A stretch of 58,697 bases of DNA, filler included, from Sphacelaria rigidula (Eukaryota): assembly GCA_964200075.2 (NCBI GenBank). It is 10 parts of 10 records of this genome, joined end to end, with 100 filler letters (N's around TTAATTAATTAA, not from the genome) between each part and the next. Parts side by side here need not be neighbours in the genome. Positions count along the whole stretch, not along the records: positions 1 to 5,780 come from CAXNAA020024518.1; 9 more parts are not named here. One strand, written 5' to 3'. The notes under the pieces are model-generated. The model made no database searches and was not told where the DNA came from. It saw nothing but the letters and a program-made list of their open reading frames with translations. Both the position numbers and the translations under genes were made by a program. This document shows, piece after piece, positions 1 to 58,697 of this stretch. Every line of letters begins with the position of its first letter. Positions within the stretch are counted from its first letter, which is position 1.

Positions 1-230
1 ATACCCCTACAAGCACAGCTAGCGGACCAATGTTACTGGAAGGGATTTTTTTTTCCGAAAATGGAAGGGGAGGGGCAGAAATTTGCCGAAGTAACGACAC
101 ATAGGAGAGGAGGAGAGCCCAGCAGTCTCGAATTCGGCGAGGAGGAATAAGAAAGACGCGTTTAAGAAAATATAGGTGTTTTCGCGGAAAATGTAAGAAA
201 GACACGTTTCAGAAAAAAAGGTTGAACACT

Positions 231-1110
231 TCAGTCCAATAAGAAACCCAGTCTCGGCCAGAATTTCAGTTTCTTATGAGCGGGCTGATACTGTAACCCC
301 TTTACTTCACGCACCAGTCGTCCTAGTCTCGTCGCGTCTCCACCAAACCCGGCCACAGCATCGGCAATCGTCACCTTACCGCCATCCGCTAGCACCTCCA
401 TAAGTTGCAGCAACTGCTCTAAAGGGCTCATCGGCGACAAGACATCGCAATCATCGCCACCACCACCCAGAGCAACATCTGTACCCCTCGCAGCGCCTCC
501 ATTACGCCGAGAGGGTTGCACGGTGACGTCATCATCATTCTCCCCTGCGCCTCCCTCGTTCCGTCCCGCGGCCGCAGCAGCATGCTCCGGTACACCCGAC
601 CCGGGTTGATGCGGCCGATGTCGTCCTCGTAGTCGTTGTTCCTGTCCCCCCACGTAATAATCCGTAACGTCTAACGGCAAGTAGTCGTCGACAACAAACC
701 CCGGCGATGCCCGCTTCAACGCAACCGCTTCCTCCTCATCGTCTTCCCCGCCGGCGGCGCTCGTGACCCCGCCGGATGACGTCTGCGTCGAAACTTTTGG
801 ATCTTCATAAATTTTACCGATACCGCCCTTCCCACTAGCGTGTCCAATAATTTTGCCGTTATCTCTCCGCTCCGCTCGCGATGCGCGCCGCGTCCCGTCC
901 GCGACTCCGCCGCGCTTCCTAGGCTTGGTTATTATCGAAGGGGGTGGCGTCGATTTTGGTGCCGGGAAAGGTGCCGCGACCATGTTATCGGTGCCCGATG
1001 TGGTGAGGGTAGCTGCAGCAGCGACTGCGGCCGCCGCTCGACACCATGCCTCGTACGCGACGCTCTCTAATGCTTCTTCCAGCGAGGAAGAACGTTTCGC
1101 CGAAAGTTGC
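231..1110 (-). CDS. Probable terminal exon of an unknown protein (low-complexity, with a small compact C-terminal domain)
   Basis: ORF 231..983 extends upstream in frame to an AG acceptor at 1111-1112 (QLSAKRSSSLEEALESVAYEAWCR...MVAAPFP...KLKFWPRLGFLLD*). GC-rich, Gly/Ala/Asp-rich composition. No family recognised. Confidence 0.6.
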
Positions 1111-1177
1111 CTTTTATTTTTTATTGCGGCCGGGGGGGGGGTGATTGGGTGGGTGGGTGGGTGGGGGATGGGAGATG

Positions 1178-1290
1178 GGGCGTACTCATTTGCTGCTTGC
1201 CTTATTGTAGTCGTTCAACCATTGACCACGCATCCCTTTCGAGACGGAGCACTATTCCTCCTTCTAACAGAGACACCACCAACATTTGGG
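1178..1290 (-). mobile_element. 3'-end fragment of the LINE family (family A)
   Basis: Near-identical to 8458-8565 (GTACTCATTTGCTGCTTGCC...GACCACGCATCCCTTTCGAGACGGAGCAC...GAGACACC), adjacent to a G-rich tract. Confidence 0.8.
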
Positions 1291-2004
1291 TGATCATTAC
1301 TTTAACTATCCCCCAAGTTATTTCACAAAAACCTCCGACACACATCTTATTCCCTCACTGTTTCGCCGCCTGTGGTACCATCTATCGGGATTTGCGGAGG
1401 GGCGGCGGGGGGAGTTCCGAAGGGGAATCAAGTAAGTGCGTAAGTAAGCAACTACAGCGAAATCCGAACAGATAATCGTAATGAAAAAATGTTGTTATAT
1501 GCACGCGTAAGCAAATATACAAATATTGCGCATTCAAAGAGAGTACCAACACACATTTTGATAAATATATTGAAGTCCAGTGTACGATGAACACAATGCT
1601 GCCTAGAAAGGATGAAAATATATATTCCTGTGCTGTTAAGAGTTCGAACAAATCAAAGGACAATCCTGTCCCATCTGTGCCCTCGACATGTTTTTTTTGT
1701 CAAACGCGCCGGCTAAGCACCATCCCTTCCTCCTTCACCTCCTCGAATCTCAGTCTGCTCAACATCCACACTTCCCCCGACAACCGATATTCGCGTGTTT
1801 TCGTGTGTTGGAACAGAATAGATGCAAAAAAAAAGTCATGCTGTCGTACGGGGAGCAGCAAGGGGTGGAATATCTCTCAGTCCCTACCCTCCCCCACCCC
1901 CTTAACCTGGTCCGGCGAGAACTCGGCGTGCTTCGTCCTGGCTTTGTCGGGACGGACCCCCGATGGGGTTGGCGTTGGTAGGCGATGACACAGTGAAACA
2001 CGCT

Positions 2005-2737
2005 ACTCAATCCGTAAGCTAGGCAACCAGGGTACCGATTTGTTTTTCTGCGTTTTTTTTTGCGGTAACGATGATGGTAGTCGAGTTAGATCATACTGTG
2101 CGGCGTCGGAGATCCTCCACTCCACGCAAAGGGGATGCTCGTACTACGCAGTGTTTAAATGGTGAACCATTCATGAGGCAGTGTAAAAGCCGTGGCTGTC
2201 TCTGAAAGTGACGATACCAGAAAATGAAGCAACCTATTGTAGGCCGTCATGACACTTTCTACGATAGCCTCCCTCAAAAAAGTGCATGGTTTGGGGAGGC
2301 GAAATCTTCACGTAAATCGAAATGTAAAAAGCCGAGCACAACGAGCAGCTTGGGATTCCTACGCTTGGCTTCGCTCTCGCCAATGTCGCCAATTTCATGC
2401 AACCTGAACCCAAACACCAGAAGCTGTATGGTCACTTTGTTCGTGACACTATTGGGCTAGTTTTTTTGGGGGGGGGCTATCGTAGGAATTGTCTCACCCA
2501 TACACGAGATAATCAGTACGCTTCGGGCCGAACAATTTGAGCAGGATGCAGCTCACCCTTCATGCGACTCGCCGAACACCGAACACGCCACGGCGCTTCG
2601 CGCTTAGTAATTGATTGCGAGCCCGGTCCAGCGAAAACCCGGCGCGCTTCGTCCCGGCTTTGTAGGGATGCGAGGTCAATGGTCTTATTACTGTGGCGTG
2701 CATGATCATGAGTACACCCCCCTCCCCTCCCCCCCCA
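2005..2737 (+). mobile_element. SINE-like element (family B), interrupted by a MITE at 2250-2494
   Basis: Colinear with the reverse complement of 3790-4475. Ends GGGATGCGAGGTCAATGGTC...CATGAGTACACCCCCC. No long ORF. A further fragment lies at ~1916-1952. Confidence 0.75.
2250..2494. mobile_element. MITE with ~30-bp TIRs (TGACACTTTCTACGATAGCC...) nested in family B
   Basis: Left end TGACACTTTCTACGATAGCCTCCCTCAAAAA, right end TTTTTGGGGGGGGGCTATCGTAGGAATTGTCT. Absent from the paralogous family B copy near 4005-4015. CA flanks both ends. A partial second copy is at 5881-5989. Confidence 0.8.
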
Positions 2738-3300
2738 ACAACATTCTCGCGTATTGGCCTAAAGACCACCAATGAAAGCAGCACGAAGGCCTTCGCAAGT
2801 AGCTGAATAAGCTAGCTGCAAGGAGTCAGTGTCGTAGGGGACAACCGATTGAGAACTGGATTGTATTCCTAGACTAACCTACATGGGGTGCATTGCGGTC
2901 TCAGGACAATTTCAAAACTCAAGCCTCCTCTCATCGGTGTTTCTTTTTTCAATCACCACCCATGAGTCCTGTCTTTCTGACTCGCGGCCAACCTGTGTCA
3001 GTCTCTCGAAATACATTTTTGAGATGCTTGGTGCGAGTCTACCAACACCCAACACATACATACTCTCAACGTACAAAGCACGTTCCGTTCCAGAGGTCTG
3101 ACTTACGTCTAGCAGCCTAAGTACTTGGATTTAGATAACCCTCCCATACACAAAAAAAAAAACACACCCCACACAAAAAACACACAAAAAAAAAACACGC
3201 GAGAAAAGGAGAGAGAGGAGAAANNNNNNNNNNCGCCCACAAAATGACCGCCCCCAGATTTTTTACTCACCCCTACGTACAACAGTACTCTGTTTTTACT

Positions 3301-3301
<1 letters not shown>

Positions 3302-3334
<33 letters not shown>
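3302..3334. repeat. Poly(C) homopolymer
   Basis: Uninterrupted run of more than 30 C. Confidence 0.95.
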
Positions 3335-3336
<2 letters not shown>

Positions 3337-3437
3337 TCAAGAACAAGAGTGTAGGTGTAGTCGCGGGAAAGAGTCGGGGTGAAGTCTCTCACGCGTAGCT
3401 GATCATGCAGTCACGCTCAAGTTCTCTGTGTAATATG

Positions 3438-3584
3438 CACACCCTGAACCATTGGATAAAATAGCAAAAAAAAATGTACTGCGTACAGTACGGAGTCTAA
3501 TGTATATTGCAACAGATGCAAGAGTCGATACTGTACGCCGCATACTTTTTGAAAATGTAATCTAGTGTCATCGTCCAGGGTGTG
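3438..3584. mobile_element. ~140-bp MITE (family E; TIR CACACCCTG(G/A)AC)
   Basis: CACACCCTGAAC...GTCCAGGGTGTG termini with an internal palindrome (TGTACTGCGTACAGTA...TACTGTACG). Homologues at 30508-30645, ~38016-38150 and ~38326-38450. Confidence 0.7.
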
Positions 3585-3789
3585 GCAATTTGTCTGTGTG
3601 GTATCACAATATTATACCGTGGGTGCGTTACATATTTCTAGTATCCGTCAAATCTTGCACCAAAAAAGGCCTTGTTTTCCCCTCCTGCCCCCGGCCAAGT
3701 TTGGGCACATTACATATATATATATATGTTTATATATATTTTCATATATTTTTCTTCATTCACTTCTTATCTGGGGAAGGGAGGGGAAG

Positions 3790-4475
3790 GGGTACTCATG
3801 ATCTTCCATGCCGTAGTCGTAAGACCATGGGCCTCGCATCCCTACAAAGCCGGGACGGAGCACGCCGGGTTTTCGCCCGACCAGGTTCGCGATCAATCAC
3901 CAAACGCGAAGCGCCGTAATGTGTACGGCGAGTCGCATGAAAAGGGTGAGCTACATCTTGCTAAGATTGTTCGGCCCGGAACCTGCTGATTATTAGCTTG
4001 CATTTGGATGACAGCCTACAACGAGTCGCTTCATTTCTCTGGTATAGCCACCTCCAGGACAGCCACGAGTTAACACACTGCCTCACGGGTGTCTCAATTT
4101 CCAAGGATGTACACGTTACACTCGTTACGTGTCACGTCGTCAAAAGTTAAGCCAGGCTAGTACTACGGTGGGGGACGGGGACCACAGCGGGAGCCCTGTT
4201 CAAAAGTCAAGTTAAATCAGGGCTCCCCACGCGGTCCCCCACCGTAGTACTAGCCTGGCTTAACTTTTGACGACTTTTGACGTGAGGCGTGAACGTAACG
4301 AGTGTAAGGCGTAGAGATCCTTGATGAGTTCAACACTGCGTAGTACCACCATCCCCTTTGCGAGGAGTTGAAGTTCTCCATCCCGCACAACATGATCCAA
4401 CCCGACCATCATCATGGTTACTGCAAAACAAACGTAAGTGAGAAAGAAAAAGGGTATCTGGTTGCCTAGCTTGCG
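3790..4475 (-). mobile_element. SINE-like element (family B), interrupted by the 5S-bearing foldback insertion
   Basis: Reverse-complement match to 2005-2249 plus 2495-2720. The 3' end GAGTACCCC abuts a G-rich tract at 3774-3792. Confidence 0.75.
4102..4323. mobile_element. Foldback (hairpin) insertion with ~100-bp inverted arms, each containing a 5S rRNA-derived segment
   Basis: Arm 1 (4102-4198) CAAGGATGTACACGTTACACTCGTTACG...AAGTTAAGCCAGGCTAGTACTACGGTGGGG...GGGAGCCCTG. Arm 2 (4218-4323) is its reverse complement. AAGTTAAG...CCAGGCTAGTACTACGGTGGGGGACC..GGGAGCCCTG follows the 3' half of eukaryotic 5S rRNA (box A start, box C). Confidence 0.8.
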
Positions 4476-4644
4476 CGGGGAGAGTGGCAGTAGACCTACA
4501 GCTTTGGGCGTATATCTATGGTTGACAGCATGACTACTTGATTTTCGAGGTGAGAAAGTTCCGAGAAGATGTATGGTTCAGGGTAGGTAAACAGAGGACC
4601 CAGCTCGTTCAGAGCGTGTTTTTGTCGAAATCGGCGCCTGCGGC

Positions 4645-4735
4645 GTCGATTTGAGGTCTGCCAACGCACACTTTTTCTAGGGCAACCTGTACGCCTTGGG
4701 TCGGGGTTAGGGTTAGGGTTAGTGTTAGTGTTATC
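4645..4735 (+). repeat. Dispersed repeat carrying telomere-like TTAGGG units
   Basis: GGGGTTAGGGTTAGGGTTAGTGTTAGTG preceded by GAGGTCTGCCAACGCACACTTTTTCTAGGG. A related segment (GAGGTCTGCCAGCATGCACTTTGCCTAGGG...GTCGGGGTTACGGTTAGG) is at ~38595-38715. Confidence 0.55.
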
Positions 4736-5780
4736 GTCAGTTTGTTCGAAAAAATCAACTATGGATATACGACCAAACTTTAGGTCTTCTCGAGAGTGGC
4801 GTGTTTTACACGTCGTTACCAACCGACGCCTACCCTTCAAAGGGGGTCTTTTTTTTCTTTCTTTCTTCTTTTTTCGGGGGGGAGGGAAGGTACAGTTTTG
4901 GCTATTCAAGTGCCATACCTTGGGAGAGGGGTCATTGTCGCCCGATGAAACGTTTTCACGGAGAATAACATACGATGTACAACGACATGCTTCTGTGCAC
5001 GCATTTATCCTGAGGTGAAGTGTGGTCGTTACAAACTATTATACAGGCTGGTTCACGGTGATTACCCAAAATTGTGTCATCAGCAAATGCCTTCCGCGAT
5101 ACGCACCCAATAGTCGCATATATGGTATCATACTGACCGCAATGAAAAGACGAAGAGGGTGAAATAGCCGGATTCTTGTTCAAGGTCGTAGCGGTGGCGC
5201 TATGGACGAAAATATGTGTCAGCCAATCAGCGCCCTTCAAACTGTTTGTGCAAATACCTGCAGACTGTGCAATATATGTTTTTCTCGTATTTTGTCCAGA
5301 GGGCGCCCTCGAAATCTCTGACGCAAGCGAATCGGAAAAGTGGGCTAGGCTCCTCTCGGTGGGGTGATACGAAGTGTCCAAGACGTGTGGTGGCGATATT
5401 CCCTGTTTGGGGGTCAAAAACCTTGTCAAATGTTCTAAAAGTGGAAAATACGAGCCAAACAAAGTACGAACCGGAAGAAACGGCCTCAAAATGGAAAAGT
5501 TGTATTCTTGACAACTCATCATATTTTCTCCGTTCTCTACGGGCTTCCGGGGGGTCCCAGCATGAAGACCCCCGGAAGGCGGTACAGAATGCCCTACAAG
5601 AAAAATAGTGAAATGATGCGTCCCGGGAGAGTCCAACGAACACATGTACAGAGTTTGGTGGAGAAACTCGAAAACCTCATACAGTTTTTCTTGCCTTGAC
5701 GTCAAATTCACCCCAGAAGACGTTTTTATACTAAAACCAAGTAGTTAGGAGTTGCACGTTTCAAGCCCACGTCCTCCACA

Positions 5781-5880
5781 NNNNNNNNNNNNNNNNNNNN
5801 NNNNNNNNNNNNNNNNNNNNNNNNTTAATTAATTAANNNNNNNNNNNNNNNNNNNNNNNNNNNNNNNNNNNNNNNNNNNN
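5781..5880. other. Artificial contig-joining spacer (N-run, TTAATTAATTAA, N-run); recurs at 11661, 17541, 23421, 29301, 35181, 41061, 46940 and 52819
   Basis: Identical 100-nt spacers with stops in all six frames, separating contigs of 5780/5779 bp. Confidence 0.97.
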
Positions 5881-5989
5881 AATATGAGGCGCTCCATGCA
5901 GCCTGAACCCGAACATCAGGCGCTTTATGGCCATTTTTTTCGTGACACTTTAAGCTGGTTTTGGCGGGGGGCTATCGTAGAAAGTGTCA
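5881..5989. mobile_element. Right end of the same MITE family as 2250-2494
   Basis: CATGCAGCCTGAACCCGAACATCAG...GGGGGCTATCGTAGAAAGTGTCA matches 2395-2494. Confidence 0.75.
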
Positions 5990-7496
5990 CTCGTGTTAGC
6001 TCTTGTGTCCCTGGCTGTTACATGTTGCCCAGCGCATATAGTGGTGTGCTGTTGGTACTGTATTGTGTGCGGTGGCAGCGTGTTTGCGCTGTCTGCAACT
6101 TTGTACCAAAGAACTCTGAGCGCACGCACAGGACTGCTCGAGCAATTGTTCGGATCTTTCTGAGTCCGAATGAATTACCGACCAACATACGGGACATCTA
6201 TGCTGGAGTCATCCTGGGGGCGAAATATGATCTACGCCCAGCAATGAAGAATGGCCCCTAGTATAATTTGATTGATATGCGGCATTGTGAAAAGTCATTT
6301 GCTTGGGTCGAGTCGTTTTGGATTCGTCTTCGCTACTCGTCACAATATGTCGCCACTCCACTCCACTGGTGTCTTCACGTCGGCCTACAACTTGATACCA
6401 TCACATCTACTCGACAAGCGGTATCTTCACGTCACGTCATGGATCAGCCTATCGTCACTTCAGGGGGCAAACAATTTTTCGCCACGACACTACGAGGGCA
6501 TCGTAGCTTCTTCACGTCGGCAAACTTGGGGCAACCAGTGCCGTTGCTCGGCAGTAGTAGACACATCGATTGTATGAGATATTACGTGCAGGGCTCACGC
6601 CTTGATCATTTTGTTTTGTCCACCCTTCCTTTACTGTAGCGTTGTGTTTGATTCTTCCCTTCATAGTGACCCATATTTTTGATTTGATTCTATTCTATTC
6701 TACTCTATTCTATTTGTATCTACTGTTTACGTCTTGATTCATCTTGAGGTCCCGGAATTGAACACGAACATCGGAAGAGCACGCACTGACACTACGCCCC
6801 CCCGTCCGCCCCTGCCGCTTTTGCTGTTTGATATTGCTCGCTCCTGTCGCCCCGAACGTTCCTGCGCAATGCCGCGAGTCATGCCATGGTCGTTGGTATC
6901 GCATCATACCATGTCAATGATGTGGGCTTTTCCCCCTGCTGATCTCTCTGTTTCTTCTGTTCCTGATTTCCTCTCTGCGTCCTTTGTCTTTTGTTTTTTC
7001 CATATCATCGGTCACCTCTTTCACTACTATACCGTTCTTATTTGCGGCCTTTTCGACACTTTTTCTTCTCCCCCGCTTGCCCTCCTCAATATATATTTTT
7101 TCTATTAGCCATCATTCTCCTACTCCGCCCCTATTCTATTTTTGCGGCTAACTCTACACGTTTTTTTCCCCCGCATTTAGCCGTCGTAGCCCACGATGCA
7201 CTCTTCACGTCATCTTCTCCTTTCACGGACTCACATATTGGATTTTTTCTTCTTGTTCTCCTGTTTGTCGTAGGGTACCCTTTGATTTTCTGCCCTTCCT
7301 CTTCTCTCGCTTTCTACATTTTTCGATATATATATTCTCTCCACTTCCCGTGGTAATTTTACTCTACATACAGCCAGAATCGCTGTTTTAATTGCTACTT
7401 CCACGTTCCAAGTGTGTTGTCCGCCTCATCCATGTGTTTTGTTTTTGGCGAATATTTTGCGAGAGCCATTGCCCGATGCACGAAAGTACACCCCAG

Positions 7497-7565
7497 GTAC
7501 ATTTTTCTGGAGAAACCTACGAAACTTCAGGGACGACCGCTAAGCGCAACAAAAGCCAACTCGAG
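7497..7565 (+). CDS. Possible internal exon, unknown protein
   Basis: ccccag|GTAC...CTCGAG|gtaatg; 69 bp, open in at least two frames. Confidence 0.3.
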
Positions 7566-7922
7566 GTAATGAGAGAGAGGGGGCATCGACAGCGGCTCTA
7601 CCAATCGCAGCCAATGGAGGTTTGCTAGACATCGGAGAAGGTGGTGCAACTATATATCGTGTGTGTTGCTCGTGCTTGTGTTTGTGTTTGCTGTCGTTAT
7701 TTTGCTGTTATTGTTATTGTTGTTTGTTCTTATTGTTGTTATTTGTTCGTGTTGGTGGTGGTGTTGTTCGTCGTTGTTATCGCTGCCCCCTTTCTTTCCT
7801 TTCTAAGGCCGTTGCTTCTGTCTGTTTCTGTTCCTTTCTTTCTTTTTTCTTTATTCTTAGTCTCTTCTATTTTTGCTGCTCCTGACCACGGACTGGATTA
7901 TTGCAGTCAGCTCATGTGAGAT

Positions 7923-7924
<2 letters not shown>

Positions 7925-7973
<49 letters not shown>
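7925..7973. repeat. (CAAT)n microsatellite
   Basis: Tandem AATC units. Confidence 0.95.
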
Positions 7974-7974
<1 letters not shown>

Positions 7975-8003
7975 TCGGGAAGGTTGTAGCGTAAGGTCAA
8001 CAG

Positions 8004-9763
8004 GTGGGTGAGTCGGAGAAACGGGAGCTGATGAACGTCCTGCTGGACTTTCTGGACTGGGCCGTTCTCCACGGACCCGAAGTAGGTTCTGGTCACCATC
8101 AGCGGTCAGCCAGAGCTATCCATTGCGTAAGAGTACTGTACTCCCTTCGCAAATCAACCCTATTTTGTTATTACCGAGTAGCGTCACGTAGCTCCCCAAG
8201 CGGTAGACCCGAGACCGCTCGCACAGCACCGACCAAGGCTCCGCAACAGGTAGGTGTGAGTACTGGTCATTTCGCACAGTAAGCGAACGAATGAAGGTAA
8301 GCGAAGTGATCTCCGCAGGGGGGGAAGCGCCTTGTTCATCCGCACACCTCTGACTGGACACAGTGGTGAATGATCGTGCTGTGCAGACCCTTGCGCATCC
8401 AACCTGATCGCCTGCAAAGGGACCCTCTGCGAGAACAGGTGCAATCAGACCTGAGGTGGGGCGTACTCGCTTGTTGCTTGCCCTAGTCGTTTGACCATTG
8501 ACCACGCATCCCTTTCGAGACGGAGCACCGCTCCTACCCTTCATAGAGACACCTTCAACATTCCGGTGCTTATGACGTTTCTCCCATAGCTCATTACGTT
8601 GCTTCCATGCATTGCGCAAAGAGTTTTCACATATCAAATACATAAAACGATTCATGCCACCTTCGTTCACGTCCCGCATTTCCCCTTCTAGCACGTCCCG
8701 TTCCTCCTGGTGTAGTTCACATTCTGTCACTATATGACTTATGTTCTCTATTGCTTTGCCACCGAGGCAGTTCTGCCCATCTACTTCCTCCTCTTTCCGA
8801 CTACTAGTATACCTCTTTCTTTTTTCCGGCAGGTTCAGGTCCCCCACCCGAAGTCGCAGTTTCATTTTTTTCGCCGCGTCCACGGGGCCATGCAGATATG
8901 TTTTCATGCCGATCCCCTCTCTCACCCCCTTGTATATCTCCAGGTGTTCTTGCTCGTCTACCTTACGTCTGAGCGCTCCTTCCCCCCCCCTTTTTTATCA
9001 TGTCTCTCACTTTTGCCTTGTAACCCGCGCCTTCACCTATGGACATTATTCGTCTTCGTTTCCTCATTTCTCTTCCATACATCGTCGACTTTTCTATCCC
9101 ACCTTATGGCATCCCCTTTCGTACTTTTCTTCCATGCAGCCTTATCAACCACAGTGGGCTGTCTCTTTGTCTGCATGTTTGAGCTATATTGCCATCTCAA
9201 TTCCTCATGCCTTCTGCTTGCTTTAATTGAGTACATTTCCAAGTCTGCTCTCAAAACTGTATTATTACTCGTCGTTTTGGTGCTTCCAAATATCTTCTTA
9301 GCTGCTGCTATTTGTACTGTTTCTAACTTCTTCACCAATTTCACGTTCCACTGCCATACTTCTCCTACATATTCCAGCTTTGGTACGATCACATTCATCA
9401 GGATACATCTCTCAATCCTAGTGTCTAGGTGCGGATCTCGGAGGGTCACGTTCATCCTTCCTATCCGTGGCTTACCACTTTTTATCACTTAGTTTATGTC
9501 TGCATCCCAAGAACAGCGTTTTGATATCTCTACGCCAAGGTATGTATATTGGTCTAGAATCGACAGTTCCTCTTCTCCCCGCTTCCATTTGAACTCTACC
9601 GGATTTTGTTCTTCGTGGATTCATATCTCGCTCCAGGTGGTAATGCGTGACCTCGTCACATCGGAATTATTTCTTGAAAGCTACTGTACCGAGGTGTTTA
9701 CTCAGCCAGCGCGCGTGCTCCAGATTCAGCATGGACGCAGCCCTTTGCACCACGCTCGCAACG
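8004..9763 (+). CDS. Two exons (8004-8081, 9637-9763) of an unknown protein; the second ends in an ankyrin-like GRSPLHHA motif
   Basis: caacag|VGESEKRELMNVLLDFLDWAVLHGPE|gtaggt joins in phase 0 to ctccag|VVMRDLVTSELFLESYCTEVFTQPARVLQIQHGRSPLHHARN|gttaga. The intron holds an antisense LINE. Confidence 0.55.
8456..9625 (-). mobile_element. 5'-truncated, degenerate non-LTR retrotransposon (LINE, family A): end of RT, thumb and C-terminal Cys/His region
   Basis: Minus strand encodes ...LDQYTYLGVEIS (last RT motif), then IVPKLEYVGEVW...LETVQIAAAKKI, then YLHGPVDAAKKMKLRLRVGDLNLPE...CLGGKAIENISHIVTEC, ending GCVVNGQTTRASNK followed by GAGTACGCCCC. Frameshifts and stops present. Confidence 0.85.
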
Positions 9764-10419
9764 GTTAGATCACTACCATAGGTATCTTTTTTCACTCCGC
9801 ATGTCAAGAAGGTCTTCACAAGTTTTTGATGTCTCATACACCCCGCCCCAACTGGCATCTCGCACGCTGTTGTCGTTGGGCACCCAGAGGGTTGCTCACA
9901 CACATATCGGGTAAAATCAACGATGAAAAGCACCCCGCAAGTTCAAGTTTGATATATCTGTTGTTTTCGCCGCACCACCGCCCTTGCTGGCATGTGTATA
10001 ACAGAGATCAGTAGTAGCGGTGACGGGAACATTGCCCCATTTTTCATCGACAAGTGTTTCAGCGCACAGGGGCGCGTCCTATCCAAAAAGAGAGGCAGAG
10101 AGAAATCCATCTTCGTATTGGCCACAGGCAAGAAGAGACGGAATCTCTCCGCACCTCGATGTTCTGGCACATGAAAAATTGGGTACATACTGGTATCATC
10201 GATGATGCCAGTCTCTCGAGCGATTGGTAATCGCCGAGCGGGGACACAAAAAGGCCGCGGGCGGGGATCTTCCTCTTTGTCGTTGCTTCTCTCTCTGGTG
10301 ATATCGTCATCGACATTCGTCAGGTGCACCTAGCCATAGCTGCTTAACTGCTGCGGACATTTGGGGGGGAAGATGGCTTCGCTCGGTCGTAAGTGTTTCG
10401 CGTCTTCCCTGCAAAAAAA

Positions 10420-10945
10420 AATGGCACTTCAACCTCATTTTTTAGATGGACCCCATTTTTCAGGATCCGCTGTTTTTAGATGCACAACAGCACAGCGACA
10501 ACTACAGCATATGAATGGATGGTCTGGGAAGCTCCTTGTTCGTTTGACCCGAGACGAAATAGCCAACACACCATGAAGGTGTCAATAGTGTCTAGAGAGT
10601 ACCACGTGTTGACAACATGATTTTTCGAAGAGACGAACGCCACGACAGTAATAAAGCAACTTACGCAGCCAGTCCCAGCGGAGACCAAACCGCCTTCGAA
10701 AAGGCCTGGAGACACCACAGCGCAGCGACAGCTACAGCACAAGAGACAACGTATGAGAGTGTTTGTGCTGCAGAACAGTGATACAAAACATGTCCCGTGC
10801 AATTGTTTCCCCCCTGATTTTGGATGAGCTCGATCTTGGCCGAGTGGCGGTTGACAAACGCTGGGCCATCATTGCGCTTTTCACGCAAAGCGCGATCATG
10901 GCCAAGCGTTCAAAAATCGGCACTCCGCAAAAAATGAGGACACGT
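10420..10945. repeat. Dispersed repeat with imperfect terminal inverted repeats (probable non-autonomous DNA transposon)
   Basis: Left end CACTTCAACCTCATTTTTTAGATGGACCCCATTTTTCAGGAT matches the reverse complement of 58258-58305. Right end ...AAAAATCGGCACTCCGCAAAAAATGAGG is an imperfect inverse. Confidence 0.45.
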
Positions 10946-12257
10946 CTGACATGAGGGGAATAGCTATTGCATTGTTGATAGCACCGCGACTAGGTTAGTT
11001 TAGGCGCCGTGCTCGTCCTTCAAGACTTCTTTTTTCTTACGAAAATGCGGGGAAGGCACGGCACGGGCGTAGTTCGTACGCAAAAGACATGGCACGGGCA
11101 CGTTGCACCTCAACTCCCACCGGCGGGGTATTGCCATCTTCTGTTTTTTTAGAGCCTACGTCACATGGGCTCGATTCCTTCAAAACATTAGTTCCTTCTC
11201 TCCGATCCGTGGTCACGGGGTGCAAGGAGCCTACCACCCATGACCATAAAACCAAGAGTTGACAGAGGATGCGTTTACACAAAACGGTACACTACACGAA
11301 AGGAGCGAGCCCGCAAAAACCGATCGCACAACAAAGAACACCCTGCGAGCTGACAAATTATCGGCGTGTGATCTAGACGGCCAAATTACCACCTACTGCT
11401 GCATATTATTCGTGTAGAGACAGCAAACGCAGGAATCGGCATGTCGCAGGTGACGAGAACCATCCCGTAATAGACCTAGTCATATTAATATTGGAAAAAA
11501 CCCCAGGTTCAAGAAACTGAGGAAATAGCTTCATCACCGAAGCATCAACTGACTTGGCTCAACATCAATATCAAGTGAGTTAATCACCCTATAACAGGGT
11601 TGCCAGAAAAGTGAGAACGTGTTTTGAAATGAGAATCAACCGCTCCCCGGGATTGTGTAGNNNNNNNNNNNNNNNNNNNNNNNNNNNNNNNNNNNNNNNN
11701 NNNNTTAATTAATTAANNNNNNNNNNNNNNNNNNNNNNNNNNNNNNNNNNNNNNNNNNNNCCGGCAGACTACGTCGGTGAGGGGCGGAAGGGGAGGGGTT
11801 ACGCCCCCCCCCCCCCCCCCTACACGCGCCAAGACCATTCGTGTGTTGTCTACATCCAAGGTCGCCCTTGTTCTATAGGGCAAGCTTAAACAGGATAAAC
11901 GCTTTCTTCCCCATCTTGTGAAAAAAAGCCATTTGATCCCCCTCTATCGTTGAACGTGTCCTGGGAGAGCGGGCTGAATCTTTGTCCTTATCCTACAAGG
12001 GGGTGTAACTCATTGCTACCACTTTTATAGCTTCATTCAGAGTAGAGGCTTGCTTCTTCGATTATTTCCCCAGGTTTTCAACGTTTTCAGCTATCAACCA
12101 ACTAAACTATGAGCCGAGTTTACTGTCAACAATAACAACAGCAACAGTACTAGCAGTACAGCAACAACAATGACAACAAACGAAGCAGCGGTAGCAGCAG
12201 CAGCGATGCACCATGGCAATGACAGAATACATAGTAACAAGAATAAAACAGTATTAC

Positions 12258-12362
12258 CTGTCGGGTCGGCGATACCCTCGACCATCCCGCAAGTGCTCTC
12301 GGGTGGGGCGAGGGGGTGCAGCGATGACGTAGGCGCTGGGGACTCGCGCACCTTTTTATTTC
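12258..12362 (-). CDS. Possible internal exon, unknown protein
   Basis: cccttcccag|...NKKVRESPAPTSSLHPLAPPESTCGMVEGIADPT...|gtaata; 105 bp, phase-symmetric. Confidence 0.4.
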
Positions 12363-13737
12363 CTGGGAAGGGAAGGGGGGAGGAGAGGGCAGACAGGGAG
12401 AAGAGCTCGATCGCTAGGGATCATAATACAGTGTTTTCTTGTGGGCACATGTCTTGACCGAGTACAATGGCCAAGTGAACAGAAGGGAGAAATGCAAAAT
12501 CTTCGCGAAGTTACGTGACTACTCGCCGCAGCCCACACGACGCGCGGCGTCGAGAAATGTCTTTTTCCGTACCTCAGTGGGTTACATCTATACATACATA
12601 TATGTGTGTTATTATACAGAGCTCTATGTATCCGTATATATATATATATATATATACTACGCTGTGCATGTAGATACAAAACATGTCGGTATATTTCCAA
12701 CCCCTTTCATTCATCGGGACGAGTGCGTGGTCTGGAGGAATTGACCAAACCTCCCCCTCGGTATAACGATGCAAAAGCTTGCTAAGAAAAGTTGACGCCT
12801 CCCTCGTGCAGTACCACAATGGCGATCTATATTGAGTGTGTGTGTGAGTAAGTGAGTGTTGTCGCACAGCAACTGATCCACCATGAATCCGGTCGTGGTC
12901 ACAAGGCAGACGAGCCTTATCTGGGGTATACAATCGGGAGCACTGGCCGAGGGAAACTCGAAGAGCGGGAAACGATGGGGAAGAAAGGAGAGAGCAAACG
13001 CAGGGAAGTGCAAACCAGAAATGCTAGTGACAAAACAAAACAAAAAAAGTGAGAGGGGGAGGACAAGAGGGGAACCGAGGGGAGTGCAAAGGAGAACGCC
13101 ACGGCATTCGATCGAGCACCGGTCACGAGGGAAAAAAACGAAAATGAAACAAAAAAATATATATCATTTACTCGTGAGCTTCATTTACCCCATTGGCCGT
13201 TGACCGTCCATATATATATATATATATATACTCTAATATATATTGAAGTTTGGTGGATAGCTACCTGCGTGATCATGACTATGCCTAGTGATAGATGAAT
13301 TCTGTTGATGTTGTAAGTTTAATTGATTTTGATTTGATTGATTGTCGCACTTCAACTGACCCGCCAGGGATCCAGTCGCGGTCACATGATAGACATGTGA
13401 TACACATCATACATATATCCACACTGTTCGCACAGTCTCAAGAGGGTCCGGGAAGCAAAGGCACAATTCAACAGCGCACAGAACTGCACTTATTCGCAAA
13501 AAGAATCCAAGACCTGAGTCCTGAACCAGATGCAGATGCCTAAGCCGTTTCGGAACAATATTCGACCGGATGCTCTGATGCATACTCGGAAGTTGGGCTC
13601 TACGTGCTGCACGAAGCAGACGCTCCACATTTTGTAGAACACTCTGGTTGTATGTGTGTGCACATGTGTGCGGTTGTACTTCCAACCGCAAAATGAAAAC
13701 ACGAAAACAACGAGGAAGCTCCGAAAAAATGAAAAAG

Positions 13738-13763
13738 GAAAAAAAATTGCAAAAAAAAAAAAA

Positions 13764-13819
<56 letters not shown>

Positions 13820-13870
13820 CAAAAAAAAAAAAAAAGAAAAAAAAATTCAAAAAAAAAAAAAGCATAAAAA
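13738..13870. repeat. Long A-rich / poly(A) tract
   Basis: More than 100 nt almost entirely A; source of spurious poly-K and poly-F ORFs. Confidence 0.9.
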
Positions 13871-14080
13871 ATGATCGATTTCTCAAAGAAACCGAAGCTG
13901 CGAAAAAGGAAGAAAAACAAAATGCACAAAGAAACCAAACAAAGAGAATCCGAAACTACTGATTTCTCAAAGAACCAAAAACGGAAGACAACATTGAAAA
14001 GTATCACACATGCACCTTATGTTGGGATCTAAAACAAGTAGCATGGTAAAAAACAAATACGGATATATATGTACGAAGTG

Positions 14081-14979
14081 TAGTAGTCAGCATAAGTAGA
14101 TTTCAGAATTCGGAGTTGTTGTAGTTCTTCAGTTTTTCTCGAGTATTATTCTTCATTACTACTTGAAAGTGCTAGCACCGGTAAACTTAGGGGGAAAGGG
14201 TAGGCCGCGCTCAAACTGCATTGCCGAAATTGGAAATTCGTGTTTATGGGGCGATACGGACTAGATACCCCGTTTATCAGGAGGGTGTTATGGGCCGTTT
14301 TTGGTCCAATAAAAACAGTATTCCGGCTCTCCGCAACGAAACGGTAAATGTTCAGATGAATGAATACATATACAATTCTTCACAATAACGATCGAGATCG
14401 TGTTTCCCTCCTACACTGCACAGACCTCAGTCACGCATTTTCTGCGGGTGGCATCTTTTCGTTTTTATTTCGCATAACATTTTCCATGAGCACTCGAAAG
14501 TGCCAGCGTCGATAGTTTCGGCAAAATAAGCAGACCGTGCTCAAATCACAATGCCCAAGTTGGTGTTGTGGGGGCGATATGGAGTCAAGGCCCCGTTTAT
14601 CGTGATGGTGTTATTGACAGTGAATGGTCCAGAAACATAGTTTTCCGGCTTTAGCGCAGGGAACAGGCGGAATTGAAAAAAATAATAGTCATTTTCGTGT
14701 CTTTACTTGTATGATCGGGATCGAGTCGGTCCACCGAAAATATCGAAAAGCTAGAACCTGGGGTTGCACTTTCGCAGGGCCACCGAAGATCGGTCAGGCC
14801 CGTAAGTCACTAAATATTCATCGCCGACATTTCTTCTTTCTTTTTTGTCAAGAGGATAAAAATATCTCCAGATGGCATCTAACAGTCACGGTGATGAGCG
14901 GTGGCAAGCGAAACAAATTTGGAAAATCTTGAGAAACGAGGGAATTACGAATTCAGCATACTTCTGACGCTGACTACTG
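14081..14979 (+). mobile_element. ~900-bp non-autonomous Tc1/mariner-like element (family C) with an internal duplication
   Basis: Ends (T/C)AGTAGTCAGC...CTGACGCTGACTACTG|TA. Full-length inverted homologue at 51129-52013. Two internal units each contain GGGGCGATA..GA....CCCCGTTTATC. Confidence 0.75.
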
Positions 14980-16408
14980 TACTTTGCATTAAATTCATTA
15001 CCGAAGGACCCGAATTCGCTCTCATCAACATCACTTGCCAGTCCTACAACCTCGAGATCGCGGCAACACGACCGCAAAAATTGGCTTACCCGTAGGCTAG
15101 GATACAACGGACAGAATCTTGTACAGTATCTGTATCTTGTATCTTGACGGTGCGACTAAACCACCATTCAAACTGGGCCGGACATGACTGACCGGTTGTC
15201 GAAAATACAGGAATTTCCAACCAGCCTCCAACTAAAACAACATCGATCGAGAAATACAAAGAAGTACTCCTTGCGACTGGGTTCGCACTGTGATCTTATC
15301 GGCGGTCTGCGCTGGGTAGGAGGTGATTTGTCCACTCATTCCTGTGACCGGTAGTACTGTCGTCCAGACTGCCCTTCGACAACGCCCACCACCGAACAAG
15401 GTTGCAACGTACGCGCTGGCGTGACTGATCTGTCCACCACCCAACCAAAGACAGCTAGCTATACAGGGACGACTTCTAATGCAGATCAATACCAAGTTAG
15501 TGCTGAGCCCATGGCGACAATAATATGACGATTATCGATGAGGAACCTGTGACAGACAGTCCCGAATGTTTGCATACGCTAGGACACGCCCGAGAGGTCT
15601 CCTTGTGACCATTCACAGCAGCATCCCCTGTAGCCGTAGAGGGGTGTTCGATACAGATTCCAATATTGTGTTCAGACTAAAATCAACATTGCCTCCCAAC
15701 TGGAATTCGAGCTCAACACGCATAACGGGTGTGATACATCCCATACCTTGTCCACTGACGCCGTCATCGTTGATTTCGCGGATTACGGGGTAGGCCAAAG
15801 CTGGTAGTTCCGCGTGTCGGTGATGGTCGGCTCAGAGCCCGTACCTCGTCGTTAGATTAAAAATAGGAAATGAATTAAATAACATGTACGAGGGTCATTT
15901 TCTACTTCGCCAACGGTCAAAAATCCAAAAATACGGAAAAATAGCTGCGATGATCATCTGGAACATAATGGCAACGCGCTCAAATACTTGATTTCCCTCG
16001 AATCTATACGCCTTGTATTGTGAAGACAAAAACAACTTGCTCCTTCACTCATATTCAAATTTGAAGAATAGAAAATTACCGTGGGCAAAGACTTTCCGTA
16101 TGCTGTCGTGAGAAGGCAATGACCATATCAACGCGAATCGAAGACTTGACTCTTACCTTAGATGACGGAGTTTAACACTCTGTAATGACAGCTGCTTTAT
16201 CATTATTGTCTTGAGCCAAGGATATGATGAGTCTGAAGTCATAAGATACCTATTTTTCGAACATTATTGACGAAAACCTCAAGAGATTAACTTTGGGTGA
16301 CTCTGATTTCGCCGATCACTGACTGTACCGCAAAGTATCATTGCCTGCGGGGGAAGGGGTGTTATACACCGTCATCGCCAAATGTGAGCGGTACCTGGGT
16401 TGTTTCAG

Positions 16409-16781
16409 GCAGAAGCTCGCTGGACACAGTGCTGTCGTCCAGGACGCTAGATTCAAAAATGGTGACCATGGATACTACACCAGAGGGGGCTCATGGAAAG
16501 AATGCAATTGCAGGCACTGTGTCTAGAAAACAGCTGCTGAAGTTTTCCACCTTGGCAGGATCACTGGAAACTCTTGTCTCTCAGATGGCGGAAGACTGGA
16601 AGAACACGGTTACTACTGCGCCGGGAACATTGGCGAAGGGGAAGGGGAAGGACGGGAAGGCGGGGGAGGACGCCGACAAGACTGTTTATCCAATTTATGG
16701 TCAAATTCGACGGGCGCAGCTCCTGTTCACAGAGTTGCACGCTACCACGCGCAAGACTCACACTTCCATCGAGACCTGCAG
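16409..16781 (+). CDS. Probable exon, unknown protein
   Basis: gttgtttcag|...RSSLDTVLSSRTLDSKMVTMD...KTVYPIYGQIRRAQLLFTELHATTRKTHTSIETC|gtagat; protein-like composition. Confidence 0.45.
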
Positions 16782-19659
16782 GTAGATACTTGCAATTCAG
16801 TCCGGCACTGTCCTTGTGTGTTACGAGTCCTTCTATACAGCACCAGTATATCGATTACAAGTCAAAATCATCCGACCTACCCACAACACAATCAGCACAG
16901 ACGGTATACGAGTTATTCTCGGCGTAGGTAGCTGTATTATAAGTCCGCATACTGGACTGCTGTGCTGCTGTACTACCGGCCAATTTGACGGCACTTTACT
17001 TTGTACACTATCTGACAGAAGGGCACGCTACGGTGGTGTATGCCATGTGAGTCACTTGAAGTAGTCATGTGCACTGCCACGGCGCCCCCCTGTCGTAACG
17101 AGCACATGCAAGGCCAGTTGATTGACTGGTTGTCTCACATTAAGTGATGATGATACCGGAGGGATCCAGCCGTGGCGACAACATAGACGTATCCACGGTA
17201 AACAAATGGGAACGCTTGCTAAGGAAGAGAAGTGGATACACACAAAAATATACTGTAAGGCAAACGGATTAAGCTGGGGAGGGAAACGAGAACAAAAATG
17301 AAGAAGACAAGAAAAAGCCAAGCAGAGAATGGAGTGGAGAGGAACTAAGATTGAGCTAAAATACTGTAGGGAGAAAAAAATGTATATACAAAAATGTGAC
17401 TACAATCGGATGTTAGGGCCTGTCTTAACGAAGGGGATAATCCCCTTTTTCACGATCCCCTTTTGACAGGGGATTGGCCCCATAACGACCAGCCCCGAGT
17501 CCTATCGACAAGCAGTTTTGTACAGGTTGGAACCCAGATCNNNNNNNNNNNNNNNNNNNNNNNNNNNNNNNNNNNNNNNNNNNNTTAATTAATTAANNNN
17601 NNNNNNNNNNNNNNNNNNNNNNNNNNNNNNNNNNNNNNNNTGTACATCCACTTTTCCCAGAACTTCGGAAGCATTCCCATGGCTGGATCGAGTGATCTGT
17701 GAGCCAACCTGCCCCAAAACTGTCTGGAGGAACAAATAACGCCTCTCTATCTTCCTTCCTCATGACAGTATGCGGATGAATGATGGTTGAGACCCCAAAT
17801 TTGAGGTGGGTTCCAAAACTCGACATGTAAGTGAAGAAGTTGTTGTTATTCCGAGAGGTGCAAGATTCGCGAGGCATCCGTTTCTGATTGGATTGGTTGA
17901 TAATACTTCGTTAATATGGCAGGAGCAAGGACCGAGTAGCGCAATACTAGCCGCTTGACCTGGTCATGACAACTTCGGAAGATTGATTGTGGGCACAAGT
18001 GAAATTCCTGTGCTACAGATCAACAGAACGCACATGACCCATATTTGATGGCTGATAGATGGAGCTGACATCATGTGCGAGATGCGGTGCATGTGCACAT
18101 CATGCTAAAAAGGAAGAGTGCAGTTTATCATCCATATGGGAGCTGATCGTTGCTCGAAATTGCTGGCCGGGCGAAATCCATAGGGGTGTACACATGTTGG
18201 CACAGCATGTAAAAATAAAAGTGTACTGCTTTATCCAGCCAGGATGCTAGCGGCCGCATTGCTGTTTAATCCACATGTGTGATATGTGAACAAGAAGTAA
18301 AGCGTTGAAATAATGATTGTGCTGAATCCGGGTATGATATGTGGGTGTGCGCTTGTGGATGCCGTAACGCGACACCACAGTACAGTACGTGGTAACAGGT
18401 ATGTTCATCGGTTGGTGAATGACGCGCCCGAGTAACATGGATAATAATACTTTTCCTTTCTGCTGTCCCAGTGCCCATCCCCCTCGGGTCTGCATAATGT
18501 GTGAGACGCTGAGCCTCCAAAAACCAATTTGTCCGACACAGGTGCTGTCTGTGCGGCCGAGACAAGCACGGGATGACGAATCTTTTTGGAGGATGGTGAC
18601 CGACCAGGATCGAGAATCACCCCCCTTGCTGCAAACCTCCTCGCTATGGGAGAAAGATAGTGATAGATGCAGCGCTCCTTCCCCGTGGCCTTAAAGCGGG
18701 GGGGGGGGGGACATTGATAGCAAGAATTGGGGTGGGGCTGAAACTGATCGTGTGTTTTGTGTGGAGGCGTTGAGCTGCTTTGCTCCGCCGATCGCCGAGG
18801 GAGGAAAAGGGGTCAAGTAGATGTAGTGACTGTCTAGTTTGGCTTGATGACGTAGGCACTACTGTTGTACGGATTACTGATTTTGAAAGTTGAAATTTGA
18901 TTCTTGTACTGTAGGCAACTAACTGACTGTGTAATGACTTTTGGACTGCTGCCGAGATAGCCCTCCCCCGAACCGGCCAAACACTTGTACGGAGGCGATG
19001 TTCATATGCGCCGTTAGAGCTGGTTTCGTGCTGCATGACGCGACTTATTTGGGCGTTATAGCTGATTTCGGACTGCTACACGCCTCTCAGCGAATGATAA
19101 AACCCACTTTCGATCAACGATCTCTCAATCTCATGAGCACATAATCACACTTGTGTCCACCGCCTGAATACTTGTGCACGAGCCCATGGGCTCGAGAGCC
19201 CGCCTCCACATAATGGAATGCGGCGCCACCCACCCACAATTCGACGATTTGCTTTCTATCTATGCAGAGAGACAAAAAGTATTCAGAACCTGCTCACCCC
19301 AAGAAAAAAGAAACACAACACCTTCAACAAGACAACTGTTGCCGTGCAACGTTGGCAAACAAGGGATACACCCAGAAGACCAGCGCCACTCATGAAATGA
19401 CTCAGTCGAACATACGCGTTGCCCCTATCCCGACAAACGTCAGACCGAAACCTGATGACCATCGAATGAGCTCAAGTCTCCAGGCGCTCATGTCAGTACG
19501 CGCGCATCAAAGTCCGTGCGGCATTGAAAATCCGGACAATCACTTCCGTCATACTGAGCGTGCAAGAAAAGCATACGCCAGTCTTGCCCCCCCCCTCTCC
19601 CCGTCATTTTTTTCCCGTTCCCATCTCCACGCAAACTTCCGCCTCGGGCCGCTCCCTAT

Positions 19660-20100
19660 AACAGACAACAAAAGCAAAACGGGGAAAATGCCTTCTTGAA
19701 GCTTCGACGTCGATTTACTCTCTAGAAGAGAGCTAGGCGGAGTTTGACACCTTGAAATGACTTGCTCTACTAGTTGAGGCAGTTCCAGGATATCTCCCCG
19801 TTTTCCCGTGGCCGCAGTTCTCATTTTGGTCGAAGGAAATGTTTTGTCCCACAACGGTCAAGTCCAGAAAAATGCCGATTTTTTCGAGATTTGACTGTTT
19901 TTGACCGTTCTTGGACATAAATTCTTGTTTGGTCTAATTAAAACCGGCGGCCACCGGAAAACGGGAAGATGTCCTGGATCCGCCTCGACGAGTAGAGCAA
20001 GTCACTCCAAGGTGTCAAATTCCGCCTGGCTCTCTTTTAGCGCGAAAAACGACGTAAAAGCTCCAAAAGGGCACTTCTTCAGATTATATTTTTGTCTGTA
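19660..20100. mobile_element. ~440-bp foldback element (two ~200-bp inverted arms)
   Basis: GAGAGCTAGGCGGAGTTTGACACCTTGAAATGACTTGCTCTACT... mirrors ...AGTAGAGCAAGTCACTCCAAGGTGTCAAATTCCGCCTGGCTCTC. Symmetry continues almost to the centre (~19880). Confidence 0.8.
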
Positions 20101-21699
20101 AATTCATAAGCAGTGGCCTCACAATACAAATTTCCACGACGGAAGGGCCGTTTACGTTTACCCAGCAAACTCGACTATGCGCGTCTTTCTTTAACCGGAC
20201 CCCTCCACGGGTCGCCTCCCTCGCCGGCGTACTCGCTCTTCTCTAAGTTCACTTCGTCGCCCAAGTTTGCTTCGTCGACGATGTTCTTCGCGTTCTGTTT
20301 GTCACCATCGCCGCTCTCTTCGTCACTCTTGTCGCCGGCCGACCCGTCATCTGAGGGCACGGTGCATGCATCGGAGGCACAGTGACGAGGGATATTGATG
20401 ACATCTTCGAATGGTATGATGAGAGCTCTTCCCCTAACGTGCACCATATTGTGACGGTGTGTTCAAACGCCTGATCGTTCACCGTTTGTTGTTATAGAGG
20501 GCGCTACAGTTTCTCGGAAGGCGGCAATTTTACTGTTTTTGAAAGCTGTTCATGGGAGCTACGCTCTAATGCGAAAATATGGAAAGTATACAGCATCCAC
20601 GAGCCCTTTTCGGTTCTGTAAGAAGTGACGACGCCAAGAAATTACCCTAGGACACACTGAAACCCGCAGACGAGGTCTTTCATCTTCATCAATGGCATCT
20701 GCCCAAACGACAAGGATTATACCGCACGTTTATTTGTCGTGCAGTCGGGTAGGACATATTATTTCACATATTTATTACGGTCACCCTGTGCGCGGGGGAA
20801 CAAAAGATTATGGGAGATATTTGATATTTTCGCCACCACTACACCGGGGGGGAGGGGAGGGAGAGCTGCTCGGTATTCAAGAAAAAAAAAACTGACAAGA
20901 AACAAGATACTTTCGCTGAAAAGACCATTGCCCAAACGTTTACAGGAGCAAATATTCATGAGGAGAATTTGTAGGGGAAAACAACTAGACCCCGCGCGCT
21001 TATGCTGAACATTATAAAAGAGGCACCGGAAACATTCGCCTGCCACAGATCGTAGTGCCTTAAATGGTAGGGGGGGGTCGACAATAGAGAAGCGGTCAAC
21101 AGAGGAACCTTGACGGAAGAGGGAAATCGAGAGCAGCAAAGAGCACCGGAAAGTGACCCCAAGGCAGAGAGGAAAGACCACGACACGAGGGCAGCTGCCG
21201 CTCTGCCCACCCGCCAAACTACTGCACGTCACACAGCACCTCTGCGCTGTGAGGGGTTCTAGGCAAGCGCTTCTGAGGCATTCTCTCTCTTGCCTTCTGT
21301 TGATCCCGTGATCCATCCGCACGCTCTACGAGGGCAAACAATTGCACTGAAACACGCAACAACATGCACTACTGAAGAGAAATATATATGTGTATATATT
21401 TACGCGGGAAAAACTGTTGGTGCTGTACTTGCACACATCATGCCACGCCAGGGATTGAAAATGAAGATGAAGTAAACCCGTGTTCCATACCAACCAAAGA
21501 ATACCGTCCCTACACGCCCCAACACGCACGCATCGTCGACTGCGGGATAAGGGTAACCTCAGCCAAAGCGTTTGATGAAATACTCACCTATCACGTGGGA
21601 CAGGATGCTTGCACGGCGTGGACTTTTGTCACGACGTCAGCGTCCATGGCAAGGAGAAACGCCACGAGGCGGCTCTCCACGTACACGGAGGGGCGGGAC

Positions 21700-22320
21700 G
21701 ATTCCGACATTCCGGTTGGACAACACCCCTATCCGACTCTTACTCGCTAGGGATTGATGACTCTCCGTGTACATGACGCCGCCTCACATCCTCAGTATCT
21801 TTCGAAACAGTAAAAACAAGGTGCGGAAAGATGGAACCAGGGCGATTATGATCGGGGGTCCATTTTTTCATACTTTGGAGACAAATTATACAGAACCGGA
21901 TATCTACGACGACACGTCTAAACTTTTCCGACAATCTAGAGGCGGCAAAAACCGTCCGAGGCTCACGTTTAGCACAGTGTGACAATAAATCGTAATTCCT
22001 GGAAACATTGGACAGTATTCACCCCGGTCGGGCTCCAGAGCACTGTGTGCCCCGTAGATGCTTGGCAGAGTTGGAACGTTGGTAGGTGCTGAGCTTTACA
22101 ATTTGGTATAAGAGCATCGGGGGCAAAGAAGTGATAGCATGATCTTCCTTTTGACGCTCTATTTGATGATTCGAGAGGGCATCGTGATGCCATACGAAGG
22201 TACATTTATCGTGGTGAACATTTTCCCCTTTGCATGGTACCACTTTCGTCAGAGACCGCAAGCGCGAGCATAGCGGTAATATTTCGGTGGTATCGCAACA
22301 CATGGCGAGCGACCTATCAG
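21700..22320 (+). pseudogene. Possible highly degenerate Ulp1/C48 protease remnant
   Basis: Motif order across frameshifts resembles Ulp1: IDDS..VYM, GPFFHTL, IVIPGNIG, PFDAL. Catalytic His and Cys are not recognisable. Confidence 0.25.
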
Positions 22321-23931
22321 CGGTACACAGATGTTTTTCAGTGTGACGTTAACGTGAGCGGTAAACTAAAACGTGGCGGTCATTCTGCGATGGTGAGCGG
22401 TTTTCAACTTTCGACCGTACCATAAGTAGCGAAGGAAATTTCGCAGGTGTGTTGGGTTGGGTCAATACCCGGGTGTTCCCTGTCCCGACGTTGGTGTTGC
22501 GATGGTCCGTTCTCAAAACTTTTTCAAAAGTCTGCATTCGCCAATATTCGTATGGGGTAGAGTAGGGTATGATCGCTATACTCTGCCCAATATCTGCATT
22601 GCTGAGTACGATCTCATTGGTCTACCCGAGGTTTGGGTACTTGTAATATGATTCTTTTAAAATACCCAAATGCAGGAAAAATCATCAAAACGACAAAAGC
22701 ACAACAGCACCACCTTCCTAGCTATGTGCGGGAACACACGCACAATATGCAGCTCAAAACAATCGGAGTATCATCATTAGCTATGGTGAAATAAAACAAA
22801 CAAGTACTTTACCACGAACGACGCAATCCTTCAACAGTCTCCTTACCCGCCCCAACCGAAATATTCCACGCCGTTCGCAAAACGTCAACCGTCAAATCAA
22901 CACTTCAGATTGACGCACAACCCAAACCGAAACACGAAAAGTGTAGGTGCGTATTGCAACCGGGAATGAACGTGCCCGTGGGCTCTCAAAAGACAAGGGG
23001 AAAAGCTTCCGGTAATGAAAACATGACAGCACAAAAATGCCGTCATTACGTCACAGAAAGAAAAAAAGCAAGGGTGATATAAAAGTACACTGAGCATTGG
23101 TCAGCACAGAACCTCTCTTAATACAGTGCACATCCCCTGGCTAAAAAGTACAATGGGTATTGAATACTCGGTATCGAACCTGTGCGAGAGGGGGTGTCAA
23201 CGAGGGTAAGTGGGTGGTATACAATTACTCTCAATGCAACATCAACAACAATGTTTTCGTGAGATTGAGAATCTTCGATACGATTGAGAGTAGGGTTGAG
23301 GCAAGCTGTCAGCGGCCGGTTGTGCCTGCATTAATGGATAAAACGCTTACCTCGCACATTGGTGCAATATCCTGCCGGCAAACCCAACAATGTTTCCGGG
23401 AAATCGAGCGTCGAAAGTACNNNNNNNNNNNNNNNNNNNNNNNNNNNNNNNNNNNNNNNNNNNNTTAATTAATTAANNNNNNNNNNNNNNNNNNNNNNNN
23501 NNNNNNNNNNNNNNNNNNNNCAGCGCCGTTGCCACTCGACGCCAACCCAAGAGTCTAGAGGCGAGGGGGGGGAGGTGGGGGCAGCGCGTGAACGCGCGAT
23601 TTGCTCATGCTAGGGATGTATTTTTAACTCAAGTGTATCCACATGGAAATAAAGAAACGAGGATAAGTTGTCTCTATGGTTGCAAAAATGTCGTCGAACA
23701 GCCCGGATACTGTTTGGAGGCTAACCCCTCCCGTCCCCCCCCTCCCCATTCGCATCCCTAACTGTTCTATAACGCTGCAACATACAACATCGTTTTATGT
23801 ACCGTATGCATCTGAGCGCACCTGAATCGCGTCACGCTACATCTTCAACTAACTGCCCCACGGATTTGTGTATCATGGACCGTGCTGTAGTGCAGGCTTA
23901 GTCGCCGAAGACACGGACAGGAGTGTTTACA

Positions 23932-24560
23932 CGCGATCATACTCATCAATTTTGGGCCGTTTTCAATGAAGTTTTGACACGATGTACAGGACGTATGTGT
24001 GAAGACCCCATGTTTCCTCCTCCACATTTTTTTTTCTCCGTGAGTTATTTTCGATTTAGTTCCGAAAAAACTGTTCTGACATGTTCCGTCGCCAATTACT
24101 CACGAAGAAAAGGAAAAAAAATACAAGAGAGAGAAAATAAGGTCTTAGCACATACGTCCTGTACATCGTGTCCAAATTTACAAGTAAACGACCTAAAATT
24201 GAGCAGTATAATCGCGTTTTCCGGTCGAAAACCGGCCCCCTTGTGGAGATGGACCAGCCACGACGGGAACAGGGAATTCTAAACCGCAGCCGCTCCGCTG
24301 TTCAATTTCAAGCTATTTTTCCTGAAATTTTGACACGATGCGTAGCTATGTTCAAGGACCCTAATTTCTCCCCCTGGGCCTTTTTTTTTTCAATGAGCAA
24401 TCGAGGATTTGTCCCGGAAAAACTGTTCCGAAATTTGGATTACCGATAACTCACGAGAAAAGAAGCAAAAAGTGCAGGGATAACAGTAGGGGCTTTGCAC
24501 ATACCCTGTGTACATCCTGTCAAAATTTCATAACAGGCTGGGCCGAAATATCAGCAGGAT
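23932..24560. mobile_element. Two tandem palindromic MITE copies (~23932-24216 and ~24295-24560)
   Basis: Copy 1 has arms TTTTGACACGATGTACAGGACGTATGTG / CACATACGTCCTGTACATCGTGTCCAAA. Copy 2 is a diverged version with the same centre (CCGAAAAAACTGTTC). Confidence 0.75.
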
Positions 24561-24764
24561 TTGGGGAAACCGAAGTATAAGCCTGATATGGATGGACCGC
24601 CTTCAAATAACGTAAAGCAGCTCTACAAGCGTGGTACGTGGTATATCATACATGGCACACATAAGGGGTTTCGTTTCTCAATAGTAGACCCTCGGAGCAC
24701 GGGGGATGAAGGGTAAAATCCCCGGGGTTTATACGCCGACATAGTTTTTTGCCCTCAGGCGTGC

Positions 24765-24880
24765 GTTTTTAGCCATTTTTTGCTGCCCTTGAGGAGCTCC
24801 TCGATCAACGCGCGTCTCTCATTTTCATTGAAATTCTTTCTGGACACCTTCTCGGCAGTGCCTTCAGCAACGGACATGTT
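24765..24880 (-). pseudogene. Remnant of a mariner-like transposase N-terminus
   Basis: MSVAEGTAEKVSRKNFNENERRALIEELLKGSK(NG), resembling the N-terminal helical segment of plant/stramenopile DD39D mariner transposases, then frameshift and stop. Confidence 0.5.
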
Positions 24881-25799
24881 CATCAGCAGACCGGAAGGCG
24901 TTTTCACGGTGATTGCCGCACGAGAGCTCTGACTACCCCAACTTCGGGTGCTGTTGTCGCGTGCAGGACTGTGCTGTTTTGAAAAAGGAATGGCCTTGAC
25001 AGTCCCGCGAGAACGCCGGGAAAACGATTGAAAAAAAAATCGACGGAGGTGAAACTGCCAAAGTTATTGCGCCGCATGTCCAAACCCTGCGTATATTTCG
25101 GCTCAGACTCGTAGTAGACAACTCGAAATTGAACAGCGCAACCGCGTTTTTCTGTTCAGTACCGGTTGACTTGCTTTTAGACTAGAACAACCTCAGCCGG
25201 AACTTTGACGTTATCTACAAGCTTTCTTCACCCACTGCTCACCGCTTCGCACACTAGTATCGGACGTCTTGGCCCGCTAGAGGCCTCGTCTGCATACCAT
25301 CTCAGACACTGAGCGCCTACAGTACGACGTGAATTGTTGTACGGCCACAATTTGTGCAGCACCACCACTTTGCGGCGGCAACCGACTGTAACCAAAATAC
25401 GATTTCAGCCGTTTTTTGCCCCTAATTCCGCCGCACATGTCACCCTCAACTCTCTACACTTCGTAGCTGACTACAGTTTGGTATCTCGTTTGATTGGGAA
25501 CTTGTCGGATCGCAGTGCTACGTGGATTCAAAGACGCGCGCTTATTTTCAGGTCGCTGCGATGTGTCACGGTAGGCATGGCTCGCGATACACCGTGAGTT
25601 AGAACGGGCTGAAGGAAAGTCCGTTTCTTCGGCGGCCCATCCTGCACTGTGACCGTCTTCCTCTTCAACGTTTGCGGTCACTCTTAACAACACCGCTTAT
25701 CGCCTTTCATGTAGGCACACCTTTCTCGCCGCACGCCATATCTTCAACCAACCAAAAATGTCCGCGCCTGCGAAGGGTACGAGCAAACATAAATCAAGC

Positions 25800-26350
25800 A
25801 CTTTACCTCGACAAGAGTCACGACGTCCATTGACCGCTGTGTATCCGTTGCGCCTTTGAGAGCTCGGTTGGGTAGAGGTGCAAAATACGAGTAGGCGGCG
25901 ACATCTGGCCAGTATTCGTAACCCCGTTCCAGGTTGTTCACCTCACTTGAAGTTTCGTTTGGTTGAGTGGTTATCGCACATTAACTGATGCTCGGGGGAT
26001 CGGGATGTAGTCATGGTCATCATCCACAAGATACTGAATCAGACCAGATCCGGATTTTTCAAGTTTAGGATATGTTGTGTCGCCGTTTTGCCACATTCAG
26101 CTTCCGCCACAACGCCCTAGAATGGCCTCCTTGTAGTCTACGCGCGACGTCTCAACGCTGGGAACACCTCCCCATCCTGACCCCGTCATTCTCTGATGAA
26201 AAAGTCTTACTCTGGTCCTTGTTGCGGCGTCCTGGGCACTATTCCCGTCGATATATTCCATCATGAGCACCTGCGGGGGGTGGTTACGCACAAGATGGTG
26301 CGCGCGCCGACCTTAGGGTGCAACATGAAACGACCTACGTCGTAGTTATG
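25800..26350 (-). pseudogene. Degenerate protein kinase fragment
   Basis: Motifs in kinase order across frameshifts: VGRFMLHPKV (III-IV), VLMMEYIDGNS (V), YLVDDD (after VIb), YSYFAP...MDV (VIII-IX). Confidence 0.35.
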
Positions 26351-27772
26351 CCCGGAACAATTGAACAGCAAGAATAACGATCGACAGTAGCCGTCACTTC
26401 GCTGAAAGCAGGTGACAGGAGACACTACACACCAAAAAAATGCCATTTTCCCCTGTAATTTGATTCAAGATGTGGTGTGACCATTCACAATCGATCGAAA
26501 GCTTGTGACCTCGCGGACATACGCCCGTTTAATTATCTGCACAGTTAACAGACAAGCCGATATTGCGGAAAGCGCATTTCAACATACGAGCTTTTTGGTC
26601 CGGTCTTTTCGGAGACACAAACACTCCGTGCTCGCAGGGGCACCGCGGCACCACTTCTGGAGATCCTCGAGATTGTTGCTTAACCTTGGGGCAGCCTCTC
26701 GGTGGACCCTTTCACACATCGGACAGCCCATAACGCTACCTAAATGACTAACCAAAGAGGACTCCCGCACCCCTTGTCCAAGCACACAAAATACGTGACA
26801 GCAGGGTCAGAGAAGCCAAAGCTCTACCTTCGCGTGACTCCGCGTGCTCGGTGTCCAGCGCTGCAGGGAGCAGATGTGAAAAAAAAACGGCGCCAAATGA
26901 GCTAGCTCGTGATCCGGATAATCAGACTAATAACAAGAAATACCGTAATTGTGCGAGTCATCGCACACCCCCTGGACCGAATTTCAAAGCTCGATAACTC
27001 CACAACAAGAAGAGCATCAGTGCTGAAAAGGGTGACGCTTGAAATATCTCGCCGATAGCTGTACGAAAACGCGTCGTTTGGTATTGGCACCCTCTTCGTC
27101 ATGGATTAATCGAGCCTTGAAATTCGGTCCAGGGGGTGTGCGATGACTCGCACAATTACGGTATTGAGGTTGGTCATGAGCTGTCCGACTTGTGGACCCT
27201 TTACACCACTGTCACCCAGTTGGGGCTTCAGCCACTCACAATTTCATGCTTGCCGCGGGCATGGCTGCCAATGTCCCTCACCAGCGCGAAGGGGTCTGCA
27301 ACCTGTCCATCTTCAGACCTCTCTCTTCCCATACATTATTATCAATACAGTAACAAATTGACTGCATTTCCACTTTCGCGAGATGAAGTCTCGATGCAGG
27401 CTCATCGGCCCACGAAATGACATCGGGGTGGTGTAGGCTCTAATGGCACCTAATATGTACAATCGTCTTCACACGACTGCTCACCCATCTCCAAAGTTTT
27501 GTGGACGTCGTGGGCCACCTGTTGTATGGACGCATTCAAATCATTCAGTGCACTAACATTCGGGCAGGACATGTGGCGAACTTGGTTCGCCAGCCGGCTT
27601 CGAAGAGGCTGGACCAACGTGCACATGGCCCATTTCTGTCCCTGATCCGAGGTATCAGACACTACCCCCTCCCACCTTGGAACGAATGCCTTAATAATAT
27701 CACGTGCCGTGGCGCTTTTTTTTCATTCTCGTGACGTCACGTCTTGAAATAACGGCTTTGCGCCTCTTCCAG

Positions 27773-29086
27773 GGTGCGAGCGATAACGGATGGATCTGTC
27801 CACCATGACCGGAGCGACCCCATTTTCAACTTTCTGTTCGAATATTACCATTTCAAGCCCAGGATTCTGCTGCAATGGACGCCCGGAATCGACGTGTTCT
27901 TGCTGGGCGCCGACCCGACTCTGAAAGGTGCCGTCATTAGCCTCGCAGGGTCCAACAGGGGCTGTTAGCACGGCTGGCTGTACAGAGAGCACATTCAGTA
28001 GATCACAGTACTTTTCATCGTAAGTGTGACGCAGCGAGACCTCTTCGCTTCCCGGCCCATTCGGGAAGCCAGAATAGTATAGACCAACGACAATTCCCCC
28101 CCCCCGCCCCCCCCCCAATGGTCGTTCTAAGCTCCGCTTCGCTTCGAGGGCAGGGTGGGGCAGGGCAGGGCAAGGTTTTCACTCGTACGGAAATGACAGT
28201 TTGCGTCACCCCCAGCGTTTTATTATTGTCACTGGCTCCGAAGTGGTCCTCGGTGCCACTGTTTGACCGTCCGACCAACTCACGACACCTCGTACTCGGA
28301 CCCTTTCGATAGTGAAGAGTGCGGGACCCTTTAGTCACTTCATGAATGGAGAAACTGTATACACCAAAACCTGGACTGAAATGAAATGGATTACGTGACG
28401 CTCACAATCGTTTACTCTAATAATCTCGCTTATATGACCACGCCTGGATTCCCGGACGATCAGTTCATGTGCGATAATCAATCATTCAATCAACCTCTAC
28501 CCCTCCAATCCCACCCAACATGAGGTACACAATGAACCCTTAGGCACGGGAGGATCCACCCTGGATACTGTACATCAGACCTTCAAAAACGCAATTTCAT
28601 CTGACGGCGACAAAAATACACACACTGACATAGGTATACAAGTATACGTTTATTCCCGAGTCTCCTGTCATCGAGCGAGTGCTTCCGTTTCATCGCGTTG
28701 GGGTACGTCTGTCTAAGGACCCCGACTCGGTTCGTAGCGGGTCATAAAGTACTTAATCAAGGATCCAACCGTTTCCTCCGTCTCCACCAATCACGCATAT
28801 GTGCGCAAAAAACAACACAGGGAGCCCACTGCCACAAAAAGGATGGGAGCCAGGATCCACGGGACACGGCGCAGGAGGGGGGCGGTACAATCCGCTCAAT
28901 ATCGGCGAAAAGAGCCGGCGTGCAATTAAATGGCAGCGCGACTTTCTGCTCGCTTCGAGCGCGAGACCTCCGGTCTTCCACTGCTTCGGCTTGCACGAGT
29001 GGGCCATGCTCTATCGCCCCCCCGGAGCGGAGGAGGACAGACGTAGTATTCATCAGGCGCTGCCGTTGCGAGTGTCACAGCAAGAG
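27773..29086 (+). CDS. Two exons (27773-27927, 28821-29086) of a conserved protein of the 'CFGLHEWAM' family, often annotated in Actinobacteria as 3-methyladenine DNA glycosylase-like
   Basis: DPIFNFLFEYYHFKPRILLQWTPGIDVFL then FLLASSARPPVFHCFGLHEWAMLYRP...HQALPLRVSQQE. Splice phases are compatible (phase 1) with canonical GT-AG. Confidence 0.8.
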
Positions 29087-29162
29087 GTGGGATGTGAAGA
29101 CGTGTCGCTTGTTGAAGTCGTTCCGTGGGGGGAGGGAGGGAGGGAGGGAGGGGAGGGGGGGG

Positions 29163-29203
29163 CGCGTACTCATTTGTTGCTTGCCTTAGTCGTTTGACCA
29201 TTG
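29163..29203 (-). mobile_element. Very short LINE family A 3'-end insertion within a G tract
   Basis: CGTACTCATTTGTTGCTTGCCTTAGTCGTTTGACCATTG with G-runs on both sides; a second GTACTCAT terminus follows at ~29216. Confidence 0.75.
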
Positions 29204-29959
29204 GGGGGGGGGGGGGTACTCATCATTCGGTTTCCTTTTGGCGTTGGCCAGATGGGCTGGGCTCCCTACAAAACCGCGGCGGCGGCCGCCGGGTGTTTGC
29301 NNNNNNNNNNNNNNNNNNNNNNNNNNNNNNNNNNNNNNNNNNNNTTAATTAATTAANNNNNNNNNNNNNNNNNNNNNNNNNNNNNNNNNNNNNNNNNNNN
29401 GATAGGGGGGGGGGGCGTGGGAAACAAGAGAAACCCACGAACTGGTTTTCATTCCCTACTCTCAAATACACAAAGAACTTCGAACTGCTTGTTTCTCAAC
29501 TACTACTGGGGGGACTGACTGATCGATTGCTTGAGACAACAGACTCGTCCAGTGAAAGGACAGGGGTGTTATTAGAAATACGACGGGCGTGAAAAAAAAA
29601 AGACGTGGGGGTACTGTGGTGAAGGGTGATGAAAAAAACATTGTTTTCGTGAAAACGAGAGTTCCGCGTTGATTGAGAGTGGATTTTATTATTCGCTTTG
29701 TGCGTGTTTTCATTTCCCTTCAACACTACCGTCTGCTTACTTACAGCTACGCGCCGATATCCTCCCCAGAAATGTCGACGGCTGGCTCGGTGGCAAACTA
29801 CCCCAGAAGGTGTATCGGGCCTCGTGGAGGGGCACTTCGGAACTGAAAAAAAGAACATTAATGAATTATTTCATTGACCGTTCCCCACTCTCGATCGTAT
29901 CCGGGACCACTCTCAATCTCACAAAATATTTCAAGGGTCGGACAAGAGATTATTCGTCT

Positions 29960-30080
29960 GGAAATCACTTGGTTTTAGTGTAATTGATTCGAAGCGTACG
30001 AATCAATCCCCTAGGCTTTGTTCAGCGTTGCAACCCAGGTACACGCAGCCCAGACACGTGGAATGGCGCAAAAGTTGCAT
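29960..30080 (+). repeat. Dispersed repeat (family D); second copy at ~43790-43910
   Basis: TTTTAGTGT(A/G)ATTGATTCG...TACGAATCA...CAGCGTTGCAACCCA...CACGTG.AATGGCGCAAA is shared by both copies. Confidence 0.75.
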
Positions 30081-30223
30081 GGATGCCCCTTGGATCAGCG
30101 ACCGACTTTTTCCTCCCTTTTGGGCAATCAGGCCGAAGAAATCGTGAATTTTGGTGATTTTAAGTCGTGGTGATGATTCGTCCTAACCGTGAAACAGTCC
30201 TCAATAGTGGTCGTACGTGGTAC

Positions 30224-31695
30224 CTCCGCTTTTCGCTTCGTCTCCTCTTCCTGCAGTTTTAGTTTAGCTGTCTCTTGTCTGGCAAACGCCTGCTGCTCCC
30301 TGAGCAGCGCCTCCCGCTCTCGTTGTTCCCGCAATAGCCTTTCGCTCTCCTGCAGTATAGGTGGATTGATACAAAAGTAGATGGATAGACATCAGATGAC
30401 AGAAAGCGGATAGCAGATAGCCTATTTTTATGTGTCTTCGACTTTACCCGTTCTCGTCCTTGTTCTTTGAAACAAATACTAACAAATACTACAATAGAGG
30501 ATTTGTCCACACCCTAGACTATAGAATAAACAATCAAAAAGTGTATTGCATACAGTATCGACTACTGCGCCTATTGCATTAGACAATATATTCCATACTG
30601 TACACAGTACATTTTTTTACACTAGAATCTTTTGTCCAGGGTGTGGATTTATCCATGGTTGATGGCCCGGTTAACCCCACTTCTTCAGGTCATGACGTGC
30701 AGTTTTCAATCAATATATATATTTTCTTCAAATCGAGAAGAAAGTTGCTGCGCTATATATGATACGTATTTTACCCTAATTTGGCGGTGTTTTCCGTGTG
30801 AAAAAATAAAAAATCAATGACTGGCGAGGAAGGAGGAGAGGGTATTGAAAGTAATTTCCTAGTTATTTGGCTGTTGGCAGAGTGACAACAATGACAAGAA
30901 TAAAAAGCTTGCATATATACATATATATATCAACTCAACCCAACAAATTGAGAGAAATAAAACGGCTCTTTGTCATTCAACTGTCCGATCAAACCTTACC
31001 GTCTACCACTTCCGGGCTCTTTCGAGCAACTAATTGATGACTGTGAGCTCTGTAGACAGACTCGCTTCGTATCGGAAACATGACATCTATATAATTATAT
31101 ATATATATATATATATATTCAAAATGTGTCTTATCCAAGCGTGATCAGGACTGTGAGGGCCGTGTCATGACGAAGCAATAGCCGCCGCGCCCGTTCGGTC
31201 TATATTGTCTTCCCCTCGTCCAAAAAACAAAATCCAAAACGAAATGCAACCAACCATCCCATCCCCAATCACTAATTAATAAATTTACAATATATAAATA
31301 ATTTTTTTAGTATGTGAAATATAATGCATGATATTTATACAATTAAACTGGCAAAATTGACACAGTTAGGTTCCACCGTGGATGATGACAACATTGACCG
31401 CGGCTGGGCCCCTGGGGATTAGTTGGCGTGCGGTCACTATCCACGATCGAATCGAATCAAATCAATTTCACCGACGTGCCTGCCTTTTCCCCATTTATCA
31501 CTTCGGGAGAATATCTACTGGAGGTGATAATATTCATGGGTGCAGACAGATACAAAAAAAAACATAGCCGACTCACCCGTTTCTTCTCCTCGAATCGACG
31601 CATATTTGCCTCTTGTTGACGAAGTTGTTCCTGCCGCCGCTCCTCTTCTATTACTCGCTGCTTGTCTTGCTGAAAACACCACCACCACCACCACC

Positions 31696-31727
<32 letters not shown>

Positions 31728-34180
31728 CAACAAAAACGATGGTAAGGACGGGCAAACACGAAGTCATGATACTGCGCTAAAACCGACTGGCAGTATTTGT
31801 CCATCACATATACCGTAAGTTCTTCCGAGTATATCTCCACATGAATGTGTGTGTATATATGGTATATCCATGCACGGCAACCAATGAACACCATAGATCG
31901 TCAGTGGTCTTGTGACGGGGATGAGTGCGTGGGTGTTTGTGGGTGGCCAATTCCATGCTGACACAAGAAGGCAACAGCATATCCATTACACTCAGAGCAA
32001 CCAATACATATTGTCTGCCCCTTGTCCAAAAACAAAAAATTAACTGAACAGCCGAATCAATTTTGTATCATACAGGGTGCCTTCCCCTTCTCCAAAACAA
32101 CCGAAAACATTATTTACTTATGAACCAAGCACAAAATATAAAACCCTCCCAACCCACCAAGCTCATCATTAAGATATATACATGATTCATTACAACATAA
32201 AAATACGAGATATTATTTCTTCTTTTTCAAGAATATCCAGTTGGCAGTAGCTCCACGACCGGTTTGAACCCCCCCCAAAATGAGTATCAACGACCACTGC
32301 AAATGCGCTCCCTAGGTTTTGTACAAGGCCATGCCGTAAAGAACGTCGTTCATTCGACCTAGGACTTCGTAGGAATTTCAGAAATCACACAGGTGGAGCA
32401 CATGTACACTCTGGCCATGATTTGTCTCGTGCCACAGGTGCAGAAAACTCTTTCAGGATGCCACATGAGCCAATTCTAAAAAAGTCACCGGCTTGAAGAG
32501 GCAAACTCAACATGCAGATTATAATCAAATACAACAAGCCGAGCACGCCGAGCAGCTAGGAGCCCCCACGCCTGGCATATTCTTCTCCTATCCCGCGCAC
32601 ATGAGGCGAAGCTTCATGCAGTCTCAACACAATCATCATGTGCTGCATGGTCATCTTCGTGACAAATTTGAGAGGGGGAGGGGCGTCACACTCTCTGGCT
32701 TTGAACCCCTCCTCGATGATGTACCCGCCATAAATACATGTAAGTTACAAGACCATGCATGTGTTGATTTTTCAGGGGCGTTTTTTTCACGGATATCAAG
32801 CATGCGTTCTTCACTTACCCAACATCAGCTCAGGAACAGCAATATGCTACAGACCGCGCGACCCTCTTTGACGTGGTCGACCGTCGCAATCTGCTTCGTC
32901 GGGAATCGGGTGTGTTCTCGAGCTGAGTGCGAGCTAAAGCGCAAAACATCACTACATATTTATATCCACTCCAACTAATAAGAAACACTCCGGCAGTCTG
33001 TGGTTTGAGTCTGCTGTGGATACTTTCCTCCGCTCTCTCGTGATCGTCACGCACAGTACAAAATATTTTTCATCCTGCATTCGAGCGACTACTCCCTCAC
33101 AGACTGTGCATGTGGTGATGCATCAAAATTTGGGAACTTTCGTAATATGCGAGAGAAGATGCAAAAAAACGAAAAACGGCTCCTTCTCATCTCCGTGCAC
33201 AATTTTCAAGACTCTCCACGGCTGCTTTAGTCGTCGTTCCGTACCACATCTTCAGGCCATCGTGGGCCACCGCATCTCCTTCGCGCCGCGCTGTACGACA
33301 TGGTTGATGCTGGAGTGTCTGCGGTGGTAGACAATTGAATCAACTCCTTCTTTGCTGCCTTTTCGAGGCGACTCTTGCAAATCAAAGTACTTTTTTTTTT
33401 CTCGCTAGACCACCAGAGCGCGGCGCCATACAATCGAATCAATTCCTTCTTTGCCGCCTTTGTTGGGGCAGGCGGCGGAAGCGCGGATTCTTCGGCTCAT
33501 TTTTTCTCACAAATATCTGATTCCCCCGAGATTGAAAGCGTGAGGACGTGAATACAGTAGCAGAGAAGAGTCCCTTCGGCTGAACTTGTCAAACGCAGCC
33601 AACGCGGTGCTGGCAGTACTGGTCATGATCCATTTCACGATACCAGAATGTAAGGAATGTACCAACAGATAGATATATGGAGTGATCATCGCCAAGACAG
33701 CGGAGTCGTCCCGAGGAGGGGGGAGGAAGTGAGTAATGAAAAAAAAAAAAGTTATTCAATACCCTTGGGTATGATCTCGACCGACCACAACAAACCTACA
33801 GTTACATGGGGGAATCCATACGCATTCACATCGCTTTAGAGTTGAAAAACAATGAGAAAGATAAGTGCGATAATACTTTCAACCCATGACGAACGAGTGC
33901 GTGAGCACACATCCATGCCATCAGTTCCCGTTTATGCGTTGGCATTTGCGTGGGGGGGGGGGGGAAGGGGGGGGTTCGTTGAAGACTTCAAGACACGTCA
34001 TCACCAAAAATTATAGGAGGAGGGGTAGTGGGTATTAAATTAGATGAACCGGCAGGGTTCAACTCAAATCACAGCCTCTTGTGTGTATGTGTGTGTGAAG
34101 AAGTGTCAAGGCGTTCTAGAGTCGCATGGATCACAGATGTAACGAATCGCCGGATCTACGATTTCTCAGGCCTGATTGCT

Positions 34181-34244
<64 letters not shown>

Positions 34245-35052
34245 GACCGCGGGTCAAAGAAGTCTCGACGCAATTTTGCGATATTATGCCCTGTACAGAT
34301 AAGGGTATATGTCCGGAAGCGCGAATTTCCACCTTCAAAACCGTGGTCGGAAGCAGGAACGTTTGTTGCGGACACGCTTGTCACCAGTAAGACACACTCA
34401 ACTCAAACCACTTGATGACACCGTTTTCACCCGAATGGAAACGCACTGCGAGTAGTTTGGTCGTCTGATACACCGGTGAGCCCGTGTTCTTCGTGCAATC
34501 AACCCCCTCTCCCTCCCCCGACCCGACCCTCTGTATCGCAGCATCACTTTCATCTAAGGACGCAACATCACAGATGTAATACCACTCTTCGCTGTGTTCA
34601 AGGTCCGTGTCCCCCCCGGCGTGCGCAATGTCTGCGGTCTGCAGATTGAGACGGGCGAAATCTTCCCTTGGTTTTCATTGCGTATTTTACCACCGAGGAT
34701 AGACGATTTAAGTGACATCTAGAGTCGCACCACCACTGATCACCACGCTCGAATACTCCATAATCCACGATATGTTTATGTGGATATGTTCACCGCTTTT
34801 TATTATGGTAGAATGAAATTAGATGGGTGTGATGGCATTGAAAACGCCCCCCCCCCCCGTTCCTGTCCAAGGCAAGCAACAAATGAGTACACCCCCCCCT
34901 TCCTGTCTCATTTTAATCATCACCTCCTCTGACCGTCGCCGCTCCGCCTTTTCAACTATAGTCTTTGCTCGCTCTGCCATGTCGAACGCTTCCTTTTCTC
35001 GCCCCTCCAGCACCATTGCGGCCTTGGCTGCCTGCTTCTCTCGATTTTCCTT
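30224..35052 (-). CDS. Three phase-0 exons (34924-35052, 31577-31669, 30224-30349) of an E/R/K/Q-rich coiled-coil protein
   Basis: KENREKQAAKAAMVLEGREKEAF...RRSEE | QDKQRVIEEERRQEQLRQQEANMRRFEEKKR | ESERLLREQREREALL...KRKAE. All have canonical AG/GT ends and lengths divisible by 3. Confidence 0.8.
30508..30645. mobile_element. MITE family E copy
   Basis: CACACCCTAGAC...GTCCAGGGTGTG; homologous to 3438-3584. Confidence 0.7.
31677..31732. repeat. Compound (CAC)n(AAC)n microsatellite
   Basis: Directly visible, next to the exon acceptor. Confidence 0.95.
33200..33660 (-). pseudogene. Degenerate Ty3/gypsy-like integrase zinc-binding (H2C2) region
   Basis: Across frameshifts: GIVKWI...IFVRK...RR..AAKKELI(R/Q)L..HRRHSSINHVVQRGAKEMRWPTMA.DV...AVESLENC, resembling H-H...WP.M..DV...V..C..C. 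Confidence 0.4.
34182..34238. repeat. (GA)n microsatellite
   Basis: Directly visible. Confidence 0.95.
34869..34899 (+). mobile_element. LINE family A 3'-terminal fragment
   Basis: AAGGCAAGCAACAAATGAGTACACCCCCCCC, preceded by a C-run at ~34847-34858. Confidence 0.7.
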
Positions 35053-35104
35053 CTGCTCGGTGGGAGGCAGTATGTACAGTGACGGGGCCGGCGGGCCGGC
35101 GGGA

Positions 35105-35180
35105 GGGGAGGCGTACTCATGATCATGCATGCCATAGTCATGAGACCATTGACCTCGCATCCCTACAATGCCGGGACGGA
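35105..35180 (-). mobile_element. Family B 3' end (cut by the contig end)
   Basis: GGCGTACTCATGATCATGCATGCCATAGTCATGAGACCATTGACCTCGCATCCCTAC...GGGACGGA. Confidence 0.8.
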
Positions 35181-35280
35181 NNNNNNNNNNNNNNNNNNNN
35201 NNNNNNNNNNNNNNNNNNNNNNNNTTAATTAATTAANNNNNNNNNNNNNNNNNNNNNNNNNNNNNNNNNNNNNNNNNNNN

Positions 35281-35399
35281 AAGCAACAAATGAGTACGCC
35301 CCCCCCTCCCCCTGGTCCGGCGACAACCCAGCGTGCTCCGTCCCGGCTTTTGACGCGAGGTCAATGATCATGAGTACACCCCCTCCCCCTCCCCCCCCC
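35281..35399 (+). mobile_element. Tandem family A and family B 3' ends, each followed by a C-run
   Basis: AAGCAACAAATGAGTACGCCCCCC, then CCTGGTCCGGCG...GTGCTCCGTCCCGGC...GATCATGAGTACACCCC. Confidence 0.8.
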
Positions 35400-35419
35400 G
35401 AACCAGCCCAAAACTGCAG

Positions 35420-35501
35420 TCGCAAAAAAGGCTTCGAGCCGCATGAAGCGCTGTATATGGGCGACATAGACGTGAATGAAGCCAAGCGTTGGAATTCCCA
35501 G
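35420..35501 (+). CDS. Possible internal exon, unknown protein
   Basis: ctgcag|..RKKGFEPHEALYMGDIDVNEAKRWNSQ|gtgctc. Confidence 0.45.
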
Positions 35502-36572
35502 GTGCTCGTTGTGCCCCGCTTTTTTCATTTCATTTCATTTCACGTGTAGATTTTGCCTCCCCAAACCAACCATTTTTTGTGGGACTTTCGTAAAAGGTGC
35601 CCAGGACACGGTGTGAACTCCTTCTTACTCGTATGCCAAGAGCTCCCACGAACTCTGTCTAACTAAGGCCCCGTACTTGATGGATTCAAGTCAAGATGAA
35701 CTCTGACCGGAGATGGGGAAGAGGTCATCATGCTTGGTGATTCTCCAGGCGAAGTTCAGGGTGCTAAACCCTGTTTAGGCCCGTGACTGATGGAGGGTGA
35801 GTTGACATCGACCGGTACGACTTTCGAATCGAGAGCGCTCGTTCTACCCAGCGTCAGAGATGAAAATCGAACGGAATAAAAAGTTGGATACGATTTTGTA
35901 AGATATCGACCAAAAAAGTCAATATCGATATTTTTGTCGATACTCGGAAAATAGCCAAACTACTTTCTGGTTTTCTGGGCCTTCGACCGTCTTGTATGAC
36001 AACTAATCCGTATTTGTACAAATATGTGGATTTCAGCCCATTGCCTTTCGGTACACCGGCTGACGGTCGCGCGGGGCACATGTAACCCTGTACTGCACTA
36101 TTTTTGTAGAAAATCAACACTTTTTTGTGTAAAACAGGCCAGTACGATACTGGCTGTACCGTCTGCATACCCGGAGTGTGTGCGTCGGACGCAAGTCTAC
36201 ACTTTTCGGCAGATGCATGTGAGGGCATTAAGGGGGGTCGCGGAAGGAAGGTCAACGCAAGGGTCTTTACTTTCTTATTATTTTTATCACCTCAACTATG
36301 CATCTACTTGATATGCTAGCATAATTTCTGCCAAAGTTCCGCCTTGTTGGCATTAATAGCATAGCGTTTCAGCAAATAGCATCACCGAGCATAATTTTTT
36401 ACCGTAGGGTTGGGAACACGGGTCTAATTACTGGCCTGCTGTGATATTTTGGGCGAAAAACTCTGCTATCATCGAGTGCGGGTCTGAAATACGTGTATAC
36501 TCTGGAACTAGTCATTCAAACTGCGAGTCTAATAGATCGCAGGTCTGAAGAACGTTTTTCATGACAGCACAC

Positions 36573-36825
36573 CATACGTCGGACGAGCACGAGTGTCACT
36601 CGTGGCACTCGCACTCGTTGGGCTGCTCGTTGGCCGAAAAATTAATAGGGCGAGCACTCCAGTCATTGCTCGTTGTGCAAACAAATGAATGGGGCGAGCA
36701 CTCGAGTCATTGCTCGTTGTGGAAACAAATGAAAAGGGCGAGCACTCGAGTCATCGCTCGTTGTGTATTCGAAGAACATCCACGGGTGCGCTCGTCTCGA
36801 CGAGTGATGACTCGTCCGACGTATG
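36573..36825. mobile_element. hAT-type MITE: 15-bp perfect TIR, 8-bp TSD, internal ~44-bp tandem repeats
   Basis: CAGCACAC|CATACGTCGGACGAG...CTCGTCCGACGTATG|CAGCACAC, with three units of GGGCGAGCACTC(G/C)AGTCAT(T/C)GCTCGTTGTG. Confidence 0.9.
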
Positions 36826-38015
36826 CAGCACACGGCACAAAACATGAACACGTACGATGTACTGTAAGTCTGTAGTCTGTTGTACACGGTGTACAGCACG
36901 CAGCACAGCAGCAGATCTTATTTTCCATTTTTTTCGTGTGTTTTGGTTTTGTACTTTCTCCGGCTACGTAATTCTTCTTGCCTACTGTAGTTATTTTCCC
37001 ATTTTTTACCCCTTTGTGTGTCTCCTCGTTTTCACCTTGTCTCTTAAGTTCTTTCCATCCCACGACCTCGCCTGGATTCGCAGCGGCATCGGCCCATGCT
37101 AGACAACCAATCTAACAACCATTTATCAATTTAATGTCAGTTTTTCGTTTGCCCTTCTCCTTGGACACGAGTTCCTCGACATGGGACAGGCGACGAGTGA
37201 ACACATCATGTGATCTCGTGACTTGTCATTTTGAGTGCGGTGACGAAATGCCTAGAACACACTCATTTTTCCAGAAAGTGAATATTTGAATCAGCAGGTT
37301 GCCTGCCATATCTCATATCCATACGGCAGTTGGGGGGCGGCATATAGCACAATATGTCGTACGGAGAGTACGCGATGATGAATAATAATGCACCGTGTAC
37401 GAAAACAGGAAAATACTGTTTACAATCGTACTTATGCAGGTAGGTAGTACTTCGTATATATAAAACATGCATATACAGTAGTATGCCCTTTTTCGTGTAG
37501 ATGTTTTGTTTGCCTTCCTCCGCGGGCTGCTTTATGGGTATGGGCGGTATGCACCTTGCACTCTGTGACCACGGGTTCGAGAGATGGAGCTAATGTGATG
37601 GATATAACAATAGTATTAATGAATAGTGATCGGTGGGTCTGTATCCGGCCGAAAATGGCATCCCTGTAGATTATTACGAGCATTAATCGAATTCCACTTG
37701 ACGAGCATCATTTTTGGTGAAATTACTAGCATGAAAAAATGACATTACTAGCATAATAAGTATCAGAGAAGCCTACCCCAACCTTCCTTTTGTGTTCTTC
37801 ACCTCACTTTTTTTTCATCGCTGGAAAGGTTCAAGAAATGTCGAGCGGCCCCCTTCCCTCGTCGACGGTAGGATGAAAAAGTACTTGGAGACATGCGATT
37901 CGGACACTCAAGTTGTGTCTGCGCCCGAGACTTTCCTACATGTTTGAGAGCCCGATTAGCCAATCTAACCGTGCGCTACACGCGTTTTCACCGGAATCGC
38001 TTCCTCTCGATTTTC

Positions 38016-38450
38016 CACGCCCTGGACAAAATATTATATTGTCAAAAAATGTACTGCGTATAGTATAGAATATATTGTCAACGGCATTAGGCGCAATAGT
38101 CGATACTGTACGCAGTGCACTTTTTTGCTGTGTATTATTTTGTCCAGGGCATCCGATTTTCTCGTGTGGTGTGTGAGCTCGCGCTTGTCCTGGACCGAAA
38201 GAAGAAGCTAAGCTTGTCGTGGTAGATCGCATTGCTGCAACTTGGACTCGTTTGTTATCATGTGACAGAGAAGGATGTCGAGTCCACAACACCGCCGACG
38301 TTGCCGGCAGCAACACAAGAAGTTCCACACCCTGGACAACCGATTACATTGCCAGAAAGTGAACTGCGTACAGTATAAGCTAACGCGTCTATCGCAATAG
38401 ACAATACATCCCATACTGTACACGGTGCATTTTTTTATGATATAATCCAA
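38016..38450. mobile_element. Two MITE family E copies (~38016-38150 and ~38326-38450)
   Basis: CCTGGACAAAATA...TATTTTGTCCAGGG and CACACCCTGGACAA..., with the same internal palindrome as 3438-3584. Confidence 0.65.
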
Positions 38451-38819
38451 ATACTGGAAGGTTTACCAAATGGTAATGGTGGCAGGTAACGTTACTTGAT
38501 AAAATAAACACCGATATTCGAATCTGTAGAGGGGCCGATAACCCCTGGTGCTTCTGTCATGGCTTGCCCAGAACATGATTTTGGTTCGAGTGGGGGGCGC
38601 CGAGTAGAGGTCTGCCAGCATGCACTTTGCCTAGGGTACCTACCCTCTGTACCCCCCGTTCCCGAGTGTTCCCTGACGCCTTAGTTGGGGCTTGTGTCGG
38701 GGTTACGGTTAGGTTCGGCGGCACCCTCTGTATAGCACCAATCAACGTCCCGACGTATGGCACCAAACCGAAAAGGTCTACTGAGGGGTATTTGCCTCCG
38801 AACCATGAGGACCGTCCAC

Positions 38820-39078
38820 CTGGGTCATGTATCATTTATTCAAGTGAAATCGATGCCGATTCAACAGATGAATTACTCTCGTTGACTAAGGGTTAACCCT
38901 TTGTTCGCGACGGTAAGTCACCCGCTGAACCGGGATCAATATGCACGTGACCAGAAGTATGCGTGATCCAGATGGACTACCCGCACCGCGGCGCGAGGGT
39001 TAACCCTTAGACGGCGACAGTAGGTCATCCGTCGAATCGGCATCAATTTCACTTGGAAAGGATATGCACGATCCAGAT
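38820..39078. mobile_element. MITE / foldback element with long (about 65-85 bp) TIRs
   Basis: CAAGTGAAATCGATGCCGATTCAACAGATGA...TAAGGGTTAACCCT mirrors AGGGTTAACCCTTAG...TCATCCGTCGAATCGGCATCAATTTCACTTG. The internal motif GATCCAGATGGACTACCC recurs inverted at ~48785-48812. Confidence 0.8.
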
Positions 39079-40678
39079 AAACTACCCTCGCAGCCTATGA
39101 GGGTTGAGGGCCCCTTCTAGCGGTACAAGAAGACTGAGGGTGCGCCGTGTGAGTGATTCTGGCGGTATCGGTAGTTTCGTCTCGCTTTGCCCTTCGGGTT
39201 GGTGAAGAGCCGATGGCAACCGATTGGAACGACAAGAGTAGAAGAAAAAAAATCCCCGAAACCGCCACAATCCAGAATCATTCTCACATTGCGTTCTCAC
39301 TTTTCTTGTCTCGTTAAACACGGCCTAATGACGAGTGTAGCTCCCAAGTCTTTTTTGCGGTGGAGAGCACGTACGCCCCGAGACTTGCCGAGATTCGGAG
39401 TATGGTCCTCAGGTGGTGAATCATGCAGGAGATCTTTCGTAAGGCGCATGCCTCATGCTATGCAAGTAGCCAGTCCACTCTCTCCCTTCAGCTTGCCGAC
39501 ACGAGACGGAGCAGGAAGGTCCCGAAGATTTTTCGCCAAGAACAAAAAGTACCTCGTTTTTTCTTCATGTATTTGCTTCGCTCAAATATTTGGTGATTCG
39601 CGGGGAAGCATGATGCATCATTCGATCAGTCAAATTCATCGTAAGGGTAACTTGACTCCTCTCTCGTCGAGATTTGTTGCCTGCCCCCCAGAAATTTCTT
39701 CTCAAGCGCGTGATTGTTGTGGGAAGCGTTCTGAAGATTTTAAAACCCGCAACTCCGCCCTGGAAGAACCCCTCGACCCACGGAAATCCTCCATAGTGTA
39801 GGTATAGGAGTCTGCCAGCAGGCCGCTCTAGGCGCTGTGAGGAATTGGCGTGTTCTGAATTTCGACCAAAAGGATTATACGGCAGGACTGAGACAATTGG
39901 TTGCCCACCTATTCACGCAAAAGCAGACCCACGAAAACCACATCGAAGTCGCTTTGCGTTATCCATCGTGCAACGCCGCAAGCCTCCGCTTGGGCAGCGA
40001 TGGTTTTTATGAGGGGAGCAGCGGCTCGTTCGGTGCACGTTGCTTGTGTGTGCGTGACCTTGCTCTCGTCCTGCTCGGTTTCTTGCTGTAGAGGGTGGAG
40101 GGAAGAGTGTCTGCATACTCTCTGCACAAGAACTAAGCGTCACTCAACCACACCAGCGTGCTCTCCTTGCAGCACGTATGCCGCCACCGAATACCCCACG
40201 CGGTTCACCGGTTCAGCAATAGTTGTGTGTGTACGGGCGAGAAACCAGAATATCATATGATAAATTGCTGTTCCCAGTCAAAGCCTGACGGTGCAGATGC
40301 CGAACTGTACGCCAAAAGTGACTCAATTCCTTCTGTAATGGAATATATGCGAGCAGGTACGAAAGTCGGAACGCGAAAGAGAGTTGTAGGTCACTGTCTC
40401 TTCAGCCCGAGGTTGGATGAAGTCAAGATTATCACTTGTGGCGAGAAGCTCACGAGTCCCGCCCTGCAACTACATGCACCGTTTCTGGTTCATTTTTTGA
40501 GCTACTTTCTAAGATGGAGTAGGCACTTTCCGGAAACCTATTTGTCGTCAACTTTTACCGATTTGAGCTGTTGTCGGTGACCGAAATGTCGAGAATTGAC
40601 TTTTCTGAAATATCTTGCCCCCCCCCCCACTACCCCATCCTCTCTCACCCTCTGACTTGACTGGCGCCAACCCTCCAG

Positions 40679-40804
40679 GACGACTGCGGTGAATGGGTGA
40701 CTGACCTTTGTCCGTTCGGCGCAGAAGGCTGCCCCGACAATGAGGGAGACTATGACGTCGTCATGCCCGAGCCCTTGATGGGCAGCTCAAGCTCCGGCTA
40801 CAAG
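40679..40804 (+). CDS. Exon of a Cys/acidic extracellular repeat protein
   Basis: ccctccag|DDCGEWVTDLCPFGAEGCPDNEGDYDVVMPEPLMGSSSSGYK|gtaacg; 126 bp, phase 0. Resembles repeats recalled from brown algal secreted proteins. Confidence 0.7.
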
Positions 40805-40854
40805 GTAACGCGTCGAGAACTCTTTCCCCTCATACCCCCTGGCAAAATTCACAT

Positions 40855-40972
40855 CCTAGATAATGAGTACGCTTCGGGCCGAGCAATCTTGGTTGGGTGC
40901 AAAACTCACTGGTCATGCTGCTCGCCGAACACATCCCGACACTTCGATCTTGGCGACTGCGAGTCTGGTCCC
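40855..40972 (+). mobile_element. Diverged internal fragment of family B, followed by a TIR-like end of the 2250-2494 MITE family
   Basis: GATAATGAGTACGCTTCGGGCCGAGCAATC...CTCGCCGAACAC...GCGAGTCTGGTCC, then CACTTTCGACGATAGCCTCCCCC. Confidence 0.6.
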
Positions 40973-41220
40973 CGACCACTTTCGACGATAGCCTCCCCCC
41001 CCCCCCCCCCCCCCCCCGCCCCCCCCCCCCCCCACCCCCCCAAACAAAAAGGAAAAACAANNNNNNNNNNNNNNNNNNNNNNNNNNNNNNNNNNNNNNNN
41101 NNNNTTAATTAATTAANNNNNNNNNNNNNNNNNNNNNNNNNNNNNNNNNNNNNNNNNNNNCCCCCCCGCCCCGGGTTTGCTGCTCGCCGGGGCGGGGGGG
41201 GGGGGGGGGGGGGGGGGGGG

Positions 41221-41333
41221 GTATACTCATGATCATGCCTGCCATAGTCATCTGATCGTTGACCTCGCATCCCTATAAAGCCGGGACGGAGCACGCCGGG
41301 TTTCACCGGACCAGGCTCGCACTCAGTCACCAA
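41221..41333 (-). mobile_element. 5'-truncated family B copy with G-runs on both sides
   Basis: TACTCATGATCATGCCTGCCATAGTC...GACCTCGCATCCCTATAAAGCCGGGACGGAGCACGCCGGG...CACCAAG. Confidence 0.8.
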
Positions 41334-41533
41334 GGGGGAGGGGGGGGGGCGGGGGTTCACAGCTTTCAGTTGGCACGAGCCTTTCTTCAGAGTTGATATT
41401 TTCGCTTTTTCCCGTTTTCCCCCGAGTGACTCGCGCGATATTGACCTGAAACGTTTGACTCATCTTCAGAAGGGGAATGCCGACGTCGAGATTTTGAACA
41501 CATGGTTGATCGGAGGTGTCCATCCGAACTTAC

Positions 41534-41724
41534 CCAGTATTGACCATTCCACCACCAGGATGGGCCATCTGTTTATTCGGCATCCCTTTCAATTGAAAAA
41601 TGAGTGTGATACCCACACCGCCCACCCGGGCGGCCAAAGAGTTGAGGCCGATCGGGTGTGGAGGCAATCGCTTCCCGTTGCTCCTTGTTTTGTCGTTGTT
41701 AGAAACGATTGGAGAATCATCGTC
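41534..41724 (-). CDS. Possible exon, unknown protein
   Basis: ctttag|DDDSPIVSNNDKTRSNGKRLPPHPIGLNSLAARVGGVGITLIFQLKGMPNKQMAHPGGGMVNT|gtaagt (strong donor). Confidence 0.35.
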
Positions 41725-43534
41725 CTAAAGATTACAGAAGGATGCTCTATAGAAGTATGAACAGACAATGTTCCTATTTGTCTGATTACCCTCGTTCTCA
41801 GGAAATCAACCTTTACATCGCGTTTTGGAGTATGACAAGTTCATGCAAGCTGTTCCGAACCGATGTTTCTTTCTGGTTTTCCCATTTTGCCCGGCGATCA
41901 CCTGCAATTTTCCCTAGAAATTTGAACACGTGTCCGGAACGGTGATACGGAGATCGTCACTTCGACGTGTAGTTGATTGGCGGCTCGTTTTCAAGTTATT
42001 CGGCGTTAACCCGTTTGCAGGCGTAAAAAGAAATGACTATTCACAATTGACGTTTTTTGGGCAAGATACGGCTGTCTTCCTGCAAGTGTTGATGACGCAG
42101 CCCACCAAAACGGTGCACTACTTTAAGGTCAACTATACTAATGTGACAGATTCGTGCACTGAACTCGCAGTGTCGTTTTTTTGGTGACGAATGCTCGCAC
42201 ACGGGAGTTTGTACTGTTTTTCGCGAGTTCCAAAAGGGTTCAGTACTGTTCCGATAGAGCTTTATTCACCCGATTCCCGAATAAGGGGGTGTTATCGCAC
42301 ATATATTCGGTCGAGAAAAGAGTGGGGTGGAATTGACTCGAGAGAATTCGTTCGTCTGCACGAGTTAGATCCAAGCGAATTCGCAAGCTTTTGATGAAAA
42401 ATAACATGAAATTCGTCAAGCGGTACTTGTTCACTTGTACTCAATACAGGGTGCAGTATTGTCTGTACTGCGTGCCTAGTGTGTGTGCGTTTCACCCAGC
42501 AAGATGTGAGAAGAATCGGGCAACGTGCTGTGCAGACAGTACAGGACTGTTGTAGTCTGCATACAGTGCTATTTTTAAGATATTTGAACGACGCGTAGTT
42601 TTGTACTGCCTGTACTGTCCATGAGCGTGTACGCACGTCGGTCGCCCACCCTACCACGCAATTCCGTCCCCGACACCTACAAAAAAAAAAAAAGTTGACC
42701 CTAACTAAAATGAAAGTATCATGCCAAGAGGGTGATCGCGGCGGTTCCCAATCACTACGGTGTATTTATCGCTGTGCTTAACTCGTGCTCTACAGTATGC
42801 TGCAGAGTTGTGGTGGTAGCTGAGAGTCATTTTGTGGCGTGGTTCTGTGAGCAGGTGGTATGTCGCGTGGTGTTCTGCAAGATAGGAGTGAAGTTCACCT
42901 TCGTGCTCCGGGCGTGTCGTCGCACGTTATTTTTCGTTCGAGAAATTGCGATGGACAAGGAAAATTCCGATCTGATAGGTCGTCATTCCAACATAAATGA
43001 CGCGGACATGAATGACAACCTGTCAGCTCGGATGTCCTCTTTCCCGCGGCACGTTTCGGCCGAAATAAAAATGCCATACATAACAACACACGGCCTTATC
43101 GAGACCAAAAAAAGAAGCGGGAAAAGGAATACACGTTCAAAATCGGCACGTTGATAAATCACCGCAACCATATACCCGCCCTGCGATCAATCAACATGCT
43201 GTTCTTGGGCGCTTATTTCGTTTCACGCGTCCTTTCTTAATGTAGGTAAGACCCTGCCCAAGCTTTTGCATTTCTTTCACCGTCCCCGCGCCCTTATTAT
43301 CAAAAATAGTTCAAGCCAGCTGAGAACATGAACGCCGCGGAGCTATCCGATCGAAAAAAATCTCCACCGCACTTCTCCGTTGCGAAGAAAACGTGTTACT
43401 CCAATCCTGCGCCCCCCCCAAAAGCGACAGCTGTTTCGGAACAGACTCTGACCTCTTTTCACCTTGTCGCGCTCTGCTGCAATGTGCAACCCCAGATCAA
43501 GGCAGATGGGCTTGTTGACTGTGAGTATGGTTGA

Positions 43535-43710
43535 CCTGACATGCGGTTCCAGCGCGTTGCAACGTCGACAGCGTGCGTACGAACGCGGTGCACGAGGTCT
43601 GGGCTGCGAGAGAGCCGATTCGAGGGCATATTGCCTGCGATGTCGAGAATCGAAGTTATCGCTTTGCTTAATTTCCCTGCACGCCCGAACGTGCCGCCCA
43701 CTGATTCCGA
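43535..43710 (-). pseudogene. Possible hAT transposase remnant
   Basis: ...VRTHAVDVATRWNRM matches the hAT hallmark DVxTRWNS; surrounding sequence is degenerate. Confidence 0.45.
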
Positions 43711-44629
43711 TGCACGTGCTGTCTGTGTTGTGTCCGACTACAGGTAGTGCACCAAATTCTAAGGGTCGGCCGAATTGATGATTCGTCCGGAAATCGCTTG
43801 ATTTTAGTGTGATTGATTCGTACCATACGAATCACTCCTTGGGCTTTGTTTTCAGCGTTGCAACCCACGTGCGCGCATCCCAGGCACGTGAAATGGCGCA
43901 AAGATTGCGTTGAGACTTTGTTGCCCAGCGGTCAATGTTTCTTCTCTTTATCGAGCAACGAGGCCTGAAAAGTCGTGGATTGGGTTATTCGGTTATTCGG
44001 ACCGGCGATGATTCGTCCGAACCGTGCAAGTTTTACGGTGGTGACTTCACCCACGGTCGAGAAATTAGCGAAGTATATTTTCAAAAATACATTGGTTCTT
44101 ACGTGCGGGCCAAGTGCGGGCATTCCGAAGTTTAGTGTGGGCATGCTGATTCAGTTATTTTTTTTTGGCGCAGGAATATCTTGTCAGACATGCCCTACTT
44201 AGTTCAGGGACTAGAAAAAAATAATGAGAACATAATTCTGTTTGATGCGTCAGGATGTGTGTTTTAAGTTTTACTTGAAAATCTGAAAGTCAACCAGGGT
44301 GGAAGCTGTCGAGTTAGGCGGTAATTTCATGGGTCACGGTCAAAGTATGTAAGGCATACACTTATTACAAGTAATTTAATTCATTTTTTTGACCCGTCAC
44401 TCTACATTATGAGTAGTTTGCGTCTGAACTATTCATTTCGTAATTTCTTTGTAATTGGCGATTCTCTTAGGCTCTTTCCCTTGCCATCGCACATCACCAT
44501 GGGCCATCTGAAGACACCCGTATCCGCTCCACATTCCAAGAAGACGAAAATCATCGGTACTCAATATTGAGCGACTTACGGCCCCACCGGTCATCGGGAG
44601 TCCCGCCACTTTTCAGCCCAGATTCTGTC

Positions 44630-44910
44630 TTCGGTATTTTCGATCAATCGAGCCTGTTCGGATGGTAATTGTGACGTAACGAAAAGGACTTTTTTTTTCA
44701 TGTTACCAACAGTACTCACTGCACTGGAGCCGAAAAACTGTGTTTCACGAGCAATTATACCTGTACGATAAACGGGGTATCTACTCGTATCGTCCGGCAG
44801 TAAGTAACACGAACTTGGGCACTGTGTTTTGCGAACGATCTGTTTATTTCACCAAAATCTATCGACGCTAGCACTTTCAAGTTCTATCGAAGAGTAGTAC
44901 TCGAGAAAAT
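44630..44910 (-). mobile_element. Family C fragment
   Basis: GATAAACGGGGTATC...CTATCGACGCTAGCACTTTCAAG...TAGTACTCGAGAAAA matches 51500-51600 and 51920-51960. Confidence 0.7.
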
Positions 44911-46882
44911 TCGTCACACAGCCCTGAAGACTTCGGATGCTGACGACCATACACAACGCATCATAACTGCAATGCAAAATTGATTTCTGTATGGACTCCG
45001 TCACACTTGTGTTTGCCGACCTGCTGCAGCCAGAAGCCGCGATACAGTACCATGCGGGGGAGATAGGGTATACAGGACAACAACGGCCTCATAAGCGGTG
45101 CTCCATCTTTCTGATGTGGGTCGGTGTACCCAACGTTTGCTATGAGCTTCGTCGTGCCTGTGGTACGATTGCGGTTGCCGGGGTTGGCGTCGCAGTCTCC
45201 GCTTGCGCTTATCTTGCTCTTGTATACTGCACGGCTTTGGATACGGGGCTTGAGACTTTACAATGGCGTCGTCGTCTTTGTGCGTTGTCTCATGCTACCC
45301 GGACGGCAAAACCTCGAGAAAGGACTATATCGGCATCGTGCTGCTGGCTCCCTATTGTTGATGGTCGTGCTTTTGTTGCGGATGGCTCGTGTTGATCGGT
45401 GCCGTACAGACGGTACCCACGCGATGACCACCCGCTGGCCAGGGTTGGCGCATCTTGCGGTAAAGATGTAGTCGGTACCGCAACATAGAGTTGTTGAGAT
45501 ATACAACGGCGAAGACGACCGAGCATTCTCCACACGGGACATCAGACAGCTAACGTTAGCATGTATCTCTCTCGCGTGTACGACCCCGTGTGCAGAGCCT
45601 GTAAGCTTGCGTCATGACTTGGAGCTTGTTAAAATATTATCCACTCCTGTCCTGCGTTGTAGCAAGCTAGCGAAGGATAATAAACCCAGGGCGGGCCTGA
45701 ACAAAAAAGACCCAAACAAATCAATCCCGTTGACCTTTCCGCGGCACAGAGGACGTTAAGTAGTGCACGTGAATCCACCAACACAAAAATCCCGACGTAA
45801 ATCCGCCCAACAATCATGGAAAACAACGAAAAAAAGCTGATTTCAGTTTAATTATTAAGTAACGACCCGTCACGACGAACTGCATGCCTCGGGCGATGGC
45901 GACTCGACTCTTCTCGAGCGCACTGGCCAACACTGTATTACCTGAACACCTCGGAACCCCATATCAGCCCGCTCAACGATGCAACAAGGAACAAGACAGG
46001 AGCGACAAATGGAGCACCGCGCCGAGAAGGGGTTCATCAATCCCGACAGGCATCCGACTGCAAAACTGTGGTTCAGCCCATCACTAGCACTGCACATATC
46101 ACCAAGTACTGTACGATACCTGTACCGTATAACATAAATCACCCCGCTTATGTGGGGACCGAACATAGTTCTGTCTCTTCGATCCATTGGAAGCAAAGTA
46201 TAGAAGAATTTGAATTTCTGTGTTCTGTGCTACGCGGTATTGTGCATACACCACCTTACACACAGTACAGGACAGCGCGTGCAGTATGATACAGGAACAC
46301 AAAACGAGCATGTTACGCTTCGTCATGTCTTTTCTGGAACTGGGAATGTGCACATGCATATGTCGTGCGGTGCCCAATGCTTTGAGATGCAAGACAACGA
46401 GTTGATTCGTCAAAAAAAATCCTCACATCATGCGCGAACGCAATTCATCCCCGTCCAATCGCCTGCATAGCTAGCTACCTGTCTTTCCTGTGCTGCCTGC
46501 ACGTTTATAGCCGTCCGTGTCCGCAATCTGAATGACGAGATAGGAGAGCATATGATGGGAATGTTCGTCCTATTTGCGGGTCATGAGGTTGCGATTTTTG
46601 ATGGCCATGAACGCCTCGAGAACCAATCCACTACAAACCCATATTCAAATTTCGTTCACTCGTGTCACAACAACATCTAAACAACTTGGCACGACAGAAG
46701 AACACAACTCGGAACCACAGACAGGCTATGAATAGCCTTGCTCGGGAAACTAAACGGCTGGAAGAATCACTCTGAGCACACCGACACGTGTGCTGCATGT
46801 ACTGTGCTGTGCTTTCGTGTGCTGTGCCGTGCCGTCTGCAGACTGTAGTGTGTTCTGCCGAGCTGTTCCGAAAAATTAAGCG

Positions 46883-46885
<3 letters not shown>

Positions 46886-46939
<54 letters not shown>
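46886..46939. repeat. (TG)n microsatellite at a contig end
   Basis: Directly visible. Confidence 0.95.
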
Positions 46940-47651
46940 NNNNNNNNNNNNNNNNNNNNNNNNNNNNNNNNNNNNNNNNNNNNTTAATTAATTAANNNNN
47001 NNNNNNNNNNNNNNNNNNNNNNNNNNNNNNNNNNNNNNNCAAATGGCTCAAAACACCCCCCCCCTATCGTAGGATGACTCGTTGAATCAAGATCGCCCCG
47101 GTAAAAGTCAACGCCTCGGTCGTGCACTATTTGCAAGTTGGCTTTTGAGTGCCGCCATCATCCTATGGGCCCTGGATTGATGTCCTAATTTGCTTTCGTC
47201 TGTTCGAAGAGGAGGGGGTTGCATTACCTCTCGGTCCAGACCCCCCGTCTCGGTCCAGACCCCCTCACCTCACCTTTTCTGACCTTGAAAAGAATATTCA
47301 TGGACAGAAAACCACCACCACAAAATGACTATGAATCCCGCTGCAATCAGTTACAGTACATGGACAACTGGGGAGGTGAAATGACCTTTGCCTGCACCCT
47401 TCTCAAGGGTGCGGCGCGGTCTTCAGGTAACTCCAGAATCTTCCGCCTCACTGGTGTTTTTTCAAATCACGTCAGGTCGTTATTTCTGACTCGCGGTTGA
47501 CTCGAAGTAGGCTCTCGGAAACAGGGTACATCTTTGCTTCGAGACCAAGAAACTACTTTCAACACGTGAATCAACTTCATTCCGACAAGTCTTGGTTCGT
47601 CTGTCAGCCTTACTACTTAAATTCAGAGTATTTCCCCCCACCCCAAATCTA

Positions 47652-47717
47652 TCTCGAAAGGGATGCATGGTCATTGGTCAAACGACTAAGGCAAGCAACA
47701 ATTGAGTACGCCCCCCC
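47652..47717 (+). mobile_element. LINE family A 3'-end fragment
   Basis: TCTCGAAAGGGATGCATGGTCATTGGTCAAACGACTAAGGCAAGCAACAATTGAGTACGCCCCCCC, with C-rich sequence on both sides. Confidence 0.8.
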
Positions 47718-48240
47718 GCCAAAGCTGGGCTTCGGTGTTGTGCCTGGGCTGAAAGATGCGTTACCCCTTGCCTTCGTAGTCTTTTCTGCCATCGGCTGGT
47801 TGTCGAGAGTTTCCTGTTGAGTCACTGTCGTTTCCATGGTGGCATTGAGTGAATAGTGTAGTCTGTCCTGATTTAAGATGAGGTGTTCGATTTGATTTGC
47901 CTTTGGCTGTGAAGATAGCCAAATTTATGTTGCACGTACATACCACCATAAATAACCTGATTCCGTCGACACCTCCGTGACAGCCGGCACATGGACCGGT
48001 TCAAATCGTAAGTGAACAGTCCATCGGGGTATATATTGGTGTTAGTCTTCCATCTCACCCACTTACCCCCGAAATCACCCCTATCCGCAGAAATGACTAG
48101 TCCCGTATCATCACCCGCGTGAGTAGGCGTTTTGAATACGACCGAAGTCGCCGTTTTTCGCGTACTTTTGTGCGGGTCCACCTAGAGTCCAGCGCTCAAA
48201 GGGTTGAATGTAAATGTGTTTGATGCTTATATTTGTTCAG

Positions 48241-49628
48241 GAACCCAGCTGTGTACGCGGCGGCGCTGGAGCTGTTGTGGTCGCTCATGCGCGAACCCAG
48301 CGTGGTGCGGCACAAGGCTTACGAATCAGTCAAGAAATTTTTCGCTGATTTGTTGAAGGCGTCGGCGAGAGGAACAGGGGCTGGGGGGGAGGCATGCCGA
48401 CACCAAAACAAGTTCTTGGGACAGTAAGTGCCTGTTTTATTTTTTGTTTTTGTTTTTTTCCGTCTTCTTCTTGTATTTTTTTCGTAAAGAAGACAACTTT
48501 CATGCTCGCTGTGGTATAGATTTTTGTTCTGTTTGATTTTATTGGCTGGCGGAGGGGAGGGGGGAGGGGGAAGGGGGAAGACGCGAGAACTCACGATGAG
48601 TTTGCGTTGCTGGAGAGTTTTCTCGATTCCAAGGGCAAAAATATTTGCGGTGGACACGTGATTGTGTAAAGGTTTTTCTGATCGAAGCTGTGGCTTGTTC
48701 AGGCGATCCCGTCAAGTCTGTTTCACGGTAGTCATGTTACTGCAGATATAAAGCCTTATAAAGCCTTATAAAGCCTTAGACCGCAAGGGTAGTCCATCTG
48801 GATCATGCATACTTGCTTAAAGCGAAATTGATGCCAATTCAACATATGACCTGCCTACCCTCGCTGTCCGCGGGTTCAGCCTCTGGCTGTAGCGTACTCA
48901 TTTCCGGTGAGGAAGTCCATTGCGTGTCAATGCGTTTCATTTGTCTTGATTCCACTGTGAGTACTCCTGCGGGTAAGATCCCAAAACCTGGGCTCACAAG
49001 AAGTTGCTGAGGGGGGGGGGGCGTACTCTGTTTCGTTGGCAAAAGTGGCCTCCTCCTATGCTACTGTGTCCCCCCTGCCCCCATTTTGTTTCTTCGTGTT
49101 TTCTTATTGTTGTTGTACGATAAAAACCCCCTCCGATATCTGCACAGTACCTTCTGACGTCCATACTGGGCATCTGGTGGGGACACCTTTCGTGGTGATG
49201 GCTCATGACGTATAACACTCCCAAATAAATCCTGACATGCGGGACGCAGATAAATCAACAGAAATGAGACTCAATAGAAGACGAAACGATGATAACTCCA
49301 GACAATCAGGTGCCATAGGTGCACCATTCGTACGCTCGTTAAAAAAACAGAAAAGTTCTACACAGAACTCCCGGAGGTTCTACACCACCAGTATGCGGTG
49401 ATCGCCGATAGGAACCCGCGTAGTGAGATCCCAACCAATCGATCAATTGATGTGACGTGCAGTAATCACCCAACCGGATCGAAACCTGACTTTTCTCACA
49501 GATGCATCGACTTCTTGGTCGAGAAGGCTAACTGCACACCGCCGTCGGGGTTGCTCAGTGAGGCGGAGGAAGCCGCTGTTTCTCGATCGCTGGAGCTCGT
49601 GCGGTTCTTGTTGGAAGCCTTCGACGAG
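48241..49628 (+). CDS. Two exons (48241-48423, 49502-49628) of an alpha-helical repeat protein, possibly a USP24/USP34-like deubiquitinase N-terminal region
   Basis: NPAVYAAALELLWSLMREPSVVRHKAYESVKKFFADLLK...NKFLG|QCIDFLVEK...VSRSLELVRFLLEAFDE; phase-2 junction with gtaagt donor. Exons are well supported; the family call is tentative. Confidence 0.7.
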
Positions 49629-50131
49629 GTGTGTTTTCAAGATCCTATCATTCTCAACACACGGCAGCCATTATGCAGTTCTACGTGGAGTTCTAACATC
49701 TAACGTGGGATCGTGAAAGAGGGCAGCAAGATTTTTTGGTGCAATTTACATGAAGGGTTATACCCTCATATTTTCTTAACAAAGAAAGGGTAACGTATTT
49801 TTCGGTTTTGGGGCGTGGCGCGGCACGCGGGCTTGACACCTCGTGAAACATGTTCTAACGCCTCAGCCCCACCCACAAGGTGTCAGAGTGGCATGCCCGA
49901 CCATTTTTTTGTTTTTTCACAAGTGTATTATTAGTATTAGGCTTGGCTACCACGCGGAAAAGGAGAGCCTGTGTGAGTACCCTTTTTTGTTGATGTGTGT
50001 ACTCTCTAATGGTCCAGTACGTACCCTTCGTTGTGAAGTGGGGACCGTACCGCCGGCTTCGCAGAAAAAACGCCGAACAGTAATAGTACCCATTTTGTTG
50101 TGAAATTGATCCCCGCCAAGAAGACTGAAAC

Positions 50132-50416
50132 CAAAGGTTGTGACATATATACATCGATAGTGCACTCGCTGGGATACTCTTCAGCATTTGTGACACACGG
50201 ACGGTGCAGTTGGGGCATGTTTTCATATATATTTTAGCATAGGGCACAATCGGAACAGAAACAAGTTCAATGCCTGTGTAAATATCTTGTACATATATCC
50301 AACTGCACCGTCTATGGGTCATGGACGACTTTTTTATTATTTTCATATACATTTTAGTATGGGACAATCGGAACAGAAACCAGTGCACTACCCATGTATA
50401 TATGTCATAACCTTTG
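50132..50416. mobile_element. hAT-type MITE with ~35-bp TIRs and a near-perfect 8-bp TSD
   Basis: ACTGAAAC|CAAAGGTTGTGACATATATACAT...ATGTATATATGTCATAACCTTTG|GCTGAAAC; internal direct repeat containing ACAATCGGAACAGAAAC. Confidence 0.8.
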
Positions 50417-51128
50417 GCTGAAACCCAATTTCCAAGAAACGGTAGCCTCCTGTTGTTGGCTCGCAGACCCAGAAGATCCAATAAACATATGTGAAAATCT
50501 TGCCGACACAAACACGCCCGAATGACATCTTGAAAAACACCAGATCATTGCGGGATATTCAATTTGTCCCTCGATCTTCGTGATCTCCGGCACACAAGCG
50601 TTCGCGCCCTGGGTGCATCGTCGGATCTTCCGGGTCTACGGCCCAACCAGCAGCGGGCTACAAATTCTTGGTCCTTGGTCTCGACCTTTGTGCGGGGTGT
50701 ATTTTCACAATGATGGGTATTTTTTGGACTGTTCGCCGTACTTTTTCCCGATAAGCCAAATTTTTCTTGGACTACTGAAAAAAAATCGGGAACCTGGCGA
50801 AAAAAGTGAAAGTGAGCGCACCGAAGATTGTGCAAGCAGCGCTAGAATCCTCTTGGAAAACATGGCAAACATTTCAGATGGGGCTCCACCCGCCAAGGTC
50901 CGTATTCCGCTGAAAATCTACCATCAAAGGCTCAAGGAGCGCGTTTTCCGACTAAAGGGAGCGCTAGGATCCCGTCCAGGATTTGCAGCCGGCAGTGCTA
51001 CAGAGGGCATTTTGTTCTATCCATCGGTGGTTGTCGGTCAGCGACTTCATCATCGTGTTTGAGGGTAGGAAACGGACCGCTCAGTAGGGTGACGTGTACA
51101 TGGTGTGTTCTTGTGCGGTGGGATATTA

Positions 51129-52013
51129 CAGTAGTCAGCGTCAGAAATATGCAGAATCCGTATTTCATTCATTTCTCAAAGATTGTCCGAATTGTTTTGC
51201 TCGCCACCACTTATCACAGTGACTGTTGGATGCCAAAAACATTTTATACCTCTTGACAAATATGGAAAGGAAAATTATCTGCGATCAATAATGAGTGACT
51301 TACGGGCTTGACCGATCTTCAGGGGTCCTGCGAAAATACGACCCCAGGCTCTAGCTTTTCGGTATTTTCGGTGAACCGGCTCGATTCGGATAATATGAAT
51401 GGAGACTCAGAAAGGATTGTTAGAAATTCTACATAGTCACTGCGCTAAAGCAAGAAACCATGTTTCTTGAACCATTTATGATCAATAACACCCTCCTGAT
51501 AAACGGGGTCTTTACGCGGTATCGCCCCCACGACATCAACTGGGGCGATTGTGATTCAAGCACGGTGTGCTTACTTTGCTAAAACTATCGACGCTAGCAC
51601 TTTCGAGTGCTCATGGAAAATGTTATGCGAAAAGAAACAACGAAAACAGGCCATCTGCAGAAAATGCTAGACTGAGGTCTGTGCAGTATAGGAGGTGAAC
51701 ACGATCTCGATCGTCATTGTGAAAAATTTTATACGTTTTCATTTATCTGAATTTTTAACGTTTCGTCGCTGAAGAGCGGGAAAACTGCTTATATTGGACC
51801 AAAAACTGCAATGACACCCTCCTGATAAACGGGGTATCAGGTCCGTATCGCCCCAAAAACACCAAGGCGAGCACTGCAGTTCGAGCGTGGCCTACGCATT
51901 TCCCATAAATCCACCGGCGCTAGCACTTTCAAGTTGTAGTGAAAAATAGTACTCCAGAAAAACTGAAAAAATAGAACAACTACGAATTCTGAAAACTTTT
52001 GATCCTGACCACT
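51129..52013 (-). mobile_element. Family C Tc1/mariner-like non-autonomous element (inverted copy of 14081-14979)
   Basis: TA|CAGTAGTCAGCGTCAG start; colinear reverse-complement match along its length. Confidence 0.75.
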
Positions 52014-52707
52014 AGATATCTTGTCACCGCGGTTACTCTTGGCGGGGGCTAATGTTAAGAGAAAAATCCGTCTACGGGCACAGCATGCTTGGTGTCTCGT
52101 GCCCGACAAAAGCCCGAGACACGCTCGTCTACAAAATTGTGGCTTCTATGGTCGACGTTTAAATCACGTATATATATTTTGCATCAACACAAGAATTTGA
52201 AGCACAAAGGTCAACACCTGGCTCGTCTGGTACTGCAAGTTGGAGTTCGAATATCATTCTATCACCCCTGTATTCATGACTTGGGTGCTGACTTGTATAT
52301 CCGACGTCTGCCAGCACCTCGTGGTGGAGTGTTTCATGTCCGGTAGCGTTCAATGCAAATGCTGTCGCTTTGAGAATCGAAGCTGTGTACGAGTATAAAT
52401 ACTGTGGTCCGCTCTCATCAGTTATTGTGATCTAGGTGAATGCTTGGTGCCCACCAAAGTCTCTACTTGTATTTACTTTCCGGTACACTTCCAGTCCCTC
52501 TCCTCCCTCGGGACGAGTCTGTGGTCTCGAGGGATCAACCCATCTTTACACGGTACATGCCTTGCGTTTTGGTGTAGCGAATTAGATCAGCTCACCCGCG
52601 CCGCGTCAACTCTCGCCAAATGAACTCGGGCAAGAAGACTTTTTTTTGTCTTCACTTGGGTCCTTACGCTTCCAACGGTAGAGATCAGATACTTGACATC
52701 CAGGACC

Positions 52708-52818
52708 GGTCGCCCCGGTGGCTCAGTGGGTAACCTCGTAACCCTCTGACGGTTGAGTAGTGGGGTTCGATTCCTCGAGCGATCTGGGATTTTTTCTGAC
52801 ACCATGCCCAACAGTGGA
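52708..52818 (+). mobile_element. tRNA-derived SINE head (Pol III type 2 promoter), truncated by the contig end
   Basis: Box A TGGCTCAGTGG (52719-52729) and box B GGTTCGATTCC (52764-52774); no intact cloverleaf or acceptor stem. Confidence 0.7.
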
Positions 52819-52918
52819 NNNNNNNNNNNNNNNNNNNNNNNNNNNNNNNNNNNNNNNNNNNNTTAATTAATTAANNNNNNNNNNNNNNNNNNNNNNNNNN
52901 NNNNNNNNNNNNNNNNNN

Positions 52919-53016
52919 ATCAAACGATTTCATGCCACGTTTGTTCACGTCCCACATTTCCCCCTCTAGCAGGTCCCGTTCCTCCTTGTATAGCTCATAT
53001 TCTGCCACTATATGAC
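52919..53016 (-). mobile_element. LINE family A internal fragment
   Basis: Matches 8645-8738 (TTCATGCCAC...GTTCACGTCCC.CATTTCCCC.TCTAGCA.GTCCCGTTCCTCC...CACTATATGAC). Confidence 0.8.
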
Positions 53017-54572
53017 ATAGTCATAAGGGGGGGGTGGGGGAGGCTTGTCAGCGGTTCTACGCTGCTGCCCCAAAGATGACAGGGGAACACTCAAGCTGAA
53101 GCGATACCATTATTCGCGTTGGTTGCTATCCATATGGGAACAGTATGTGGGGGTATTCCACTAGACACAAGCCCAAATGTATTCCAATACCAAATATTGT
53201 CTGAAGCCAATTCTCGTGTTTATTACACAAGCTCGGCCAGCCAATTTTTGGATTCCTGCGGCACACGATAGCTCGTTCAGTTCACCGAATTGGCCTGACG
53301 TAAGCACATTACATTGAACTACAGACCAACCGGCTGACCACAGCTTTGCCGCTGTTCGATGGACCATGGCTTGACCACGATGTCATCGAGTACAGTTTGC
53401 GCCTCGAATAGGCTCTTCTCCACACCGTGTTCTTCCTATTTAGTCATTCCATGTTCGTGTAGCAGTTATTCTGCTGCACCCGCGATCGGACATCCACTGT
53501 TGAACAAGATGTGAAATGCGCTGCCAACTGTGGAGAATTTGAACCAATACTTCATTTAAACTTCCCAGACGTCAGTTTCTAACCTTCGACTGGACGTTTC
53601 AAAGTTTTTTGGTTTCTTCATACGGTGTAGAAGTTTCAATTTTTGTCAGATTTTTCAGTTGGCTCTAAATTAACGTTTGCTTTTTCTTGGAACGTTCTGT
53701 CACCGCCCGACTGTTGATGGTACAAGTACTACGTCAAATATCAACACCTAGAAATAGGGCCTGCAACGCTGGTGAAGCAAAAACGTCGCCCTTGCTTGAA
53801 GCACCTGAACATCAAAGCAATACCCTGGGTTGAACGGTAGTCGCGATCGCGATTGGGCTGTCATACAAAAAGTGAAATGCACGGCCTAATTTACGATTTT
53901 TAGCGGGAGTTACAAGGAACTTCCACACACGAGTTGAAGTTCTTTCACAGAAGCTGCCAGAGATTTTCTCCTTTCTCAGGAATTCAAATCGATCCTACCT
54001 TTTTTTTTTCTCGGTAAATTTCGTCACTTCACACCTATTCATGTAGATCTTGCGTCAATTCTTCAGCTCCTAAATCCTAAAATTAAGCCTCGCAAAATTG
54101 TTAACCCCGAGCAATGATACATGGCTGGCCCGGCTCGTACAATATTTTAGGACCATGCGATACATCACTGTTGTATCGGTTATGTGACATCTCGAATATC
54201 CCTAAATGGTACACACGCAGCTGGCTGACTTCACATCTTGAATGGTTTTACTGTAGCGAAAAAGGGCGTGTATACACCTCTGTACAACTCTACACTCTCT
54301 GGTAGTTTAAGAGTAGGGAACCGTAGAGAACAGCTACGTACACTATTTTCGACAAATAGACAGGTTTTACACGGCACCAAGCAAGGATTGAACTGTAGTA
54401 CTGTAGACGACACACAAAGAGACGTGATGCTAGGTGGCATGATGGAGCGGGGGAGACGCACAAAATGGCCCTTACAGCACCTACAAAACCAACCCAGTCT
54501 CCTCCAGGACGCGCATACGGTTCATCGGTCACAATGGCTATCAGGGACGGAAAGCATGGGCATAAGAAACAC

Positions 54573-55254
54573 CTTTTTGCGATAAAGCTTCTTGAGTCCG
54601 TCGAAAATGACTTCTTTATCTGTGTTGGATAGCAGCGACCTTGGGATGTCACCTCCTTCGGTGCTGGTAGTTGCGCTAGCCCCACCGCCCCCCTGACGAT
54701 ACTGGCTTAGCTTCACCTGCGCAAGACACACGACAGGAATAATCGTTGCACAAGAAAAAAAATCGAAGTCGGGATTCTCTGCTGTAAGTCTCGGGTCCTT
54801 GCTTGCAGTTGGTAATACACGCGAGATGTTGACGGCCACTGGCACGGAAGCACAGCAACCGTACCGTAGCGTGTGTTTAGTCAAACGTGATAAAAGTACT
54901 GTCAGCAATGACTGTAGTACCGTGCAGCAGGGTACTGCCCTGCACAGTGCTCATCTTCTCGAAAATAAAAGACAGTAACACAAAACTTTCACCTTTCGTC
55001 CCAACGCTCTCGGATTCATCGGATTGCATAATCCGACATGAAAAAGAAAAAAATGCCTACGAGTACCTTACATCGTATTGGGAGATTTTGAAGCCTAAAC
55101 TACTCGTAGCTTAAGTCACGGCAATTGCGTGCAACCTTCCAGATCCTGAGGTTGTGTCGAACTATGTCGACGAACAATGCGCAACACGCCTTCGAATTCC
55201 CGTTAGGTACATATGATAGGAACCCCCCCCCACCCACCCACCCACCCACCCCTA

Positions 55255-55285
<31 letters not shown>

Positions 55286-56281
55286 TCTTCACAGCCTCAC
55301 CTCAGGGGTGACGGCTCCAGCGGTAGCATGCGACGGCGTGGAGGAGGCCTCCCCAGGCCATCGCCCGTCGCCCGCCCCACCCATCATGGCCATTCCCGGC
55401 CTTCCTTCACCCCCTTCGCCGAATTGCTGCTGCTGTTGGTGCTGCATACCGTCGGCATTGCTGGTATAGGATGAGCTACCACTGTCGTAGAATGAAGCTT
55501 CCGGATTCGAGGCCGCGCTCGAGCTCTGCGGCGGTGGCGGCGGCGGCGGCGGCTGCCGAACGGCGGTGGAAGGGTTGGAGGATTGCTGGTGGTGCCAGGA
55601 CGGCGGGGGCTGCTGCCACTCGTCCTGCCCTGCCCGATACGCCGCGGGTGATCCTTGTCCCGGTTGGGGGTGCTGCATTGCCTGCCGGGCTGTCGCCATG
55701 CGCTCGTGCAACGATGACTGTTGCTGTTGCTGCTGTTGTTGCTGCTGCTGCTCTGGCATCGCGTTGTGCATACGGTCAAAGCTAGTACTGCCGCTACCGT
55801 TGCTTTTACCGTTCCTGCTAACTTGCTGATCTTGCTGCTGCTGCCCGTGTTGTTGCCGTTGATCAAAGCCGGATGCCCCTCCTCCTCCTCCTCCTCCTGC
55901 AGCTGCTGCTCGGCTACTAGTCCCGCCAACTCCTCCTCCTCCCCAACCATCATCAGTATTAGGCAGTATGTGGCTTCCCGCGGGCGGTGGCGACGGCGGC
56001 GGCGGCGGCGGTGGTGCCCATCCTGCCCAGGTAGAGCCACCATCTCCTCGCCTGTTCCCCTCGTAGTTGTTGCTCGGCGGTGGGGGGGGGGGGTGCCTGC
56101 CCCCCCTCCTGCGGCGATGGCGGTGACTGTTGTAGCCAGCGCGACACCTAACGTCAAGGCAGCGGCTAAGGATCTCCCAGCGGTGGTGGAAGTTTGTGGG
56201 CGTGGACGACGGCGGCTGGTAGGTCGGGCATGAGTGCTGCTGGTATCGTTGTCGTTGCTTCTGTTGCTGGTACCGTGCATT
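54573..56281 (-). CDS. EH-domain-containing (EHD/RME-1, dynamin-like ATPase) protein, N-terminal exons 55301-56281 and 54573-54716
   Basis: Exon 54573-54716 ends KEVIFDGLKKLYRKK|gt, the EHD N-terminal motif. The upstream 981-bp Q/P/G-rich exon joins in phase 0 (...VTPE|gtgagg, gcgcag|VKLSQY). Confidence 0.75.
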
Positions 56282-58307
56282 CTGGGAGAGCACACGTGTC
56301 TGTCTCGATCATATTGTTCATCGGTGACTTTGCAAGTGATCATTCCGGTTTTGGTGTGTCAAGCCGACCAAGTCACTTCTCTTACGTCTTTGGGACTCTA
56401 AGATGCACCTACATATATGAGTCCTTCGTCCTCTCGTGAGATCTTGACAGCGGACGCAAGGGTGTGTATCTCCGGGGTTGTCACGTTCATTACCACCCCC
56501 TGCACGCGATGGAAAACGATTTCAAGCATAAAGTGGAACATGACGAAAACTTGTGATGCCACGATTCCCCCCCCCCAGCCCAACAGCACAGCAATAAAAC
56601 CAGCCCCCAAAACATGTGTTACGAAGAAAATGGCCATACAGCGTATGAGAGCTGGTTTTAGACAGCATCAAGTGCCTCAAATGGATGACAATGGGGGAAA
56701 CGATCTCAAGTGTGGGAGTTTCCAGCTGCTCGGGGTTTTCGGCTTTTGTCATTTGGATTCGTACCTTGTTCGTACTACGTAGATTTTGCCTCCTCCTCGC
56801 TAACCAGCCACTTCTTTGAGGGGCTGTGGTCCTGCTGTGGCGGCATCACTTGAACATGATTCCTTGCGGATGATTTAACATTACAGCTGTTGACCCCTGA
56901 CCCTGTACAAGGTATAGAACCCTGTGGCGACCCCCTACAAGGTACCGCCTCATGTTCCCTGCGGCGAGAGCAAAATGTCCAGTGTGGCTGCTCAGAGCAG
57001 CACGGTCCACCGCACACCGTACAGCTACTTAGCGCAGTAGTCTGTACCGGGACAGAAAGTTGAGTTGAGAGTTGTTTAGTTGGGTACAGCCACCAATCAC
57101 ACAGCCTGATCTTTCGATCAACATGATCACTAAGCTAACGTGTCACCTCTTCACGGTACCGCAGTCAATTTGTCACACCTAAACATGATTGATCGCGTGT
57201 TTTGTCCATTGAGTGTACCGTCTTGTATACTACAGTACCGTGATTAATTCTTCAGTATCCACCGTAGTTCTGCAGCGAACCCTCCTACAAGTTGCTGCGT
57301 TGTGCGCATGCACGATGAACGCCTCCCCAACATCGCCATGCGTGGAGTCATGGTTGGGGGGGAAGACGAGGGTAGGCCGGCCAGCAAGGCCCCTTTAACA
57401 CTGTATCACGGACTACGCAGGTGTCCGTTATTGTAGTCTTTTGTTCAAGTCAAATGTCATTTCACATGAAGGTGTGAATTGGTACCATTCTGACTTGAAA
57501 ACGCCACAACAAATGGACAACTGCCATAAATATACGATTGATTGTAGGCGAAAAGGGTCCCACAAGGAACATAACACCAGCCCCAGATCGCAATGGCACG
57601 ATGTTACGTAACCCTCCGCAAGCACACAAGACCGAACAGCGTTGTGATCTGTGAGTCCCGTTCTTGCGTCGATGCGGAGAGACTCGGGAACCATTACCGG
57701 GAAGGAAAAGGGTGTGGTCGTTGTGGCGTTCGTGAACGGCAAATGGGTGGGAAAAGAGCCGAATGTGTCGACGCCATGGTTGGAGTTGGCGCGGAGATGC
57801 CATTGAGCGCGGTGCGCCGCATCAGGTACAGTGTGGGAAGCAGGATAGGTATTTCTGGGCCGACAGGTGGCCCAGATAACGTACGGTTGAAAAGGAATTC
57901 CTAGATCAGTTACAAGTATACCTGCCCGAAATGTGGCCTAGAAAGGGGATTTGGTTTCTGGAGGCGAGACGTCCTTCTACGCATGGCCATATCTCGCGAG
58001 TAGAATGTTTCTTTCTGGATTTTATTTGAGACCCGGGTGCCGAGGAGCCCCCCGATTGCGGTGCGTCAGAAATTCGGAGTAAAATCGGCATAGATTGTGT
58101 GTTTTGCTGTTTTCGCGTTTCTGGTCTTTTTTGTACCTTTCTCAGGAAAAATACGAGAAGATGTACTTTTTTTTGGGCAATTGACCTTTTTGTTAAAACC
58201 CCACTCTCCACGGCCTGCGAATGAATCCAAGAAGCTTTGGGGATGCCTACTGAATAGCATATCCTGAAAAATGGAGTCGATCTCAAAAATGAGGTTCAAG
58301 TGACATA

Positions 58308-58640
58308 CAGTAGTGGGCGGTCTAATTATTTAGGGGTGTTTTGGGGTTTTCCTCGCGTAGTACTCTTCGATAGACGTCGAAATTGCTTGCGTCGGTAAAT
58401 TTTGTTACAACACAATAGATAATCTTCGAAACACAGTGCCCAAGTCAGTGCATGTTGGTGTTATGGGGCGAAACGAGTAAATACCCCGTTCATCAGGAGG
58501 GTGTTATTGACCGTGAAACAAAGTTTATCAGCCCTAGTGCCATGAGTAGGCAGAAAAAAAAAAATAATAAACTGAACTTTTCTTCACAAATATTATCAGG
58601 ACGGGCTCGATTGACCGAAAATACAGAATAACAGCCGATT
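58308..58640 (+). mobile_element. Family C-related element fragment
   Basis: TA|CAGTAGTGG start; TATGGGGCGAAACGAG...ACCCCGTTCATCAGGAGGGTGTTATTGAC matches 14245-14292 and 14570-14620. Confidence 0.65.
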
Positions 58641-58697
58641 TTCGAAAATGGGGTTGAAAAAAAAAATGAGGTTCAACTCAAAAGCCGTGCTTTCCCT

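Follow-up and report, generated by a model that had tools for sequence, protein, structure and literature searches.

What is the repeated sequence at positions 2620-2737 (+) of a 58,697-nt stretch of Sphacelaria rigidula DNA (hereafter the window), and which of its features might have allowed it to spread? The initial annotation had proposed that it is the end of a non-coding family (family B) which shares a conserved, multi-stem 3' RNA fold with a LINE (family A) and is mobilised by it. We are confident that families A and B stand to each other as a LINE and its partner, and 2620-2737 is very probably the 3' end of a ~580-nt non-coding, non-autonomous retroposon that uses the machinery of an RTE-X type LINE. 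That a two-hairpin fold, rather than sequence alone, is what the machinery recognises is possible, at somewhat less than an even chance.

A common 3' tail in two repeat families

The window consists of eukaryotic DNA, its contigs (each ~5,780 nt) being sorted by size and joined by linkers of the form N44-TTAATTAATTAA-N44, for example at 5781-5880 and 11661-11760. Physical linkage holds only within one contig, and features on two sides of a linker are unlinked; the family B 3' end at 2620-2737 lies in the first contig (1-5780). Neither tRNA genes (ARAGORN) nor Rfam families at gathering score were found in the window. In the first contig, positions 315-1111 (-) within an ORF at 231-1214 were matched perfectly by a portion of a 3,436-nt contig from a presumed-RNA run and were covered more deeply in that run than in DNA runs; this segment probably represents an exon of an expressed gene. 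The ORF, with a frame of 327 aa, had no Pfam match, and a LINE tail adjoins it. Short TTAGGG-type telomere-like repeats at 4700-4740, decaying into GTTAGT units, are internal to the contig. Elsewhere, a ~900-nt repeat is present in inverted orientation in two contigs (14081-14981 and 51127-52014, 81% identical), with shorter relatives at 44713-44909 and 58347-58548.

Alignments confined the homology between families A and B to their last ~70-75 nt. Within this tail, a 19-nt core running from the end of hairpin 1 to the start of hairpin 2 occurs in seven copies in the window, against 0.08 expected, a number reached in none of 100 shuffles. A covariance model made from five LINE tails and the structure of the initial annotation retrieved 11 tails at E<=1e-6, eight from the window and three from metagenome loci, and two further window fragments matched it at E~0.01. 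The alignment was guided by this model; MAFFT alone misaligned the two families in the 5' arm of hairpin 1. The consensus tails of the two families differ at 10 of 66 ungapped columns (85% identity), which bears out the claim of a shared end. Outside the window, the core was absent from viral contigs (0 matches) and present in 116 metagenome stretches, only three of which (L021, L033 and L088) extend past the 19-23 nt pattern. Each of these is a LINE tail and none of the metagenome stretches is a family B copy, so that no family B sequences came from outside.

In 2620-2737 the 5' strand of the proposed closing helix lies at 2641-2649, hairpin 1 at 2650-2670, hairpin 2 at 2680-2693 and the 3' strand of the closing helix at 2710-2718, followed by a C-rich tail to ~2737. 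Hairpin 1 of family B reads CGTCCC-GGCTTTGTA-GGGATG (2650-2670), and the LINE versions, CGTCTC-GAAA-GGGATG for hairpin 1 and GGTC-AAAC-GACT for hairpin 2, are located at 1179-1252 (-), 8460-8528 (-) and 47652-47712 (+); the hairpin sequences quoted in the initial annotation are indeed present in copies of both families. The copy at 2620-2737 has itself decayed, with two mismatches in the closing helix GGCGCGCTT/GAGTACACC and one in hairpin 2. A perfect 5' strand, GGCGTGCTC, is found in the copies at 3824 (-) and 41255 (-), and the majority letters of genome-wide contigs at 2645 and 2649 yield the same strand. In none of the family B copies of the window are the two closing strands both perfect.

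The first copy of family B, a non-autonomous RTEX-N1-like retroposon, spans 1904-2737 (+) and measures 834 nt including a later 243-nt MITE and its flanking bases. Single-copy contigs from sequencing runs of the same organism stop at 1901-1938 and restart at 2707, and between these points tens of thousands of diverged contigs cover the copy; the ends of the single-copy contigs set the 5' boundary of the family at ~1904. Many contigs connect 2233/2250 straight to 2507, and hence the MITE-like element at 2251-2493, with its 31-nt terminal inverted repeats, is a later insertion that interrupts the copy and is separate from family B. Without the 2251-2506 stretch the copy amounts to ~578 nt. The MITE-like family is ~240 nt long, with related pieces at 5895-5988, 32478-32664, 35457-35599 and 56592-56822 and another starting at ~40980; a second MITE-like copy cuts a family B copy at ~40975. 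A pile-up of contig ends at 2172 was rejected as a family boundary, as the X3 consensus runs on into B-like sequence, and is a local divergence of this copy.

The 5' head of family B (1906-1955, +) directly repeats the proximal half of the family's tail, namely the closing-helix 5' strand and hairpin 1, with 83-85% identity by blast to 2622-2668, 3825-3887, 41270-41315 and 35299-35350; a 181-nt contig covers it at 1904-2078. Between head and tail, the hairpin 1 module shows two stem changes, G-U to G-C and C-G to U-G, both of which preserve pairing. The head repeat may be tied to tandem copies or to the LINE 5' end. A second copy, at 3773-4475 (-), lacks the head, has the same body by blast and contains a foldback insertion at ~4100-4329. 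This foldback is near-perfect, with 58-nt arms that are 88% complementary and nested in longer arms, and microRNA precursor models match it below gathering score, with a best E of 1e-6. The remaining family B sequences are a 5'-truncated copy at 41202-41351 (-), with a tail of ~27 C and a C-run also on its 5' side; a tail at 35101-35180 (-), cut on the 5' side by the contig end; and a short copy with an internal deletion, followed by a C-run, which stands behind a LINE tail end and its C-run in a tandem array at 35281-35398 (+).

Family B is non-coding. Searches by tblastn with two full LINE proteins gave no similarity in 1904-2737 or 3773-4475 at E<=10, the longest stop-to-stop frame inside the family is 83 aa, and the hairpin 1 loop of 9 nt in place of GAAA shifts the frame in the tail. 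The initial annotation had specified what would speak against it, namely that family B is what remains of the coding 3' end of another LINE and lacks an independent 5' end; the missing tblastn matches and the short frame argue that this is not what family B is, and the family has a 5' boundary. Neither a tRNA nor a 7SL sequence was detected within family B by an E-value scan of 1800-4700, Rfam or ARAGORN, and the lone 5S match of the scan (E 1.2, 4206-4285) falls within the foldback insertion, outside family B. Family B as a strict SINE is thus unproven, no head derived from tRNA, 7SL or 5S having been found; the head may be diverged or novel in type. Summed contig depth reaches 2-4 million over the tails, compared with ~24-34 in flanking single-copy sequence, a measure that is not a copy number; on the same measure family B equals or exceeds the LINE tail in abundance. 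Contigs with family B also appear in run X5, which is only presumed to be RNA, and they are no firm sign of family B transcription.

The longest family A copy (8460-9617, -) is 5'-truncated and frame-shifted; it covers a 1328-aa endonuclease-RT protein from residue ~929 onward, and its tail is at 8460-8528. By tblastn (E 1e-107 to 1e-110) it aligns to P0008 over residues ~929-1328 and to P0012 over residues ~959-1360. These two relatives combine Exo_endo_phos and RVT_1 domains within one ORF (Pfam), that is, an apurinic-type endonuclease with a reverse transcriptase; on the decayed LINE pieces of the window Pfam gave nothing above threshold. The nearest relatives of the LINE protein that carry a name come from the brown alga Ectocarpus (4 of 13 matches). 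The other family A copies are all extreme 5' truncations. A 3' end at 1172-1303 (-) is followed by a long C-rich tail; the copy at 47652-47712 (+) begins within hairpin 1; tandem mini-copies at 29146-29225 (-) consist of a 9-nt element end with C13, then the last 45 nt of the LINE with a C-rich (CCCT)n tail, the family A part being 29146-29203; the last ~24 nt of the LINE with C8 are at 34868-34899 (+); and the LINE end of the tandem array is at 35281-35300. In addition, an internal LINE fragment is found at a contig start (52919-53019, -).

Three of the five LINE proteins, those reaching the ORF end (P0008, P0009 and P0012), finish with ...GQMTKASNK, and the frame of the copy at 29146-29203 (-) finishes with ...NGQTTKASNK-TGA. 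The TGA stop belongs to the 3' strand of the proposed closing helix and is separated from the C tail by 7 nt, and a tail of recognition size therefore overlaps approximately the last 21 codons of the LINE. The initial annotation was right on this point, in that the structure overlaps the end of the ORF and almost no 3' UTR is left. Short 3' UTRs are typical of RTE-type elements. The C-terminal motif is limited to close relatives, seven of the 165 proteins compared (among them the best 150 of 95,793 representative matches at E<=0.001), and the more distant LINE relatives among the matches listed end otherwise, with at most a faint resemblance in pattern. Two of these distant relatives, P0017 and P0018 (37-39% identity), have loosely similar C-termini, G..V.G.MT...N. 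and then a stop, a pattern which hints, at the level of sequence, that a tail embedded in the ORF may predate the brown-alga lineage.

All 15 element ends studied are followed by a C-rich run, with 11-24 C in the next 25 nt compared with 6.2 expected from the window composition; the set comprises six family A ends and one mini-copy from the window, three metagenome LINE ends and five family B ends. The C-run is part of the inserted element, since at 34860-34907 the LINE end and its C8 sit between perfect 8-bp target-site duplications (34860-34867 and 34900-34907). For family B no clean duplication was resolved in the window, where the flanks of its copies are C-rich. Copies of both families are 5'-truncated, truncated copies often have C-runs on the 5' side too, and at 29146-29225 and 35281-35398 elements lie head to tail inside each other's C-runs. 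We infer that the tandem copies and 5'-side C-runs fit target-primed reverse transcription in which the nicked G-rich strand pairs with the C tail.

Relation to known elements

A pair of this kind is described in the 2025 Ectocarpus mobilome paper (PMC12477816). There, RTEX-1_Ec32 and RTEX-2_Ec32 are classed as RTE-X LINEs; each has one EN-RT ORF, ends in (C)n at the 3' side and shows C-rich duplications. According to the same paper, the non-autonomous RTEX-N1_Ec32 measures 604-607 bp, shares 60 bp of 3' homology with the RTE-X LINEs at 83%, has a (C)n tail, C-rich duplications and tandem copies, and is the most abundant family with >6,000 copies; the Ectocarpus annotation notes a weak homology of its head to the 5' end of RTEX-2, and a shorter element of 188 bp, RTEX-N2_Ec32, has the same tail (PMC12477816). 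As far as that description goes, family B is alike in its length (578 nt against ~600 bp), in its (C)n tail, C-rich duplications and tandem copies, in its 5' head of obscure origin and in being among the most abundant repeats. Its 3' homology to a single-ORF endonuclease-RT LINE, ~66 columns at 85%, likewise corresponds to the 60 bp at 83% of RTEX-N1_Ec32. Hence the pair of family B and its LINE matches RTEX-N1_Ec32 and the RTEX-1/2 type on the basis of described features. By analogy, family A would be an RTE-X type LINE, a clade assignment drawn from the Ectocarpus annotation and from the shared single EN-RT ORF and C-rich 3' end. Family A also resembles the RTE and RTEX clades of non-LTR retrotransposons (Repbase classification, PMC5753468) in having a single ORF for endonuclease and RT. 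A further likeness is that hardly any untranslated sequence follows its ORF.

LINE/SINE pairs with common tails, RTE-clade pairs included, and stem-loop recognition by stringent LINEs are textbook knowledge, and in stringent pairs a 3' stem-loop is the usual recognition element, as outlined in PMC3747384. As in eel UnaL2/UnaSINE1 and in the tobacco TS SINE with its RTE-clade LINE, the partner here has the LINE 3' end and the same terminal repeat (PMC3747384). In contrast to the stringent pairs described there, in which the element is in the 3' UTR, the tail overlaps approximately the last 21 ORF codons, and unlike pairs of the UnaL2/UnaSINE1 type, the terminal repeat is rich in C, the search for a Pol III head in the partner was negative and the fold is without covariation. 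The pairing of the LINE with its partner is thus already known from Ectocarpus, and the fold model is our only addition: the main text of PMC12477816 contains no occurrence of stem-loop, hairpin or secondary structure, and our search, with subscription journals mostly outside it, found no publication linking RTE-X elements to a 3' stem-loop.

Predicted RNA structure of the tail

The comparison between the two families speaks for the fold. The consensus tails of A and B differ at one of 34 stem columns and at nine of 32 unpaired ones (Fisher p 0.005; p 7e-6 with indels), a test biased in favour of the fold as the stems were picked after viewing the same sequences, and the only stem change converts a U-G pair into C-G. 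The loop of hairpin 1 is swapped from GAAA (4 nt) to 9 nt with the stem retained, hairpin 2 keeps its arms while its loop differs between nearly all lineages, and the majority form of family B has a closing helix of nine pairs, compared with six. Nearly every copy is able to form the two hairpins, with 94.9% of the cells paired in a structure that was derived from these sequences. In all six pairwise comparisons the last 69 nt of the LINE show fewer differences (2-7) than the adjoining 69 coding nt (6-20), a conservation that may be partly due to the coding role of the tail. RNAalifold without guidance recovered both hairpins, with a 3-bp extension of hairpin 2, and missed the closing helix. 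This helix can be formed and appeared in the minimum-energy folds of six of the eight isolated tails of 69-75 nt, the entire proposed fold in three of them.

Other results do not favour the fold. The covariation suggested as a check by the initial annotation did not materialise: compensatory double changes were found at 0 of 17 pairs in 11 sequences, mostly dead copies, which give low power, and the covariation score of 0.111 equals the shuffle mean (0.111) and is reached by 425 of 500 shuffles. With natural flanks included, the folds vary between copies and the energies are ordinary (folding z-scores -2.6 to +1.3). The best fold of the LINE copy L033 is a competing long-range helix, and a G-to-C change in this copy disrupts the proposed closing helix and completes the rival one. 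The expected bias of substitutions toward loops, present between the family consensuses, was not seen within families, where variable columns in stems and loops (3/34 and 7/35 in A, 7/34 and 13/41 in B) showed no significant difference; dead copies are expected to vary alike in stems and loops, and thus the within-family data neither help nor harm the fold. Furthermore, the notion of a tRNA-like multibranch end is not supported, as Rfam, ARAGORN and the E-value scan showed no tRNA resemblance of the 3' end and the proposed fold comprises two hairpins only. We regard the two-hairpin model as a reasonable hypothesis, plausible but unproven, and not as a result.

Possible mechanism and alternative readings

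The mechanism that we infer, covering trans-mobilisation, G-run priming and the origin of the C tail, starts from features seen directly in the copies: homology, a common tail, 5' truncation, one perfect target-site duplication, insertion beside or into earlier C-runs, and very high abundance. The LINE protein would recognise the 3' element common to both families, on the LINE RNA itself and, in trans, on that of family B. The recognised element would most likely be a pair of short hairpins that a terminal helix holds together, the LINE stop codon being part of that helix. The protein would nick DNA at C/G-rich sites, and the nicked G-rich strand would pair with the templated C tail of the RNA and prime reverse transcription, which would account for both the C-rich duplications and the tandem and nested copies. 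The proposal that the LINE mobilises family B as a SINE stands in part: the family is non-coding and abundant and has the common tail, 5' truncations and tandem or nested copies, but the head of a strict SINE was not found.

The same tail could be read by the LINE protein as primary sequence, conserved blocks and C tail together, with the hairpins being incidental. We judge this unlikely, although it would fit the lack of compensatory changes, the ordinary folding energies and the closing helix missed by RNAalifold, and the most conserved stretch, GGGATGCG through GGTCAATGGTC, includes nine bases that the model leaves unpaired (columns 31-39). The distribution of the A/B differences is harder to reconcile with sequence recognition, as they sit in two loops while the complementary arms are intact or carry only wobble/Watson-Crick changes, and the non-coding tail of family B lengthens the closing helix from six to nine pairs in its majority form. 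An improbable alternative takes the similarity as a mere trace of descent, family B being a deletion derivative or chimera of the LINE (5' plus 3' end) whose tail is not under selection. Within-family decay that ignores stems would agree with such an origin, as would the weak homology of the RTEX-N1 head to the RTEX-2 5' end in the description of the Ectocarpus element (PMC12477816). Against it, the abundance of family B is no lower than that of the LINE tail; the family has thus been copied many times, and must therefore retain what the enzyme needs; moreover, divergence restricted to loops between consensuses that differ by ~15% overall argues for constraint. Least credible by far is the case named in the initial annotation, with family B as the decayed 3' coding part of another LINE and no independent 5' end. 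Beyond the shared tail nothing speaks for it, whereas the two full LINE proteins find no match in family B at E<=10, the 9-nt loop in place of GAAA shifts the frame of its tail, single-copy contigs end at its 5' boundary of ~1904, and its length of ~578 nt agrees with the 604-607 bp given for the published element (PMC12477816).

Returning to the LINE/partner reading with a recognised fold, its most far-reaching form assigns a dual role to the end of the LINE: the last ~21 RTE-X codons would double as an RNA element read by the LINE's own RT. Taken jointly with all its parts we hold this form to be rather unlikely. The element would consist of two hairpins and a terminal helix that closes them and includes the stop codon, and the unusually conserved C-terminal peptide ...APSRKGCVVNGQMTKASNK would be largely a by-product of the constraint on the RNA. 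The non-coding family B would keep the stems, swap the loops and lengthen the closing helix, and the C tail would prime on G-runs, causing the elements to home into each other's tails. The head of family B, which repeats the hairpin 1 module, may take part.

Conclusions

As reported for Ectocarpus in PMC12477816, the commonest repeat of this brown-alga-like genome is a parasite of a LINE, living on a tail of ~70 nt. To this our analysis adds a concrete fold model, with the predicted recognition element of the LINE placed within its own coding sequence and stop codon. If true, the model would offer a neat example of a sequence constrained both as RNA and as protein, in a clade of LINEs that has received little study.

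Follow-up and report, generated by a model that had tools for sequence, protein, structure and literature searches.

A 222-bp near-palindrome at positions 4102 to 4323 of the window, which is the whole 58.7-kb stretch of DNA that was analysed, has arms that resemble 5S rRNA. The locus raises the question of what kind of genetic unit holds two pieces of a 5S rRNA gene facing each other across a short loop. A preliminary description proposed a mobile hairpin element of the MITE or foldback type with captured promoter sequences. The reading that we favor, on balance, is a MITE- or foldback-like DNA element that captured a 5S fragment a single time, spread as a palindrome by hAT-like cut-and-paste movement, and carries the 5S fragment as a passenger.

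The two arms measure 97 and 106 nt and are separated by a spacer of 19 nt. Pairing between them falls into three mutually collinear inverted-repeat blocks: 4110-4130 with 4293-4313 (21 nt, 90%), 4119-4176 with 4234-4291 (58 nt, 88%) and, innermost, 4177-4198 with 4218-4239 (22 nt, 82%), the last with 19 nt between its halves. Aligned globally, the left arm (4102-4198) and the reverse-complemented right arm (4218-4323) agree in 84 columns, mismatch in 6 and have gaps in 23. Folded as single-stranded DNA, 4102-4323 reaches -89 kcal/mol, compared with -32.2 +/- 3.6 for 200 shuffled sequences (z = -15.6), and none of the 200 folds equally well. The repeat blocks and the DNA fold thus bear out the earlier account of a near-palindrome of about 220 bp with arms of about 100 bp and a spacer of about 19 bp. 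The arms do pair in inverted orientation, as was claimed, but their lengths are unequal: the left arm contains GGGGAC twice, a 6-nt duplication, and the right arm contains a 10-bp tandem duplication (x2) at 4263-4282, detected by TRF. The element is non-coding, with a longest stop-free stretch of 39 aa. Its parts are as follows.

4102 to 4143, plus strand: outer, non-5S part of the left arm, with terminus CAAGGATG...; it pairs with 4267-4323, and the match of a 730-bp contig from sequencing run X3 begins exactly at 4102.
4144 to 4198, plus strand: 5S-derived part of the left arm, in 5S sense, comprising 5S positions 49-56 and then 67-107 plus the 6-nt duplication (alignment with the 5S of metagenome locus L001, blastn, nhmmer).
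4199 to 4217, no strand assigned: spacer or hairpin loop, TTCAAAAGTCAAGTTAAAT, the 19 nt between the innermost arm halves.
4218 to 4266, minus strand: 5S-derived part of the right arm, with 5S sense on the minus strand, comprising 5S positions 49-56 and then 67-107 (RF00001, blastn, nhmmer, alignment with the 5S of L001).
4267 to 4323, minus strand: outer, non-5S part of the right arm, ending in a ...CATCCTTG-type terminus (reverse complement CAAGGATC...) (inverted-repeat alignment, TRF).

The spacer is not 5S-like and is similar to the arm's own TCAAAAGTTAAG junction. Judged by sequence comparison, the inner half of each arm is derived from a 5S rRNA gene. A 22-mer of the arm has exact matches at 42 metagenome loci. 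Rfam was applied to 20 of these, and every one is a 5S gene above the gathering threshold (53-103 bits, 14 of them at 102.7 bits), and each of the 42 contains a blastn match to the metagenome 5S of the 102.7-bit type. Agreement with 5S extends beyond the 22-mer seed and takes in the AAGTTAA(G) block as well as the 4 preceding and 12 of the 16 following positions. In the whole window, 5S matches lie in the two arms only. The right arm matches over 42 nt at 90.5% (38 of 42 positions) with a blastn E-value of 1e-11 and an nhmmer E-value of 4e-10, and the left arm over 26 nt at 100% with E-values of 1.9e-8 and 9.5e-7, respectively; the nhmmer query consisted of 9 distinct 5S sequences, searched against the whole window, and the E-values from both programs depend on how the 5S loci were found and are not independent.

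Aligned with the 119-nt 5S sequence of L001, both arms consist of AAGTTAAG (5S positions 49-56) fused directly to 5S positions 67-107, with the identical 10 nt (57-66) absent. This alignment confirms the deletion of about 10 nt that the arms had been said to share. A 21-mer spanning the deletion junction is absent from viral contigs and from contigs of prokaryote genomes, and none of the 42 metagenome 5S loci contains the junction or has the 22-mer on both strands. Some metagenome loci contain partial 3' 5S fragments that adjoin true 5S genes.

With Rfam at gathering score, the whole window gives no match. The RF00001 model aligns with 4206-4285 on the minus strand at 19.2 bits, compared with a gathering threshold of 38 (E = 0.21 for 501 bases and 0.055 for 131 bases), and the left arm alone has no RF00001 match at E <= 10. 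The cmsearch test that had been suggested for the arms thus stays below threshold, and their 5S homology, as first proposed, is upheld through the bona fide 5S loci. We rejected the idea that the element is itself a 5S rRNA gene, given this score and the presence of only 5S positions 49-56 and 67-107 of 119.

We take the Xenopus 5S coordinates to be 50-64 for box A, 67-72 for the intermediate element and 80-97 for box C. On these coordinates, 7 of the 15 box A positions survive in the arms, and the spacing between box A and box C is 10 bp shorter. In the right arm, the intermediate element and box C differ little from those of the host 5S gene, and the left arm of the window copy has a 6-nt insertion within box C. 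The 5S fragment retains the intermediate element and box C and only half of box A. Of the span first described, from the start of box A through box C, the box C end holds and box A is not whole; the phrase "captured TFIIIA sites" was too strong for arms with this box A, this spacing and an interrupted left box C.

The surroundings of the element establish that 4102-4323 is an insertion into an older dispersed repeat. The relevant features are listed below.

3773 to 4101, plus strand: left flank, part of the older dispersed repeat (earlier called family B), with blastn matches to 2732-2509 (minus), 2250-2174 (minus), 41202-41333 and 35101-35180.
4094 to 4101, plus strand: putative left copy of the target-site duplication, TCAATTTC, 8 bp (joint in an X1 contig, restored-site alignment).
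4324 to 4331, plus strand: putative right copy of the target-site duplication, ATGAGTTC, 8 bp (joint in an X1 contig, restored-site alignment).
4324 to 4475, plus strand: right flank, the same older repeat continued, with a blastn match of 4329-4475 to 2158-2013 (minus) at 77.9%.
2159 to 2173, minus strand: empty site in a paralogous copy of the repeat, in the same piece of the window (blastn, restored-site alignment).

By blastn, 4008-4085 aligns with 2250-2174 and 4329-4475 with 2158-2013, both on the minus strand. The paralogous copy has about 15 bp (2159-2173) between these segments, compared with 243 bp in the interrupted copy, and about 8 letters at the insertion point itself. In addition, a contig of run X1 lacks the element and passes from 4093 to 4332 over 7 other letters. 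The blastn alignment and this empty-site contig support the earlier claim that the paralog at about 2140-2180 is free of the element. The left-flank repeat is found in many contigs in all four sequencing runs. Evidence for a target-site duplication is weak. The putative 8-bp copies agree at only 4 of 8 letters, in the one copy of the element whose flanks were read, and the alignment of the restored empty site is best when 8 bases are removed, with a score of 55 compared with 50 for no removal; neighboring values give 50-54, so the peak is small.

By blastn, the 58.7-kb window contains one copy of the element. The element is multi-copy, and both arms occur together in other copies, as represented by assembled contigs of the sequencing runs. 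Distinct contigs with C at spacer position 4213 number 107 in X1, 95 in X3 and 104 in X4. The 730-bp contig of X3 is a second complete copy, covering 4102-4315 with 26 differences and 14 gaps, and its flanks do not fit the locus in the window. A contig of X4 covers 4110-4292. Among the contigs listed, the same left end (4102) occurs in one only. Centre-deleted variants are present in X1, X3 and X4, with joints from left to right arm at 4173>4227, 4174>4236 and 4175>4227 and with 51-61 bp missing. Given the spacer contigs in each DNA run and the second complete copy, the element is not the solitary genomic sequence that the preliminary description had weighed against its own proposal.

In X1, the depth summed over contigs, which is not equal to copy number, is 8,341 and 9,567 for the outer arms, compared with 72.7 for the contig of the exact locus. 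At spacer position 4213, it is about 70,000, or about 8 times that of the outer arms. Because of this excess, many copies of the centre may have other outer sequences or a different arrangement. On 4218-4259, the host's own 5S genes appear to pile up. The depth on this stretch in three DNA runs consists of T at 4225 in 69-91% and T at 4232 in 96-99%, and both, read on the 5S strand, agree with the bona fide 5S gene of metagenome locus L038. Also, 78 contigs of X4 exit the arm at 4218, and their continuation, once reverse-complemented, resembles the 3' end of 5S with a T-run behind it. Solitary arms are not countable, since real 5S genes map onto the arm stretch too.

For the outer arm parts, local alignments detect no likeness to the 5' half of 5S: the score of the left outer arm is reached by 1747-1802 of 2000 shuffles, and that of the right by 1136-1506 of 2000. 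In neither arm, and with neither of two 5S variants, does the alignment score exceed the shuffle mean. We therefore rejected a decayed 5S 5' half as the source of the outer arms, in agreement with their original description as non-5S. Grounds for considering such a source were the length of the outer arm (42-57 nt, compared with 48) and its beginning, AAGGA, which may be compared with AGGAA in 5S. A 15-mer of the outer arm occurs in viral contigs at 26 loci, where agreement is confined to the surroundings of the seed; these are chance matches.

In its length of 222 bp, lack of coding capacity and terminal inverted repeats, the element corresponds to a MITE, and the arms constitute most of it (203 of 222 bp), as in foldback elements. 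Foldback elements of the FB or Galileo kind have arms built of internal tandem subrepeats. Subrepeats of this type are absent from the arms, where TRF finds one 10-bp x2 duplication in one arm only (cf. the available text of PMC3573991). The MITE label thus holds in part: it stands as regards size, inverted arms, absence of coding sequence and multiple copies, and is weakened by the poor 8-bp duplication.

Both ends of the element read CAAGGAT, and CAAGG fits YARNG. An 8-bp target-site duplication and YARNG termini are given as hallmarks of hAT transposons (PMC3014272, available text). By these motifs, the element possibly belongs to a hAT-like group. A separate MITE in the same window, at 50132-50416 (285 bp), has CAAAGG termini and an 8-bp duplication alike at 7 of 8 letters. 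Its first 20 nt resemble the left terminus of the element with a score attained in 15 of 2000 shuffles, and for the other three arm pairings, 43-146 of 2000 shuffles reach the score. Of the 17 window ORFs of at least 150 aa, 14 were compared with Pfam, which assigns a family to none of them, with no transposase among those 14, and the window has no tRNA genes.

These observations are compatible with the following history. A piece of a nuclear 5S rRNA gene would have been captured once and joined to the outer part; a single capture is suggested because the two arms agree in their 10-nt deletion and in their junction to the outer part. The composite arm would then have been duplicated in inverted orientation, which would place the 5S fragments tail to tail around the 19-bp spacer, and the finished palindrome would have spread as one unit. 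The copy in the window landed in the older dispersed repeat. Movement would most likely have been cut-and-paste, by a transposase supplied in trans that recognizes the outer termini, and the CAAGG ends with the apparent 8-bp duplication would suggest the hAT superfamily. Most likely, the 5S fragment is a passenger, and the element is probably inert.

Other explanations can be given for a palindrome of this kind. The poor target-site duplication, with 4 of 8 letters alike, would also be expected of a palindromic 5S pseudogene pair that is not mobile by itself, formed by rearrangement or as break-repair filler and then copied passively by segmental duplication or as repeat cargo. The partial 3' 5S fragments beside true 5S genes in some metagenome loci imply that such pieces arise readily, and the greater summed depth of the centre than of the outer arms fits as well. 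However, the insert is exactly the palindrome, and other copies of the repeat are empty at that point; a second contig contains the whole unit, with non-fitting flanks and a match from exactly 4102; and the outer arm ends have a transposon-like terminal motif. We consider passive copying unlikely. A gene for a hairpin RNA of the host, such as a precursor of microRNA or small interfering RNA, is highly improbable in place of a selfish element, although the hairpin is long and nearly perfect and MITE-derived microRNA genes have been reported in plants (available text of PMC3086885 and PMC8862332). Rfam microRNA families match weakly on both strands, the best being mir-3158 at 46 bits, but this is far under the threshold of 97 and equal on the two strands. 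We read mir-3158 and the other strand-symmetric, sub-threshold microRNA-family matches as generic matches to a G+C-rich hairpin. The insertion also lies in a decayed repeat and belongs to a multi-copy family with centre-deleted variants.

The right arm and spacer on the minus strand, from 4323 to about 4201, might instead constitute a 5S-like unit of about 123 nt, close in length to the 119 nt of 5S, in which case the element would be a Pol III retroposon and the palindrome an inverted dimer. This unit would combine a partial internal promoter with a T4 terminator (4205-4202, in the spacer), which lies 12 nt past the 5S-like end, on that strand only; the corresponding distance in the inferred host 5S 3' end is 10 nt. 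The Rfam minus-strand alignment covers the 5S model from end to end and closes a helix-I-like stem (7 of 9 pairs), and the published 5S-bearing elements in PMC10946416, as far as its available text goes, are all retroelements. On the other hand, the alignment score of 19.2 bits is well below 38, and the unit lacks 5S positions 1-48, the beginning of the box A context and 10 nt of promoter. It has neither an A-rich nor a LINE-derived tail, and what was inserted is the whole palindrome. The predicted RNA fold of right arm plus spacer is ordinary (z = -0.83, equaled by 35 of 200 shuffles). We thus discarded a "mini-5S" fold for it, in that the stem forms but the energy is ordinary, as it is for the left arm plus spacer (z = -0.90). 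The retroposon explanation is, in our estimation, quite improbable.

In a contrasting reading, which we regard as improbable, the 5S piece is no passenger. The right arm could bind TFIIIA and, together with adjacent sequence, seed Pol III transcription across the palindrome, and the resulting hairpin RNA could be diced into 5S-identical small RNAs. The first T4 run on the plus strand of the element is at 4265-4268, after both arms. If the active reading were true, hundreds of dispersed copies would form a TFIIIA sink or chromatin landmark, or a source of 5S-directed small RNAs, and Cassandra and SINE3 would have their first counterpart among DNA transposons.

TRIMs are defined by direct long terminal repeats and by an internal domain with a primer-binding site and a polypurine tract. 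Repeats of the element are inverted and its interior is 19 bp, and we do not assign it to the TRIMs exemplified by Cassandra and Ajax. Like the element, Cassandra (plants) and Ajax (ribbon worms) contain a 5S segment in terminal repeats, twice per copy (available text of PMC10853983 and PMC10946416). In Cassandra, the shared region extends over the A-box, IE and C-box, and its core measures about 70 bp (PMC10853983, available text). In Cassandra and Ajax, direct long terminal repeats surround an internal domain and movement is RNA-mediated, whereas in the element the repeats are inverted, 19 bp apart, and box A is truncated.

The 5S SINEs (SINE3/AmnSINE1, OS, MEG-RS, Ped-1, HaSE3 and 5S-Sauria) are also mobile with a 5S part that contains internal-promoter sequence, but they are retroposons in which one 5S-derived head is followed by a tail (PMC10946416, available text). 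The element ends in inverted repeats, has no tail and contains two inward-facing fragments that lack 5S positions 1-48, 57-66 and 108-119. A 5S-derived SINE would have one head that begins at 5S position 1, a whole internal promoter and a tail; with 5S 1-48 and 57-66 absent, two inverted fragments and no tail, the element is not one. A 2024 review of rDNA-derived transposable elements places 5S-derived ones among retroelements only (PMC10946416, Table 2). The earlier statement that SINE3 and Cassandra are not convergent inverted arms is correct, and no DNA-type counterpart appears in that table or in the literature searched. More generally, a literature search whose scope did not extend to Repbase or most subscription journals found 5S-derived arms in no DNA transposon and in no MITE or foldback element. 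PMC3845634 mentions 5S as a negative control only. The other four published types of 5S-bearing element being retroelements (PMC10946416, available text), a retro-origin of the 5S piece is possible.

Among DNA transposons, hAT-type MITEs such as 50132-50416 are similarly small and non-coding, with CAA(A)GG (YARNG) inverted termini and an apparent 8-bp duplication. In an ordinary MITE, short terminal repeats enclose an interior unrelated to them, whereas arms of about 100 bp fill the element, which has gene-derived sequence inside and a degenerate duplication. Other class II elements have acquired comparable modules. Pokey and mPok are non-autonomous in class II (piggyBac) and carry captured rDNA spacer repeats (PMC10946416, available text), and MER6, a mariner MITE, has a V-SINE domain, a module from a Pol III-type element (PMC6887750, available text). 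In these elements, the module is a different one, is internal and, from the descriptions available, apparently does not occupy both inverted arms. The subterminal inverted repeats of Dada DNA transposons repeat a short sequence of small-RNA genes, which the authors speculate helps target recognition; these repeats are 7-9 bp, the transposons sit inside the matched small-RNA genes, and the duplication is 6-7 bp (PMC3706591, available text). The element, in contrast, contains about 50 bp of 5S and is located in an unrelated repeat.

Borrowing of the 5S internal promoter is known for retroelements only (SINEs, Cassandra and Ajax), and the element would indicate that class II also picks up 5S. It would serve as a natural test of a partial 5S promoter outside a retroelement. 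Most likely, the 5S piece is an inert passenger, and the element would then be a curiosity of transposon modularity. A practical consequence is that 5S loci of algal genomes could be overcounted, since dispersed copies would show up as 5S-like matches or as signals in hybridisation; the same argument has been made for Cassandra (PMC10946416, available text).

The element that we call the 5S hairpin occupies window positions 4102-4323 and is a 222-bp near-palindrome. A repeat search resolved its arms into three collinear blocks:

4110-4130/4293-4313, inverted, block 1
4119-4176/4234-4291, inverted, block 2
4177-4198/4218-4239, inverted, block 3, with 19 nt between its halves

An alignment of the left arm (97 nt) to the reverse-complemented right arm (106 nt) has 84 matching columns, 6 mismatches and 23 columns with gaps. 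The gaps stem from a left-arm duplication of 6 nt, from 14 nt of right-arm sequence within which lies a 10-bp x2 tandem duplication (4263-4282), and from two short indels. Modelled as single-stranded DNA, the element is predicted to fold at -89 kcal/mol, versus -32.2 ± 3.6 for shuffled sequences (z = -15.6; 0 of 200 shuffles as good). These results bear out the near-palindrome that had been described from sequence alone. The element is short and noncoding (longest stop-free stretch, 39 aa), and BLASTN found no other copy in the 58.7-kb window, the next best match having E = 1.5.

The inner arms had been proposed to derive from 5S rRNA. Rfam by itself does not settle this identity: no match reached the gathering score anywhere in the window, and RF00001, the model suggested for this purpose, does match the minus strand at 4206-4285, but with 19.2 bits against a threshold of 38 (E = 0.21 when 501 bases were searched, 0.055 when 131 were). 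The left arm searched alone gave no Rfam match at E ≤ 10. We therefore rely on metagenome loci retrieved with a 22-mer that lies where the arm is perfectly paired. This 22-mer is present once in each of 42 loci, and on both strands in none of them. All 20 loci that were tested by Rfam are 5S rRNA genes, with scores of 53.3-102.7 bits (14 at 102.7; the two lowest-scoring loci are truncated by locus ends), and all 42 match the 102.7-bit 5S by BLASTN, 27 instances being one identical 119-nt sequence.

Aligned to this 119-nt 5S, both arms consist of AAGTTAAG (5S positions 49-56) fused directly to positions 67-107, so that positions 1-48, 57-66 and 108-119 are missing; the deletion of about 10 nt reported as common to both arms is thus confirmed. 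The right arm matches 5S positions 66 to 107 at 38 of 42 positions, and the left arm matches across the same range, broken by its own 6-nt duplication. In the whole window, the two arms are the sole matches to the fished 5S genes, both by BLASTN (E = 1e-11 and 1.9e-8) and by nhmmer with a profile of 9 distinct 5S sequences (E = 4e-10 and 9.5e-7). These E-values are inflated, since the 22-mer used to retrieve the loci came from the element itself. The 5S origin holds on two independent grounds: the retrieved loci are true 5S genes, and the match exceeds the bait at homologous positions, in that the 4 positions preceding the seed, 12 of the 16 following it and the AAGTTAA(G) block agree with 5S. 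The outer arms (42 nt on the left, 57 nt on the right) do not resemble the 5' half of 5S: their scores were reached by 1136-1802 of 2000 shuffles. Because the deletion and junction are common to both arms, we judge that the 5S piece was captured once, most likely as a passenger.

The flanks of the hairpin are part of an older dispersed repeat, family B, of which a paralogous copy lies in the window on the minus strand. Positions 4008-4085 align with 2250-2174 (minus) and 4329-4475 with 2158-2013 (minus), at 78-80% identity by BLASTN; between these segments the paralog has about 15 bp, versus 243 bp in the hairpin-bearing copy. Assembled contigs of four public runs were also compared with 3700-4750 at 80% likeness. 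In one contig from DNA run X1, 7 letters of other sequence separate 4093 from 4332, and more contigs from DNA runs X1, X3 and X4 link 4036, 3940 or 4017 to 4332 or 4384. Because both the paralog and the contigs bridge the site without the palindrome, it entered as one unit, and the earlier claim of an insertion holds. Empty sites have 7-8 letters where the hairpin-bearing copy has 8 + element + 8, as an 8-bp target-site duplication would leave, and the alignment of the restored site peaks when 8 bp are removed (score 55; it is 50 with nothing removed, and 49-54 when any other length between 1 and 11 bp is taken out). The putative duplication copies, TCAATTTC and ATGAGTTC, are alike at 4 of 8 letters, and this duplication is unproven.

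Both family B copies lie within the first ~5.78-kb piece of the window. The paralog has its own 243-bp insertion (2251-2493), with 31-bp inverted ends consisting of GACACTTTCTACGATAGCC and a C/G run, that is not in the copy at 3993-4008. A segment of the flanking repeat of about 94 bp, bordered by G-rich runs (3792-3885; also 2712-2620, minus), reaches a summed depth of up to 26 million in X1, where a single-copy contig has 72.7. On both sides the loose ends resemble poly-G, and the segment is either a short repeat of extreme abundance or an artefact of poly-G sequencing.

The hairpin is not confined to this locus. Positions 369-596 of a 730-bp X3 contig match 4102-4315 with 26 differences and 14 gaps, beginning exactly at the left terminus, and the listed flanks are not from the window locus. 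One X4 contig spans 4110-4292. In all three DNA runs, contigs lead from the left arm into the right but lack 51-61 bp of the centre (4173>4227, 4174>4236, 4175>4227), as deletion-prone palindromes would give. The spacer, which is not 5S-like, carries C instead of T at 4213 in 107, 95 and 104 distinct contigs (X1, X3 and X4, respectively). The left arm's 6-nt duplication recurs in an X3 loose-end consensus, and the arm asymmetry therefore predates the window copy. Together, the second near-full contig, the centre-deleted contigs, the spacer coverage and this consensus show that the element is multi-copy, as the preliminary description had supposed, and that its arms travel together; solitary arms are masked in these contig data by real 5S genes.

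Summed contig depth, which is not equivalent to copy number, is 415,000-435,000 in X1 across 4204-4275, about 48,000 in the left inner arm, and 8,341 and 9,567 in the outer arms; the exact-locus contig has a depth of 72.7 and 0 differences. We infer that contigs from the host's own 5S genes accumulate on the right arm. T occupies position 4225 in 69%, 91% and 86% of the depth (X1, X3 and X4, respectively) and position 4232 in 96-99%; on the 5S strand, these change GACCGCGTGGGGAG to GACCACGTGGGAAG, as in the 5S gene of metagenome locus L038. Moreover, 78 X4 contigs diverge from the window at 4218, and their reverse-complemented continuation resembles the 3' end of 5S followed by a T-run. Among the differences listed, about two positions of this stretch would distinguish the right arm from host 5S genes. 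The spacer has roughly eight times the depth of the outer arms, and subfamilies with other outer sequences may account for this excess.

Because it is short, noncoding and multi-copy with inverted ends, the 5S hairpin is likely a MITE-like or foldback-like element. The earlier MITE/foldback assignment stands in these respects, but classical foldback elements have tandem subrepeats in their arms, which the hairpin lacks. Other inverted-repeat elements in the window are as follows:

50132-50416, ordinary MITE with termini CAAAGGTTGTGAC, 36-bp inverted ends (92%) and a flanking 8-bp duplication (ACTGAAAC/GCTGAAAC, 7/8)
19686-20076, long-armed hairpin/foldback-type repeat
23931-24217, long-armed hairpin/foldback-type repeat
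26939-27165, long-armed hairpin/foldback-type repeat
30499-30654, long-armed hairpin/foldback-type repeat
38019-38446, long-armed hairpin/foldback-type repeat
38807-39089, long-armed hairpin/foldback-type repeat

The six hairpin repeats have arms of 64-193 nt that are 71-95% complementary and show no 5S likeness; within the window, only the 5S hairpin carries 5S sequence. Given these repeats and the 243-bp inverted-repeat insertion, small inverted-repeat elements are common in this genome. The hairpin has CAAGG at both termini, consistent with the YARNG motif that, with 8-bp duplications, is typical of hAT elements according to an excerpt of PMC3014272. The MITE at 50132-50416 looks hAT-like. 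Its first 20 nt resemble the left terminus of the hairpin with a score reached by 15 of 2000 shuffles; in the three remaining pairings of arms, 43-146 of 2000 reach it. This likeness is a lead, not a demonstration, that the two elements share a hAT-like transposase. Elsewhere in the window, 40988-41224 has a long C-run and G-run as inverted ends (33-36 nt) flanking about 160 bp, and its left end, ATAGCCTCCCC..., is like the ends of the 2251-2493 insertion. Nine filler blocks (N44-TTAATTAATTAA-N44) recur at a spacing of exactly 5880 bases (5781-5880, 11661-11760, 17541-17640, and so on), as expected if the window is made of some ten 5.78-kb pieces linked by stops in all frames and is not contiguous, and a 10-N gap at 3224-3233 is separate from them.

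The Xenopus 5S internal promoter comprises box A (50-64), an intermediate element (67-72) and box C (80-97). By these coordinates, the arms presumably retain 7 of 15 box A positions and the whole of the other two elements. The spacing from box A to box C is 10 bp shorter in the arms, and the left arm of the window copy has 6 extra bases within box C. T4 runs occur on the plus strand at 4265-4268 and 4275-4278, and on the minus strand at 4205-4202 and 4145-4142; Pol III transcription initiated on the left would thus run through both arms, and from the right it would end within the spacer. Either arm with the spacer folds as RNA no better than shuffles. None of the public runs containing this stretch is catalogued as RNA. 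The promoter and dsRNA roles proposed for the 5S piece are somewhat overstated.

The 5S-derived mobile elements in a 2024 review are SINEs and the Cassandra and Ajax LTR elements only (PMC10946416, Table 2 and section 11); the one DNA transposon in its list, Pokey/mPok, has rDNA spacer repeats, not 5S. Cassandra resembles the 5S hairpin in that each of its terminal repeats contains the promoter region of 5S (PMC10853983), but its repeats are direct and those of the hairpin inverted. Excerpts of two other papers describe MER6, a MITE with a SINE-derived domain (PMC6887750), and Dada transposons, whose 7-9-bp subterminal repeats are copied from the targeted small-RNA gene (PMC3706591). A full-text literature search, with most subscription journals and Repbase outside its scope, found no inverted-repeat element with 5S-derived arms, and absence is thus unproven. 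In some of the 42 metagenome loci, a partial copy with just the last ~42-45 nt of 5S and a T-run lies near the true 5S gene; duplication of 3' 5S fragments thus happens in relatives as well.
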